DNA from: Eledone cirrhosa
Lineage: Eukaryota
Direction of reading: 5' to 3'
Length of the DNA stretch: 64,000 nucleotides
Assembly (NCBI GenBank): GCA_964016885.1
Contig: OZ024741.1
Span: 219,852,001 to 219,916,000, forward strand
Position numbers and translations under genes: made by a program. Positions 1-64,000 of the stretch are shown here, in pieces. The notes under the pieces are model-generated. The model made no database searches. It saw only the letters and a list, made by a program, of their open reading frames with translations, and had not been told where the DNA came from. Each line of letters starts with the position of its first letter. Position 1 is the first letter of the stretch.

Positions 1-1764
1 GGTGAACGGGTACCTCTCGGAGCCGTTCCATATCACGCAATCCATCCGACAGGGATGCCCTCTCTCCTCCCTTCTGTACGTACTGACTCTCGAGCCACTA
101 CTGCGGAAGCTGGAGCTATTGCAGGGCATCCCTTTGGAACCCGGACTGCGAAAAGAGGTGTCGGCCTACGTCGACCACATGACAGTAATGGTGTCGAGCA
201 CCTCGCAAATCCGGGAGGTCGGCACCTTACTGAAGGAATACGAAAGGTTCACAGCAGCGAAGCTGAACCGGGACAAATCCGTCGGTTTGCAACTCGGAAC
301 GTGGAGAAGCAAACCGATGCCTTCTGATGGCGTCGTCGGACGCTGGAAGGAAGGACCGGTAAAGTTGCTCGGGGTCTGGTTTGGTTGGACCTCCAGGTGG
401 AGAAGAAATGGAAGGAGGTGACGGCCAAGGTGTTTGCACTCACCCAGAAGTGGGCCGAGTGCAAACTACACTTGAAAGGTCGAGCGGAGTTGGCGAACAC
501 TTTTATAGCATCCGTCATCTATTACCGCTTGACTGTCGTGCCTTGTCCAGCCAAAAACGCTCACCAAAATGGAGCGCGCGCTCCTTCAATTCCTTTGGAA
601 GAAACGGGCACATTTGGTGAGCAGATCCATCTGCTGCCAACACCCCTCAAACGGGGGACTGGGGATGCCGTGGCTGACGATGCGCAAACACGCTCTCAGG
701 CTGCGGCACCTTCACGTATTCCTCACCAGACAACCGGTATGGGCCCCGTTCGTGAGGCGAGCCTTCCCACGACTCGTCTCGCTGACCGAGCTGCAGTCCT
801 GGGTCAAGCAAAACCGAGGAAAATGGGCGACTGGCACATCGAATGTGCTCAGGCGCTCACAGTCCTCTGGCAAACGATCAGTGGAGACTCCACTTCGACA
901 TTCTATAGAGGGTTGCTCCGCAGCAAGTGCGACAACACGCTCGGAGAAACTCTAGGCGTAGAGGAGGATGAACTGGCCAGTCTGTTCGGTAGGACCTTCC
1001 GCCCGGGACCAATGGACAACTTCCAAAGATCCCTGTCCTAGCAGTGCTACCGAGGAGCTCTACCAGTTCGAGACAAGCTCTACAGACACGGGCGCCCGGG
1101 TAGGGACCCTTCGAAAAAGGTCTGTCCGAGATGCGTGCGCGACGAGGAAACCGTCGCGCACACATTTGTACACTGCCCGGGCGTTACCGACCTGTGGGTC
1201 TATGTAGAACGACTATTGTCGCGGGTGGGACCAATCCAGTTGAGTCCATTGTCATGATCAAACCACCACCCTTCTTCAAAAACGTGGGAGAGGCGGTTTT
1301 CCTATGTGTTATGGCTATGGTGTAGAGATTATATGGTGGATGAGGTTAAAAGGGTTGAGTTCAGACACCTTTCTCTCCGGCGAGCAACTGATTCGTTTTT
1401 TTCAAATATCATTTTGGAAGAAGAATCAGGATGGAGAGAGAGGTGATGTACCCCAGCAAATTTTATAAAAGGTGGGTGAATGTGGCAAAGATGGCCCGAT
1501 TTTTTGGGCCTTATCTCTATATAAGCCTGTAGGTTGAGGAAAAAGAGGAAGAGAGGAAGGGAGTACTCACTCTTGGTGCTCCTGGAGATGAGGGTTGTAC
1601 ATTTTTTCGGGGTGTGTACAACCCCTGTGTAATGCCTCCCTCCTATTGGGGATTTCAATTGTTATTTGTTATTTTATTAATAGTTTTATTTTCATATGCC
1701 TGTATGTAAATTCCCCATTTGTATTCAGCCCCTTCTTTTGTGCCCTTGTGGCTAATAAAGAAAT

Positions 1765-1820
<56 letters not shown>
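1..1820 (+). mobile_element. Tx1/L1-clade non-LTR retrotransposon copy 1 (3' part of ORF2, degenerate; runs off window start)
   Basis: RT motifs SIRQGCPLS and degenerate YADD (YVDH), GGLG motif, C-terminal CPRC..H..C; frameshifts and stops; 3' UTR ends GCCCTTGTGGCTAATAAAG + (TATC)n at ~1767-1820. Confidence 0.9.
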
Positions 1821-2574
1821 ATATGAACAACTTCCAGAGGTTCCTGGCCTGGCAGTGCTACCGAGGAGCTCTACCAGTTCGAAACAAGATCTACAGGCAC
1901 GGACGCCCCGGCAGGGATCCTTCCAAGAGGACGTGTCCAAGATGCGCGCAGGACATTGAAACCGTCTTGCACGCAATTGTACACTGCCCGGTGGTAACCG
2001 ACCTGTGGAACTACGCAGAACAACTGCTGTCACGTATGGGACAAATCCAGTTGACTGCCGAGTCCATAGTAAGGATCAAACCGCCAACTTCTTTAAAAAA
2101 CGAAATAGAAGTGGTTTTCCTCTGTGTAGAGAGGACTGAGGACAGATGCCTTTCTCTCCGGGCAACAACTCATTTGCTTCTTTAGGTACCACTTTAGAAG
2201 GAGAATCAGAGTGGAGAGAGAGGCACTGCACCCCAGTAAATTTACTGAAAGGTGGGTGAATGTAGCAAAAATGGCCCGAGTGATTGGGCCTTCTCTGTAT
2301 ATAAACATGTAGGTTGAAGAAGAGAGCAAAAGGAAGAAAGGAGCACTTGCACAACAGGCTCCTGAAGTTGAGGGTTGCTCTATGGACGGGGTATTAAACA
2401 ACCCATTTGTGGCGCATCCCCCCTATTGGGAATTTCGATTGTTAAATTTGTTTGTTTCAATATTTTTACACGATTGTATGTAAAATTCCCGGCATGTGTC
2501 TTTGTTTTGTCCCCTTTTCTTGTGCGCCCTTGTGGCAAATAAAGAAATATATCTATCCATGCATCCATCCATCT
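1821..2574 (+). mobile_element. Tx1 copy 2, strongly 5'-truncated (ORF2 C-terminus + 3' UTR)
   Basis: Begins directly after the (TATC)n of copy 1 with MNNFQRFLAWQCYRGALPVR; same 3' UTR type as copy 5; ends AATAAAG + degenerate TATC/CATC tail. Confidence 0.88.
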
Positions 2575-2718
2575 AGTGCTCCTTTCTTCCTTTTGCTCTC
2601 TTCTTCAACCTACATGTTTATATACAGAGAAGGCCCAATCACTCGGGCCATTTTTGCTACATTCACCCACCTTTCAGTAAATTTACTGGGGTGCAGTGCC
2701 TCTCTCTCCACTCTGATT
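2575..2718 (-). repeat. 144-bp inverted duplicate of 2204-2347
   Basis: Reverse complement of 2204-2347, including copy-2-specific bases (GTAGCAAAA, AAACATGTAGG). Confidence 0.9.
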
Positions 2719-5700
2719 TGACCTGGCCGATAGATTTCGACTAGATTTTCCGACGGTGCCAACCTGGTCTTGGTCAAATCGCAGCGGATCATCTAGGTCG
2801 TACCTAGATAGGTTTTTAGTTAGAAATAAGGACAGGGACTTTTTAAGTTGTCCAGTAATGCTCATGGTTGGCTATTCAGACCACAAGTTGGTGACCTGCA
2901 GGGTCAACCTTGATAGAACGCATAGACAGGGCCCCGGTTACTGGAAGCTGAACTTGTCCTTACCGGCTAGTAAAGCTTACAGGGACCGGATTAGTACGTT
3001 AGTTAAGGAGCGGTTGACTGGAGCGATCGTCAACAGCAGGTGGTGGGTATCTCTAAAGAGAGAGATTAGATTAGTCTCGATATAATTTAGTAAGGTTCTA
3101 GCTGCGGATAGGAATAGGAAGGAAAGGGAGCTGATAGATAGAGTAGAAGAGGCAATTAGAAGCGGCGACGTGGCCAGAGTGCTAGCGTCGAGAACAGCTT
3201 TGAGCCAGTTTTTCGACGCGAAGCACGAAGGCTGCGTTGTCCGAAGTAAAATACGTGCTCTAGGGAACGAGGGGACCAAATCTGTTAGCTGGGCCCGCGT
3301 GACAGAAGCCAAGAGTGGAACTAAATCCACCATCCGGTTTTTGCGAGACCAGGATGGACGGGCGATTCTTGAGCCTAAGCAGACGTGTGAGGCCTTTCAA
3401 AAGCACTTTGCCCGATTGTTCGGAAGGAGCGGGGAGCCGGTTGGGGATGTAGACTTCGGTCCATATCTCGACGGCCTGCCGCGTCTCTCGGACAGGGAGG
3501 CGAAGTCCTGCGAGGAGCCGATTTCAGCCGCTGAGATAGAGGACGTGCTGAGCCAATGCGGCAAACGCAAATCCCCGGGTCTCGATGGTCTTCCATACGA
3601 ACTATATCTAGCTATGCCGGACTTGTTCCCCGATCTCCTCGAGGCGGTCTACTGCAACTGGCGACAGAACGGGAGAATTCCCTGTGCTGTGACCAAGGGC
3701 GTAGTCACGCTAGTGAGGAAGGACGAGAACAAGGGGGACGAAATAAGTAACTTCAGGCCCATAACTCTGCTAAATACAGAGTTTCAGACTTTGGCCAAGG
3801 TGCTAGCAAAGAGGTTGGCGCTTGTCGTGGGCAACCTGGTGGGAGATGCGCAGATATGCTATCCCGTCCAGATCCATCCATGACAACCTCCACCTCATGC
3901 GATACATCATAGAGAGGGTTGGGAACGAACCCGGCTTTGGTGGGGCTCTGATCAACTTGGATCAATCTAAGGCGTTCGATAGGGTCGACCATGGTTACCT
4001 GGATGCGGTGCTAGCGGCGGCAGGCTTCGGACCCGTTTTCAGGGGCTGGATCACTGCTGTGCACAGCAGCCGCATCTGCTCTAGAGTCAAGGTGAACGGC
4101 TACCTCTCGGAGCCGTTCGAAATCGCGCGGTCCATCCGACAAGGGTGCCCTCTCTCCTCCCTTCTGTATGTATTGACTCTCGAGCCACTACAGCGGAAGT
4201 TGGAGTTGTTGCAGGGCATCCCTTTGGAACCGGGATTGCGGAAAGCGGTGTCGGCCTACGCCGATGACGTGACAGTAATGGTGTCGACGTCCTCCGAAAT
4301 CGGGGCGATCGGCACCTTACTGGAGGAGTACGAAAGGTTCACAGGGGCTAAGCTGAACTGGGACAAGTCGATCGGTTTGCAACTCGGCACATGGAGGGGC
4401 AAACCAATGCCCTCCGATGGCGTCGTCGGACGCTGGACGGAGGGCCCGGTGAAGTTGCTCGGGGTCTGGTTCGGACCAGACCTCCAGGTGGAGAAGAACT
4501 GGGCGGATGTTACGAACAGGGTGTTTGCACTGACCCAGAAGTGGGCCAGTTGCAAACTATCCCTGAAAGGTCGGGCTGAGGTGGCGAACACCTATATAGC
4601 GTCCGTCATCTACTACCGCCTGACCGTCGTGCCTTGCCCAAGGGAGACCCTCGCCAAGATGGAGCGCGCGCTCTTCCAATTCCTTTGGAAGAGGCGGGCT
4701 CCTATGGTGAGGAGATCCATCTGCTGTCAACACCCTTCGAAAGGAGGGCTGGGGATGCCGTGGATATTGATGCGTAAACACGCATTAAGGCTACGGCACC
4801 TCCACGTATTCCTCACCGGTCAACCGGTGTGGGCCTCGTTTGTGAGACGAACATTTCCCAGACTCGTCTCACTCACCGAGCTGCAATCCTGGGTCAAGCA
4901 AAGACCGAGAAAACTGGGCGCCTGGCACACCGAGTGTGCCCAGGCGCTCACCGTCCTCTGGCAGGCAGATCCGGTTATCAGTGGAGACTCCACCGCAACA
5001 TTCTATAGAGGGCTGGTACGCAGCAGGTGCGACGACGCCCTCGGAGGAGCCCTAGATATGGAGGAAGACGAACTAGCCAGCCTCTTCGGTAGGACATTCA
5101 GCCCGGGACCTATGGACAACTTCCAGAAGTCCCTGGCCTGGCAGTGCTACCGAGGCGCTCTACCCGTTCGAGAAAAGCTCTACAGACACGGGCTCCCGGG
5201 TAGGGACCCCGCCAAAAAGATCTGTCCCAGATGCGTGTGCGACGGGGAAACCGTTGCACACGCATTGGTACACTGCTCGGGCGTAGCCGATGTGGGGCTA
5301 TGTCGAACAACTGCTGTCAAGGGTGGGACCGATCCGGTTGACCACCGAGTCTATTGTAACGATCAAGCCGCCTCCCCCCTTCAAAAATGAAGGATAGGCG
5401 GTGTTTCTGTGCGTAATAGCCATGGTGAAAGAGGTTGTATGGTGGACGCGTCTGAAAGGACTGAGGTCAGACACCTTTCTCTCTGGCCAACAACTGGTCC
5501 GTTTCTTCCGATATCATTTCGGAAGAAGGATCAGGATGGAGAGAGAGGTGCTCCACCCCAGTCGTTTTTATGAAAGGTGGGTGAAAGTGGCTAGAATGGT
5601 CCGTGTGAATGGGCCTTCTCTTTACATAAGCCTGTAGGTGGAGAAGAGGAAGGAACGAGGGAGCACCCTCTCTCTGTGCTCCTGAGGAGAAGGGGTTGTA

Positions 5701-5886
5701 CACTTTTTTCGGGGGTGTGTGTGACACCCCCCACCCCAAACGCCCCCTCCCTATTGAGGACTTATTGTTAAGTTTATTGTTAATTTTATATTTGTTATAT
5801 ATTTTCTTTACTCGCCTTTTCATGTAAACTCCCCCCATTGTACTTGTCCCACTGTTTGATGCCCTGGTGGCAAATAAAAAGAAACA

Positions 5887-5929
<43 letters not shown>

Positions 5930-5930
5930 A
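2715..5930 (+). mobile_element. Tx1 copy 3, 5'-truncated within the APE domain
   Basis: APE C-terminus (SYLDRFL, YSDHKL, GPGYWKLN), RT (KSPGLDGLP, FRPITLLN, DQSKAFDRV, QGCPLS, YADD), stop at 3083, frameshifts at ~3850 and ~5290; ORF2 end 5637; (TATC)n ~5887-5929. Confidence 0.92.
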
Positions 5931-6221
5931 TAATGGGCCTTCTCTCTATATCAGCCTGTAGGTTGAGGAAAAGGAGGAGGAGAGGAAAGGAGTACAAGCT
6001 CTTCGTACTCCTGGAGATAAGGGTTGCACATTTTTTTTCGGGGGTATGTGTTACCCATATAATCAGTCTCCCTCTATTGGGGAAAATCGACTAACTTTTT
6101 AAATGTGATAACATTTTACACGTTTTTATTGTATGTAAACTTCCCCCTTTGTATTTGTCCCCTTCTTTTGTGCCCCTGTGGCTAATAAAGAAATATATCT
6201 ATCTATCTATCTATCTATCTA
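5931..6221 (+). mobile_element. Tx1 copy 4, minimal 3'-end fragment (~260 bp + tail)
   Basis: Nearly identical to the 3' UTR of copy 6 (11916-12183); (TATC)n on both sides. Confidence 0.88.
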
Positions 6222-7185
6222 TAAACGATGGGCCCCTGGCACATTGAATGCGCTCAGGCGCTCACAGTCCTCTGGCAAGCGGGCGCAGCAATCAGTGGAG
6301 ACTCCACTTCGACATTCTATAGAGGGATTGTACGTTACAAGGGCGACGACGTGCTCGGAGAGACTCTGGGCGTCGAAGACGATGAGCTCACCAGTCTGTT
6401 TGGTAGGACTTTCCGCCCGGGACCTATGGACAACTTCCAGAGGTCCCTGGCCTGGCAGTGCTACCGAGGAGCTCTACCGGTTCGTGACAAGATCTACAGG
6501 CACGGGCGCCCTGGCAGGGATCCTTCCAAGAGGACGTGTCCAAGATGTGCGCAGGACATTGAAACAGTTCTGCACGCAATTGTACACTGCCCGAGCGTAA
6601 GCGACCTGTGGAACTATGCAGAACAACTGCTGTCGCGTATGGGACAAATCCAGTTGACTGCCGAGTCCATAGTAAGGATCAAACCGCCAGACTCTTTCAA
6701 AAACGAAAGAGAGGCGGTTTTCCTCTGTACGGTGGCTATGGTGAAAGAAGTTATATGGTGGACGAGGTTGAGAGGACTGAGTACAGATGCCTTTCTCTCC
6801 GGACAACAATTGATTCCCTTCTTTAAGTATCACTTTAGAAGGAGAGTCAGGGTGGAGAGAGAGGCACTGCACCCCAGTAAATTTACTGAAAGGTGGGTGA
6901 ATGAAGCGAAAATGGCCCGAGTGATTGGGCCTTCTCTGTTTATAAGCCTGTAGGTTGAGGAAGAGAGCAAAAGGAAGAAAGGAGCACTTGCACAACACGC
7001 TCCTCGAGTTGAGGGTTGTTCTATCGACGGGTATTAAACAACCCATGTGTGGCGCCTCCCCCCTATTGGGGATTTCGATTGTTGAAATTGTTTGTTTTTA
7101 GATTTTTACACGACTGTATGTAAAATCCCCGGCATGTCTTTGTATTGTCCCCTTTTCTTGTTGCGCCCTTGTGGCTAATAAAGAA

Positions 7186-7227
<42 letters not shown>
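6222..7227 (+). mobile_element. Tx1 copy 5, 5'-truncated (ORF2 C-terminal 241 aa + 3' UTR)
   Basis: ORF 6228-6953 with CPRC..H..C and terminal GPSLFISL; AATAAAG + (TATC)n ~7186-7227. Confidence 0.9.
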
Positions 7228-8470
7228 TTTTGGGAGTATTTCGGTACTCATGAAGGATCAATTGACGGCCCAAAATTACTCTGTGTCGCCAATTGTATCC
7301 AACCTGTACACCTTTTTCCCTACATACATGGGAAAAAGGACACAAAAGATCAGAATCACGAGTGTCACACCAAAGGTGAACATATGGTGGATACTGTTCG
7401 GCTTCATCAATTTTGATGAAGACAGAATACTGTCAGTAGGAAAGTCCCCCAGAGATGTATTCAATGGGACTAGCATTGAAGTTCTGGTGCAAATGAGCCC
7501 AGAGCGAATAGCTATGATCCCACAGCGTGTACTCCTGGACGGACTCACCTACATAAACCTTTCGGTTGAGGGTAGGCGGCCTTCATATTACCATTGCTTT
7601 AGCAGGGGTCACCTGAGGGCTTCCTGTCCTAAACTAATGAACCAAAAAAAGGCTCTTCTGCCAACACCCATCAAAACAACACAACCACCAACACCACCAC
7701 TACAACAACAACACCAACACACAAAAATAACCACAACAAACACAGTCCCACCCAACCTCACTCCACCTAAAACCACTGCAAAATCACATACAGACACAAA
7801 AGCTCCCCAAGACATACCCCTCCCCAATCACACAGACGATACAACAGATGAGGCTATCTCGCCATCACCCAGTGAAGACGAGGGAGAACCCCATCGCTCG
7901 AAAAGAAAGAAAAGACATCACAAAAGCAAAAAACCAGCAAACACTACCACAAACATACAACCACCAACACAAACAACAAAAATATCACAAACAAAACCCC
8001 CACCTCCTGAAAACAAAATACCTACAACAAAACGAAAGCACACACAAGAACTACAGACAAAAACAAACACAACACAAGAAAATTACACTTACACTTACAT
8101 AAACACTGAAAACAAAACACTAATGGAGACCATTACGAACGACCCTTCGGTTTTCACCGAAGGGAAAACTTTCGCCCACTCTATAAAAAATAGCAAAAAA
8201 ATGAACCTAAAACTGATTAGGGTCCCTATACAAACTTATAGGTCCCTAAAAGAAACATTTGAGAAGGATGTCGGGAATTCCTGCGTGAAACCACTCAACT
8301 GCGTCCTTCTCAAATGCCTCCCCACCCCAGACACCCCCATCCCACCATACCCCACCCCACCAAACATCTGCGTCCCCACCCCGCCGGAAACCACCACCCA
8401 TCCAGACAACCCCTCCAACACCCCCATGGAAATCGTGCGGCCTGGTCCCCAGGAGGCGAAGGGTGAGTGA
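7228..8470 (+). pseudogene. Tx1 ORF1 (gag-like nucleic-acid-binding protein), N-terminally truncated
   Basis: Degenerate zinc knuckle EGRRPSYYHCFSRGHLRASCP, then Thr/Pro/Gln-rich region; homologous to copy 7 ORF1; upstream 'YLSI' part of the ORF call is the microsatellite. Confidence 0.8.
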
Positions 8471-8503
8471 TCTCTTTTCCTCTTTTAACTTTTCAGCACC
8501 AAC

Positions 8504-11500
8504 ATGGCCAATATAAGAGTTGGATGTGTGAACGTACGCGGCCTGGGGATGCCCTGGAAACAGGGCAAACTCTTAAACGACCTCAGGTCGCACAGTTTGG
8601 ATGTGGTAGCCATTTGCGAGTCCAGGATCCACGGCGAGCGACAGCTGGCCCCCATCTTCGATGACTTTGAGATCTACGCATCTCTCTGTCAACCGGGGGG
8701 TGGGGGCGGAGTTGCCGTTTTGCTGCGGAAACACCTGGGCCTCGTAACACAGACGGTACATCTGGACCCGGAGGGTCGACTGGTGGTCCTAGACGTTGAC
8801 GGTAGTGAAGGTGGAGCGTTCAGGCTGGTGGCCGCATATGCCCCATCCGGGACACCGCGGCCAGACTTCTTCAAACGTCTAGAGACTTTTCTGGGAACGT
8901 CCCGCTCCTTGCTTTTAGTGGGGGACTGGAATGGAATCCTAGATGCACGTTGGGACTATGTGGGAGCATGTCCCGATAAAGGGGGGTGTAACAGCCTCAA
9001 ACAGTTAATCGACCGATTTGACCTGGCCGATAGATATCGACTAGATTTTCCGACTGCGCCACTGTGGACGTGGAGTAATCGTAGCGGAACATCTAGATCG
9101 TACCTAGATAGGGTTCTAGTTAGAAATAAGGATAGGGACATGTTAAGCTGTCCACAAATGTTCATGGTTGCCTATTCAGATCACAAACTAGTGACCTGCA
9201 TGGCCAACCTTGATAGAACCCATAGACAAGGACCAGGCTACTGGAAGCTGAACTTGTCGTTACCGACAAGCAAAGCCTACAGTAGACGGATTAGCACTTT
9301 AGTTAAACAGCACTTGACAGGGGCCATTGTCAACAACAGATGGTGGTACTCTCTCAAGAGGGCAGTTAGATTAGACTCGATAGTTTTTAGTAAAGAATTA
9401 GCGTTAGATAGAAATAGAACCGAGAAGGAACTGGTAGATAAAGTAGAAGAGGCAATTAGAAGTGGCAACGTAGCCAGCGTGCTAGCAACGAGAACGGCCT
9501 TGGACCAGTTCTTCGACGCAAAGCACGAGGGCTGCGTTGTCAGAAGCAAAATACGTGCTCTGGGAAACGAGGGAGCCAAAGCTGTTAGCTGGGCCCGAGT
9601 GACGGAGGCAAAAAGTGGCAACAAGTCCACGATTCGGTCTTTGAAGGACCAAAACGGACGCGTGATACGTGAGCCGAAGCAGATGTGTGCGGCTTTTCAG
9701 CGGCACTTTGCTCGGCTGTTCGGGGGGGGGGGGCGGCGCGCCGGGAGGGGCTATGGATTTCGGTCCATACCTCGACGGCCTACCGCGACTCTCGGACAGC
9801 GAGGCGAAGTTCTGCGAAAAGCCGATTTCAGCCACTGAGATAGGGGACGCGCTGAGCCAATGCGGCAAACGCAAATCTCCAGGTCTCGACGGTCTACCCT
9901 ACGAATTTTACGTAGCAATGCCGGACTTATTCTCCGGTCTCCTGGAAGCGGTCTACTGCAACTGGCAACAGAACGGGAGAATTCCCAGTTCTGTAACCGG
10001 GGGCGTGGTCACACTAATCAGGAAGGACGAGAATAAGGGGGATGACATAGGCAACTTCCGGCCCATAACTCTGCTAAACACAGAGTTACAGATTTTGGCC
10101 AAGGTGTTGGCAAAGAGGCTGGCGCTTGTCGTCGAGAACCTGGTGGGAGAAGCGCAGACATGCGCGATCCCGACCAGGTCCATACACGACAACCTCCACC
10201 TCATGCGATACATCATAGAGAGGGTAGGGTGTAAACCCGGCTTCGGTGGGGCCCTGATCAACTTGGATCAGTCTAAGGCTTTCGATAGGGTTGACCATCG
10301 TTACCTGGATGCGGTGCTCGAGGCGGCAGGCTTCGGACCCGTGTTCAGGGGCTGGATTGCTGCAATGCACAACAGCAACATCTGCTCAAGGGTCAAGGTG
10401 AACGGTTACCTCTCGGAGCCGTTCCATATTACGCGATCCATTCGACAGGGATGCCCTCTCTCCTCCCTTCTGTACGTACTGACTCTCGAGCCACTACTGC
10501 GGAAGCTGGAGCTATTGCAGGGCATCCCTCTGGAACCGGGACTGCGGAAAGCGGCGTCGGCCTACGCCGACGACGTGACAGTAATGGTGTCGAGCGCCTC
10601 GCAAATCGAGAAAGTCGGCACCTTACTAAAGGAATACGAAAGTCTCACAGGAGCGAAGCTGAACCGGGACAAGTCCATCGGTTTGCAACTCGGATCGTGG
10701 AGAGGCAGACCGATGCCTTCCGATGGCGTCGTCGGACGCTGGACGGAAGGACCGGTAAAGCTGCTCGGGGTCTGGTTTGGTCCGGACCTCCAGGTGGAGA
10801 AGAACTGGAACGAAGTGACGGCCAAGGTGTTTGCACTCACCCAGAAGTGGGCCGAGTGCAAACTATCCTTGAAAGGTCGAGCGGAGGTGGCGAACACTTT
10901 TATAGCGTCCGCCATCTACTACCGCTTGACCGTCGTGCCTTGTCCAGCCAAAACGCTCGCCAAAATGGAGCGCGCCCTCTTCCGATTCCTTTGGAAGAGG
11001 CGGGCTCCTTTGGTAAGAAGATCCATCTGCTGCCAACACCCTTCTAACGGAGGGCTGGGGATGCCGTGGTTGACGATGCGCAAACACGCGCTCAGGCTGC
11101 GGCATCTCTACGTATTCCTCACCGGACAACCGGTGTGGGCCCCGTTCGTGAGGCGAGCCTTCCCACGACTCGTCTCACTGACCGAGCTGCAGTCCTGGGT
11201 CAAGCAGAGACCGAGGAAAATGGGCGACTGGCACATCGAATGTGCTCAGGCGCTCACAGCCCTCTGGCAGGCGGACCCGGCGATCAGTGGAGACTCCACT
11301 TCGTCATTCTATAGAGGGTTGGTCCGCAGCAAGTGCGACGACGCGCTCGGTGAAACTCTAGGCGTGGAGGAAGATGAACTGGCCAGTCTGTTCGGTAGGA
11401 CCTTCCGCCCGGGACCGATGGACAACTTCCAAAAGTCCCTGGCCTGGCAGTGCTACCGAGGAGCTCTACCAGTTCGAGACAAGCTCTACAGACATGGGCG

Positions 11501-11945
11501 CCCGGGCAGGGACCCTGCAAAAAAGATCTGTCCGAGGTGCGTGCGAGACGGAGAAACCGTCGCGCACGCATTCATACACTGCCCGGGCGTCACTGACCTG
11601 TGGGGCTATGTAGAACGACTATTGTCGCGGGTGGGACCAATCCAGTTGACCACCGAGTCCATTGTCATGATCAAACCGCCACCCTCCTTCAAAAACGAAG
11701 GAGAGGCGGTTTTCCTTTGTGTGATAGCTATGGCGAAAGAGGTTGTATGGTAGACAAAGTTGAAAGGGCTGAGGTCAGACACCTTTCTCTCCGGCCAACA
11801 ACTGATTCTTTTTTTCAAATACCACTTTGGAAGAAGAATCAGGATGGAGAGAGAGGTGCTGTACCCCAGCAAGTTTCATGAAAGGTGGGTGAAAGTGGCG
11901 AGAATGGCCCGAGTGAATGGGCCTTCTCTCTATATCAGCCTGTAG
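8504..11945 (+). pseudogene. Tx1 ORF2 (APE endonuclease + reverse transcriptase + C-terminal Cys/His motif)
   Basis: NVRGL, GDWN, SDH APE motifs; YADD RT; frameshift in G-run 9722-9733; premature TAG 11751-11753 where paralogues have TGG. Confidence 0.92.
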
Positions 11946-12184
11946 GTTGAGGAAAAGGAGGAGGAGAGGAAAGGAGTACAAGCTCTTCGTACTCCTGGAG
12001 ATGAGGGTTGCACATTTTTTTCGGGGGTCTGTGTTACCCATATAAACTGTCTCCCTCTATTGGGGAAAATCGACTAACTTTTAAATTCCATCTGTGATAA
12101 CATTTTACACGTTTTTATTGTATGTAAACTTCCCCCTTTGTATTTGTCCCCTTCTTTTGTGCCCCTGTGGCTAATAAAGAAATA

Positions 12185-12241
<57 letters not shown>

Positions 12242-12242
<1 letters not shown>

Positions 12243-15200
12243 CGGGTTGAACACACGTGTGAAACTTGCTGGTTAAGTTCTGCTTAAATTTCTATAGAAA
12301 TTCTTGATTGAGAGCCTTCATATTTATACCAATTTGTAGAGGGACTGCCACGTCAAATTTTTATCTGGTCAATCTCTCAAAATATTCTTCGCCTTTAGGC
12401 GAAATAGTTTATGAAAAACATTTTTTAAAAAATGGCTGAAGCAACAGCTTCTTCACCAACATTCGAAGGAGGCAAAGGGAAGATATGCTTACAGCTTCCC
12501 CTTCCACTGTCATAGTAGCCGATGTCTCAGTCAAGGTCAAAAAGAGGAAGGATTTTCTTCACCTGCTGACCGACAATTTGACGTTGCCATGGCAACAAAC
12601 CAAAACCAAAAATGTGAACCAATGAACAAAAAAAAAACAACACAACCGGTACCACCAGCAATAACAATGTTATGGTCGAAAACAACAACAACAACAACGA
12701 AGACAACAGCAATAACAAGAACAACAAAAACAACAAATCCAGAAAAAACGAAAACAACCACACACAAAAAAAAACAACAACAAAAACGTTGGTAGAAAGC
12801 CTTGCAAAAGAGACAGAGTTTATAGAAATAGATCTGTCAAACCAAGCGCAGCACCTAAAGGACGCTGCGCAACATATAACTTTCGAAGGTAACGGCTTTC
12901 GAATAAGTACCCCGCCGCGACCTTAAGAAAAACAATTTCTTCCGGACGATCTGCTCATAAACCAAGAAACCTATGGCTTTAAGCGGTGGAAACCGCACTA
13001 AAGGAGGCAATGCCAGACATTGCTTACCTCCAGAAGGCCAAGCAGTATGGGAGCACCTCGGTGCTCTTTAAAAGCGAGGCCCTCGCCCAGAAATATTCGG
13101 TGGCTCCAATTAGAACGAGCCAACACATCTTCTTCTCAACATACATGGGAAGAAGAACCCATAAAATAAGGATCCCCCAGATCCCACCGAACACCAACAT
13201 TTGGTGGATCCTGGGTGGTTTTTTGGAGGAGGGTGAAGACAACCTCCTCTCTGTAAAAACATCAATCCGATAGAACTGGAACGGGACCTCAATGGAGCTC
13301 GTGGTTCAAATGAAACCGGAGAGGATTGGAAAAATAGCGGAAAGGGTGCCGGTGGATGATAACCATGTTGTCCACATCGCAGTGGAGGGCAAAAGACCAC
13401 AATGTTTCAAATGTGGAAAAAACACACATTTAAAAGCATTTTGCCCAATGCTGGATGTGGAAAAACAAAAGAAGGCGTTGTTGCCAACCCCAAAACTACA
13501 ACAGACACACCCGAAAACAAAAAAAACACAACCCCCAAACCATCAATATTCACCCAACCATCACAAACCACAAAATACACCACACGAAAAATGCCCCTGA
13601 AGGACTCTGCCCCACCCTTTCCCCCTCTGTCCAACACTCCCACAAACACACATACAAACACTCCAACACCACACATCATACCCCTCCCACCTACCTACAA
13701 TGATAACACCTCAGACACGGGAACCTCTACATCTCCAAGTGAGGATGAAGATGAACCCCAAAAATCCAAGAAGCAAAAAAGACATGCACACACCCAACAC
13801 TGACATAAACATACCGCCACAAACGACAACCACACCAACAACACAACCAGACACTTCACCAACAAAACAAACACCCACACCACTACAATCACAAAGCCCA
13901 ACCACAAAAAGAAAACTACAAACAGAAACAGTACACATAAAAAAAAAACACATTACACATACATAAAAACAAGAAACAAAGAACTGGTGGAAACTGTACA
14001 ATACAAACGGAAAGCAGAATACAAACGGAATGGAAAACCTTCCCCACCAACGACCAACCCCCAAACCTCAAACTTATCAAGGTAACAACCCTACAGTACG
14101 AAACTTTAAAAGGGAACTTCCCACATGATGTGGGCCCCCCTTGCCAAAAGACCCTTAACCGTGTCCTGAAAAAAGGATTCCCTCCCTCCCCAAACACCAC
14201 CAATTTGGACATGGAGATCGAACAACCCGACCTCCAGGAAACGAAAAGGTAAGTGTTCCTGCCTTTTCTGTCCTTAACTCTTCTTTACCAACATGGTGAC
14301 TATACAAGTTGAATGTTTGAATGTACGTGGCCTGGGCATGCCCTGGAAACAGGGCCAGCTTTTAAATGATCTCAGGTTACATTGTATAGATGTGATAGCC
14401 ATCACCGAGTCCAGGATTCACGACAAGCAGCAGCTAACCCCCTTATTCAATGATTTTGAGATCTACGTATCTTTCTGTCAGCCAGGAGGTGGAGAGGGAG
14501 TTGCTGTTCTTTTTCGAAAAAAAATGGATCTCAAAGTACAGATGATTCACTTTGACCCGGAGAGAAGCCTGGTGGTCCTGGAGGTGAATGGTAGTGAAGG
14601 TGGAGCTTTCAGACTTGTAGCCGTATATGCCCCGACTGGAACATCGCGACCAGAGTTCTTCAAGCGTCTAGAGCCATTCCTGGGAACGTCTCGCTCCTTA
14701 GTGTTAGCGGGGGACTGGAATGGCATATTAGACGTACGTTGGGACTATGTAAGAGCTTTTAATAATAGAGGGGGGTGTTGTAGCCTCAAAAATCTCATCA
14801 GCCAATCCCAACTGGCTGATAGATATCGACTAGACTTCCCAAGTGCACCACTGTGGACATGGAGCAACCGCACTGGGTCTTCTAGATCGTATTTAGATAG
14901 ATTTTTAATTAGACAGAATGATAAGGAAGCATTAAGCTGTCCACAAATGCACATGGTTGCCTATTCAGACCACAAATTAGTCACCTGCATAGTCAACCTT
15001 GATAGAATACATAGACAGGGACCCGGATACTGGAAGCTAAACATGTCGCTCCCGGCGCGTAAGGCCTACAGTAAACGGATTAGTACCGTAGTTAAGTGCC
15101 AGCTGACGGGGCGATCGTCAACAACAGGTGGTTCTATCAGGTGGTTCTAACAGGTGGTTCTTTAGAAAAAAACAAAACTGAAAAGGAACTGGTAGCGAAA

Positions 15201-17821
15201 GTAGAAGAGGCACTTAGGAATGGCAGTACAGCTGACGTGCTAGCAGCGGGAACGGCACTAGACCAGTTCTTCAACGTGAAACACAAAGGTTGTATTGTCA
15301 GAAGTAGAACACGTGCTCTAAGAAACGAGGGAGCCAAAGCTGTTAGCTGGGCCCGAGTGGCAGAGGCGAAAAGTGGCAACAAAACCACAATTCGGTCTTT
15401 GCAAGACAAAGATGGACGCATTCTACTTGAATCCAAGCAGATGTGCACGGCCTTCCAGCGACATTTTGCACAACTGTTCGGGCAAAGCGGTATGTCTCTC
15501 GAGCACGGATGCAGAGAGCTGCGAAAGGCCGATCACAGCCGCTGCGGGAAACGCAAATCACCCGGTTTAGATGGTCTACCCTATGAGTTTTACATAGGCA
15601 TGCCAGACTTGTTCCCTGGCGTCTTCGAAGCGGTCTACTGCAACTGGCAGCAGAACGGGAGGATTCCCAATTCTGTAGGCTGAAGCGTAGTAACGCTGAT
15701 CAGGAAAGATGAGAACAAAGGGGATGAGATAAGCAATTTCAGGCCCATAACTCTGCTTAACACAGAGTTAAAGATTTTGGCCAAGGTGTTAGCAACGAGG
15801 CTGGCGCTTATCGGCGAGAACCTGGTAGGGGAAGCGCAAACGTGTGCAATCCCGACCAGGTCCATACACGAAAACCTCCACCTCATGCGATACATAATAG
15901 AGAGGGTAGGATGGAAACCTGTTTTCGGTGGGGCTCTGATCAATTTAGATCAGTCTAAGGCATTTGATAGGGTCGACCATCAATACTTGGAAGCGGTTCT
16001 CAAGGCGGCCGGCTTCGTTCCCGTCTTCAGAGGCTGGATCGCTGCCATGCACACCAGCAACTGCTCGGCAGTCAAGGTGAATGGTTATCTATCGGAGCCA
16101 TTCCAAATCATGCGTTCCATCCGTCGGGGATGCCCTCTCTCCTCCATTCTGTATGTACTGACACTCGAGCCATTACTGCGGAAGTTGGAGCTGTTGCAGG
16201 ACATCTCGATCGAACCAGGACTGCGGAAAGCAGCCTCGGCCTATGCCGACAAATGGTGTCGAAAACCTCGGAAATCGGGGTAATCAGCAGGAATACGAAG
16301 CGTTGACAGGAGCAAGACTAAACCCAAACAAGTCTGTCGGTTTGCAACTTGGCACATGGAGAGGCAAACCCATGCCTTCCGACAGTGTCGTTGGACGCTG
16401 GACGGAAGAACTGGTGAAATTGCTCGGGATCTGGTTTGGTCCAGACCTCCAGGTGGACAAGAACTGGAACGAGTCACGACGAAGGTGTTTGCACTCACCC
16501 AGAAGTGGGCTGAGTGCAAACTCTCATTGAAAGGTCGAGCGGAGGTGGTGAACACTTACATAGCGTCCGTCATCTACTACCGCTTGACAGTCGTGCCTTG
16601 TCCCCGGGAATACCTCACCAAAATGGAACGCCTACTCTTCAAGTTCCTCTAGAAGAAACAGGCTCCATTGGTGAGGAGATCCATCTGCTGTCATCACCCT
16701 TCTAATGGAGGGCTGGGCATTCCGTGGCTAATGATGCGCAAACAAGTGCTGAGGCTATGCCATCTCTAGGTATTCCTGACCGGTGAACCGGTGTGGCTGT
16801 CCTTTGTGAGACAAGCTCTTCCACAACTCGTCTCACTAACAGAGCTGCAGTCCTGGGTAAAGCGAAGACCGAATATGGGTGCCTTCAGGCACTCACAGTC
16901 CTCTACCAAGCGGAAACGGCAATCAGCGGAGACTCTACTTCGACATTCTATAGGGGATTAATGGAGGATAAGTGCGGCGCCATTCTCAGGGAAACTCTAG
17001 GCATCGAGGAGGATGAACTGACCAGTCTGTTCGGGAGGACTTTCCATCCAGGGCCTATGTATAACTTCCAGAGGTCTCTGGCCTGGCAGTGCTACCGAGA
17101 AGCTCTACCAGTTCGAGACAAAATCTACAGGCACGGACATCCTGCCAAAAGGACCTGTATAAGATGCGAGCAGGACATCGAAACCGTTCTGCACACAATT
17201 GTTCAGTACCTAGGGGTGACCGACGTGTGGAATTATGTTGAACAGCTACTGTCACGTGTGGGACGCATCCAGATGTCAGCCGAGTCCATCGTGAGGATCA
17301 ACCCGCCACCTTCATTTAAGAATGGAGAGGCGGTTTTCCTCTATCTGGTGGCTATGGCGAAAGAGGTAATATGGTGGACGAGGTTAAAAGGACTGAAGGC
17401 AAACACCTTTCTCTCCGGACAACAACTTATCCCCTTCTTTAAGTACCACTAGTCGAGGGAGAAGTGCTACACCCCAGTAAATTCGCTGAAAGGTGGGTGA
17501 ATGTGATGAAAATGGCCCGAGTGAATAGGATTCTCTGTATATAAACCTGTAGGTTGAGGAAGATAAACAGAGGTAAGACGGGAACACCTACAAAACGTGT
17601 TCTTGGTGTTGAGGGTTGATCTGTCCACGGGATGTAAAACAACCCTGCAGTAACGTTCCCTCCTATTGGGGATTTCAATTGTTATTTTATTATATATAGT
17701 TTATTGTTATTTATTAATGTTAAAGTTATATGATGTTTATGTAAAACCACTGCCGTCACGTCTTGTAATGTCCCATTTTTGTACGCCCCTGTGTCAAATA
17801 AAGAAAGATATCTATCTATCT
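12242..17821 (+). mobile_element. Tx1 copy 7, apparently full-length but decayed (5' UTR, ORF1 ~12432-14252, ORF2 14293-17551)
   Basis: ORF1 CCHC knuckle CFKCGKNTHLKAFC; ORF2 MVTIQVECLNVRGL...; many stops/frameshifts; ends AATAAAGAAAG(ATCT)n. Confidence 0.9.
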
Positions 17822-19130
17822 TCTGTTTGGTCATCAGAAGTGTCAGCATACAACAAATACATTGCCCATAATACTTATGCTGTGCCAATTCTAACGCCAA
17901 CATTTGGCCTGCTGAACTGGTCATTGCAAGAACTAAGTGAGATGGATGTTAGAAGTCGAAAACTTCTCAGTGTTACTGGGAACTTTAACATCAATGGTGA
18001 TGTGGATAGGCTATACTTCTCCCGCAAGGAAGGTGGCCGGAGTATAAAATCCATATTAACATCATATGAGACCCTGATAATAACACTGAAGCAACATCTT
18101 CAACAGAGGAAAAAGGTTGGCAACCATCTTGCCCAGGTTTATGAGCATGAAGAAAAAAATATCATTAGAATAGCGACTGATCTGGAGGAGAGATATGGAA
18201 TAAAGCCTGATATAAATCTCTCACCCAGAGAAATCGGAAGATCCTATTCAATGTTCAAACAAGATAAAAAAATTGACCAATTTACAGAAAAAGTTGTGCA
18301 TGGATACTTGAGGCGTAAAACACAGACGATAGAGGGGATAAACCACTCAAAAATCCTGGCATGGAGTTCCGACAAGTTTATGACATCACACCTTGAGGGA
18401 TATCTCTATGCAATACAGGAACAAGAACTCCCTACCAAATATCTGCTGCACAAAAGAGGAGGGACAGCAGCTGACAATAAATGTAGGCTATGTAAAACAA
18501 AGATCGAGGATGTAAGCCACATTGTTGCCAGCTGCGAAAGAATGTCATCTCGCTACTACCTCCCATGAGACACGATGGGATAGCTAGAACCATCTGGAAC
18601 GCACTTCGGAAAACAAAATTAACAACAAACGAGGGGGAATATATTGAGACAGATGGCACTAAGGAATACTGGTGGAACCTGAAAATAAAAACTGCCACCA
18701 AATTAAAGCACAACCGGCCTGATATTGTTGTTTGGGACCACACATTGAAAACGTGTTCTGTTGTGGAGATCAGCTGCCCACTTGATGTAAACGTTGTTAG
18801 AAAAATACAGGAGAAGGAGGACATCTCCGGACCATTTATGGGGAGTTTACAAATCCAGTATCCAAGATACACCTTTAGCTTCATACCCATCATTATTGGA
18901 GCTACGGGTTATATACCAACCCGGTTAGACCAAAGTATGACTGAACTTCGATTTGCGGACAAAAAGCGCAGCTCCCTAATTCATAGTCTACAAATAGCTG
19001 CGATAGCTGGCACCTTCAAAATTTGCAAAACATTCTTGCGATTCAAGGGATGACAATTTCTTTTCTTTTACAACCTTGCCACCAGGAAGGTGACCGGTCA
19101 AAAAATTATACTCGAAATTAAGAGAAAGAG
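17822..19130 (+). mobile_element. R4/Dong-clade RLE non-LTR retrotransposon, 5'-truncated
   Basis: RLYFSRKEGGR, CRLC..EDVSHIVASC zinc knuckle, RHD, RPDIVVWD..VVEISCP restriction-like endonuclease; followed by (CATA)n 19131-19188. Confidence 0.88.
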
Positions 19131-19159
19131 ATACATACATACATACATACATACATTCA

Positions 19160-19192
<33 letters not shown>

Positions 19193-19466
19193 GATGGCTG
19201 CTCCCTCGTTATCGAGTATGGCCATTGCACGATATAATATTATTAATAATTATCAAATAAGCTATCGTGCAATGCCTGTGCGTGAAGATTTCTTTATAAG
19301 TAAGGAAAAACTGTGCACTGAGCGACAGTAGCTATAACCCGAAAAGAAGAAAAGATCAAAATCATCGGTAACTACTGAGCCGCAGGTTTTATGTCGGAGT
19401 CATCCTAGTTTCCTGAGTTGCCTTCTCCTAGAAGAATGCCCTGACAAAGGCTAGGGGTCCTTCAAG
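19131..19466 (-). mobile_element. Non-autonomous RTE derivative (partial 5' UTR fused to 3' end), (TATG)n tail
   Basis: Matches 19490-19532 and 23609-23826 of the full-length RTE, joined across the inverted repeat CATTGCACGATA/TATCGTGCAATG. Confidence 0.8.
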
Positions 19467-19467
19467 C

Positions 19468-19555
19468 ATACATACATACATACATACATACATGATGGCT
19501 GCCCCCTCGTTATCGAGTATGGCCATTGCACAATAAAAAAAAAAAAAAAAAAAAA

Positions 19556-19615
<60 letters not shown>

Positions 19616-19633
19616 AATAAAAAAAAAAAAAAA

Positions 19634-19664
<31 letters not shown>

Positions 19665-19790
19665 AAAAAAAAAGGGAAAAGATATATATATATATACACA
19701 CATATATATACACACACACATACATACATATATACACACACACATACATACACATACACTCACACATATATACACACATACATTAATAAC

Positions 19791-19833
<43 letters not shown>

Positions 19834-19912
19834 GCAATAATAATAATAACGACAACAACAATAATAATATACATATTCATATATATATACACACACACGC
19901 ACGCACATAAGC

Positions 19913-19950
<38 letters not shown>

Positions 19951-22900
19951 GATAGCAACTAACAGTGCTGCGATCGAATGTGGCTTTTTAGCCCAGCCAA
20001 TGATCTAAAATGTCTTGCACAGAGTCGGCAACCAAAACATTTACTGGGAATAGTCGGCTGTGGTTGGAGTTCGTGTACTTTTGCATGTCGCTTGAGTCCT
20101 CCTGCTGATTTACATTCTCTACCACATGTTTGGCAAGCATGATGAGTAGCATCTCCAACAGCAGCCTGGTAGTCAACCACTGGTCTTACTCTATGACTGC
20201 GAAGATGACTTTCGAGTCCAGCTTTGCTTAGGCAGAGTCTCGCACAGACGCTGCATGTCAGAAACATAGGAGGACCCTCGCCGTCTGGAAGTGCAACAGC
20301 AATACCCTTCCTCACGTCCCGCTTTACTTTCTCGTGTGCGATTCGAGATGCCTCAAAGGCAACTTTTCCCTCATATACAGTCTTTCTCCATTTATTACGA
20401 TCAGCAGCAATATTTTCCCATGTATCAGCAGAGATGTTAGCGTCTCTCAGAGAGGCCTTCAAGGAATCCTTATACCTCTTTTTTGGTTTATGTGGCGGTC
20501 GTTTTCCTTTAACCAACTCTCCATAGAAGAGTTGTTTTGGTATTCTAGAATCCTTCATCCTGGCAAGGTGACCACTCCAACGGAGTCGCTGCTTAAGCAC
20601 AAGAGCTTCTATACTGTCACACATAGAGCTTTCCAAAATCTCGACATCACTGATGTGGTCCCTCCAGCGAACGCCATGTATCCGTCTGAGACACATCTGA
20701 TGGAAACGCTCCAATTGCTTAAGGTGGCGTCGATATGTGACCCAGGTCTCGCAGGCATAAAGAAGACAAGAGAGTACACATGCCCTGTACACCTTTACCT
20801 TTGTCCTCCTGCATATGTCTCGCCGACCCCAGAGTCGCCTTTCTAGCTTTCCGAAAGCATCACTTGCTTTCCTAATCCTAAGTGAGATTTCACTGTCAAG
20901 GTTGCCGTATCGATCGACAGTGCTTCCCAGGTAGACAAACTGATCAACCACTCCAAGTCGTTTGCCATACACATAGATGTTTGGTTCAGTGTACTGCCTA
21001 CCAGGTGCAGGTTGGTACATGACGACGGTTTTCTTGAGACTGACAGTCAAACCCAGGGCAGTGCAAGCGTCAGAAAATACATTCAAAATGTGCTGCATAT
21101 CACTCTCTGTGTGCGCTACAAGATCGCAATCATCTGCATACAAGAGGTCTCTTATGACCGATATAAATACTTTTGTCTTCGCAGCAAAGCGCCTGATGTT
21201 AAATATGCTGCCTGAGGTTCGATATCGGATGTAAACACCATGCTCGCAATTCCTGAATGCAATACAGAAAACCATTGCAAAGTATATGGCAAACAGGGTC
21301 GGTGCTGGAATATCCCCCTGTTTCACTCCATTTTTTACTGAGACAGGCTCCGACATGTTACCTCCGACATTAACCCAAGCCTTCATGTCGTCATGGAAAG
21401 ACCTAACTAAAGCAAGGAACTTATCAGGGCAACCAAGTTTCTGGAGAACCTTCCATAATGCATCTCTGTTGACAGTATCGAAAGCCTTTGTCAGATCGAC
21501 AAAAACCTGATACAGATCCAAGCCCTGTTCAATGCACTTCTCCTGGAGCTGTCTAGCTGAGAAGATCATATCAGTAGTGCCGCGTCCAACACGAAAACCA
21601 GATTGACTTTCAGGAAGGACACAATCTGCAATGTGTGTCAGCAGACGGTCCAGAAGCACCCTACATAAAACTTTCCCCACGACAGAAAGCAATGATATAC
21701 CTCTGTAGTTCCCACAATCATTCCTGTTACCCTTTCCCTTGTACAAGACCACCATTACTGCATCTCTCCAGTCCTCAGGCACGGATTCATTAGCCCATAT
21801 CCCTCCAAACAGAGAGTGAAGATGTTGCAGGAGTCTCTCACCACCATATTGTAGGAGCTCAGCATGTATGCCATCCATACCTGGAGATCTTCCACTGTTC
21901 AGCTTCGAAATAGCCACTGCAACCTCCACAAGTGTCGGAGGTTCTGCGAGAGCTACTTTCACAGGACTTTCCGGAATGAGATTGAGGAAATCCTCACTGA
22001 CGACAGACGGCTGATTCAAAAGATCATCAAAGTGCTCTCGCCACCTTCGTAGAATTCCCTGTGAGTCACGAAGAAGTTCTTTGCCATCCCTGCTGCGAAT
22101 CGGTGTCACCAGAGAAGAAGACGGTCCATAAACCTCACGCAAGAGACTGTACAACAGCTTTGTGTTATTGCAATCAGACGCAGTTTGTATCTCACCAGCC
22201 TTCTCACTCCACCACTGATCCTTCATCTGAGAAAGACTCCGCCTAACACGTGATTTTACATCCCTGAGCTCCTCATGCAACGTATTCCTCTCCTGTGGTT
22301 TTGCCGTCAAGTAGCGTGACAGAGCACGCCTCTTATCAGCCAACAAGTCTTCTATATGTACATCATTCTCATTAAACCAGTCCTGATGTTTTCTCTGCAC
22401 CAATCCCAGAACACGTCTGCCTACATCATAAACCGACTTTTTAAGGGTCGGCCAATCCTCACCAAGATCTGCAGCCTGCATCTCTTCTTCCAATGTCCTC
22501 TTCACATTTTTATCCTTAAGACGAGCAGCATTCAATCTTTTGGGCAGGGTAACACCAGGAGCCCGGATTTTACGTTTGGTGATTAGATTCACTTTTGCGC
22601 GTACCAGGCGGTGGTCCGTCCAGCACTCAGCTCCACGAAGAACACGAACACACTGCACATCCTGTCTGTCACGCATCCTGACTAGGACGTAGTCCAAAAG
22701 ATGCCATTCCTTAGATGCAGGATGCATCCATGTGGTCTTGAATTTGTTCTTTTGTTGGAACATGGTGTTGGTAACACACAGATCCAGCTCCTCACACATC
22801 TGCAGCAAGAGCATACCATTGCTGTTACACTTTCCCATCCCATGCCTTCCGATTACATTCCATGTGTTAAAATCCCTACCCACTCTAGCATTAAAGTCAC

Positions 22901-23548
22901 CAAGCACGATGACTTTGTCTGCCTGAGGGATATTTCTTAAAACACCTTTCAAGGCATGGTAAAAGGACAGTTTTTCTTCATCGACAGAATTCATAGTTGG
23001 AGCATACACACTCACCAGGGTAGCATATCTTCCCCTGTCCAGCGGAACTCTCATGGACATAAGACGCTCACTAATCCCCACTGGGAATTCTTCTAATTTA
23101 TTCACCAGTACAGTCTTAACAGCAAATCCTACCCCAGCCTCTCTTCTGGTTCCTTCATCTCTTCCTTTCCAGAAGAATGTATATTCTCCACAAAATTCCG
23201 TAAGATGACCATCTCCAGCTAACCTCGTCTCAGACAAAGCCACGATGTCAAGATCGTAACGTCGAAGCTCCTTCGCAACAAGAGCGGTCCTTCGTTCAGG
23301 ACGCTCCAAAGAATCCCTGTCAAGCAGCGTCCGTACGTTCCAGCAGCCAAGACTAAATGCCCTGTTTGGCTCTATTACAATGGCACGATGACGGGCGGGC
23401 CCAGGTTGTGATAACTTGGGGCCCCTGCCCTTATTGCCAATGATCCCTTTTGTTCCAGAACCCAAATTGGCAATTATCTCGTTTACATTGTTCTGGAACA
23501 TCATTGAATTGGGAAAAAAAAAAAAAAAAAAAAAAAAAAGTAATAATA

Positions 23549-23583
<35 letters not shown>

Positions 23584-23886
23584 ACACTATTAATAATTAT
23601 TAATGCACTCGTGCAATGCCTGTGCGTGACGAATATTTTTAAAGTGAGGAAAGACTGTGCACTGAACCAATCCCACTCTCTGAGCGACAGTAGCTATAAC
23701 CCGAAAAGAAGAAAAGATCAACATCATCGGTAACTACTGAGCCGCAGGTTTTATATCGGAGTTAACCCAGTTTCCTGAGATGCCTTCTCCTAGAAGAATA
23801 CCCTGACATGGGCTAGGGGTTCTTCACTCCCAGTGGTTTAACTGCGCGATCGGGCATCCAGCCCGATTATTTCTATGTCCCCGCGC
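19468..23886 (-). mobile_element. Full-length RTE-clade LINE with microsatellite-expanded UTRs and (TATG)n tail
   Basis: 5' UTR ~23886-23609 with RTE-like CTAGGAGAAGG motif; single ORF; 3' terminus ...CTCGATAACGAGGGGGCAGCCATCATG(TATG)n; ends defined by homology to the short copies. Confidence 0.82.
19959..23504 (-). CDS. RTE LINE protein: APE endonuclease + reverse transcriptase + three C-terminal C2H2 zinc fingers (1181 aa, uninterrupted)
   Basis: WNVRTL, SETRL, GDFNARVG, TDHRL; YRGISLLS, DLTKAFD, GVKQGD, LYADD, LRWSGH; CSVC..HLRSH, CQTC..HAKVH, CRLC..HIRSQH. True start Met uncertain. Confidence 0.93.
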   Translation of the reverse strand: MMFQNNVNEIIANLGSGTKGIIGNKGRGPKLSQPGPARHRAIVIEPNRAFSLGCWNVRTLLDRDSLERPERRTALVAKELRRYDLDIVALSETRLAGDGHLTEFCGEYTFFWKGRDEGTRREAGVGFAVKTVLVNKLEEFPVGISERLMSMRVPLDRGRYATLVSVYAPTMNSVDEEKLSFYHALKGVLRNIPQADKVIVLGDFNARVGRDFNTWNVIGRHGMGKCNSNGMLLLQMCEELDLCVTNTMFQQKNKFKTTWMHPASKEWHLLDYVLVRMRDRQDVQCVRVLRGAECWTDHRLVRAKVNLITKRKIRAPGVTLPKRLNAARLKDKNVKRTLEEEMQAADLGEDWPTLKKSVYDVGRRVLGLVQRKHQDWFNENDVHIEDLLADKRRALSRYLTAKPQERNTLHEELRDVKSRVRRSLSQMKDQWWSEKAGEIQTASDCNNTKLLYSLLREVYGPSSSLVTPIRSRDGKELLRDSQGILRRWREHFDDLLNQPSVVSEDFLNLIPESPVKVALAEPPTLVEVAVAISKLNSGRSPGMDGIHAELLQYGGERLLQHLHSLFGGIWANESVPEDWRDAVMVVLYKGKGNRNDCGNYRGISLLSVVGKVLCRVLLDRLLTHIADCVLPESQSGFRVGRGTTDMIFSARQLQEKCIEQGLDLYQVFVDLTKAFDTVNRDALWKVLQKLGCPDKFLALVRSFHDDMKAWVNVGGNMSEPVSVKNGVKQGDIPAPTLFAIYFAMVFCIAFRNCEHGVYIRYRTSGSIFNIRRFAAKTKVFISVIRDLLYADDCDLVAHTESDMQHILNVFSDACTALGLTVSLKKTVVMYQPAPGRQYTEPNIYVYGKRLGVVDQFVYLGSTVDRYGNLDSEISLRIRKASDAFGKLERRLWGRRDICRRTKVKVYRACVLSCLLYACETWVTYRRHLKQLERFHQMCLRRIHGVRWRDHISDVEILESSMCDSIEALVLKQRLRWSGHLARMKDSRIPKQLFYGELVKGKRPPHKPKKRYKDSLKASLRDANISADTWENIAADRNKWRKTVYEGKVAFEASRIAHEKVKRDVRKGIAVALPDGEGPPMFLTCSVCARLCLSKAGLESHLRSHRVRPVVDYQAAVGDATHHACQTCGRECKSAGGLKRHAKVHELQPQPTIPSKCFGCRLCARHFRSLAGLKSHIRSQHC

Positions 23887-24351
23887 AAAAAAAAAAAAAA
23901 AAAAAAAAAAAAATTACTTATTGACACTTATACGTACGACATACACACACACGCATACATATGCGTGCACACAGCAACACTCACACACACAACAAACACA
24001 CACACACGCTACTCTACTCACTTACACGCACACACACACATATATATATATATATTACCGTCATTACTGATACAAGATTACCAGATTATGTCAACTGTTG
24101 ACTTTCAAGAGTTTGTATAGTTGAAGCCGATCGTATTACAGTCCAGTATTACTATAATTGCTTTACAGCATAGAGTTATGGCTCTCCACGGAGTCAACAA
24201 AAGAGAGTACCAGTGATGCGCTGGGCCAGTCGCTGGATCCGTGCCAAAAGCAGAAAAATTATTATTAAAGTTGTTCTTAAGGTCGCTGGTGATGGTGATG
24301 GCGACGGCGGTGGCGGTGGTGGTGGTGGTGGCAGTTGATGTTGTTGTTCTG

Positions 24352-24396
<45 letters not shown>

Positions 24397-25126
24397 GTTA
24401 TTTTGAGTTTTTTTTTTTTTTTTTTTCCTTTCTTTTTTTCCTCCTTAATTTTTTTTTTTTTTTTTCCCCTTCCCTTTTCTTTTTTCTTTTCCCTTCCTTT
24501 TTTTATGTTTTGATGCCGCTGTTGTTGTTGTTGTTGTAATTGTTGTAAATGTTCATTTCAGTTCATTCTGAAGCTGTTGTTGCTGTAAACATTAGTGCCG
24601 GTGTTGTTGTTGTTGTAGATGTTGGGGTTGAAATCTGGTTGTTTGACTGAGTGATGTATATACACACATATACATACACACACATATATATATATACATT
24701 CATCAGAGAGTAGAGAGTTTGACAACAGGTCGATGACTTTAGTCTCGATAGGGTATGGTATGGTAATGACATGTGATGGTGGGGAGAGAGTGTAGACGTT
24801 ATTGTGGTGGTGTGGACAGTGAGATGTATCTAGTTCATTTGACCGTTTTCTTCTCTTAGCAAAATTTGAATTCTAGCCATGTTATATTGAGATGTAAGTA
24901 AATGTAAAATATAAATAAGGATTGCTCTGCTAAAATATACTAAAATATTTGTGTAACTTCCACAAACTTCTGTCGTGACATTCCCGAGTCCAGTAACCAA
25001 CAAATTGTTGTATTTTGATGTTTCAGAATACAAAAATTAATTAAAAACTTACCCCACGAAGATACATACATACATACATACATACATACATACACAAAAC
25101 ACCACCATACATACATACATACATAC

Positions 25127-28100
25127 ACAAAACACCACCAAAAATACCATCATATATAACTAAAATAGAAAAAAAGAGTGCTGACCTACGAAAAAACATA
25201 GGACATGTGACAATGCTCCTTACATGCAAACAAACACAAAAAAACCTCACTCCTCACCAACAAAGAGTGAAAAATAAAATAGAGACGATGTTTGGTAACA
25301 GTAAAACCAGAACTCTCCAATATAAGCTGATCACCCTCAAACAAGAATTGAGAGCTGTTAGCGAAAAACGCCGATACCTGAAGAGGGTTGATGAGAGAAA
25401 AATGCTTAATAAAAGATTCAGATGGAACCAAACATCAGTCTATAGATATATGAAGGGCAAAATAATAAGTGTCACTGAGGCCCCATCCCAGAAAGACATA
25501 GATTCCTTTTGGAGAAAAATATGGGGTGAAAAGAAAAATTTCAACCAAGATGTAGTGTGGCTAAGAGAAATCCGAAAGAACTATTGCTCCTTCACTACAA
25601 CAAAAACATACGAAATAAGTGAGGGTACCCTTGAGACTGTGATAGAAAAACTCCAAGATAAGAAAACACCAGGAAGAGACATGATTGTCGGCTACTGGTA
25701 CAAAAAACTGATATTCTATCGGAGGTATCCTACTGACCTCTACCAACAAGTTCTTAAGGGAGATACACTTATACCAGAATGGTTGACATTAGCACAAACA
25801 TTACTGGTCCCCAAGACAAAGACACCCACTTGGCAAAAAACTACCGACCCATTGCATGCCAGAACCTGATGTATAAGATATATACAGCCTGCCTGAACCT
25901 ATTCCTCCAAGATCACTGTGAAAATAATAACATCATCACAGATGAACAAACAGCTGGAAAGAAAAGGGTTTGGGGATGTGCTGAACAACTCCTAATCAAC
26001 AAAACTGCGATGTCGGAGGTGAGACAACTTAGGAGGAATAAGACTACAGTCTGGCTGGACTACAAGAAAGCTTTCGATTCTGTTCCCCACTCTTGGGTGA
26101 TAGAGGCCCTCCAACTTGCTAAAGTCCCAGACATTATTGTCAGAGCCATAGAGAGGCTGTCTTCTTCTTGGGCTACTATCCTAAGGTTAACGACAGAGAG
26201 GGAGGACTCTATTTTCACTGATAAAATAAAATATTGCAGGGGTATATTTCAGGGGGACAGTCTCTCTGAGATATTGTTCATCTTGTCATTAAACCCCTTG
26301 TCCTTTCTGCTCAAGAAATATGAAGGATACATCATTGGCTCACAGGAGGACAGAAATACGAACCTAACCCATAACTTCTTTGTGGATGATCTGAAACTCT
26401 ATGCCAAGAACATGGATGGGATGAAGAAAAATCTTGACCTGGTTACAACGTTCTCAAAGGATATAGGAATGGAGTTTGGCCAAGATAAATGCTCATACAT
26501 GACTGTAAAGCGGGGAAAAACAGCAACCCAATCTAACGACATTGTCATCAATGGTCTAACTGTTTCACCGATATCTGATGAGGACTGCTACAGATACCTG
26601 GGGATAGATGAGAACATATCCTATAATGGTATCTGTAATAAAGAACGCGTAACCAGGGAATACTACACCCGATTAAGAAAGATCTGGTCATCGGAACTCT
26701 CTGCGCAAAACAAAACAGTGGCTCACAATATGTTTGCTGTGCCTGTTCTAACACCAACGTTTGGAATACTCAATTGGACGATAGACGAAATCCGAGCAGT
26801 TGATGTTGGAACTCGAAAAATACTAAACAACAACGGAAACTTCCACATCAACAGTGACATAGACCACCTTTACTTGAAACGTAAGCAGAGAGGCAGATGC
26901 CTAACATCAGTCCACACAATATTTGAATGTCGCATCATATCTCTCCGACAACATCTACGAACCTCGAAGCGTAGGAGCCCGCTTCTCCAGCAAGTCTATC
27001 TGCATGAAACAGATAAGATCATGAGAGTTGAGAAGGAACTCCTTGAGAGATATTCCCTGTGTGATAATCAAAAACTCACACCCAGGGATGTCGCTCAGCA
27101 GTATCGCAGTGAATCCATGGATGAAAAACTGTATGCCTATCAGCAAAAAATCATGCATGGATATGTTGCCAGGAAGCTCCAGAGTGAGAGTAATATAGAT
27201 AAGGAAAGTAGTCTATCTCGAACCAACAACCGCTATATTGGCTCCCACTTTGAAGGATACGCTTTTGCAATCCAAGAACAGGAGATTAGCACGAAATACC
27301 TGATTCACAAAAGAGATAGGGATGCAGGCAAAACACCTAGATGTGATAACAAGTGCAGACTCTGCAGAACTAACATCGAGGATATCACCCATGTCATCAG
27401 CAGCTGTCCAAAGATGTCATCGCGGTACTATCTACCTATGAGGCATGATGTAGTGGCCAAAACACTGTACAATGCAGTTCGTAAAATGATAGCCCCGATA
27501 ATAAACACATTAAAAGCTACAACAATGTGGAAGACATCCATGTATATAATATGAAAGAGTACTGGTGGAATGTTCCAGTAAAACCCCAATAAAATGCAGG
27601 CATAACAGACCAGATATTATGATATGGGACAGGGAGAAGAAAACATGCACAGTAGTGGAAATTAGCTGCCCAGCAGATGCCAATATAATATCAAAGATTA
27701 GTGAAAAGGAGAATATTTATGCAGAACTGATGAGAAATCTGCAGATACTCCACCCTGATTACACCTTCAGATTTATGCCTGTGATTATTGGGGCACTGGG
27801 ATATGTTAGTAACTGCCTCAATACAAATCTTGAGAAGCTAGTCTTCACAGGAACAGAAAGAACACAACTAGTTAGGAAATTACAAGTACAATCCATTAAT
27901 GGAACAGTAAAAATATGTAAAACATTCCAAAAATTGTGCATCTAATAACTACATATGCACATATACAGATACAAAAGATATGCACGTACACACATAACTA
28001 AAAGCATACAAAACAACACATACAATAACATCCATACCTGCACACACACGCACTCATGCAGACATACATACATATCTACCTAGTTGATGTCTAAATTCCA

Positions 28101-28180
28101 ATGAGAGAGTCTTGTGTCTACGTTAGAAACCGACTCTTTCTCTATTGGTAAACATTTATAAAATTATAAAACCAGAAGAA
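25127..28180 (+). mobile_element. R4/Dong-clade RLE retrotransposon, 5'-truncated, frameshifted, flanked by (CATA)n
   Basis: YRPIAC, DYKKAFDSV, GIFQGDSLS, FVDDLKLY, CRLC..H..C, RHD, RPD..VEISCP; (CATA)n at 25062-25126 and 28181-28190. Confidence 0.92.
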
Positions 28181-28670
28181 CATACATACATGATGGCTAC
28201 AACTCTGTTTCGAGAAATACCATCGCTTGCAATGCCAGGTATAGCAAAAAAATGTCACATACCAAGCGATGCCTGTGCTTGAAGCTTTTTTGAGCGATGA
28301 AAGGTTTTTCACGAGTCCAATCCCTCTTTCTGAACATCGAATGCATTTACCCAAAAAGTAGAACTGGTCTACATCATTGGATGCAAACGAAGTCGCAGGT
28401 TTTATATCAGAGTGACCTTCTCTCAGAGAGATGTCTTAATGAAGACTAGGAGTCTCTCGCTCCACAAAACAATACTCTATTGGATGACCGTTGAATTTCT
28501 TGAGTTCCTCCGCCCTTTGACGGGTTTCATTTTTCATCCCGTAGGGTGTTCAAAATGACCCTCCTCACCAAGCAAGCTTGGTGGGGTTGCCGGTTTAGTC
28601 ACCGACAACCCAACCATGTACAGGTTGACTGGGTTACATGTTACTAGTAGCGCTGAAGAGCGACCTGTCA
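28181..28670 (-). mobile_element. Second-family non-autonomous RTE derivative
   Basis: Same layout as 19131-19466 (CATACATGATGGCT..., ...ATGCCTGTGC..., CGCAGGTTTTATATC, CCTTCTC) with a diverged inverted repeat CATCGCTTG/CAAGCGATG. Confidence 0.65.
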
Positions 28671-28909
28671 TGATATACATACATAACAGGGAAAGCGGAC
28701 GTTAAATGATGATGATGATGATGATGATATACATGTACAAGCTGAAATAAATCACTTATTTCTTAATCAACTGACATTTCTTTAGTTGGAAGAAAGGGAC
28801 AAATAACTAATGCCATTCGGTGAAGGTCACAATGGAAGAAGTTCATTGAAAGAAGTTGAGAACTACTTTAAATAACTATTATTTACATGTTTAATACATT
28901 AGTAGGGCA

Positions 28910-29020
28910 ATGGATTGGCAGTATCAGTAGAGGGTCTGACGCCATGTTTGCAGCATAGAGTTATGACCCTTTGTGGTCTGAGTTCAAATCCCGCCGAGGT
29001 TAACTTTGCCTTTCATCCTT
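28910..29020 (+). mobile_element. tRNA-derived SINE with Deu/Nin-like domain (partial)
   Basis: B-box GAGTTCAAATCCC followed by GCCTTTCATCCTT; further copies ~34920-35110, 35340-35485(-), 42970-43155, 43330-43505, 44806-44908, 50343-50488(-). Confidence 0.7.
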
Positions 29021-29148
29021 AGTGAAGGCGCATGGCTTAGTGGTTAGAATATTGGAGTTGCAATTGATGAGAGGTTGTGAGTTCGATTCACGGACCAGGT
29101 GATGCGTTGTGTCTTTGAGCAAGACACTTTATTTCACGTTGCTCCAGT
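29021..29148 (+). mobile_element. tRNA-derived CORE-like SINE head
   Basis: A-box TGGCTTAGTGG, B-box GAGTTCGATTC, then TTGTGTCTTTGAGCAAGACAC; related copies ~34590-34860 and ~36745-36960. Confidence 0.65.
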
Positions 29149-29151
29149 TTA

Positions 29152-30723
29152 GGGGGGTACATACATACACAGACACGCATGTCTCACAAAAGAAACGCAA
29201 AAATATACATGCTTATATACACACGCACACTTACACATCCATACGTTCGATACGTACATACACATACACACACACACATACTTACACTCACGCATATTGA
29301 CCTGTTTGCATGCACACGCATAAAAATAAGTAAAACATATACCCATACATATATATATATATATACCTATATATATATACACACATACACATATATATAT
29401 ATACACAACCACACACACACAGACATACATATATATAGAGACACACACACACATATACACAGTCACACACATATACACATATATACACATACACACATAT
29501 ATCTACACATACATATATATATATATATAAACATATGTATTTTTACACTCTCATACATACAACCATACATACATAGACACTTATATATATATACACACAT
29601 CCACGCTTACATATACATATAATTATTGGGGGGGGGGGTTAAATTTATTAGTGGGAAATAGTAAATATAAAGGTTTCAAGGAACATAGAGTCATAACCTG
29701 AAGTTAAAGCTTAATATGTGTTTACTTAGTGGTATCAGTTTTAGGAAATGGTATTTGTAAGAAGGAAAGCCAAATTATGTAGTTCAACATAAGTAGAATA
29801 TTAATTATAGGTTAACTAAAATAAAAATAGTTTATATATTAATTTCTAAGGTGTATACTAATTAGGTTTATAATATTTAAAGCGGAATTATGTAGTTCAA
29901 CAGTAGTAGAATATTAATTATAGTTTAACTAAATTAAAAATAATTACATATGTTTACTTGATGGTATCAGTTTTAGGAAATGATATTTGTAAGAGGGAAA
30001 GCCAAATTATGTAGTTCATCGGTAGTAGAATATTAATTATAGGTTAACTAAATTAAAAATAGTTTATATATTAATTTCTATCGTGTATGTTAATTAGGTT
30101 TATAATATTTAAAGCAGAATTTTGTATTTTATCTGTAGTAGAATTTTAATTATAGGTTAACTAAATTAAAATTAATCTATATATTAATTTCTAAAGTGTA
30201 TATTAATTAGGTTTATATTTAAATGTTTTTCTCAGTTTATGATTACACGATATTTTGTATTTCACCCAATAATTATATGTATATGTAAGCGTGGATGTGT
30301 GTATATTTATATAAGTGTCTATGTATGTATGGTTGTATGTATGAGAGTGTAAAAATACATATGTTTATATATATATATATATATGTATGTGTAGATATAT
30401 GTGTGTATGTGTATATATGTGTATATGTGTGTGTATGTCTCTATATATATGTATGTCTGTGTGTATGTGTGTGTGGTTGTGTATATATATATGTGTATGT
30501 GTGTATATATATATAGGTATATATATATGTATGGGTATATGCTTTACTTATTTTTATGCGTGTGCATGCAAACAGGTCAATATGCGTGAGTGTAAGTATG
30601 TGTGTGTGTATGTGTATGTACGTATCGAACGTATGGATGTGTAAGTGTGCGTGTGTATATAAGCATGTATATTTTTGCGTTTCTTTTGTGAGACATGCGT
30701 GTCTGTGTATGTATGTACCCCCC
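29152..30723. repeat. ~470-bp inverted repeat (29152-29630 / 30265-30723) around an AT-rich tandemly repeated spacer
   Basis: Unique stretches between the microsatellites are reverse complements (e.g. CCATACGTTCGATACGTAC / GTACGTATCGAACGTATGG). Confidence 0.88.
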
Positions 30724-31186
30724 TTTTTTGTCTTCTTTTCTTTAGTTTTTTCTTTCTAAAAAAATGTTTCTTTCTAATTTTATTGTTATATTTTTATAAA
30801 TATATCGAGATTGATACTTTCCTTTAATTATTACACTCCCTTACCTCTTTTACTTCCGCATCTAGGTGTACGTGTGTGTAGGCGTGTTTATGCGCGCGCC
30901 TTCACATTCATATACTTATGATGTATCTATTCTGTCTGTAGATTACAGACATACAGATACATTTGCCCTAAATTTTAGATTTACACACACTTTTTCACTA
31001 TACGTATACATATGAGCATACACATATATGCACATCTGTGAGCGTATTTACATACATATACACACACCTAACTATATTTCTTGATAGATTTTTATATGTT
31101 TCAATCTCTATTTCATTTGTCTATTCAAAACCTGTTCCCTAACAGACCTATTGTATTGAATCTTTGTTCTTATCAATAAACAAGCA

Positions 31187-31327
31187 TCATTATTTCTGAA
31201 GACAGCATATATATGTGAAGATATGTATATTCACTCTGATAGTTTGTATAATATTGTACATAGATCTATAGAATATGCATACCTATTCTAACACATATAT
31301 GTCCTAGAAACGACCGTAAAATAATGA
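31187..31327 (+). ncRNA. Type I hammerhead ribozyme motif with ~100-nt stem II
   Basis: Stem I TCATTATTT/AAATAATGA (9 bp), core CTGAAGA (31196-31202), GAAA (31307-31310), stem III AC-GACC-GT, cleavage triplet GTA. Confidence 0.7.
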
Positions 31328-31384
31328 ACTTTTTTTGTTTAATATAAGGAACTGTTTCTTTGTTTATTCATTATTTTTTTAATA

Positions 31385-31387
<3 letters not shown>

Positions 31388-31423
<36 letters not shown>

Positions 31424-31487
31424 CATATACACATATATATACAAATACACAAACATATACACACATACACATACATATACACACATG

Positions 31488-31527
<40 letters not shown>

Positions 31528-31798
31528 TACACACTTATATATGTGTAAATATATATATATATATATACACATATATATATACACATATATACATACATAT
31601 ACACATATGCACATATATATATACACATATATATATATATATACATATACATATACATATATACATATACACACATACATACACATACAAACATATATAT
31701 AGATATATACACGTACACACACTTACATATATATGTGTATATACATATACACATACACATACATATACATATATACACATATATATATACATATATAT

Positions 31799-31851
<53 letters not shown>

Positions 31852-32241
31852 CACATATATATGTATATATATACACACATATAAATATATATATATATAC
31901 ACATACGCATACACACATATACATACACATACAATATAAAGGTATATACACATACACATATATACACACACACCTATATATACATATACACACATACACA
32001 TATATATATACATATATACATATACACACATACATATATATACATATACACAACCACACATATATACATATATACAAAAAAATATATATATATATACACA
32101 CACATACATACACACACACATACATATACATATACATATATATACACACATATACATACACATAAATATACACATACCTACACACATATATATATATATA
32201 CACACACACTCGCACACACACGTATATATACACACACACAC

Positions 32242-32310
<69 letters not shown>
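31388..32310. repeat. Compound (TA)n/(CA)n/(CATA)n microsatellite field
   Basis: Direct inspection. Confidence 0.95.
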
Positions 32311-32314
<4 letters not shown>

Positions 32315-32501
32315 AACCAGTAAGACCCCGACAGCTGAGCTCAAGCCGTTTCGACGGCTAATTCTGGACTGAATTAGCCGTCGAAACGGCTTGAGCTCAG
32401 CTGTCGGGGTCTTACTGGTTCCTATTACCCACTCTACTACCTCAAGTATTGAGTACTTTGGTGCGTTATGGTCCACCTGGTTCCTTACCACATTTCCTTC
32501 G

Positions 32502-32502
<1 letters not shown>
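32310..32502 (+). mobile_element. Palindromic Penelope-like terminal remnant in (TA)n; second copy 33388-33583
   Basis: ~55-bp-arm palindrome 32310-32425 containing a hammerhead 3' half (GAAA-CGGC-TTGAGCTCA-GCTG-TC) plus ~80-bp tail; TA arrays on both sides. Confidence 0.65.
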
Positions 32503-32544
<42 letters not shown>

Positions 32545-32920
32545 TACACACACACATATATATATATACATACATACATATACACACACATATATATAGA
32601 TATATACACATACATATATATATATACACACATGTACACACATATACATATATGTGCGTATATATATACACATATATATACATACACACACACATATATA
32701 TATATATATTTATATTTTTAACAGTGTGAAACATATATGTCAGCTTCTCTCCCTTCCTTTGTTGAAAAAAGAAGTAAGTGATATAGTCACTACTTTAAAA
32801 TAATAGCGCAAGGTCTTCAAAATGTTTTTAATTAAACATACGGTATATTAACAAATATACTATACATACATTCATGTATACATCGCTATTTCAGAGCACC
32901 AATCCTAATATATATATATA

Positions 32921-32981
<61 letters not shown>

Positions 32982-33325
32982 GTGTGTGAGTCTCGTGTTC
33001 AATCGGGGGGTAACCACAGTTAGTTAGTAAGATATTCAATCTATTAGTAGAGTGTAAATATCAAGTTTAATATAGAAATGGCTGCTACGGGACTAGAACT
33101 GTTCCTAATGATTTCTTTTGTAATCGCCATTTCTATATTAAATTTTATATATCTATATATGTTGTTATATTTGGGGAGGGTCATATTGTTATAATATTGC
33201 CACAAATAATAATAAAACATATTCACTGTTTGGTTTGGATTGGTTTTCGCTTCGGTATATTTTATATCTCTATAGTTAATTTAGTTGGCAATCAATGTTT
33301 ATCATTGATTGATCAACTGTTAAAA

Positions 33326-33391
<66 letters not shown>

Positions 33392-33582
33392 GGAACCAGT
33401 AAGACCCCGCAAGCTGAGCTCAAGCCGTTTCGACGGCTAATTCTGAGTCCAGAATTAGCCGTCGAAACGGCTTGAGCTCAGCTGTCGGGGTCTTATTGGT
33501 TCCTATTACCCACTCTACTACCTCAAGTATTGAGTACTTTGGTGCGTTATGGTCCACCTGGTTCCTTACCACATTTCCTTCG

Positions 33583-33649
<67 letters not shown>

Positions 33650-33658
<9 letters not shown>

Positions 33659-34050
33659 GGATACTATTCATGGTTATGTATATACTAAAACTTTTTATAG
33701 TTATGTATATTTTAAACCCTAAACAGTGAAGGTCAGTAATTTATTACTACCTTATTACTAGTAAGATAAATAGCTCAATGTAATAACATCAGTTGTTCTA
33801 CAGAGCAGTTATATAGAATTCACAAGAATCAAAGCTATGTTCAAAGCATTTATTCACTTACAATTGTTTCATCCAAACCTAGGCTTGGGGTCTTCGGAGT
33901 ATGTTTCAATGTTTGTACACATAGTTGAAAAGGAGGTCAATTATGTGTACAAACATTGAAAAATGCTCCGAAGACTCCAAGCCTAGGTTTGGTTGAAACA
34001 ATTGTAAGTGAATAAATGCTTTGAACATAGCTTTGATTCTTGTGAATTCT
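33650..34050. mobile_element. Penelope-like short element with ~113-bp-arm palindrome (33815-34050); non-palindromic copy at ~43582-43873
   Basis: Arms are reverse complements; each carries a hammerhead-like motif CCGAAGA-stem II(CCAAGCCTAGGTTTGG)-GAAA-CAATTG-TA. Confidence 0.65.
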
Positions 34051-34070
34051 CTCTCTCTCTATATATATAT

Positions 34071-34124
34071 ATAGTCTATCAAAGTTCTTTCTTCACACGC
34101 CTGTGACATCATCAGTGGTACTAT
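34071..34124 (-). ncRNA. Minimal hammerhead ribozyme motif (Penelope-type)
   Basis: Minus strand: CTGATGA-TGTCACAGGCGTGTGAA-GAAA-GAACTT; imperfect stem I; inverted partial copy at ~34161-34189. Confidence 0.5.
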
Positions 34125-35616
34125 GTCTCCGTCATTTATATTTTTATCAATAAAAATAAAAATGTGATGAAAGAACTTTGATAGACTATATATATATATA
34201 TTTATATCTATAAACACGATTTTATATCAAAAACCTTGCAAAGCAAATTATATTCAAAAGACCTTTTAACATACTGTTGTGCTGAATCTCCCTGAGAACG
34301 AGTCTGTGGAATGCTCAGTCACTTGAATGTTAATTTTGCGTGCAGACAGTTCCGTTGATAAAACAAATGGTACTCGTCGTCGCAACTGACGGAGGCCCAC
34401 CACTAAATGGATGTGGAATGAAGAGAACTTACATTGCTTGAGAATTGAAACTCGGCTCAACTGCCAAGCAAACTATCACATATACTGCTCAGTAGAGAGC
34501 TCACCTCTTTGTCATATAAAAAATACTGTCTGTAGTACCGTGCAGTAAACTGCAGTACAGTATAGTACAGTGCAATACAGTGTAGTACGTGGAGGCTTGT
34601 GGCCTTGTGCTACGCATGTTGGACTTACGATCATAACGTCGTTAGTTCGATTCCTGGGTTATGTGTTGTATTCTTGAGCAAAACATTTTATTTCACATTA
34701 CTTCTGTGTACTTAGCTGAAAATAAGTACCAACAGTAGCTGGCGTTTTAACCCTGTGATGGACTGGCGTCGTGTCTTGTACTCCTAGTCGCTTACCACCA
34801 CGGAAATCAGGATAAGCACCGACCCGATGATCCTCCGGGCTCCAGACAGACTTTAGACAAGACAGTTCAGGACAGTGCAAAACTCTTTGGTACAGTGCAG
34901 TACAGTGGAGTGCGGTAAGTGGTGGTGGATTGACAACATTGGTAGAGCATCGAATAAAATGCCATTCCGGGATTGGTTCTGGCCCTTTATGTTCTGAGTT
35001 GAAAACTCACCGAGATCAACTTTGCCTCTCATCCTTCGGAGGTCGATAAAACAAAATAGCAGTCAAATACTACGGGCAATTGAATCAACTTTACCCTTCC
35101 ACAAAATTTGCAGGCTTTTTCCCTTTTTTTTTTCCCCCAAATTTTTCCCCTTTTGTCCCTTAATTTCTGATGAATTCGTAGGGGCACCGTATTGATATAC
35201 GTCGTTGCTTGGGCATCTTAAAACTTGTGGGAGCCCATCTCTCCAGCTCCGAATACAGCAGATTTCTTTAAGAGAAGGATAAAGAGAGTGAGAGAGAGAG
35301 AGAAAGTGAGAAAGAAAGATAGAGGCAGAATCGACTCCAGTAGTTGACTGATACTTTTTTCTCGACCTCAAAAGGATGAAAGACAACGTTGACCTCGGCA
35401 GGATTTGAACTAAGAGATCAGATAACCGAAACGAATACCGCAAAGCATTCTATCCGACGTTCTAATGACTCTACAAATTCGCCGCCTACACACACACACA
35501 CACGCACACACGCACACACATACACGCAGACAGACACATGGACACACAGACACACAGACACACATACACAAACACACAGACACACAGACATACAGACACA
35601 CATACACAGACACACA

Positions 35617-35696
<80 letters not shown>

Positions 35697-35759
35697 AATA
35701 TATATAATTATTATAAAATAACAGGAGGCTGGCCTGGTGTAATTCCTTAAAGGTTTATT

Positions 35760-35817
35760 ATACTATGAACATTTCAATGACCGGGTTCAGTATGAATCCG
35801 GTGACATCATCAGGTAT
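35760..35817 (-). ncRNA. Minimal type I hammerhead ribozyme motif (Penelope-type)
   Basis: Minus strand: ATAC-CTGATGA-[TGTCACCGGATTC-ATACT-GAACCCGGTCATT]-GAAA-TG-TT-CA-TA-GTAT, then AATAAA. Confidence 0.7.
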
Positions 35818-36114
35818 TCAAAATTTAATAAAGGAATATAATAGACACAATCCAAGGGGCTGAAAAAGCAAAGAGATGAGAAGGCGGACGAAAAATTAGC
35901 AGTTGCCAGTCCGGTTGGCCGCCTTCGTATATATATATATACATATATTAGTGTATTAAGGTGAAATCATGAGTCTTTTATCCTGGAGTCCTTGTCTGAT
36001 TGTGATAAACAGGCGAAACTCCAGAAAAATATAAAACTCACTATTTAGCCTTAATAAAGGGAATATTAAAATTCTACTCCGGTATTGAGTATTCCTTACT
36101 CTCAGCTGTCAACC

Positions 36115-37155
36115 ACATAAGGATAAAGATAGAAAAGTTATCAAATGTTGTGTTCAGGAGAGGCGATTGCGTTGGTATGGACATGTGATGCGTATGAAGG
36201 ACGACAGCTATATAAAAAAAGTGCAGGGCAATGAAAATTGATGGAAGCTACGGAGTGGGTATACCAAGAAAAACCTGGGACGAGGTGATGAAAACTGACC
36301 TTGCCCACCTACACCACTCTAAGACAATGACACTGGATCGAGATCTTTGGCGCCATGCAGTTGTACAGAAGACCCGACTGCGAATGCATACAAACCTACC
36401 GTCAGTAGGCACCTCTTAACTCAATATACACCCCGCACCCAACACCGTACTCCATCCCCGCTTTCCCGTTCCGTCCACTGTGTCGATGACACAACAGTCC
36501 ACACTGTAAGGTGACCGTGTAGGTGACTTGGTGAAAAGGCTCCCAGTTCACACTGTAAATGTGGTTGGTGTTAGGAAGGGCATCCAGCTGTAAAAAAAAT
36601 CTGTCAGAGACACTTCCGTGCGAGACACGCTCCTCCGACCATTCCCGCATCAAATGGAACAAAACCGTCTAACCCATGCTAACTTGGAAGATGGACGTTA
36701 AACGATGGTGATGATGATGATGATATATATATATATATATATATGAAGATAAGTGGCTGAGTGCTTAGAGAATTGGATTCACAATCTTGAGGTTGTGAGT
36801 TCGATTCCTGGACCGGGCGATGCGTTATGTCCTTGAGCAAGACACTCCTTCCTGGAGTTGCGACCGATAGATAGTATTAGCAATTGGAAAGACCAACGGA
36901 AACACTGTTTCCTCGGTCCGATTTGACGAAAGTCGATCGATCCTTTTTTATATAAGAAATGCCAGTTGAGGGAAGACGCAGTAGAGGAAAACAACGAAAA
37001 ACATGGGCAGAGGTGGTAAGAGCAGAACTCAGATCGCTGAAGCTCATGGAGGAGATGACAAAGGACCGTGACAAGTGGAGAGATGCTGTGCTGAATAAGA
37101 CCCGTCCCACCATTGCGAGCAGGGAAAAACAGACGTAAAAGGATGATGATGATGA
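36115..37155 (+). mobile_element. Cluster of RTE-X/RTE 3' fragments and an RTE-related SINE ending in (GAT)n
   Basis: RRLRWYGHVMRM at ~36160; GTTGGTGTTAGGAAGGGCATCCAGCTGTA motif ~36563 (also ~49820); tails GACGTTAAA..(GAT)n. Confidence 0.65.
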
Positions 37156-37431
37156 TATATATATATAATGAGTCGACCATCGGTCACGAATGACCATGGT
37201 TTTTTTACCTACAAAATTTCTCCCCAAGGCACAGGCGTGGGCAAGTTTGTGGAAGACCAGCAGTCACCCATGCATAACAGTCTCCCCTCTCCACGCCACC
37301 GATGTTGTCCAAGGGAAAGGCAACGGCCGATTGTGCGACTCATGTTTACAGTGAAGCTGTAATAATAATCATCATCATCACCGTTAAACATCCATTTTCC
37401 ACGCTAGCATGACTGTCCAGTTTATTTATTT

Positions 37432-39179
37432 ATTTATTAAAATAACAGATTAAAGTTTAAGCAAAGAATCGCTGCTTTGACACTTAGCGAGACCTTCTGA
37501 AACTAAAAAAATCAATCTGTTAACGCAGAAGTAAATGTTTCGAAACACGTTGCAACAGAAGGAAGACAGGAAGACGATACTTTGGTTCGTGGAAAGTTTA
37601 TCTGGCAAAGAACGGAAAAAACGAAGATTATACGTCGTTATGTGGAGCGGTGAGAACAATTACACGCAAAGACAAAACCACGTAAATGGTATAACTGAAG
37701 TCGTAGACTAAAATTCTATTTAAGAAACCGAATGATTCTCGGCTTCAGAGTTAAGAATAATGTAAATAAATTACAGAGGTAATTGAAATCAACAAAAATT
37801 AAATATATACATGCACGCATCCATATACGTACATACACGTACATACGCGAAAACACCCGCCATCGGTATGCAAAATCAATCACGTACACAAACAAAACAC
37901 GCACGCACATACAGAACCCACGCAACGACTGTACCCGCATACACACATACGAACGTATACACCAAATACACATAAAAATATATATAAAAAATATATATAA
38001 ATGTGTGTGTGTGCGCGTGTAAACATATAATTATCTAAACGTATATAAATATACACACATAAATACGTATATAACGCGCGCACACACATACCTACATGTA
38101 AATACACATATGTTCGCTAAACGTACGTCAACCAAAACACAAAGTACACATATACACAGACCCTACATACGTACGAACCCGCATACTCACACAGACGCAA
38201 AACTCACGTATACACATAACCATATGCACATGTACCAGTAAATATAATATAATATATACGCCTATAACATATACAAGCAAATATACGTACGAGAAAGTAT
38301 ACATACCTTCACAAAACATACAGGTAATATATACTTACCTATACAAATAAGTAATGGTATAAACATAACATATACTTAGCTACCACATCAAGACGTAAAA
38401 TATTCGCGTATAGTTCGTACTATCCGTTAGGGTATAATGTGGGACTGTAATACAGGAAAGTTTTGTGCAATATATGTTTACAAGCCGAAATTGCCTCAGA
38501 TTTTTTGTTTAAGACGTGGTCTTTGGCGTAGAGTATTTCCAGGGCCTCAGCGGCGCAGAGGTCACATGGTCTTTTATTTCCGTTATACGATCTAGCCCTA
38601 GCTAGGATCTCCCAGTCTAACTTATATTGGGTGTGGTTGTCTTTTAGACTCCAGATATAAGCTGAATGTGACGTCATATTCCTTCTTGAAGGGTTAAGAA
38701 AATAATGGGTATGCATGTAAAGACGCTGCTTGAATCTATTGGTGGTTAATCGTATGTAAGCCCTACGGGACGTGGGTGTTTCAACCTTACATTTGTAGAC
38801 AATGTTACTAGAGAGGCATTTCCCGGATAGGGGGCAGTCAACCCGATTCCTACAATTACAGTTAGTACTGGCTACAGGGTTGCACGTGTTCCTACGGCTA
38901 GGTAATTTAGCTAAATTTTTAGCTGTGATGTTAGGTGCGAGGTTAGGAGTCGTCGAGTAAGAAATTTAAATGGTATTTTTATTTAAAATGTTACTATATT
39001 TATGTGGTGGGGTGAATTCTTCATAATAAGGGATCCCGTTAAGGGTGAAAGCGGCGATTCTTTGCTGAAACTTTAATCTGTTATTTTAATAAATATTTGC
39101 TCTACGGTTCTTATATATTTGATATATATTTATCCTTATCGAGCCCTCTTTGGATTTTAGTCTTCAAATTTATTATTAT

Positions 39180-39180
<1 letters not shown>
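37432..39180 (-). mobile_element. Penelope-like element, 5'-truncated, with inverted terminal fragment
   Basis: GIY-YIG coding remnant; 37432-37495 is an imperfect inverted repeat of ~39031-39095. Confidence 0.78.
38420..39010 (-). pseudogene. Penelope GIY-YIG endonuclease fragment, Naiad-like
   Basis: Manual translation CNCRNRVDCPLSGKCLSSNIVYKC..YIRLT..FKQR..H..YIWSLK..W.IL..CDLC..E..LNKKSE..CKH; one upstream stop. Confidence 0.8.
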
Positions 39181-39235
<55 letters not shown>

Positions 39236-39270
39236 GCACACAACGGCATGGGACCAGCTAGTTATCTAAA

Positions 39271-41845
39271 TCTATCATATTATAATTCTGCTTGTTTCGT
39301 TCGTCAGGTACGTTTCGCTTTCGTAAGTTACATACACACACATCTACACATACATACATAAACAGGTACACAGACAACAGAATTACACACACACACAATT
39401 CTTAGAACGCAACGATGTGCATGTATCTATGTAATGAGTGAGCCAGGAAGGGGGTGAAACACTGTGTGTGAATGTATGTCTGTGTGTGTTTGTGTTAGTA
39501 TATGTGTGTATGTGAGAGTGTATGTGTGTGAATGTATATGTGTTTGCTTGCTTATATTTATGTGAGAGTGTGTGATTGTATGTGTTTGCGCGTAACTCAT
39601 ACGTAGAACGCTGTGTATGTAATAATTATTGTGTAGATGTGTGGCTGTTTTGTGTGAATGTATGTCTGTATGTGTTTGTGCTAGTATATGTGTGTATGTG
39701 TGTGTAAGAAGATATACATAAGACCGCAGTTGCAAAGTATACTGTGTACTCCAGCATTCGCGGTTGTGTTAGTATATGTGAGTGTATGTGTGTAAGAAGA
39801 TATACATAACGACCGCAGTTGCAAGGTATACAGTGTAATCCAACATTCGCGGTTGTGTTAGTATATGTGAGTGTATGTGTGTAAGAAGATATACATAACG
39901 ACCGCAGTTGCAAGGTATACAGTGTAATCCAACATTCGCGGTTGTGTTAGTATATGTGAGTGTATGTGTGTAAGAAGATATACATAACGACCGCAGTTGC
40001 AAGGTATACAGTGTACCCCTGCATTCGCAGATTTTTCCTTAGAACATAATTAATACTTGTTCTTGGAAACTACCACGTATTCACGGAATCGTAAATATCT
40101 TCCGCGATTTTTTATGATTTTTTTCGCGGCAATATATAATTTTTTAACGCTAAATTATTAATAACAATATTACTGCAGGAAGTTGCTACCCAGCACATGC
40201 CAACACAACTTCGTATGAGGTTCGCTGCTCTGTGAATTTATTCTGAGCCAGCCAATGCACTGCAATTGTGGAAGACACATAAGGAATCCATGATTGAGAA
40301 CTATTTGCCGCAAGGAATGGATGGTCAGCAAGCTGAAAATATGTTACTTGGTTACATTAACACAATATTGATTGAAAATGGTACCAACTGCGCATGACTG
40401 GGTCTAGCTCAACCCATTGAGATGCTTCAACCTGATCAAGTTGACATCAACCACCCTGATATTACTTCTCTTACTGAAGAGCAACAAATGACAGCTGATG
40501 CTGTAATTGATGCTGTTCAATAAAGAAGAAAAGATGAAAGGGCTGCATATACCTACTTCTATGCAGATGCACCTGGAGGTTGTGGCAAAACATACCTCTT
40601 CAATGCACTGATTTTCACCTCCAGATGAATAACTGTCAAGTATGTTGCCGTGCTTGGACCGGCATAGCATCTACACGGCATCTGGGAGGTAGAACAGTGC
40701 ACAATTTAGTCAAACTATCTGTTCTACTAACAGAGACCAGTGTATGTAATGTTTATGGTTCATCTGACCATGCCAATTACTTACGGAACCTGGATCTCAT
40801 AATACTGCACGAGGCTTCTATGATTCCTTCCCATGCAATTCATACCATTCACAAGTGCCTTCAAGACATCACTGGTGTCAATGAAGAGTTTGGAGGAAAG
40901 GTTTTGTTTTTGGGAGATGAATTCAGGCAACTGTTACCAATATTACTAAGGTGTACCCGTGATGAGTCTACAGAGGCGGACAGATACTCTACTGAATTTC
41001 TGAACTCCCTTACACCTTCCGGGATGCCACCTCACAAACTCCAATTAAAAATAGGATCCTTAATAATGTTTCTACGGAATATTTCAATCCAGCACGGATT
41101 AAGCAATGTCACAATATTAGAAGTAGTAGGAATGCATCAACATTTTATCGAAGCTTCTCATATGATTGGTCATTTGATGCGCAAGCGTGTTTTGATCCCA
41201 AGACTGAAGTTGGCCCCCAGTGATCCCAACATCCCTTTTACTTTGGAAAGAACCCAGTTTCCATTAATACTGTCGTATGCTATGACAATCAAGAAGAGCC
41301 ATGGTCAAATATACGATAAAGTGGCTCTGTTCCTTCCTAAGCCAGTATTTAGCCATAGGCAATTGTATGTCACTTTTTCAAGAGTTCGTAGACAGTCAGA
41401 TGTAAAAATTAAAATATTGAACACTGATAAGCAAGGAAGGCGAGGTAATAAATCTGTGACAAAGAACATTGTATGCAAACAGCTATTAACATAATTCTGA
41501 GCTAATTGCAAGTTGCAATAGAATTGAAACTAATCAGGTAAATAAACATATTGTGTATATTCTCTCTATCGTTTTGTATTTGAATATAATGTAAAGTAAT
41601 TATGATAAAACATTGCGCAATAAGGAATATGATATTATATATTAATCTTGCAGTTTCAATAGAATTAAATTCTAATGAATGATATGTGTATTAAGTATTA
41701 TATAGATTGTCTTTGAATATTTATGTATCATTTATTGCACAAGCAACAATAAGATTTATATCCAATAGAAATGCAAATCATCCTTTTTTTCTTAAATAGC
41801 TCCTCTTAATTATTTTGTCCGCGGAATTTCCACGGTTTCCACTAT
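39271..41845 (+). mobile_element. Internally deleted Helitron with Pif1-like helicase remnant (~40180-41494)
   Basis: 5' TCTATCATATTATAA; LNSLTPSGMPPHKL, RTQFPLILSYAMTIKKSHGQ, VFSHRQLYVTFSRV; 3' hairpin CCGCGGAATTTCCACGG + CTAT. Confidence 0.8.
39700..40016. repeat. 89-bp tandem repeat, ~3.5 units, inside the Helitron
   Basis: GTGTAAGAAGATATACATAA recurs at 39702, 39790, 39879, 39968. Confidence 0.9.
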
Positions 41846-41879
41846 TGTATATAATAATTGTTTCTACTATATATAATAA

Positions 41880-42277
41880 TATGGGCAGCAACTGCAGAGG
41901 ATATGCAACGGCTGGAGAGAAATGAAGCAAGCATGCTCTGTTGGATGTGCAATGTCAATGTACGTGAAAGACCGAGCATGGATGTGTTGAGAGAGAAACT
42001 GTGTTTAAGAGGGATAAGTTGTAGTGTGCGGGAGAGAAGACTGCGATGGTATGGACATGTGATGCGCATGGACAGTGACCGCAAAGAAGTGCCAAGAAAT
42101 CCCAGTAGAAGGAAGACGCAGGAGAGGAAGACCACGAAAAACATGGGTGGAGGTGGTGAGAGCAGACCTCAGATTGATGATTCGCGGAAGGGATGACAAA
42201 GGACCGTGACAAGTGGAGAGATGCTGTGCTGAATATGACCCGTCTCACCCTTGCAAGCAGGGAAAAACGGACGTCAA

Positions 42278-42318
<41 letters not shown>
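41880..42318 (+). mobile_element. RTE-X LINE 3' fragment with (GAT)n tail
   Basis: QRLERNEASMLCWMCNV..RERRLRWYGHVMRMD; 3' end matches 36960-37155. Confidence 0.78.
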
Positions 42319-42319
<1 letters not shown>

Positions 42320-42808
42320 GGAACTTCCATCATTCTTTTGAAAAACGCAGACCAGCTACTTCTATGCAATGGCACACATTTTACAGTCAGGTGGATGAGG
42401 AACCATCTCCTAGAGGTCACTATTCTTGGAAGCAATCATCAACGAGAAAATGCATTTATTACCAAGATTCCTCTTATCTCTTCCTTTACCAAGACTTCAG
42501 TTCCCAGTTAGAGCTGTTGTGCTATGAACATAAATACACCTCAGGCTCAAAGTCTAAAAGTTGTAAAATTGAATATGAGAGAATCGGTTTTTACCCCTGG
42601 GCAGTTATATGTAGGTTTTTCACGAGTGGGAACACCTAGATATCTTCATAGACTACAGACTATTCTTTTTACTGCATTTTGTTTTGTCGCACACACCCCG
42701 GCCTCGCCCCATACTGTAAACCAGACAAACATCCACTACAGTCATTTTCTCTTCTACCTGTCTTCTCTTATCATCTATTTTCACGGGTAAAGCTGGGTAT
42801 AACAGCTA

Positions 42809-42810
<2 letters not shown>
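42319..42810 (+). mobile_element. Helitron 3' fragment (decayed helicase + terminus); related fragment ~49088-49634
   Basis: LCNGT, GQLYVGFSRVG; terminal CGGGTAAAGCTGGGTATAACAGCTAGT. Confidence 0.7.
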
Positions 42811-42845
<35 letters not shown>

Positions 42846-44741
42846 TCAACATCATCATCATCATTTTACGTCAGCTTTTCCCTGCTTGCAGGGGTTGGAC
42901 GGGTCCTATTCAGCACAGCATCTCTCCACTTGTCACGTATATGTGTATATGTGTGTGTGTATTGTATATTGGATTGGCAGTATCGGTGGAGTGTCGGACG
43001 CCATGCTTTGCAGCAAAGAGTTAGGGCCCTTTGTAGTCTGAGTTCAAATCCCGCCGAAGTTAACTTTGCCTTTCATCCTTACAGGGTCGATAAAATAAAG
43101 TACCAGTATTACACTGGGTTAATTACTGGCCTTGTGCCAAAAGTAGAAACAATTATAATATATACTATATATTTTCTTCTTCTTCTTCTTTGCCAACTTA
43201 TTCCTAGCAGGGTCACGTGGTGGCAAATTCGTCAAACTTGCCTTCCAGCCGGTCCTGCTGAAGCATTATATTTATAATATAATATACATTATATATATTA
43301 TAAATATTATTTAAATATATATAAAGGGCGGTGGATTGGCAGTATCGGTAGAGGGTCGGACGCCATGCTTTCCAGCATAGTTACGTCCCTTTACCATCTG
43401 AGTTCAAATCCCGCCGAGGTTGACTTTGCCTTTCATCCTTACGGGGTCGATAAAATAAAGTACCAGTAATGCACTGGTAATTGCTGGCCTAAAGTAGAAA
43501 CAATTATTTAAATATATATTGTATATTATAATAAATATTATATATACAATATTTATTATAAATAATATACACAATATATTATAATATTAAGGATACTATT
43601 TATGGTTATGTATATACTAAAACTTTTTATAGTTATGTATATTTTAAACCCTAAACAGTGAAGGTCAGTAATGTATTACTACCTTATTACCAGTAAGATA
43701 AATAGCTCAATGTAATAACATCAGTTGTTCTACAGAGCAATTATATAGAATTCACAAGAATCAAAGCTATGTTCAAAGCATTTATTCACTTACAATTGTT
43801 TCATCCAAACCTAGGCTTGGCGTCTTCGGAGCATTTTTCAATGTTTGTACATATAATTGACCTCCTTTCCAACGCAAGAGACATACAGATACATATATAT
43901 ATATTGATGTACAGTGGAGTGACATATATTATACTATATTATTTCTGTATAGCAATTCAAATTCAAATTCAAAATCAAAATCAAAATTAAAATTAAAACA
44001 AAATTAAAACAAAATTAAAATACATTCGGCAGTTAACACAGATAATGCAAGGGGATAGTTTGTTAGTTAGATGTAGTAGTTAGTGTATGCGTTAGTTACA
44101 CGTGGGGCATGCAAGTGTGTCTCATTTATATATGATTATTGTGTGGCAGGGCGTTACATGTAATACAAGCACTTTAAGCGGGTAAGTAAGAGTATTATGG
44201 TGGTTGTAGTGGTAAGGTATTTTTTGTATATAATAAAAAAATATATTATATGTATATTGTATAAAATATATTATATATACGGCCAAATACTAATGTCTGG
44301 TGGTGCCAGGTGACAACGAAAGCGCCAGAATCTGGTCTCTTGTGGCACGTGGAATGTTTCTATATAACAGTGTGGTTCTCTTGGTCTTAGCAAAGTCAGT
44401 GGAGAAGGGGAAGGTAATATTTCTGTAACACCAACAACACTCTCTATCTTCCTCTCTTGCTAAAGAAATAGAAGAGGGAAGGGGAAGGTAATATTTCTGA
44501 CACAATTGGTTTCTCTCTCTTTTCTCTCTCTCTCTTTCTTTCATTCTTTCTCTCTCCTCCCCCTCCCTCAACAAAGATATAGTAGTGGAAAGGGGAAGGT
44601 AATGTTACAATAACGCGTGTGATTTCTTTCTTTCTATATATGAGGTGGAGATTCGACCGCGAGCTCGGTCAGTTTCAACTTCTAACGCAGCTGTACCCCA
44701 GCATGGCTTCAGCCAGTCGGCTGAAACACGTAAAAGAGTCT

Positions 44742-45198
44742 ACATACCTATATACATGATGGCTGCCCCCTCGTTATCGAGTATGGCCATTGCACGATAT
44801 ACCATTCGCCGAGGTTAACTTTGCCTTTCATCCTTACGGGGTCGATAAAATAAAGTACCAGTAATGCACTGGGTATTTGCTGGCCTTGTGCCTAAAGTAG
44901 AAACAATTAATTAATTCTATCGTGCAATGTCTGTGCGTGACGAATATTTTTAAAGTGAGGAAAGACTGTGCACTGAGCCAATCCCACTCTCTGAGCGACA
45001 GTAGCTATAACCCGAAAAGAAGAAAAGATCAACATCATCGGTAACTACTGAGCCGCAGGTTTTATATCGGAGTTATCCCAGTTTCCTGAGTTGCCTTCTC
45101 CTAGAAGAATGCCCTGACAAAGGCTAGGGGCTTCTTCACTCCCAATGGTTTAACCGCGCGATCGGGTGTCGATCCCGACTATTTCTATGTCCCCGCGC
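44742..45198 (-). mobile_element. Non-autonomous RTE derivative with complete 5' UTR; SINE fragment inside the panhandle loop
   Basis: Matches 19490-19532 and 23609-23886; CATTGCACGATA (44788-44799) / TATCGTGCAATG (44918-44929) enclose a Deu/Nin SINE 3' part. Confidence 0.82.
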
Positions 45199-45239
45199 AT
45201 ATACATACATATGTACATGTACATACATACATACATTTT

Positions 45240-46275
45240 TATCAATGGCCTAACTGTTTCACCGATATCTGATGAGGACTGCTACAGATACCTATGGATA
45301 GACGAGAATAAATCCTATAATGGTATTTGTAATAAGGAACACATAACCAAAGAATATTACATCTGATTAAGAAAAATATGGTCATCGGAACTCTCTGCGT
45401 ACAATAAAACAGTGGCTCACAATGTGTTTGCTGTGTCTGTCCTAGCACCAACGTTTGGAATCTCGTTTGGATGATAGACGAAATCCGAGTAATTGATATT
45501 AAAACTCGAAAAATTCTAAACAACACTGGAAACTTTCACATCAACAGTGACATGAACCGCCTCTACTTGGAACGTACGCAGGGAGGCAGAGGCCTAACAT
45601 CAGTCCAGACAGCATTTGAGTGTTGCATCATATCCCCCCCCCCCCCCGATAACATTTACGAACCACCAAACGTAGGAGCCCATCTATTGAGCAAGTCTAT
45701 CTGCATGAGACAGATAAGATCATAAGAGTTGGGAAGGAACATCTTGAAAGTTACTCCCTGCATGATAATCACAAGCGCACAGGCAGGGAAATTGCCCAGC
45801 AATACTGCAGCGAATCCATGGATGAAAAACTGCATGCTCATCAGAAAAAACTCATGCATGGTTATATTGCCAGGAAACTCCAGAGTGAGAGTAATATAGA
45901 TAAGCAAAGTAATCTATCTTAGACCAAAAACCGCTATATTAGCTCTCACTTTGAAAACACAAAATACTTGATTCACAAAAAAGAGTTAGGGATACAGACA
46001 AAACACCTAGATGTGACAAGAAATGCAGACGCTGTAAAATTAACATCGAAGATGTCACCCATATCATAAACAGCTGTCCAAAGATGTCATCACGGTACAA
46101 TTTACTGATGAGGCATGGTGTAGTAGTCAAAACACTATACAATGCAATTCGTAGAAAAGATAGCTCCGACAATAAACACATTAAATGTGGAGGACATACA
46201 CATACATAATATGAAAATGTAGTGGTGGGAATGTTCCAGTCAAAACCCCGATAAAATTCAAGCATGAAAGACCCC
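45240..46275 (+). mobile_element. Decayed R4-clade fragment, same family as 25127-28180
   Basis: INGLTVSPISDEDCYRYL shared with the 25-kb copy; begins after a (CATA)n-like tract 45198-45237. Confidence 0.85.
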
Positions 46276-46452
46276 TGAAGTGTCCACATATAATTCTTAT
46301 TTTCATATGGATTAAAACAATATAACACATTATCTAAAATAATCTACTATAGACAACTATAAGTAAACGGATAATTTATATCACTACGACGACGTCACAT
46401 TTTGTATATGAGTGTGTATGTGTCTGTGAGTGAGTGTGTATTTGCGCATTCG

Positions 46453-47480
46453 TTAACAGGGCGACCCTTTGGGACCCCTCCTGTTTGCCCTTGGTATAGA
46501 GCACATCGCCCGGAGTATCACGGCCCCTCTCAATGTTTGGTATCTGCATGATGCTACGTTAGGCGGGCCCGTACATGCTGTCTGCCATGACCTACAATCG
46601 CTGGTTCCTGCCCTGGCAGGAATCGGCCTCCAGGTCAACTTGGCCAAGTCGGAGGTGGTGAATGTCAGCCACGACATTTGCAGCCTCCGTCTCGGACGTG
46701 CGGTCCATTCTCCACCAGGTATAAGTGACCCCCCCCCCCAAAGAAGATGTCCTCATCCTCGGGTCACAGATCCACCCGCCGGCCATCCACTCCACCATCA
46801 TGTCCAGGCTACAACAACTCCAGACTCTCACGAGCCGACCGGGCTTGATCGACGGCCACCTTTCTGTTGAGGAACTGCTTCGCCATGCCGAAGCTCCTCT
46901 ATACACTTCGCAGCGCTCCGTGCTACAGCCACACATCTCTCCTCGCTGACCTCGATACTTGTATCCGAGCAGCAGTCGAGGAGATATGCAACGTCAAGTT
47001 TGACGACATAGGATGGCAACAGGGCACTTTACCTGTCAGGTATGCGGCCTTGGCCTCTGACCCCGATCTCACTGGCTTTGCCGGCGTATCTTTCGTCGTT
47101 AACCTCGTGCCGCGTCCTCGTCAGCAGGGTTCTTCTAAACACAATAGAACCCTCTGTGTTCAGAGAACGTGAGGCCGCCTGTGAGACGTGGGACCGGCTG
47201 GGACTTAGCCCAGTAGACGTCCCTCCTCCTTCTCCCCCCTATTCATGTCAAGCCCCTCCCTCTCCAAGCACTTGGGATGTCATCCAGTGCAGCCTGGCCT
47301 TAGACAGGCTCACGCGCCAGCTCAACCAGCACCGCCTTGCCTGTTTTCGTGTAGCCTCCAAACTCCACAGTGGTGCCTGGCTCCATGCCCTGCCCTCCTT
47401 CTCCACTGGCACGCAGCTAGACAACAATAGCTTGCGCAGCGGCGTTTCCTTTAGGCTCGGGCTATCATTCCATATATAAT
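46453..47480 (+). mobile_element. CRE-clade non-LTR RT fragment (decayed)
   Basis: QGDPLGPLLFAL, WYLHDATLGG (degenerate YLDD), PKLLYTLRSAPC, TLPVRY, SGAWLHALP, FRLGL. Confidence 0.7.
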
Positions 47481-47572
47481 TATGGTCGGTATGTTTATGT
47501 TTATGTTTTGGATGTTGACGAAGACGTAAATGAGCTAAGAAAGTTACTACCTCCATCACCACCACATCATTG

Positions 47573-47641
<69 letters not shown>

Positions 47642-47670
47642 ATATAACTCCAAATCTCTACCCCAAATCA

Positions 47671-48488
47671 TCTATATATATAAAACTGAGGATGTCTGTC
47701 TGTGTGTGTGTGAGTTTGAATCCCTAAAACTAAAGAAGCACCCAACCGACCGTTTTCAAACTTTACACATGTAATACTTATGTTTCAGGGAGTGTTCCGA
47801 GCAAAAATAATTTCAAATGTTCAATGCCCTAGGGACTGCATTAGGCGATTTAACGATCTCTCTCTATAATTCTTAGTATTTCTCTTTTTAGATAGATACA
47901 TACATGTAACGTCGCGCCCTTATAATATCTGTCTGCATTACGTCACTTCCCTGAGGATGTGTGTGTGTGTGTCCCCGTGTGTCTGTGAGTTTGAATCCCT
48001 AAAATTCGGGAAGTACCCAACCGACTTTTTTCAAACTTTACATGTGTATTACTTATGTTTCAGGGAGTGTTATGCACATAAAAAATACAAATTTTTTTAT
48101 CCCCTAGAGCCCGCATTAGTTGAAAAACTGAGTTTTTTCAGGTTTTTAGGGGTTTTTTGAAGCGTTACGTCAGACTGATTTCCTTGAAATTGTAACTATG
48201 TATTAGTCAGTCTCTTCTTCATACCGTGAGCAAAGAAAATCCAATTTTTTTATGGCCTAGGGCCCGCATTAGGTGAAAAACTTCACAAGTGGGAACACCT
48301 AGATATCTTCATAGACTACGCACTAGCAGTAAATTTAAGAATTTGGTGTATCTTGAATTTTTTTTACTGTATTTTGTTTTGTCACACACACCACGACCTC
48401 GCCTTACATTGTAAACGAGACAAACATCCACTACGGTCATTTTCACTTCTACCTGTCTTCTCTTATCTATTTTCGCGGGTAAAGCTAG
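47671..48488 (+). mobile_element. Non-autonomous Helitron with internal direct repeat
   Basis: 5' TCTATATATATAAAACTGAGG; internal repeat 47686/47951; 3' part homologous to 42620-42810, ending GCTAGT. Confidence 0.7.
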
Positions 48489-48576
48489 TTTATATATATA
48501 TATATACTGTTATTTTTATCTAAAGACTTTTTTTCAATTTCCCATCCGCCCTCAACCTATTTTATTTCTCATTCTT

Positions 48577-48612
48577 TCTTCTGATGAAGGACTAGCGTCG
48601 GAAACGTTAAGA
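48577..48612 (+). ncRNA. Minimal type I hammerhead ribozyme motif (Penelope-type)
   Basis: TCTT-CTGATGA-AG-GAC-TAGC-GTC-G-GAAA-CG-TT-AAGA; palindromic stem III AACGTT; lies between TA tracts. Confidence 0.65.
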
Positions 48613-49644
48613 CCCACTTCCTGCTATATCAAGCGTTAACCTAATATAACCCTTCCATATACTGTACCGATTGTCTTGTTATTTCTGTTTACCTTTTACA
48701 TACATATATATATATATATATATCTTTTTACTTTTATTAGCATCATTTTCTATATTTGGTAGCTGTAAATCATTTGGCTATTCTAAAAATAATATTACCA
48801 AGAATTTGTTGTTCTCGTTCCAAATAATGATGTAATATACTAATTTCATTTACAATTGTGTAAATCATAGGACAAATAGGGAAGGGGTAAAGACGGGCAG
48901 AGGGTGATGGGCTCTGGGCCTAGGGCGTGGCGGTGTTGGGGCTGCACCCCATGGACCATGGGAAATGATGCTGCAACAGCCACCCCAACTCGCGAGGCTC
49001 CTTCTTCTGACGGGCTGCTGACGTTCCTATCTATATCTATATATAATTATCTATATCTATGTATCTATATCTATATGCAATATAAAAGATTGGAACTCCC
49101 ATCATCCAAACTCCTCGACCAGCCACGTCTATGCAATGGCACACACTCTACAATCAGGCGGAAGATGAACCATCTCCTAGATCTCACTATTCTTGGAGGC
49201 AATCATCAACGAGAAAATGCATTTATTCCCAAATTCCTCGTATCAGTTCCTCTTCGGAACTGCCGTTTAAATTCTCAAGACTTCAGTTCCCTGTTAGAAC
49301 CAGTTTTCCTATGACCATAAATAAAGCTAAAGCTCAGAATTTCAAAGTTTTAAGATTGAATACAAGGGAAATATTTTTTACCCATGGATAGTTGTATGTA
49401 GGTTGTTCACCAGTGGGAGCACCCAGAAATCTTGATATACTATGGAGGAACGGTGAAACGAAGAATCTGGTGTATCTGGAAGATTTTTTTTTACTGTTTT
49501 TTTTTGCGCACACACAGACACAAACACACACACCCCATAGTCAAGCCTCGTACTGTAAACGTAACAACTCATCGAATACAGTTGTTTTCACTAATCATCT
49601 GTTTACTCAGGCGCAGCTGGGTACGTCAGCTAGTGTATATAAGT

Positions 49645-49970
49645 ATATACAAGCACCCAGTCTACACTGTAAGATGGTCGTGTAGGAGTCACGCAAAAAG
49701 CACCCAGCCCACAATGTAAAGTGGTCATGTAGGAGTCACGGCAAAAAGCACCCAGCATACACTGTAAAGTAGTCGTGTAGAAGTCATGGCAAAACAACCT
49801 AGCACACACTGTAAATGTGGTTGGCGTTATGAAGGGCGTCCAGCTGTAGAAATCTAGCCAGAAAAAGTTCTGTATGAGCAGGATACAGTCACCTGACCCA
49901 CCTGCCTCAAACCCGTATAATCCATACTAGCGTGGAAAATGGACATTAAACCGCGATGATAATGATGATA
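49645..49970 (+). mobile_element. RTE-related SINE with ~47-bp tandemly amplified segment
   Basis: GTCGTGTAGGAGTCACG..AAAAGCACCCAG..ACTGTAAA repeated 3-4 times, then GAAGGGCGTCCAGCTGTAGAAA and GAT-like tail. Confidence 0.6.
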
Positions 49971-50519
49971 TATATACAAACACACTCTCCCCCCTCCCCA
50001 CACACACAAACACACACACACGCATATACATATAGGATAACAAGGTATCGTTTAAGGTAATCCGGTTAGAGGTTATGAGTACTCTGTATCGAGGATAGTT
50101 TTAACGAACGGCGTTGTTTAACTCAACAAAAAGTTTCCTTAGTCTGGTGGCCGGTTTAAGAAAGTTCCTAGTCAGGCGTTTCTGGGAGCAATAATAGCAC
50201 AAGAATGAAGAATAACATGGTCGGCTGTACAATAGGGTTTATTTACAGAATTAACAATTGTTTCATTAATCAGGTGAGTTTAAAATTTGCTGATCGCTAG
50301 GAGTTACGTCACTCGATACCCGACCAAATCGTCAGAATTATCCTAGTGCATTACTGGTACTTTATTTTATCGACCCCGTAGGATGAAAGGCAAAGTTAAC
50401 CTCGGCGGGATTTGAACTCAGACCGAAAAGGCGCATAACTCTTTGCTGCAACATGGCGTTCGACTCTCTAACGATAATGCCAAGCCAACAAAAACAACAA
50501 CAACAACAACAACAACAAC

Positions 50520-50566
<47 letters not shown>

Positions 50567-50569
<3 letters not shown>

Positions 50570-52144
50570 TGCGAAAAGTGAGAGCAGGATACAAGTTGGG
50601 AAGGGGAGAGCTTACCATCAATCACCTCCTCTTCATGGACGATCTTAAGCTCTTCGGGAAAAGTGAGAAGGAGTTGGATGTGCTTGTTGACACTGTCCGT
50701 ATTTTCAGCAGTGATATATGCATGCAGTTTGGTATTAGTAAATGTGGAGTCATTGTGATGAGGAGGGGTAGGTTGAGCAGAAGTAACGGGATCCAGATAC
50801 CAACAGGTGAGATGATAAAGGAAATTGACTCTGAGGAAGGATACAAGTATTTGGGCGTTCTGGAGGCTGATGGCATAAAGAACAAACAAATGAAGGAATT
50901 GTTAAGAACTGAATACATTCGGAGAGTAAGGAGCGTATTGAAGTCACATCTGAACAGCAGAAATGCCATAAGCGCAGTACATTCTCGAGCTGTGTCTATT
51001 ATTAGGTACAGTGCGAGAATTCTGAGATGGAATGTTGCTGAACAAAAAAAAATGGATAGGAATACTAGGAAGCTATTGACTATCTACAACATGTTCCACA
51101 AGAGGAGTGATGTCGATAGACTCTACCTAAGGAGATCTGAGGGTGGAAGAGGTCTTATCAGCATAGAGGACTGTGTTCAGATGGAGAAAAACAACCTATA
51201 CAAATACGTGACCTATAGTAAGGAGCCAATGCTCAGAACTGTACTGAAGGAGGGGACAGTAGGCCAGGGGATGTCCAAGGAGGAAATAACATCAAGAAGG
51301 AAGAGCAGCCTTAAGGGAAAATCCCTTCATAGTACCTTCTTTGAGAAAACTGAATTTAGAGATCCACAGACATGGAACTGGTTGAGAAGAGGAGACCTCA
51401 AAAAGGCTACAGAAGGAATGCTAATGGCTGCGCAGGAGCAAGCCCTCAAAACGAAGTGGTTGAAGCACCATATTTACAAGGAGGAGGCTAGCCCACTGTG
51501 CAGGATCTGTAGAGAGAGAGAGGAGACTGTGGCTCACATTGTATCCGAGTGTAAACACCTAGCCTAGACCCACTATAAGGGCTGGAGACACGATGTGATG
51601 AGCAGGGTGATCCACTAGCACCTGTGCAAAGTAAACAATTTACCACATTCTGAGAAATGGTATGAGCATAGGCCAGAGGCGGTGATGGAGAACAATCAGG
51701 TGAAGGTGCTGTGGGATTTTAGGATACAGACGGACAAAAAACTGGAACACAATAGACCTGACCTGGTGGTTGTGGACAAAGAAAAGAGATCGTGTCTGAT
51801 TGTGGATGTGGCCTGCCCTTTCGACACGAGAGTGCAAGAGAAGGAGAGGGAGAAAATTAACCGATACCAGGACCTAAAGTGGGAGGCGAAAAGGATTTGG
51901 AGCTGCCATGAAGTCAAAGTGATCCCGATTGTCATAGGCGCACTGGGGACTATCTCCAAAAGTTTCCAGGGATGGTTAAAGAAAATCGGCCCCTTCACGC
52001 TTTTTGGAACGCTTCAAAAGGCATGCTTGCTTGGAACAGCAAGAACCCTCCGATACGTCCTGAATATCTGAGGCTGCAGGTAGTGGCTTGATATTCATTC
52101 CAACGGACTTTCCAGTTAGCCAACATCAATGACTGAGATTCAAG

Positions 52145-52145
<1 letters not shown>
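50567..52145 (+). mobile_element. Dong (R4-clade) retrotransposon, 5'-truncated, inside (TAA)n
   Basis: LLFMDDLKL, CRIC..ETVAHIVSEC, RPDLVVVD..VDVACP; (TAA)n at 50521-50566 and 52146-52199; two stops. Confidence 0.92.
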
Positions 52146-52200
<55 letters not shown>

Positions 52201-53039
52201 CTTTTTGATTTTTACTTATTTAAAACAACTGTGATAGAATAATTCTTATTACAAAAGAGCTATAAGATTACAGTTTTTTTCGCTCAGCAAGCCATAACGC
52301 ATCACTTTACGGCATAGGGCCTCAATATATAATATTTAATTTTGGATCAGAAATGTTATAGTCGAAAAAGAGGAAAATGGCAAAATGGCTAAATAGCTAA
52401 ATGGCGAAGTGGACAGACAGGCAAATAATTTCACCACCAACACCACCACCGCCATCATCACCACTACCACGCCAAAAACTCTAGTCAAGTTACCTCAACT
52501 TCTATTTCTACTTCAACATCAACACCATCACTACAGTACTACGATCACATCACCACCACCACTGCTTCATTATCGCTACCGCCGCTATTCTCTGCCACTA
52601 CCTCCTGCTAAGTACTACTAGCACAACACCACCACCACCACCACCACTGCCTCATTATCACTACCGCCGCTATTGTCTCCCACTACCTTTGGCTAAGACA
52701 TGCATCGTAGTGTCCCCACTAAAAGAGGAAGGCATCAAAAGATATAAATAGACTGATTTGATGTCCCGGTCAAAAAATCAAAAAAACAAAAATCAAAATC
52801 AAAACAGCACAGCAACAACGAAAAACTTAAAGAAAAGAAAAATGAAAAGAAAAACAAACAGACAAACAGAGAGGGAAGGGAGAAAAAAAAACTAAGTCAG
52901 ACATTCAAACATTACATTACAATGAAACTTATGCTTATTCTTTTTTGGTCTTTTTTTTACCTATTTGTTTGTTTGTTTATTTATGTTCGTCTACAGCGTG
53001 ATAGTGCCACACTAAAATCACCGGTGGTTATGTAACCAT

Positions 53040-56000
53040 ACATTCACCAATCCTCGATAAGAGTGTTTAAATGTCGAACCTAACAGTTCGAATAACGGTG
53101 AAGTGGAGACTGGAATGTGATGTGACAGACTCTCACCCAGCAGGTGCTCCCTGGCTCAGCAGCAGGGACCTGGCTGTCAACCAAATACTGCTGGTGTCGG
53201 AGGAAGAAGAAGAAGGAAAGGGACCAGAACCAACTGGACGAAAGAATTGAATAGAACTGTTATGCAATGTTACCTGAAGACTAACCCCAAGGAGAAAGGC
53301 TATAGGAAACGGATGCATAACATCTGGAACGAGATTGGTCTATTTAAATGAGAAGAACAAAAATTGGCCGGGCAGGCTCGGGTAATAAGAACTAATGGGT
53401 GGATAAGCGAGCTGGAACTGGAGGAACTGAGCAGAGAGATTAGCTTGGAAATGGAGAGTGGAGTATGCCAGGCAAACGAGCCAGTGGGAAATGAAGGTGA
53501 AGAGATTGAGAGAACGGAGGAACCATCCGAAGCAGACAATGATCTGAATGCTGAAATAAATAATACCTGGAACAAAGATACGGCCATTGAGGAGATGAAT
53601 GCTGACGGGCTAGGACAAGATTTGGTTGATATCCTAAACTTAGTGGTAGATGAAATGAACAATGATAGTGGGAAACCTATGAACCTAAGATTTGTAGACA
53701 GGAAAAAGTTAAAAGAAACAACAGCTAAGGTAAACAAAGTCATCCCATACCTTGAGGCGAGGAGCCTTCACCAGTGCAACAATATCCTCAAAGCAACAGC
53801 AAATGCGGTGAGGAAATTACTTGGCATAAAAGCGAGAGGAAACAACAAACAAGAAAGATCAGAACCTTGGTGGAAGAAATGACTGAATGGTCAAATCAGG
53901 GAAATGAGAAATGACGTTGGAAAGCTTGAGTCCCTACTGAATGGGACACTAAAAAACATAGACACTAAAAATAGACTGGAAATAAAGTACAAAACTAGGA
54001 GGAAAAAGCTAAATATTATCATAGAGGAACTGAAGCAACGCATTGTAGCAAAGAGTGCAAAAATTAGGCGATACGAGAGCAGAGTCGGTCAGTATAGACA
54101 AAACCGCATGTTTGACAACAACCAGAAGATGCTGTTTGGAAGCTTGAAGGGAAAGAAAGAGGCAACGACTTGATCCCTGAGGCGGAACAAACTAAGACAT
54201 TCTGGAGAGGAATATGGGATCAGGATGTTAAACATAATGACCAGGCAGTGTGGATTGAGACAGTACAACAGGAGATTAGTGAACATGCACACCAACAAAC
54301 TGATTTGAGTATCACAGTTGAAACTCTTAAGGGGCAGGCCAAAAAACTAACCAACTGGAAATCACCAGGCCCAGATGGTGTGCAGGGGTATTGGATTAAA
54401 AATATAACATCCCTCCACCCGAAACTGACAACCATGTTCAATGACTGCTTGATGTCAGGTGAGGTACCAGAGTGGTTGACAAAAGGTACCATAGTTCTGG
54501 TAATGAAAGACCGAATCAAGGGTAATTATCTTGCCAAATATAGACCTATCACATGTCTGTCCGTAATGTGGAAACTGTTGACAAGCATTGTGTCTGAGGA
54601 AATCTACCATCACCTCCACACAAACAACTTGTTACCGGACGAACAGAAAGGATGCCGAAAGAAGTCTCGTTGTACAAAGGACCAGTTACTTATTGATAAG
54701 ATGGTAATGAGGAATTGCAAGAGGAGACAGACTGGTCTTGCCATGGGATAGATAGACTACAAAAAGGCATTTGACATGGTGCCTCATTCTTGGATCACCA
54801 AAAGCCTAGAGATCTTCAAGGTGGCAGATAACATCAGACAGTTGTTGAGCAAAAGTATGAAGTCCTGGAAAACAGAGTTAACATCAGCTGGATAATTCTT
54901 GGGAGGCGTGAAGATCAAGAGAGGTATCTTCCAGGGAGATAGTCTGTCCCCTCTGTTGTTTGTCCTTGCCCTGATGCCCCTGACCATTATACTGCGAAAA
55001 GTGAGAGCAGGATACAAGATGGGAAAGGGAGAACTTACCATCAATCACCTCCTCTTCATGGACGATCTTAAGCTCTTCGGGAAGAGTGAGAAGAAGTTGG
55101 ATGTGCTTGTTGACACTGTCCGTATTTTCAGCAATGATATATGTATGCAATTTGGTATTAGTAAGTGTGGAGTCATTGTGATGAAGAGGGGTAAATTGAG
55201 CAGAACCAACGGAATCCAGGTACCAACAGGTGAGATGATAAAGGAAATTGAGACTGGAGAAGGATACAAGTATTTGGGTGTTCTGGAGGCTGATGACATC
55301 AAGAACCAAAACAAAAAGGAATTGATAAGATCTGAATACATTCGGAGAGTAAGGAGCGCATTAAAGTCGCATCTCAACAGTAGGAATGCCATAAGTGCAG
55401 TAAATTCCAGAGCTGTGTCTATTATTAAGTACAGTGCGGGAATTCTGAGATGGAATGTTGCTGAACAAAAAGAAATGGATAGGAAGACTAGGAAGCTATT
55501 GACTATCTACAACATGTTCCACAAGAGCAGTGATGTCGATAGACTCTACTTTAGGAGATCTGAAGGTGGAAGAGGTCTTATCAGCATAGAGGAATGTGTT
55601 CAGATGGAGAAAAACAACCTACACAAATACGTGACTGATAGTAGGAAGCCAATGCTCAGAATTGTACTGAAGGAGAGAACAATAGACCAGAGGATGTCCA
55701 AAGAGGAAATAACAAGAAGGAGAATGAGCAACCTTCATGAAAAATCCCTTCATAGTACCTTCTTTGAGAAAACTGAATTCAGAGATCCACAGACATGGAA
55801 CTGGTTGAAAAGAGGAGACCTTAAAAAAGCTACAGAAGGAATGCTAATGGCTGCGAAAGAGCAGGCCCTCAAAACGAAGTGGCTGAAACACCATATTTAC
55901 AAGGAGGAGGCTAGCCCACTGTGCAGGATCTGTGGAGAGAGAGAGGAGACTGTGGCTCACATTGTATCCGAGTGTAAACACCTAGCCCAAACTCACTATA

Positions 56001-56544
56001 AAGGCTGGAGACATGATGTGATGGGCAGGGTGATCCACTGGCACTTATGCAAAGTAAACAATTTACCACATTCTGAGAAGTGGTATGAGCATAAGCCAGA
56101 GTCGGTGATAGAAAACGATCAGGTGAAGGTACTGTGGGATTTTAGGATACAGACAGACAAGAAACTGGAACACAATAGACCTGACCTGGTGGTTTTGGAC
56201 AAGGAAAAAAGGTCGTGCCTGATTGTGGATGTGGCCTGCCCATTTGACACGAGAGTGCAAGAGAAGGAGAGGGAGAAAATTAACCGATACCAGGACTTAA
56301 AGTGGGAGGTAAAAAGGATTTGGAACTGCCATGAAGTCAAAGTTGTCCTGATTGTCATAGGCGCACTAGGTACTATCTCAAAGAGTTTCCAAGGATGGTT
56401 AAAGAAAATTGGCCCCGTCCCGCTTTTTGGAATACTTCAAAAGACATGCTTGCTGGGAACAGCAAGAACCCTCCGATACGTCCTGAATATCTGAGGCTAC
56501 AGACCTGCCAGTTAACCAACATCAATGAGTGATACTCAGAGAAC
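53040..56544 (+). mobile_element. Dong (R4-clade) retrotransposon, near full-length, several stops/frameshifts
   Basis: N-terminal WTKELN..GYRKRMHNIW..EQKLAGQAR region, RT (YRPITCL, GIFQGDSLSP, FMDD), zinc knuckle, RLE; (TAA)n tail 56545-56577; 5' end approximate. Confidence 0.9.
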
Positions 56545-56577
<33 letters not shown>

Positions 56578-59500
56578 TTCTTTATTGGCCACAAGGGCTG
56601 ACATCAAGAAAAACATTACAGACGGCACAGGACGGTACAGGACGGTACAGCAGGACGGAACGATATGGGTTTTGTGTGTGTAAAGATTTTTATTATTTAT
56701 ATAAGAAAAGAAAAAGAGACATAGAAACATATATAATGAAAATTGAAGGAAGACGGCGAGACCATCTGCACAATGGACTCAGTCGATAACCGGATCAGTC
56801 CTACACGCGTAAGCAACTGTTCGACATAGCTCCACAAGTCAGCAATGCTCGGGCACTGAATGAATTCGGGAACGACGGTTTCGTCGCTCTGTGCGCATCT
56901 CGGACAGGCTCGGCTGACGGCACTTCCGTGCCTGTAGAGCTTATCTCGAACCGGCAACGCTCCCCGGTAGCACTGCCAGACCAGGAATTTTTGGAAGTTA
57001 TCCATAGGCCCTGGGCTGAAAGTTCTCCGGAAGAGAGCAAACAGCTGATCTTCTTCGACGCCCAGGATGTCTCCGAGAACGTCGTCGCTCTTCCCCTCTA
57101 CTAGTCTTCTATAGAACGCCGAGGTGTATGTTCCACCGATACTGGTGCCCAGTTGGCAGAGGGCAGTGAGCACCTGGAGACATTCCAGTTTCCAAGCGCT
57201 ATCCCTCGGTCTTTTCCTGACCCAGTACTGCAGCTCCGTCAAGGAGACGAGCTGTGGGAAAACGTGCCTGGCGGACAGCGACCACACCTGTTCACCGTCA
57301 AGGAAGCACCAGAGATGTCGCAGCCTCAGCGCATGTTTGCTCATCATCAGCCATGACAAGCCCAGTCCTCCATGCAACGGGTGTTGACAGCAGATGGATC
57401 GTCTGACCATGGGAGCGCGTCCCGTCCACAAAAAGCGGAAGAGGAGGCACTCCATTTTGGTGAGAGTTGGGCCGGGGCAAGGGGCGACAGTGAGGCGGTA
57501 GCAGAAGACGGATGCGATGTACGCATTCGCCACCACCCCCGGCCTTTCAGGGACAACTTCCTCTCGGGCCCATTTCTTGGTGAGGGAGGCCACCTTGCTC
57601 GTCACCTCGCTCCAGTTTTTCTCCATCTGGAAATCCGGTCCGAACCAGACCCCTAGCAATTTAACCGGTTCGTCCGTCCAACGCCCCACGACGCTGTCGG
57701 ACGGCATGGACCTGCCTCTCCAAGTGCCGAGCTGCAAGCCCACCGACTTTTTCTGGTTTATCTTTGCCCCTGTCACCGCTTCGTATTCCTTGAGAGCGGT
57801 GCCGAGCATCTGGACGTCGTCGCGCAAGCTGATTCGGATTTCCCGCATCCTAGTTCGCGTGGGACGCCCCTCATCGCCCCCAGTTTGTGCAGTAACGGAT
57901 CGAGAGCAAATACGTACAAGAGGGACGAGAGGGGACAACCCGGGCGGACCGAGCGCATGATGCTGAATGGCAGCGACAGGTGACCGTTCACCCTCACAAC
58001 TGAGCAGATGCCGCTGTACATCGCAGTGATCCAACCCCTGAAAACGGGCCCGAAACAGGCTGCCTCGAGGACCGCCGCCAGGTACCGATGGTCGACCCTA
58101 TCGAATGCTTTGGATTGAACCAAGTTGTTCAGGGCCCCCCCGTACCAGGTTCCTTAACCACCCTCCCTATGATGTATCGTATGAGGTGGAGGTTGTCGTG
58201 TATGGATCTGTCCGGAATGGCACATGTTTGCGCTTCTCCAACCAGACCCTTGACGACAAGCGCCAACCTCGTTGCTAACACCTTGGCCAAAATCTTGAAC
58301 TCTGCGTTTAGCAGGGTTATGAACCTGAAGTTATCGATAACATCCCCCTTGTTCGGATCTTTTCTCAGCAGCGCCACCGCTCCCCGGCTCACAAAACTGG
58401 GAATTCTCCCGTTCTGATGTCAGTTGCAGTAGACGTCTGCCAAGAGGTCACCGAACAAGTCTGGCATAAATTCATAAAGCTCGTAGGGCAGACCATCCAA
58501 ACCTGGCGATTTACCCCTCGTGCAGTTTGCCATCGCTTCCCGTATTTCACCGGCTGTTATTTGCTTTCCGCAACACTGTGTTGCGGTCGTCGAGAGCCGA
58601 GGCACTCCGTCGAGGTATGCACTGAAGTCCATACCCCGATCCGTCCCGCCGCTGCTCCCGAACAGTTCAGCAAAGTGCTGCTAAAAAGCTTCACACATCT
58701 GCTCGGTATCGAGCACCGCGCCCGTTTTGGTCAGATAAAGACCGAATTGTGGCTTCGTTGCCACGTCGCACCTCTGCCACCCGGGCCCATTGGACGGCCT
58801 TTGTCCCCTCGTGTTTCAGAGCACGCGCTCTATCTCTGACAACGCAGCCTTCGTGTTTTGCGTTAAAGAATTGGTCGATTGCCAATCTCGCCGCAAGCAC
58901 GTCAGTTGCGATGCCTGTCCTAAACGCCTCTTCTAGCTTTCTAACTAGCTCTCCCTCTACTCTATTTTCCTCTCTCACTAGTCCTTTGCTAAACCTAATT
59001 GACTCTACTTTAATTGACCTTTTCAGGGCGAACCACCACCTGTTGTTGAAGACCGCTCCCGTCAACGCCCGCTTAACTAATACGCTAATCCGGTCTCTGT
59101 AGGCTTTGCGCGCCGGGAAAGACGCGTTCAGCTTCCAGTAACCGGTTCCTTCTCTATGAAGTCTGTCTATGTCGATCTCACAGATCACAAATTTGTGGTC
59201 TGTGTAGTTGACTATTTTAAATTTTGGACAACTTATACTAGCCTTATCTAGTTCTCTGCAGAATACCTTATCGAGATACGATCTGGATGACCCGATGCGG
59301 TTTGTCCATGCCCACATTGGCACATTCGGGTGATCCAGTCGATACCTGTCAGACAGTTCAAAACGTCTGAGCAGGTTGGTGAGGCTCTTGCACCCTCCTC
59401 CCCTATCCACTAGCCCCACACAATCCCAGCGTGCATCCAAAATACCGTTCCAGTCGCCCACTAACACTAAAGAGCGGGACGTTCCAAGAAAGATCTCTAG

Positions 59501-61147
59501 ATCTCTGAAGAAATCTGGCCGTCCTGTCCTTTTCGGGGCATAGACGGCTACTAGCCTGAAAGCGTTGCCTTCAGTGCCGCTTACGTCCAGCACAACCGAC
59601 TTACCTTCTGGGTCCGGGAAGATGGTCCGTATGGCGAGATCCAAGCCTTTCCGAAACAACACAGCCACTCCGCCCCCCGCTCCCGGACGGCTCGGAGATA
59701 CGTACACCTCGTAACCGTCAAAGATAGGTGCGAAAGCTTGCGTTTCGGAGATTCTCGTCTCGCTGATGGCCACCACATCTATGTTTAGTGACCTGAGGTC
59801 GTTAAGCAAGTGACCCGGCTTCCAAACCGAGCTCAAGCCACGCAAGTTTACACTTCCGATCCTGAATACGGCCATGTTGGGTGAGGAACGGGGCAAGTGA
59901 GAAAGGATCACTTACCTTGATCGTCTGGAATCGTCCCTTCGGCTGGTCATCGGCTCTTCTGTGAGTATATCCGAGTATACTCTATGGTTGAGTGTCCCTC
60001 CTAGGTCTCTGAAATCACCAACTGCGTTGGGGAATTTCATTTTAAAGTTTGTGTATTGTTTCTGTGATATTCTTACCAGTCTTATGTTCGTTTGTGTTTT
60101 GATTGGTGCTGGTATTATGTAGTCGTGCTGTGAATTGTCTGTGTGTTCAATTATGTAAGTCATTAGTTTCTTGTTGTGTGTATTTATTGCTGTGCATTTC
60201 TTTTGCTGGGGTGGGGTGTGGTTCTGCTAATTTCTTATCGTTGTTGCTGGGTGTGTGTGTTTTGTTGTTGTGTTTGCGATGCTGGTGTTTGTGTTGGTGT
60301 TGTTAAAGGTGTTATTGTTGGCGGTGGGGTTGCCGCCGGTGGTGATGGTAGTGCTAGTGTGGGTGGTGATGGTGTTGGTGGTGTTGCTGCTGGAAGTCTC
60401 TTTGCAGTAGCCTTCACCCTTTTTTCATTTCTTCCCTCCCTTTTCGAAGGCGATGATGCGCTGCTTATGCGTTTGTGCCTTCTTGCGACCTTTTGCCATC
60501 CCTCTCCGACCTCACACTCCAGGTCCGATTCTGTGAGGTCGGGGATGGGTACAAGCTCCACTGTTTCACTTGTTCTTGTTGGTGATGGTTGCAGTGGAGT
60601 CTCTGTTGCATCTGCAGTTGGTATTACTGTTGTTATTGTTAATACTTCCAGTGCTGCTGCTGTTCTTGATTTCCGTGGCGTGAGTATGGGTTCCACAGAC
60701 CTATCCTTCCTGCTTGGCGCCTGTCCTGTTACTGATAGCTGTGGAGCCGGTTTCGGTAGGAAGGGGGTTTTCTCCGTTCTCAGGAGGGTCTTCTCATTAG
60801 AGAAGGCCCTGAGGTGAGTCTTCGACCCACAGAGAAAGCATTTCGGGCATTTGCCCTCAACACTTATGGGAAGTTGAGTGCCGTTATCGAAGTCTATCAC
60901 ATCCGGGATAGCTTCGATGTACTCCTGGTTGGTTTGAATTAACATCTCAATGGAGGCGCCGACCCAATCTTCTCGTACTTTTTTCTGTACTTGCAGTGCG
61001 GTTGTTTTGTCCTCGATTCCGACGAGGACAGACGCGGCTAGCCAAGAAGGGGCCATACCGGGGGAGGGGGACTTGGGTCAGTTTGACCCTCACAATTTTT
61101 TGCCCGCAGTAGGAGGGCACCAACACCATTTCCTCGCTCTTTAGGGT
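56578..61147 (-). mobile_element. Tx1 element, divergent subfamily, 5'-truncated in ORF1, decayed
   Basis: ORF1 knuckle CPKCFLCGSKTHL; ORF2 from ATG at 59875 (MAVFRIGSVNLRGL), KAFDRV, CPRC; ends GCCCTTGTGGCCAATAAAGAAA(TTA)n. Confidence 0.9.
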
Positions 61148-64000
61148 TACTTTATTAACCACAAGGGTTTACACAAAGTAAAACATTAAAGACAATATAG
61201 GACAATACAGGACAATACAGGACGGTACAAATGGGCATTTCAGCGTGTAAAAAATAAAAACAGAGGATGTAACAAAAAAGAAACAATAGGGGTGACTTCC
61301 GAGGGACATTCGTGGAGAAAGCCCATTAAACAAGCCACGGTGACCCTGAGCACCAGCGCAAGAACCCTCTCCCAGTTTTCCACCTTCAATTTACAGGCGA
61401 ATACTCAGAGTAGGCCCATTCACTCGGGCCATTCTTTCCTCTCACAACCATCTTTCAACAAAATGCTGGGAAGTACTTCCCTCTCTACCCTGATTTTCCT
61501 TTTCAAATGAAATTTGAAAAAGTTAATCAGGGCATCACCAAAGAGGTAAGTGCTCGTCTTCAGCCCTTTCAAACACGTCCACCACACTATCTCTTTCGCT
61601 ATGGCCACCAGACAGATAAAAACTGCCCTTCCCGGTTAAAGGAAGAGGGCGGGGCAATATTCACGATGGACTAAGCTGATAGCCGAATCTGTCCTACACG
61701 CGACAGCAGGTGTTCGACATAAACCCACAAGTAAGCAATGCTCGGACACTGAACGAATGCGTTCAGGACGGTTTTGTCACCCAGCACGCATCTCGGACAT
61801 GCCCGGCTGACGGCACTTCCATGCCTGTAGAGTTTATCCCGAACTGGCAAAGCTCCTCGGTAGCACTGCCAGGCCAGGGATTTCTGGAAATTGTCCATAG
61901 GCCCCGGCCCGAAAGTTACCCCGAACAGATTGGTTAGTTGATTTTCGTCGACGCCCAGAGTCTCCTCAAGTACGTCGTCGCTCTTCCCCTTCACTAATTC
62001 TCTATAGAACGCCGAGGTGGAGTTTCCACCGATCGCATTGCCCGAATGGTCGAGGGCTGTGAGCGCCTGAAGACATTCCAGTCTCCAAGCGGTCCCTCTC
62101 GGTCTTCGCTTGACCCAGGACTGCAGCTCCGTCAAGGAGACGAGCTGGGGAACACGCGTCTAGCAAACGGCGACCACACCTGATCATCGTCGAGGAAGAG
62201 GTGGAGATGTCGAAGCATGAGCGCGTGTCTGCGCATCATCAGCCACGGCATGCCCAGCCCTCCACGTAGCTGGTGATGACAGCAGATGGACCGCCTGACC
62301 ATCGGAGCGCGTCCCTTCCACAAAAAGCGAAAGAGCAAACGTTCCAGCGCAGTCAGGCGACGCTTAGGACAAGGCACGATGGTCAGGCGGTGGTAAATGA
62401 CGGACGCGATGTACGCATTCGCCACCTCCGCTCAACCTTTCAGGGATAGCTTCCTCTCTGCCCATTTCTGTGTGAGAGGAGCCAACCTGCTCGTCACCTC
62501 GTCCCAGATTTTGTCCCTATGGAGGTCTGGACCAAACCAGACACCTAGCAATTTAACCGGTCCATCCGTCCAGCGCCCGACGACGCTGCTGGACGGCATG
62601 GACCTGCCTCTTCAGGTGCCGACCTGCAGGCTCACCGACTTTTCCTGGTTGATCATTGCTCCTGTCACCGCCTCGTATTCTCTTAGTGTAGTGCCGATCG
62701 CCTCGATGTGTTTGGCGTTCGACACCACTACGATGACATCGTCTGCATATGCTGACACGGATCTTCCGCATCTCAGTTCGCGCGGTCCCCCTTCAACGTC
62801 TCCAGTTTGTGCAGTAATGGCTCGAGACTCAATACGTACAACAGGGACGAGAGTGGACATCCTTGGCGGACCGAGCGCATGATGCTGAATGGTTCCGAAA
62901 GGTGACCATTCACTCTCACCACAGAGCAGATATCACTGTGTATGGCAGTGATCCAGCCTCTGAAGACGGGCCCAAAGCCAGCCGCCCTCAGGACTGCCGC
63001 CAGATAACGAAGGTCGACCCTATCGAAAACTTTCGACTGATCTGAATTGATCAAGGACCCACCCGTGCCAGGTTCCCAAGCTACCCTCTCCACGATGTAT
63101 CGTATGAGGTGGAGGTTGTCGTGGATGGATCCGTGGGATGGCGCATGTCTGCGCCTCTCCCACCAGACCACCAACGCCAAGCGTCAACCTCTTTGCTAGC
63201 ACCTTGGCCAAAATCTTGAACTCTGTGTTTAGCAGAGTTATGGGCCTGAAATTATCTATGTTATCCTCCTTGTTCGGATCCTTTCTCAGCAGCACCACCG
63301 CTCCTCGGCTCACAGAGCTGAGAATTCTGCCGTTCTGTTGCCAGTCGCAGTAGACATCCGCCAAGAGGTCTCCGAACAAGTAGTGCATGTGTACGTAAAG
63401 TTCGTAGGCCAGCCCATCCAAACCATTTACGCGATTTACCTCTTGTGCAGCCAGTCATTGCCTCCCGTACTTCAGATCGTGGCTTTGTTCCCACGACGCG
63501 CCTCCGCCACTCGGGTCCATTGAACGGCTTTCGTCCCCTCGTGTCTGAGAGCACGCACCCTAGCTCTGACAACGCAGCCTTCGTGCTTTGCATTGAAGAA
63601 TTGGTCGAGGGCCAATTTCGCAGCAAGCACGTCAGTAGCGATGCCTTTACTAAGCGCCTCGACTAATTTTCTAACTAGTTCTCCCTCTGTTCTATTTTTC
63701 TCTATTGCTAACGCCTTACTAAACCTAATGGACTCTATTCTAATCGCCTTTTTCAGAGCAAACCACCATTTGTTGTTGACGATGCCCCCCGTCAACGCCC
63801 GCTTAACTAGCCCGTCAACTTCCGCTTAACTAGTTCTCTAATCCGGTCTCTGTAGGCTTTGCGCGCTGTTAACGACGCGTTAAGCTTCCAGTAGCGGGGT
63901 CCCTGTCTATGAAGCCTATCTAAGTCAACCTCACAATCACGAATTTGTGGTCCGTGTAGTCGACTATTTTGAACTGCGGACAGCCTGTGCTAGACCTATC
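61148..64000 (-). mobile_element. Tx1 element (same divergent group), decayed, runs off window end
   Basis: YTDHKF, YWKLN, FRPITLLN, QGCPLS, YADD, CPRC; 3' UTR ends AACCCTTGTGGTTAATAAAG and abuts the next copy. Confidence 0.9.

Follow-up and report, generated by a model that had tools for sequence, protein, structure and literature searches.

Complementary arms in the 5' and 3' UTRs of an RTE-clade LINE of Eledone cirrhosa and of its internally deleted derivatives

An RTE-clade LINE and its short derivatives

The DNA analysed (the window) is a 64,000-nucleotide stretch of the Eledone cirrhosa genome (assembly GCA_964016885.1, contig OZ024741.1, positions 219,852,001 to 219,916,000 of the forward strand). 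It hosts a young LINE of the RTE clade, assigned to a family denominated F1, along with short copies of F1 and of a second family, F2 (Table 1). An earlier note on this DNA had placed an RTE system at 19131..23886. The element extends to about 25061, and some 1.2 kb of 5' UTR had been missed; this far 5' end is common to six other distinct F1 copies.

Table 1. Features identified in the window
Feature	Position	Strand	Remarks
F1 autonomous RTE-clade LINE	19495..25061	-	near full-length, ~5.6 kb
5' UTR extension, F1-specific, microsatellite-rich	23887..25061	-	also in other copies; lacks the ~180-nt head of short copies
Conserved 5' UTR module	23605..23886	-	homologous (by eye, supplements) to the conserved RTE 5' UTR region of AviRTE, RTE-4_AMi, RTE-3_AMi
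Predicted 5' hairpin (AGTGG pairs with CACT anchor), then A-rich linker	23638..23680	-	folding; predicted in most families
5' arm of predicted long-range helix	23609..23618	-	complementarity and two-strand ensemble
Single intact ORF, ~1,181 aa from first ATG: APE endonuclease, reverse transcriptase, C-terminal C2H2 fingers	19959..23504	-	
3' UTR interior up to 3' arm, microsatellites and poly-T	19534..19958	-	length varies among copies
3' arm of predicted long-range helix	19524..19533	-	complementarity and two-strand ensemble
Predicted 3'-terminal stem-loop with internal loop	19501..19524	-	folding; adjoins 3' arm
(ATGT)n tail / microsatellite target	19470..19493	-	
5'-truncated non-autonomous bipartite F1 copy	19195..19464	-	arms 19263-19274 / 19223-19234; 28-nt AT-rich loop
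Non-autonomous bipartite F1 copy	44757..45199	-	arms 44918-44929 / 44788-44799
Unrelated SINE-like repeat fragment	44806..44905	+	antisense; inserted in loop after integration
Bipartite copy of second family F2	28190..28669	-	arms 28263-28271 / 28221-28229; loop shorter than in typical copies

The coding region is one open frame, in which Pfam detects PF03372 at the N-terminus (1e-11) and PF00078 (2e-30), and no match to an RNase H domain. No separate ORF1 is evident, as upstream minus-strand ORFs of at least 100 aa are limited to two microsatellite-rich frames (104 and 150 aa). The closest protein relatives share 63-67% identity with F1. In the reverse transcriptase tree F1 falls only among relatives devoid of clade names, and the members of its cluster are likewise unlabelled by clade; the closest solved structures found are L1 ORF2 and R2, with no RTE protein among them. 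The order of motifs in the 5' UTR is, by eye, that of AviRTE, RTE-4_AMi, RTE-3_AMi and RTE-14_Lch in the published supplements. Of 31 F1 copies whose 3' end is intact, 30 have an AT/GT-type repeat after it, and 5' truncation points vary from copy to copy. HDV-like ribozymes have also been searched. Within the limits of the narrow Rfam models, no Rfam family of any kind was matched in the window, nor was any ribozyme family present among 52 weak Rfam matches at 14 loci; an HDV-like fold could not be fitted by eye to the ~180-nt head that the short copies carry.

The motifs quoted in the earlier note are all in place, and the terminal modules do recur in the window. Two further 5' modules are found, one with 95% identity at 44920-45199 and one with 83% at 19265-19464; further 3' modules lie at 44749-44799 and 19184-19234. 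Complementarity of the two ends in the ORF-bearing copy is likewise confirmed, but the stem, described as 8 nt long, consists of 10 pairs including one G-U; in the short F1 copies of the window the helix has 12 pairs. The F2 copy, from the diverged second family that had been proposed, aligns at 69% over 151 nt. It is atypical, being further deleted, and its 9-bp stem is not formed by the folding program. Typical F2 copies feature a loop of ~88 nt and a stem of 11-13 pairs.

The repeat found in the loop of one short copy is a SINE fragment, as had been noticed, though its extent and orientation have been revised (Table 1), and it is not cargo of the element. Among 30 insertions sampled, 26 were resolved; because these come in 22 different lengths, with target duplications that also differ, and the window junction is unique in the genome, the insertions are independent and later events, hitting the AT-rich loop. 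Natural carriage of cargo via the loop is not supported by this genome.

Complementarity of the arms across families

The inverted ends are real and extend well beyond the window. The complementarity of 5' arm and 3' arm occupies a single register, with a conserved hairpin on its 5' side and another conserved one at the 3' terminus, and the same is found in five further families of the genome and in full-length metagenome RTEs (42-51% protein identity). The stem sequence differs family by family; complementarity is conserved while sequences have changed in step. A lone 8-bp inverted repeat would be at chance level, but its recurrence in the same register with changed letters across families is not. 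Between F1, F2 and F3, stem positions 3, 6, 7 and 8 show double changes, with G-U pairs retained. At the outer F1 pair, short copies have T-A and three full copies of intermediate age have G-C. The order predicted by folding is 5' hairpin, A-rich linker, long-range helix, terminal hairpin and tail.

Cognate arms have been compared with arms of different families, in windows fixed only after stems had been seen in the same elements. The duplex test was anchored on the CACT motif, unique in 12 of 18 5' regions; six elements without anchor (L134, L136, L137, L153, L166, L178) were dropped. In the remaining 12 families the cognate mean is -19.7 kcal/mol, versus -11.9 +/- 4.1 for non-cognate combinations. 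None of 1,000,000 permutations reached the cognate value, and seven shifted windows gave no effect. Uninterrupted helices average 8.9 cognate versus 4.5 non-cognate pairs, a difference still attained by only 3 of 200,000 permutations once close relatives are removed. At fixed register, at least 7 of 8 bases pair in 11/14 cognate and 15/182 non-cognate combinations, a count in which the decayed families F5 and F6 are represented by their two best copies and the box rule is relaxed for two families. Columns 3 to 8 of this register feature 2 to 5 pair types each; L133 and L135 fail it (3/8 pairs). When local competition is allowed, in a two-strand ensemble, five or more arm-arm pairs form in 10 of 13 cognate versus 5 of 156 non-cognate combinations, four of these five involving close relatives; no helix is formed by L131, L133 and F2_L087.

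Blind searches of wide windows gave less. With permissive scoring (p 0.010) alignments ran long and cognate pairs were poorly separated; a stricter scan (p 0.006) was weak, its best helix falling on the homologous position in no more than 4 of 15 elements and overlapping it in a fifth. In the held-out families F5 and F6 the helix lies at the predicted register in 8 of 8 copies, those with a usable 3' end among 20 fetched, F6 being read under a relaxed anchor; shuffling yields p < 0.05 in one or four of the eight, depending on the test, and the support is modest. The screen has been extended to prokaryote genome contigs, where both ends were usable at none of 10 loci, and to viral contigs, where no RTE relatives were found. 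Three pattern matches from these screens were set aside, having no protein match. Contigs from three sequencing runs contributed nothing on the arms.

Complementarity was also sought in published RTE sequences, as the earlier note had recommended. Arm complementarity is seen by eye in platypus, marsupial, crocodilian and BovB-type elements, namely in platypus MonoRep87A/B, RTE-3_AMi/WALLSI, BovB/BovA2, RTE1_LA and RTE-11_AMi/SINE2_Gav (PMC5786205 supplement), and in GymnSINE (PMC4844689 supplement). The 3' end of MonoRep87, labelled as unknown in the part of Kojima 2018 consulted (PMC5786205), corresponds by eye to an arm plus an RTE-type terminal hairpin.

Short stems and weak blind scans might be taken to mean that the matches are fortuitous, or that an RTE ORF has landed in the loop of an unrelated SINE. 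Such an artefact is extremely improbable, and largely refuted already. The full-length copies carry both modules, which flank the ORF in many dispersed copies: the 3' module is present in 26 of the 30 top F1 copies, the other four being interrupted at an (ATT)n run, and the 5' module is whole in 13 of 20, cut just ahead of the arm in one and affected by 5' truncation in six. A second autonomous family of the genome features its own arm pair, and the modules are homologous to UTRs of named RTEs.

Deletion breakpoints and the possible role of the predicted pairing

Multi-copy bipartite derivatives, made of a part of the RTE 5' UTR and the 3' end and lacking an intact ORF, have been identified as F1 short copies and in F2, F3 and F4. 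A foreign head was absent from all 30 F1 3' modules sampled. Of 30 F4 copies sampled by position, 23 are bipartite. Their junctions, of which about 12 are distinct, are all located between the arms, and in an interior of 3.5 kb the breakpoints cluster close to the arms, no more than ~110 nt from the 5' one and ~145 nt from the 3' one. The idea that pairing explains the origin of bipartite elements finds here circumstantial support. Retention of the arms in F4 fits a need for the arm as well as for upstream promoter or anchor sequences, and does not separate the two; the 3' arm is shortened in 6 of 23 F4 short copies. Clustering near both arms is also what would be predicted if reverse transcriptase jumped across the base of a hairpin, both arms being kept only for this reason and the stem being a by-product without role in mobilisation. 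We regard this as highly improbable, because it leaves unexplained why autonomous elements with ~50% protein identity are complementary in the same register with different letters.

We consider it fairly probable, at about 0.6, that in F1, a young LINE with internally deleted derivatives and with arms complementary in a conserved register but of family-specific sequence, the predicted long-range helix joins the 5' hairpin to the 3'-terminal hairpin, so that together they are recognised by the reverse transcriptase that F1 encodes. The arms would form a long-range RNA helix looping out the ORF; the element protein would bind the composite structure of hairpins and helix and prime reverse transcription at the tail. 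RNAs lacking either end would be poor templates, and successful non-autonomous copies would therefore retain both. The nearness of the two ends would favour template jumps deleting the interior. Against this reading stand the minimum-energy fold of the whole RNA of the window copy, in which the 5' arm pairs locally, and the stem of the youngest and most numerous F1 subfamily, which is the shortest in F1.

A genuine helix could otherwise serve translation or RNA stability, as a closed loop, as a switch of the RNA from translated message to template, or as a protection of ends lacking poly(A), rather than recognition by reverse transcriptase. In several families (L135, F2, F4) the stop codon borders on the 3' arm or is overlapped by it. 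Moreover, the long-range helix is absent from the minimum-energy fold of the whole RNA of the window copy, where a local hairpin competes for the 5' arm, as would be expected of a switch. This alternative is nevertheless unlikely, as short non-coding families, in which translation is unneeded, have kept the stem over thousands of copies and lengthened it to 11-16 pairs, and published SINEs with tRNA or 5S heads retain it by eye.

Complementarity and duplex tests are blind to whether pairing occurs in cis or in trans. Arms could pair between two RNA molecules, or at a later stage between cDNA and RNA or target, to finish the 5' junction or the second strand. This is very improbable, since in short copies the arms, separated by 11-160 nt, fold into a hairpin, and the 5' arm is well removed from the 5' end (1.4 kb inward in F1). 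Furthermore, 5'-truncated insertions without the arm are common, and a cDNA copy of the 5' arm is thus unneeded for completing insertion.

Known systems and significance

F1 resembles AviRTE, RTE-3_AMi, RTE-14_Lch, BovB and the bipartite RTE elements and SINEs in the single APE-RT ORF, the short tandem-repeat tail, the conserved internal region of the 5' UTR and the derivatives made of 5' and 3' UTRs (PMC5786205, PMC4844689, PMC7245038). In the portions consulted of Kojima 2018, Suh 2016 and Kojima 2020, the bipartite form and the conserved 5' region are noted, but not a pairing between the two parts (PMC5786205, PMC4844689, PMC7245038). The 3' stem-loops of stringent LINEs (UnaL2, ZfL2, and the hairpin of plant RTE/Au-like SINEs) are similar to the one described here: the terminal hairpin beside the tail is conserved, has an internal loop and shows compensatory changes. 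As far as the consulted sections go, those signals are local to the 3' end (PMC5135761, PMC6007223), whereas the adjacent F1 helix would draw its other strand from a 5' UTR several kb away. The part that plant Au-like SINEs share with RTE is reported, in the sections consulted, to be the 3' end only (PMC6007223), which counts against the reading proposed here. Accounts of 5'-3' UTR pairing in RTEs have not been found in the literature searched, chiefly open-access papers. The arm pair is likely a cis-element so far undescribed, in a family that is itself known.

In flavivirus genome cyclisation and in the a1/a2 inverted repeat of retrons, a 5' structure is carried to the start of copying by ends that are complementary. 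These elements and sequences are unrelated to RTEs, and the likeness is one of analogy only.

Paired ends acting as a signal for the copying enzyme would account for both ends being kept in shortened copies. Kojima 2018, in the part consulted, states that few LINE groups yield such derivatives, 'for unknown reasons' (PMC5786205); the arms offer a testable answer to this printed question, why RTE LINEs, unlike most LINE clades, keep yielding elements and SINEs made of a 5' UTR piece and a 3' end. More tentatively, and with odds slightly below even, sequence comparisons raise the possibility that, across animals, the template of RTE-clade LINEs (among them BovB) is a circularised RNA. Each UTR would hold one part of the reverse-transcription signal, and a helix specific to the family would bring the parts together; this helix would check full length, set which SINEs can be mobilised, and free the region between the arms for deletion or payload. 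A recognition element built from both ends would require revising the idea that the 3' end is the sole part of a LINE template to be recognised.

The finding also bears on RTE-based, RNA-only gene insertion. In the trans 'Gene Writer' system derived from RTE-1_MD, as far as described in the part consulted, human cells acquire insertions of a payload that is flanked by the cognate RTE 5' and 3' UTRs, with efficiency raised by changes in the UTRs (PMC13708176). The review gives no structural reason, the terms 'pairing', 'base-pair' and 'secondary structure' each occurring 0 times (PMC13708176). As the payload already sits between both UTRs, the model predicts which few dozen nucleotides count: UTRs mixed from different families would fail unless the arms are matched, and stem strength may tune the efficiency of insertion.

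The F1 element and its terminal modules

F1, a young RTE-clade LINE, lies on the minus strand. All the motifs quoted in the earlier note are present where it placed them; the element is also there, but its 5' limit had been set about 1.2 kb short, the true end, at about 25061, being common to six other distinct copies. A search of the 3.0-Gb genome with part of the F1 ORF returned 2,068 candidates, of which the 40 scored are nearly identical (at least 99.5% in the 30 measured). The 3' module, i.e. the conserved 3' end, is present in 26 of the top 30 copies, and the remaining four are broken where the 3' UTR has its (ATT)n run. Among the first 20 copies with the 5' side taken, the 5' module is complete in 13, of which one has an inversion; one copy ends just before the arm, the complementary UTR stretch, and six are 5'-truncated. 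Exact matches to the 3' module number 6,555 in the genome; its reversed control has 0. Thirty of the matches, sampled by position and with class labels corrected by eye, comprise 12 short bipartite copies (both modules without intact ORF), 17 autonomous-type 3' UTRs and one truncated short copy; a foreign head was found in none of the 30. Since the modules accompany most F1 copies and foreign heads are missing from the sample, the ORF did not simply land inside a SINE, and the modules are part of the RTE element itself, as had been proposed.

Features of the window and related loci
Feature	Position	Strand	Description
F1 open frame	19959-23504	-	APE endonuclease, reverse transcriptase, C-terminal C2H2 fingers
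F1 leader	23887-25061		1.2 kb, microsatellite-rich; replaces the ~180-nt head of short families
F1 copy with inverted 5' part	L031 (G000:C1:212191726-212193626)		young copy, resembling twin-priming
(ATGT)n-inserted F1/F2/F3 clusters	19131-19493; L023, L054, L058, L063, L119, L120
SINE-like repeat	44806-44905; L039, L425-L454		abundant; antisense at TAAT-like sites
LINE-like sequence	L012, L016, L026, L052, L072		antisense within (ATT)n runs of F1 UTRs
LINE array	1-18500	+	tandem related copies with RT and zf-RVT domains
LINE array ends	near 1750, 2534, 5869, 6180, 7173, 12169		several with the same motif, then (ATCT)n
Inverted relatives of the array	56700-63800
PIF1-like helicase fragment	40538-41494		possibly Helitron-derived
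Metagenome RTE 3' end	L132:4534-4590		near-identical to a platypus repeat tail

The young autonomous F1 subfamily carries the leader, possibly by a promoter swap, and lacks the conserved arm-to-ORF region found in families F4-F6 and in metagenome RTEs. Copies of F1, F2 and F3 are inserted in (ATGT)n runs, one another's tails included, and form head-to-tail clusters. The LINE-like sequences in F1 UTRs suggest another LINE with (TAA)n as target, and the LINE array looks like microsatellite-targeted nesting.

Deletion junctions and loop contents

In F4 the full-length copies are decayed, and derivatives by deletion are numerous. Copies were sampled with a motif that lies some 90 nt upstream of the 5' arm and has 216 matches, 30 of which were taken: 23 are bipartite, four run on into the ORF, and three reach no further than the arm and lack a 3' end within 1.5 kb. 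The bipartite copies feature about 12 distinct junctions, as defined by BLAST edges, some of which may derive from one another. All begin 5-100 nt after the 5' arm and finish 25-145 nt before the 3' arm, which is shortened in 6 of the 23. This placement is compatible with selection for the arms and also with template jumps at the loop base; the latter would fit a helix arising as a by-product, a decidedly improbable origin.

ORF remnants and microsatellite arrays are tolerated in the loop, the sequence between the arms, and have been amplified with the element. The SINE in the window loop had been regarded as potential cargo. Its junction is unique in the genome; the loop of short F1 copies is a hotspot for the repeat (202 exact junctions genome-wide), and the 26 insertions resolved out of 30 come in 22 different lengths with differing duplications. 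The insertions are therefore independent and later than the element, and carriage as cargo was rejected. ARAGORN detected no tRNA in the four loci of the repeat tested.

Complementarity of the arms

F2, the second family of the earlier note, and F3 are short elements retaining an ORF-end remnant in their loops; F5 and F6 are two further, old families. Stem columns are 91-100% paired in F3 (11 positions, 42 copies), 89-100% in F1 (27 rows, one covering two copies) and 82-100% in F2 (11 copies), with double changes among the three at positions 3, 6, 7 and 8. F2 has kept a stem with compensatory changes, but the one drawn earlier is not formed on folding the window copy. The stem of the youngest F1 subfamily has 10 pairs, including one G-U. 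At the outer pair of F1, short copies have T-A, three intermediate copies have G-C, and one older full-length copy is mismatched; this is a single event and hence modest evidence.

A metagenome scan gave 80 loci; 14 were used, in which the ORF match is full-length and some sequence is present at either end. Cognate arms (from the same element) and non-cognate ones were told apart only weakly by blind scans over 520 x 130 nt (p 0.010; p 0.006), as would be expected of stems of 8-12 bp. Windows were then anchored on a motif containing CACT, which occurs a single time in 12 of 18 5' regions, and on the terminal hairpin, both independent of pairing; six elements without anchor were left out, and F3 was included despite a wrong hairpin chosen by the rule. 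Mean duplex energy was -19.7 for cognate versus -11.9 +/- 4.1 kcal/mol for non-cognate arms, and 0 of 1,000,000 permutations were as good. The advantage disappears when the 5' window is moved by 40-160 nt. Uninterrupted helices average 8.9 pairs versus 4.5, an excess persisting when close relatives are taken out (3/200,000). In a fixed register, at least 7 of 8 pairs form in 11/14 cognate versus 15/182 non-cognate combinations, and the columns at positions 3-8 each show 2 to 5 types of pair. L133 and L135 fall short of 7 pairs. Complementarity is thus conserved across families differing in sequence, as anticipated.

When local structure competes, at least 5 arm-arm pairs form in 10/13 cognate versus 5/156 non-cognate folds; L131, L133 and one F2 copy do not form the helix. 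In these folds a 5' hairpin recurs immediately before the arm, and a terminal stem-loop immediately after. The windows of the anchored tests were set after stems had been noticed by eye, so that their p-values overstate the significance. The minimum-energy fold of the 4.4-kb F1 RNA contains no long-range helix, and the 5' arm pairs locally. The predicted helix is very probably real and conserved; that it is an artefact is extremely unlikely.

For F5 and F6 the pairing rule was fixed before their 3' ends were seen. A recognisable 3' end was found in 8 of 20 copies taken, F6 requiring a relaxed anchor. All 8, mutually about 85% identical, pair in the predicted register, with p < 0.05 in one by one computation and in four by another.

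Published sequences, in the portions of the PMC5786205 and PMC4844689 supplements covered, were compared by eye alone. In platypus MonoRep87A/B the anchor and the terminal hairpin are present, together with a perfect stem of at least 9 pairs whose letters are new; 10 pairs join the 5' UTR and 3' end of RTE-3_AMi, and BovB and BovA2 have 9 apiece. Stems are shorter or interrupted in RTE1_LA and RTE-11_AMi/SINE2_Gav (all PMC5786205) and in GymnSINE (PMC4844689), and weak in CoeSINE4/5 and SINE2-2_ACar. The comparison leaves out the HaSE and SINE2-1_PXu/PPo entries. Read by eye, these independent sequences agree with the pairing rule. The metagenome 3' end at L132 suggests that the 'unknown 3'' tail of MonoRep87A/B (PMC5786205) is RTE-derived. 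RTE-like ORFs on contigs of bacterial genome assemblies (L211-L220) are probably eukaryotic contamination.

Putative role of the helix

The helix would join two UTR parts into a single recognition element for the element's own reverse transcriptase. We assign this assembly of a split element a probability of about 0.6, chiefly because non-coding derivatives retain and lengthen the stem. The same observation speaks against a role in translation or stability, which is unlikely; pairing in trans or at a late step is improbable. Paired ends have analogies in flaviviruses and retrons.

RTE derivatives of bipartite form are described in PMC5786205, as is a conserved domain of the 5' UTR; the portions of body and supplement consulted give no pairing model. 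For RTE and other LINEs, hairpins local to the 3' end have already been described (PMC6007223, PMC5135761). Parts of PMC13708176, PMC7245038, PMC3747384, PMC13282606 and PMC4844689 were also compared. No account of RTE 5'-3' UTR pairing was found in the literature; Gogolevsky 2008, Ruminski 2011 and patents could hold one. The element is of a known kind, with a clade-wide cis-acting RNA feature likely unreported before. This feature makes directly testable why RTE LINEs, unlike most LINE clades, give rise to derivatives with both a 5' UTR piece and the 3' end, which are stated to arise in few LINE groups 'for unknown reasons' (PMC5786205).
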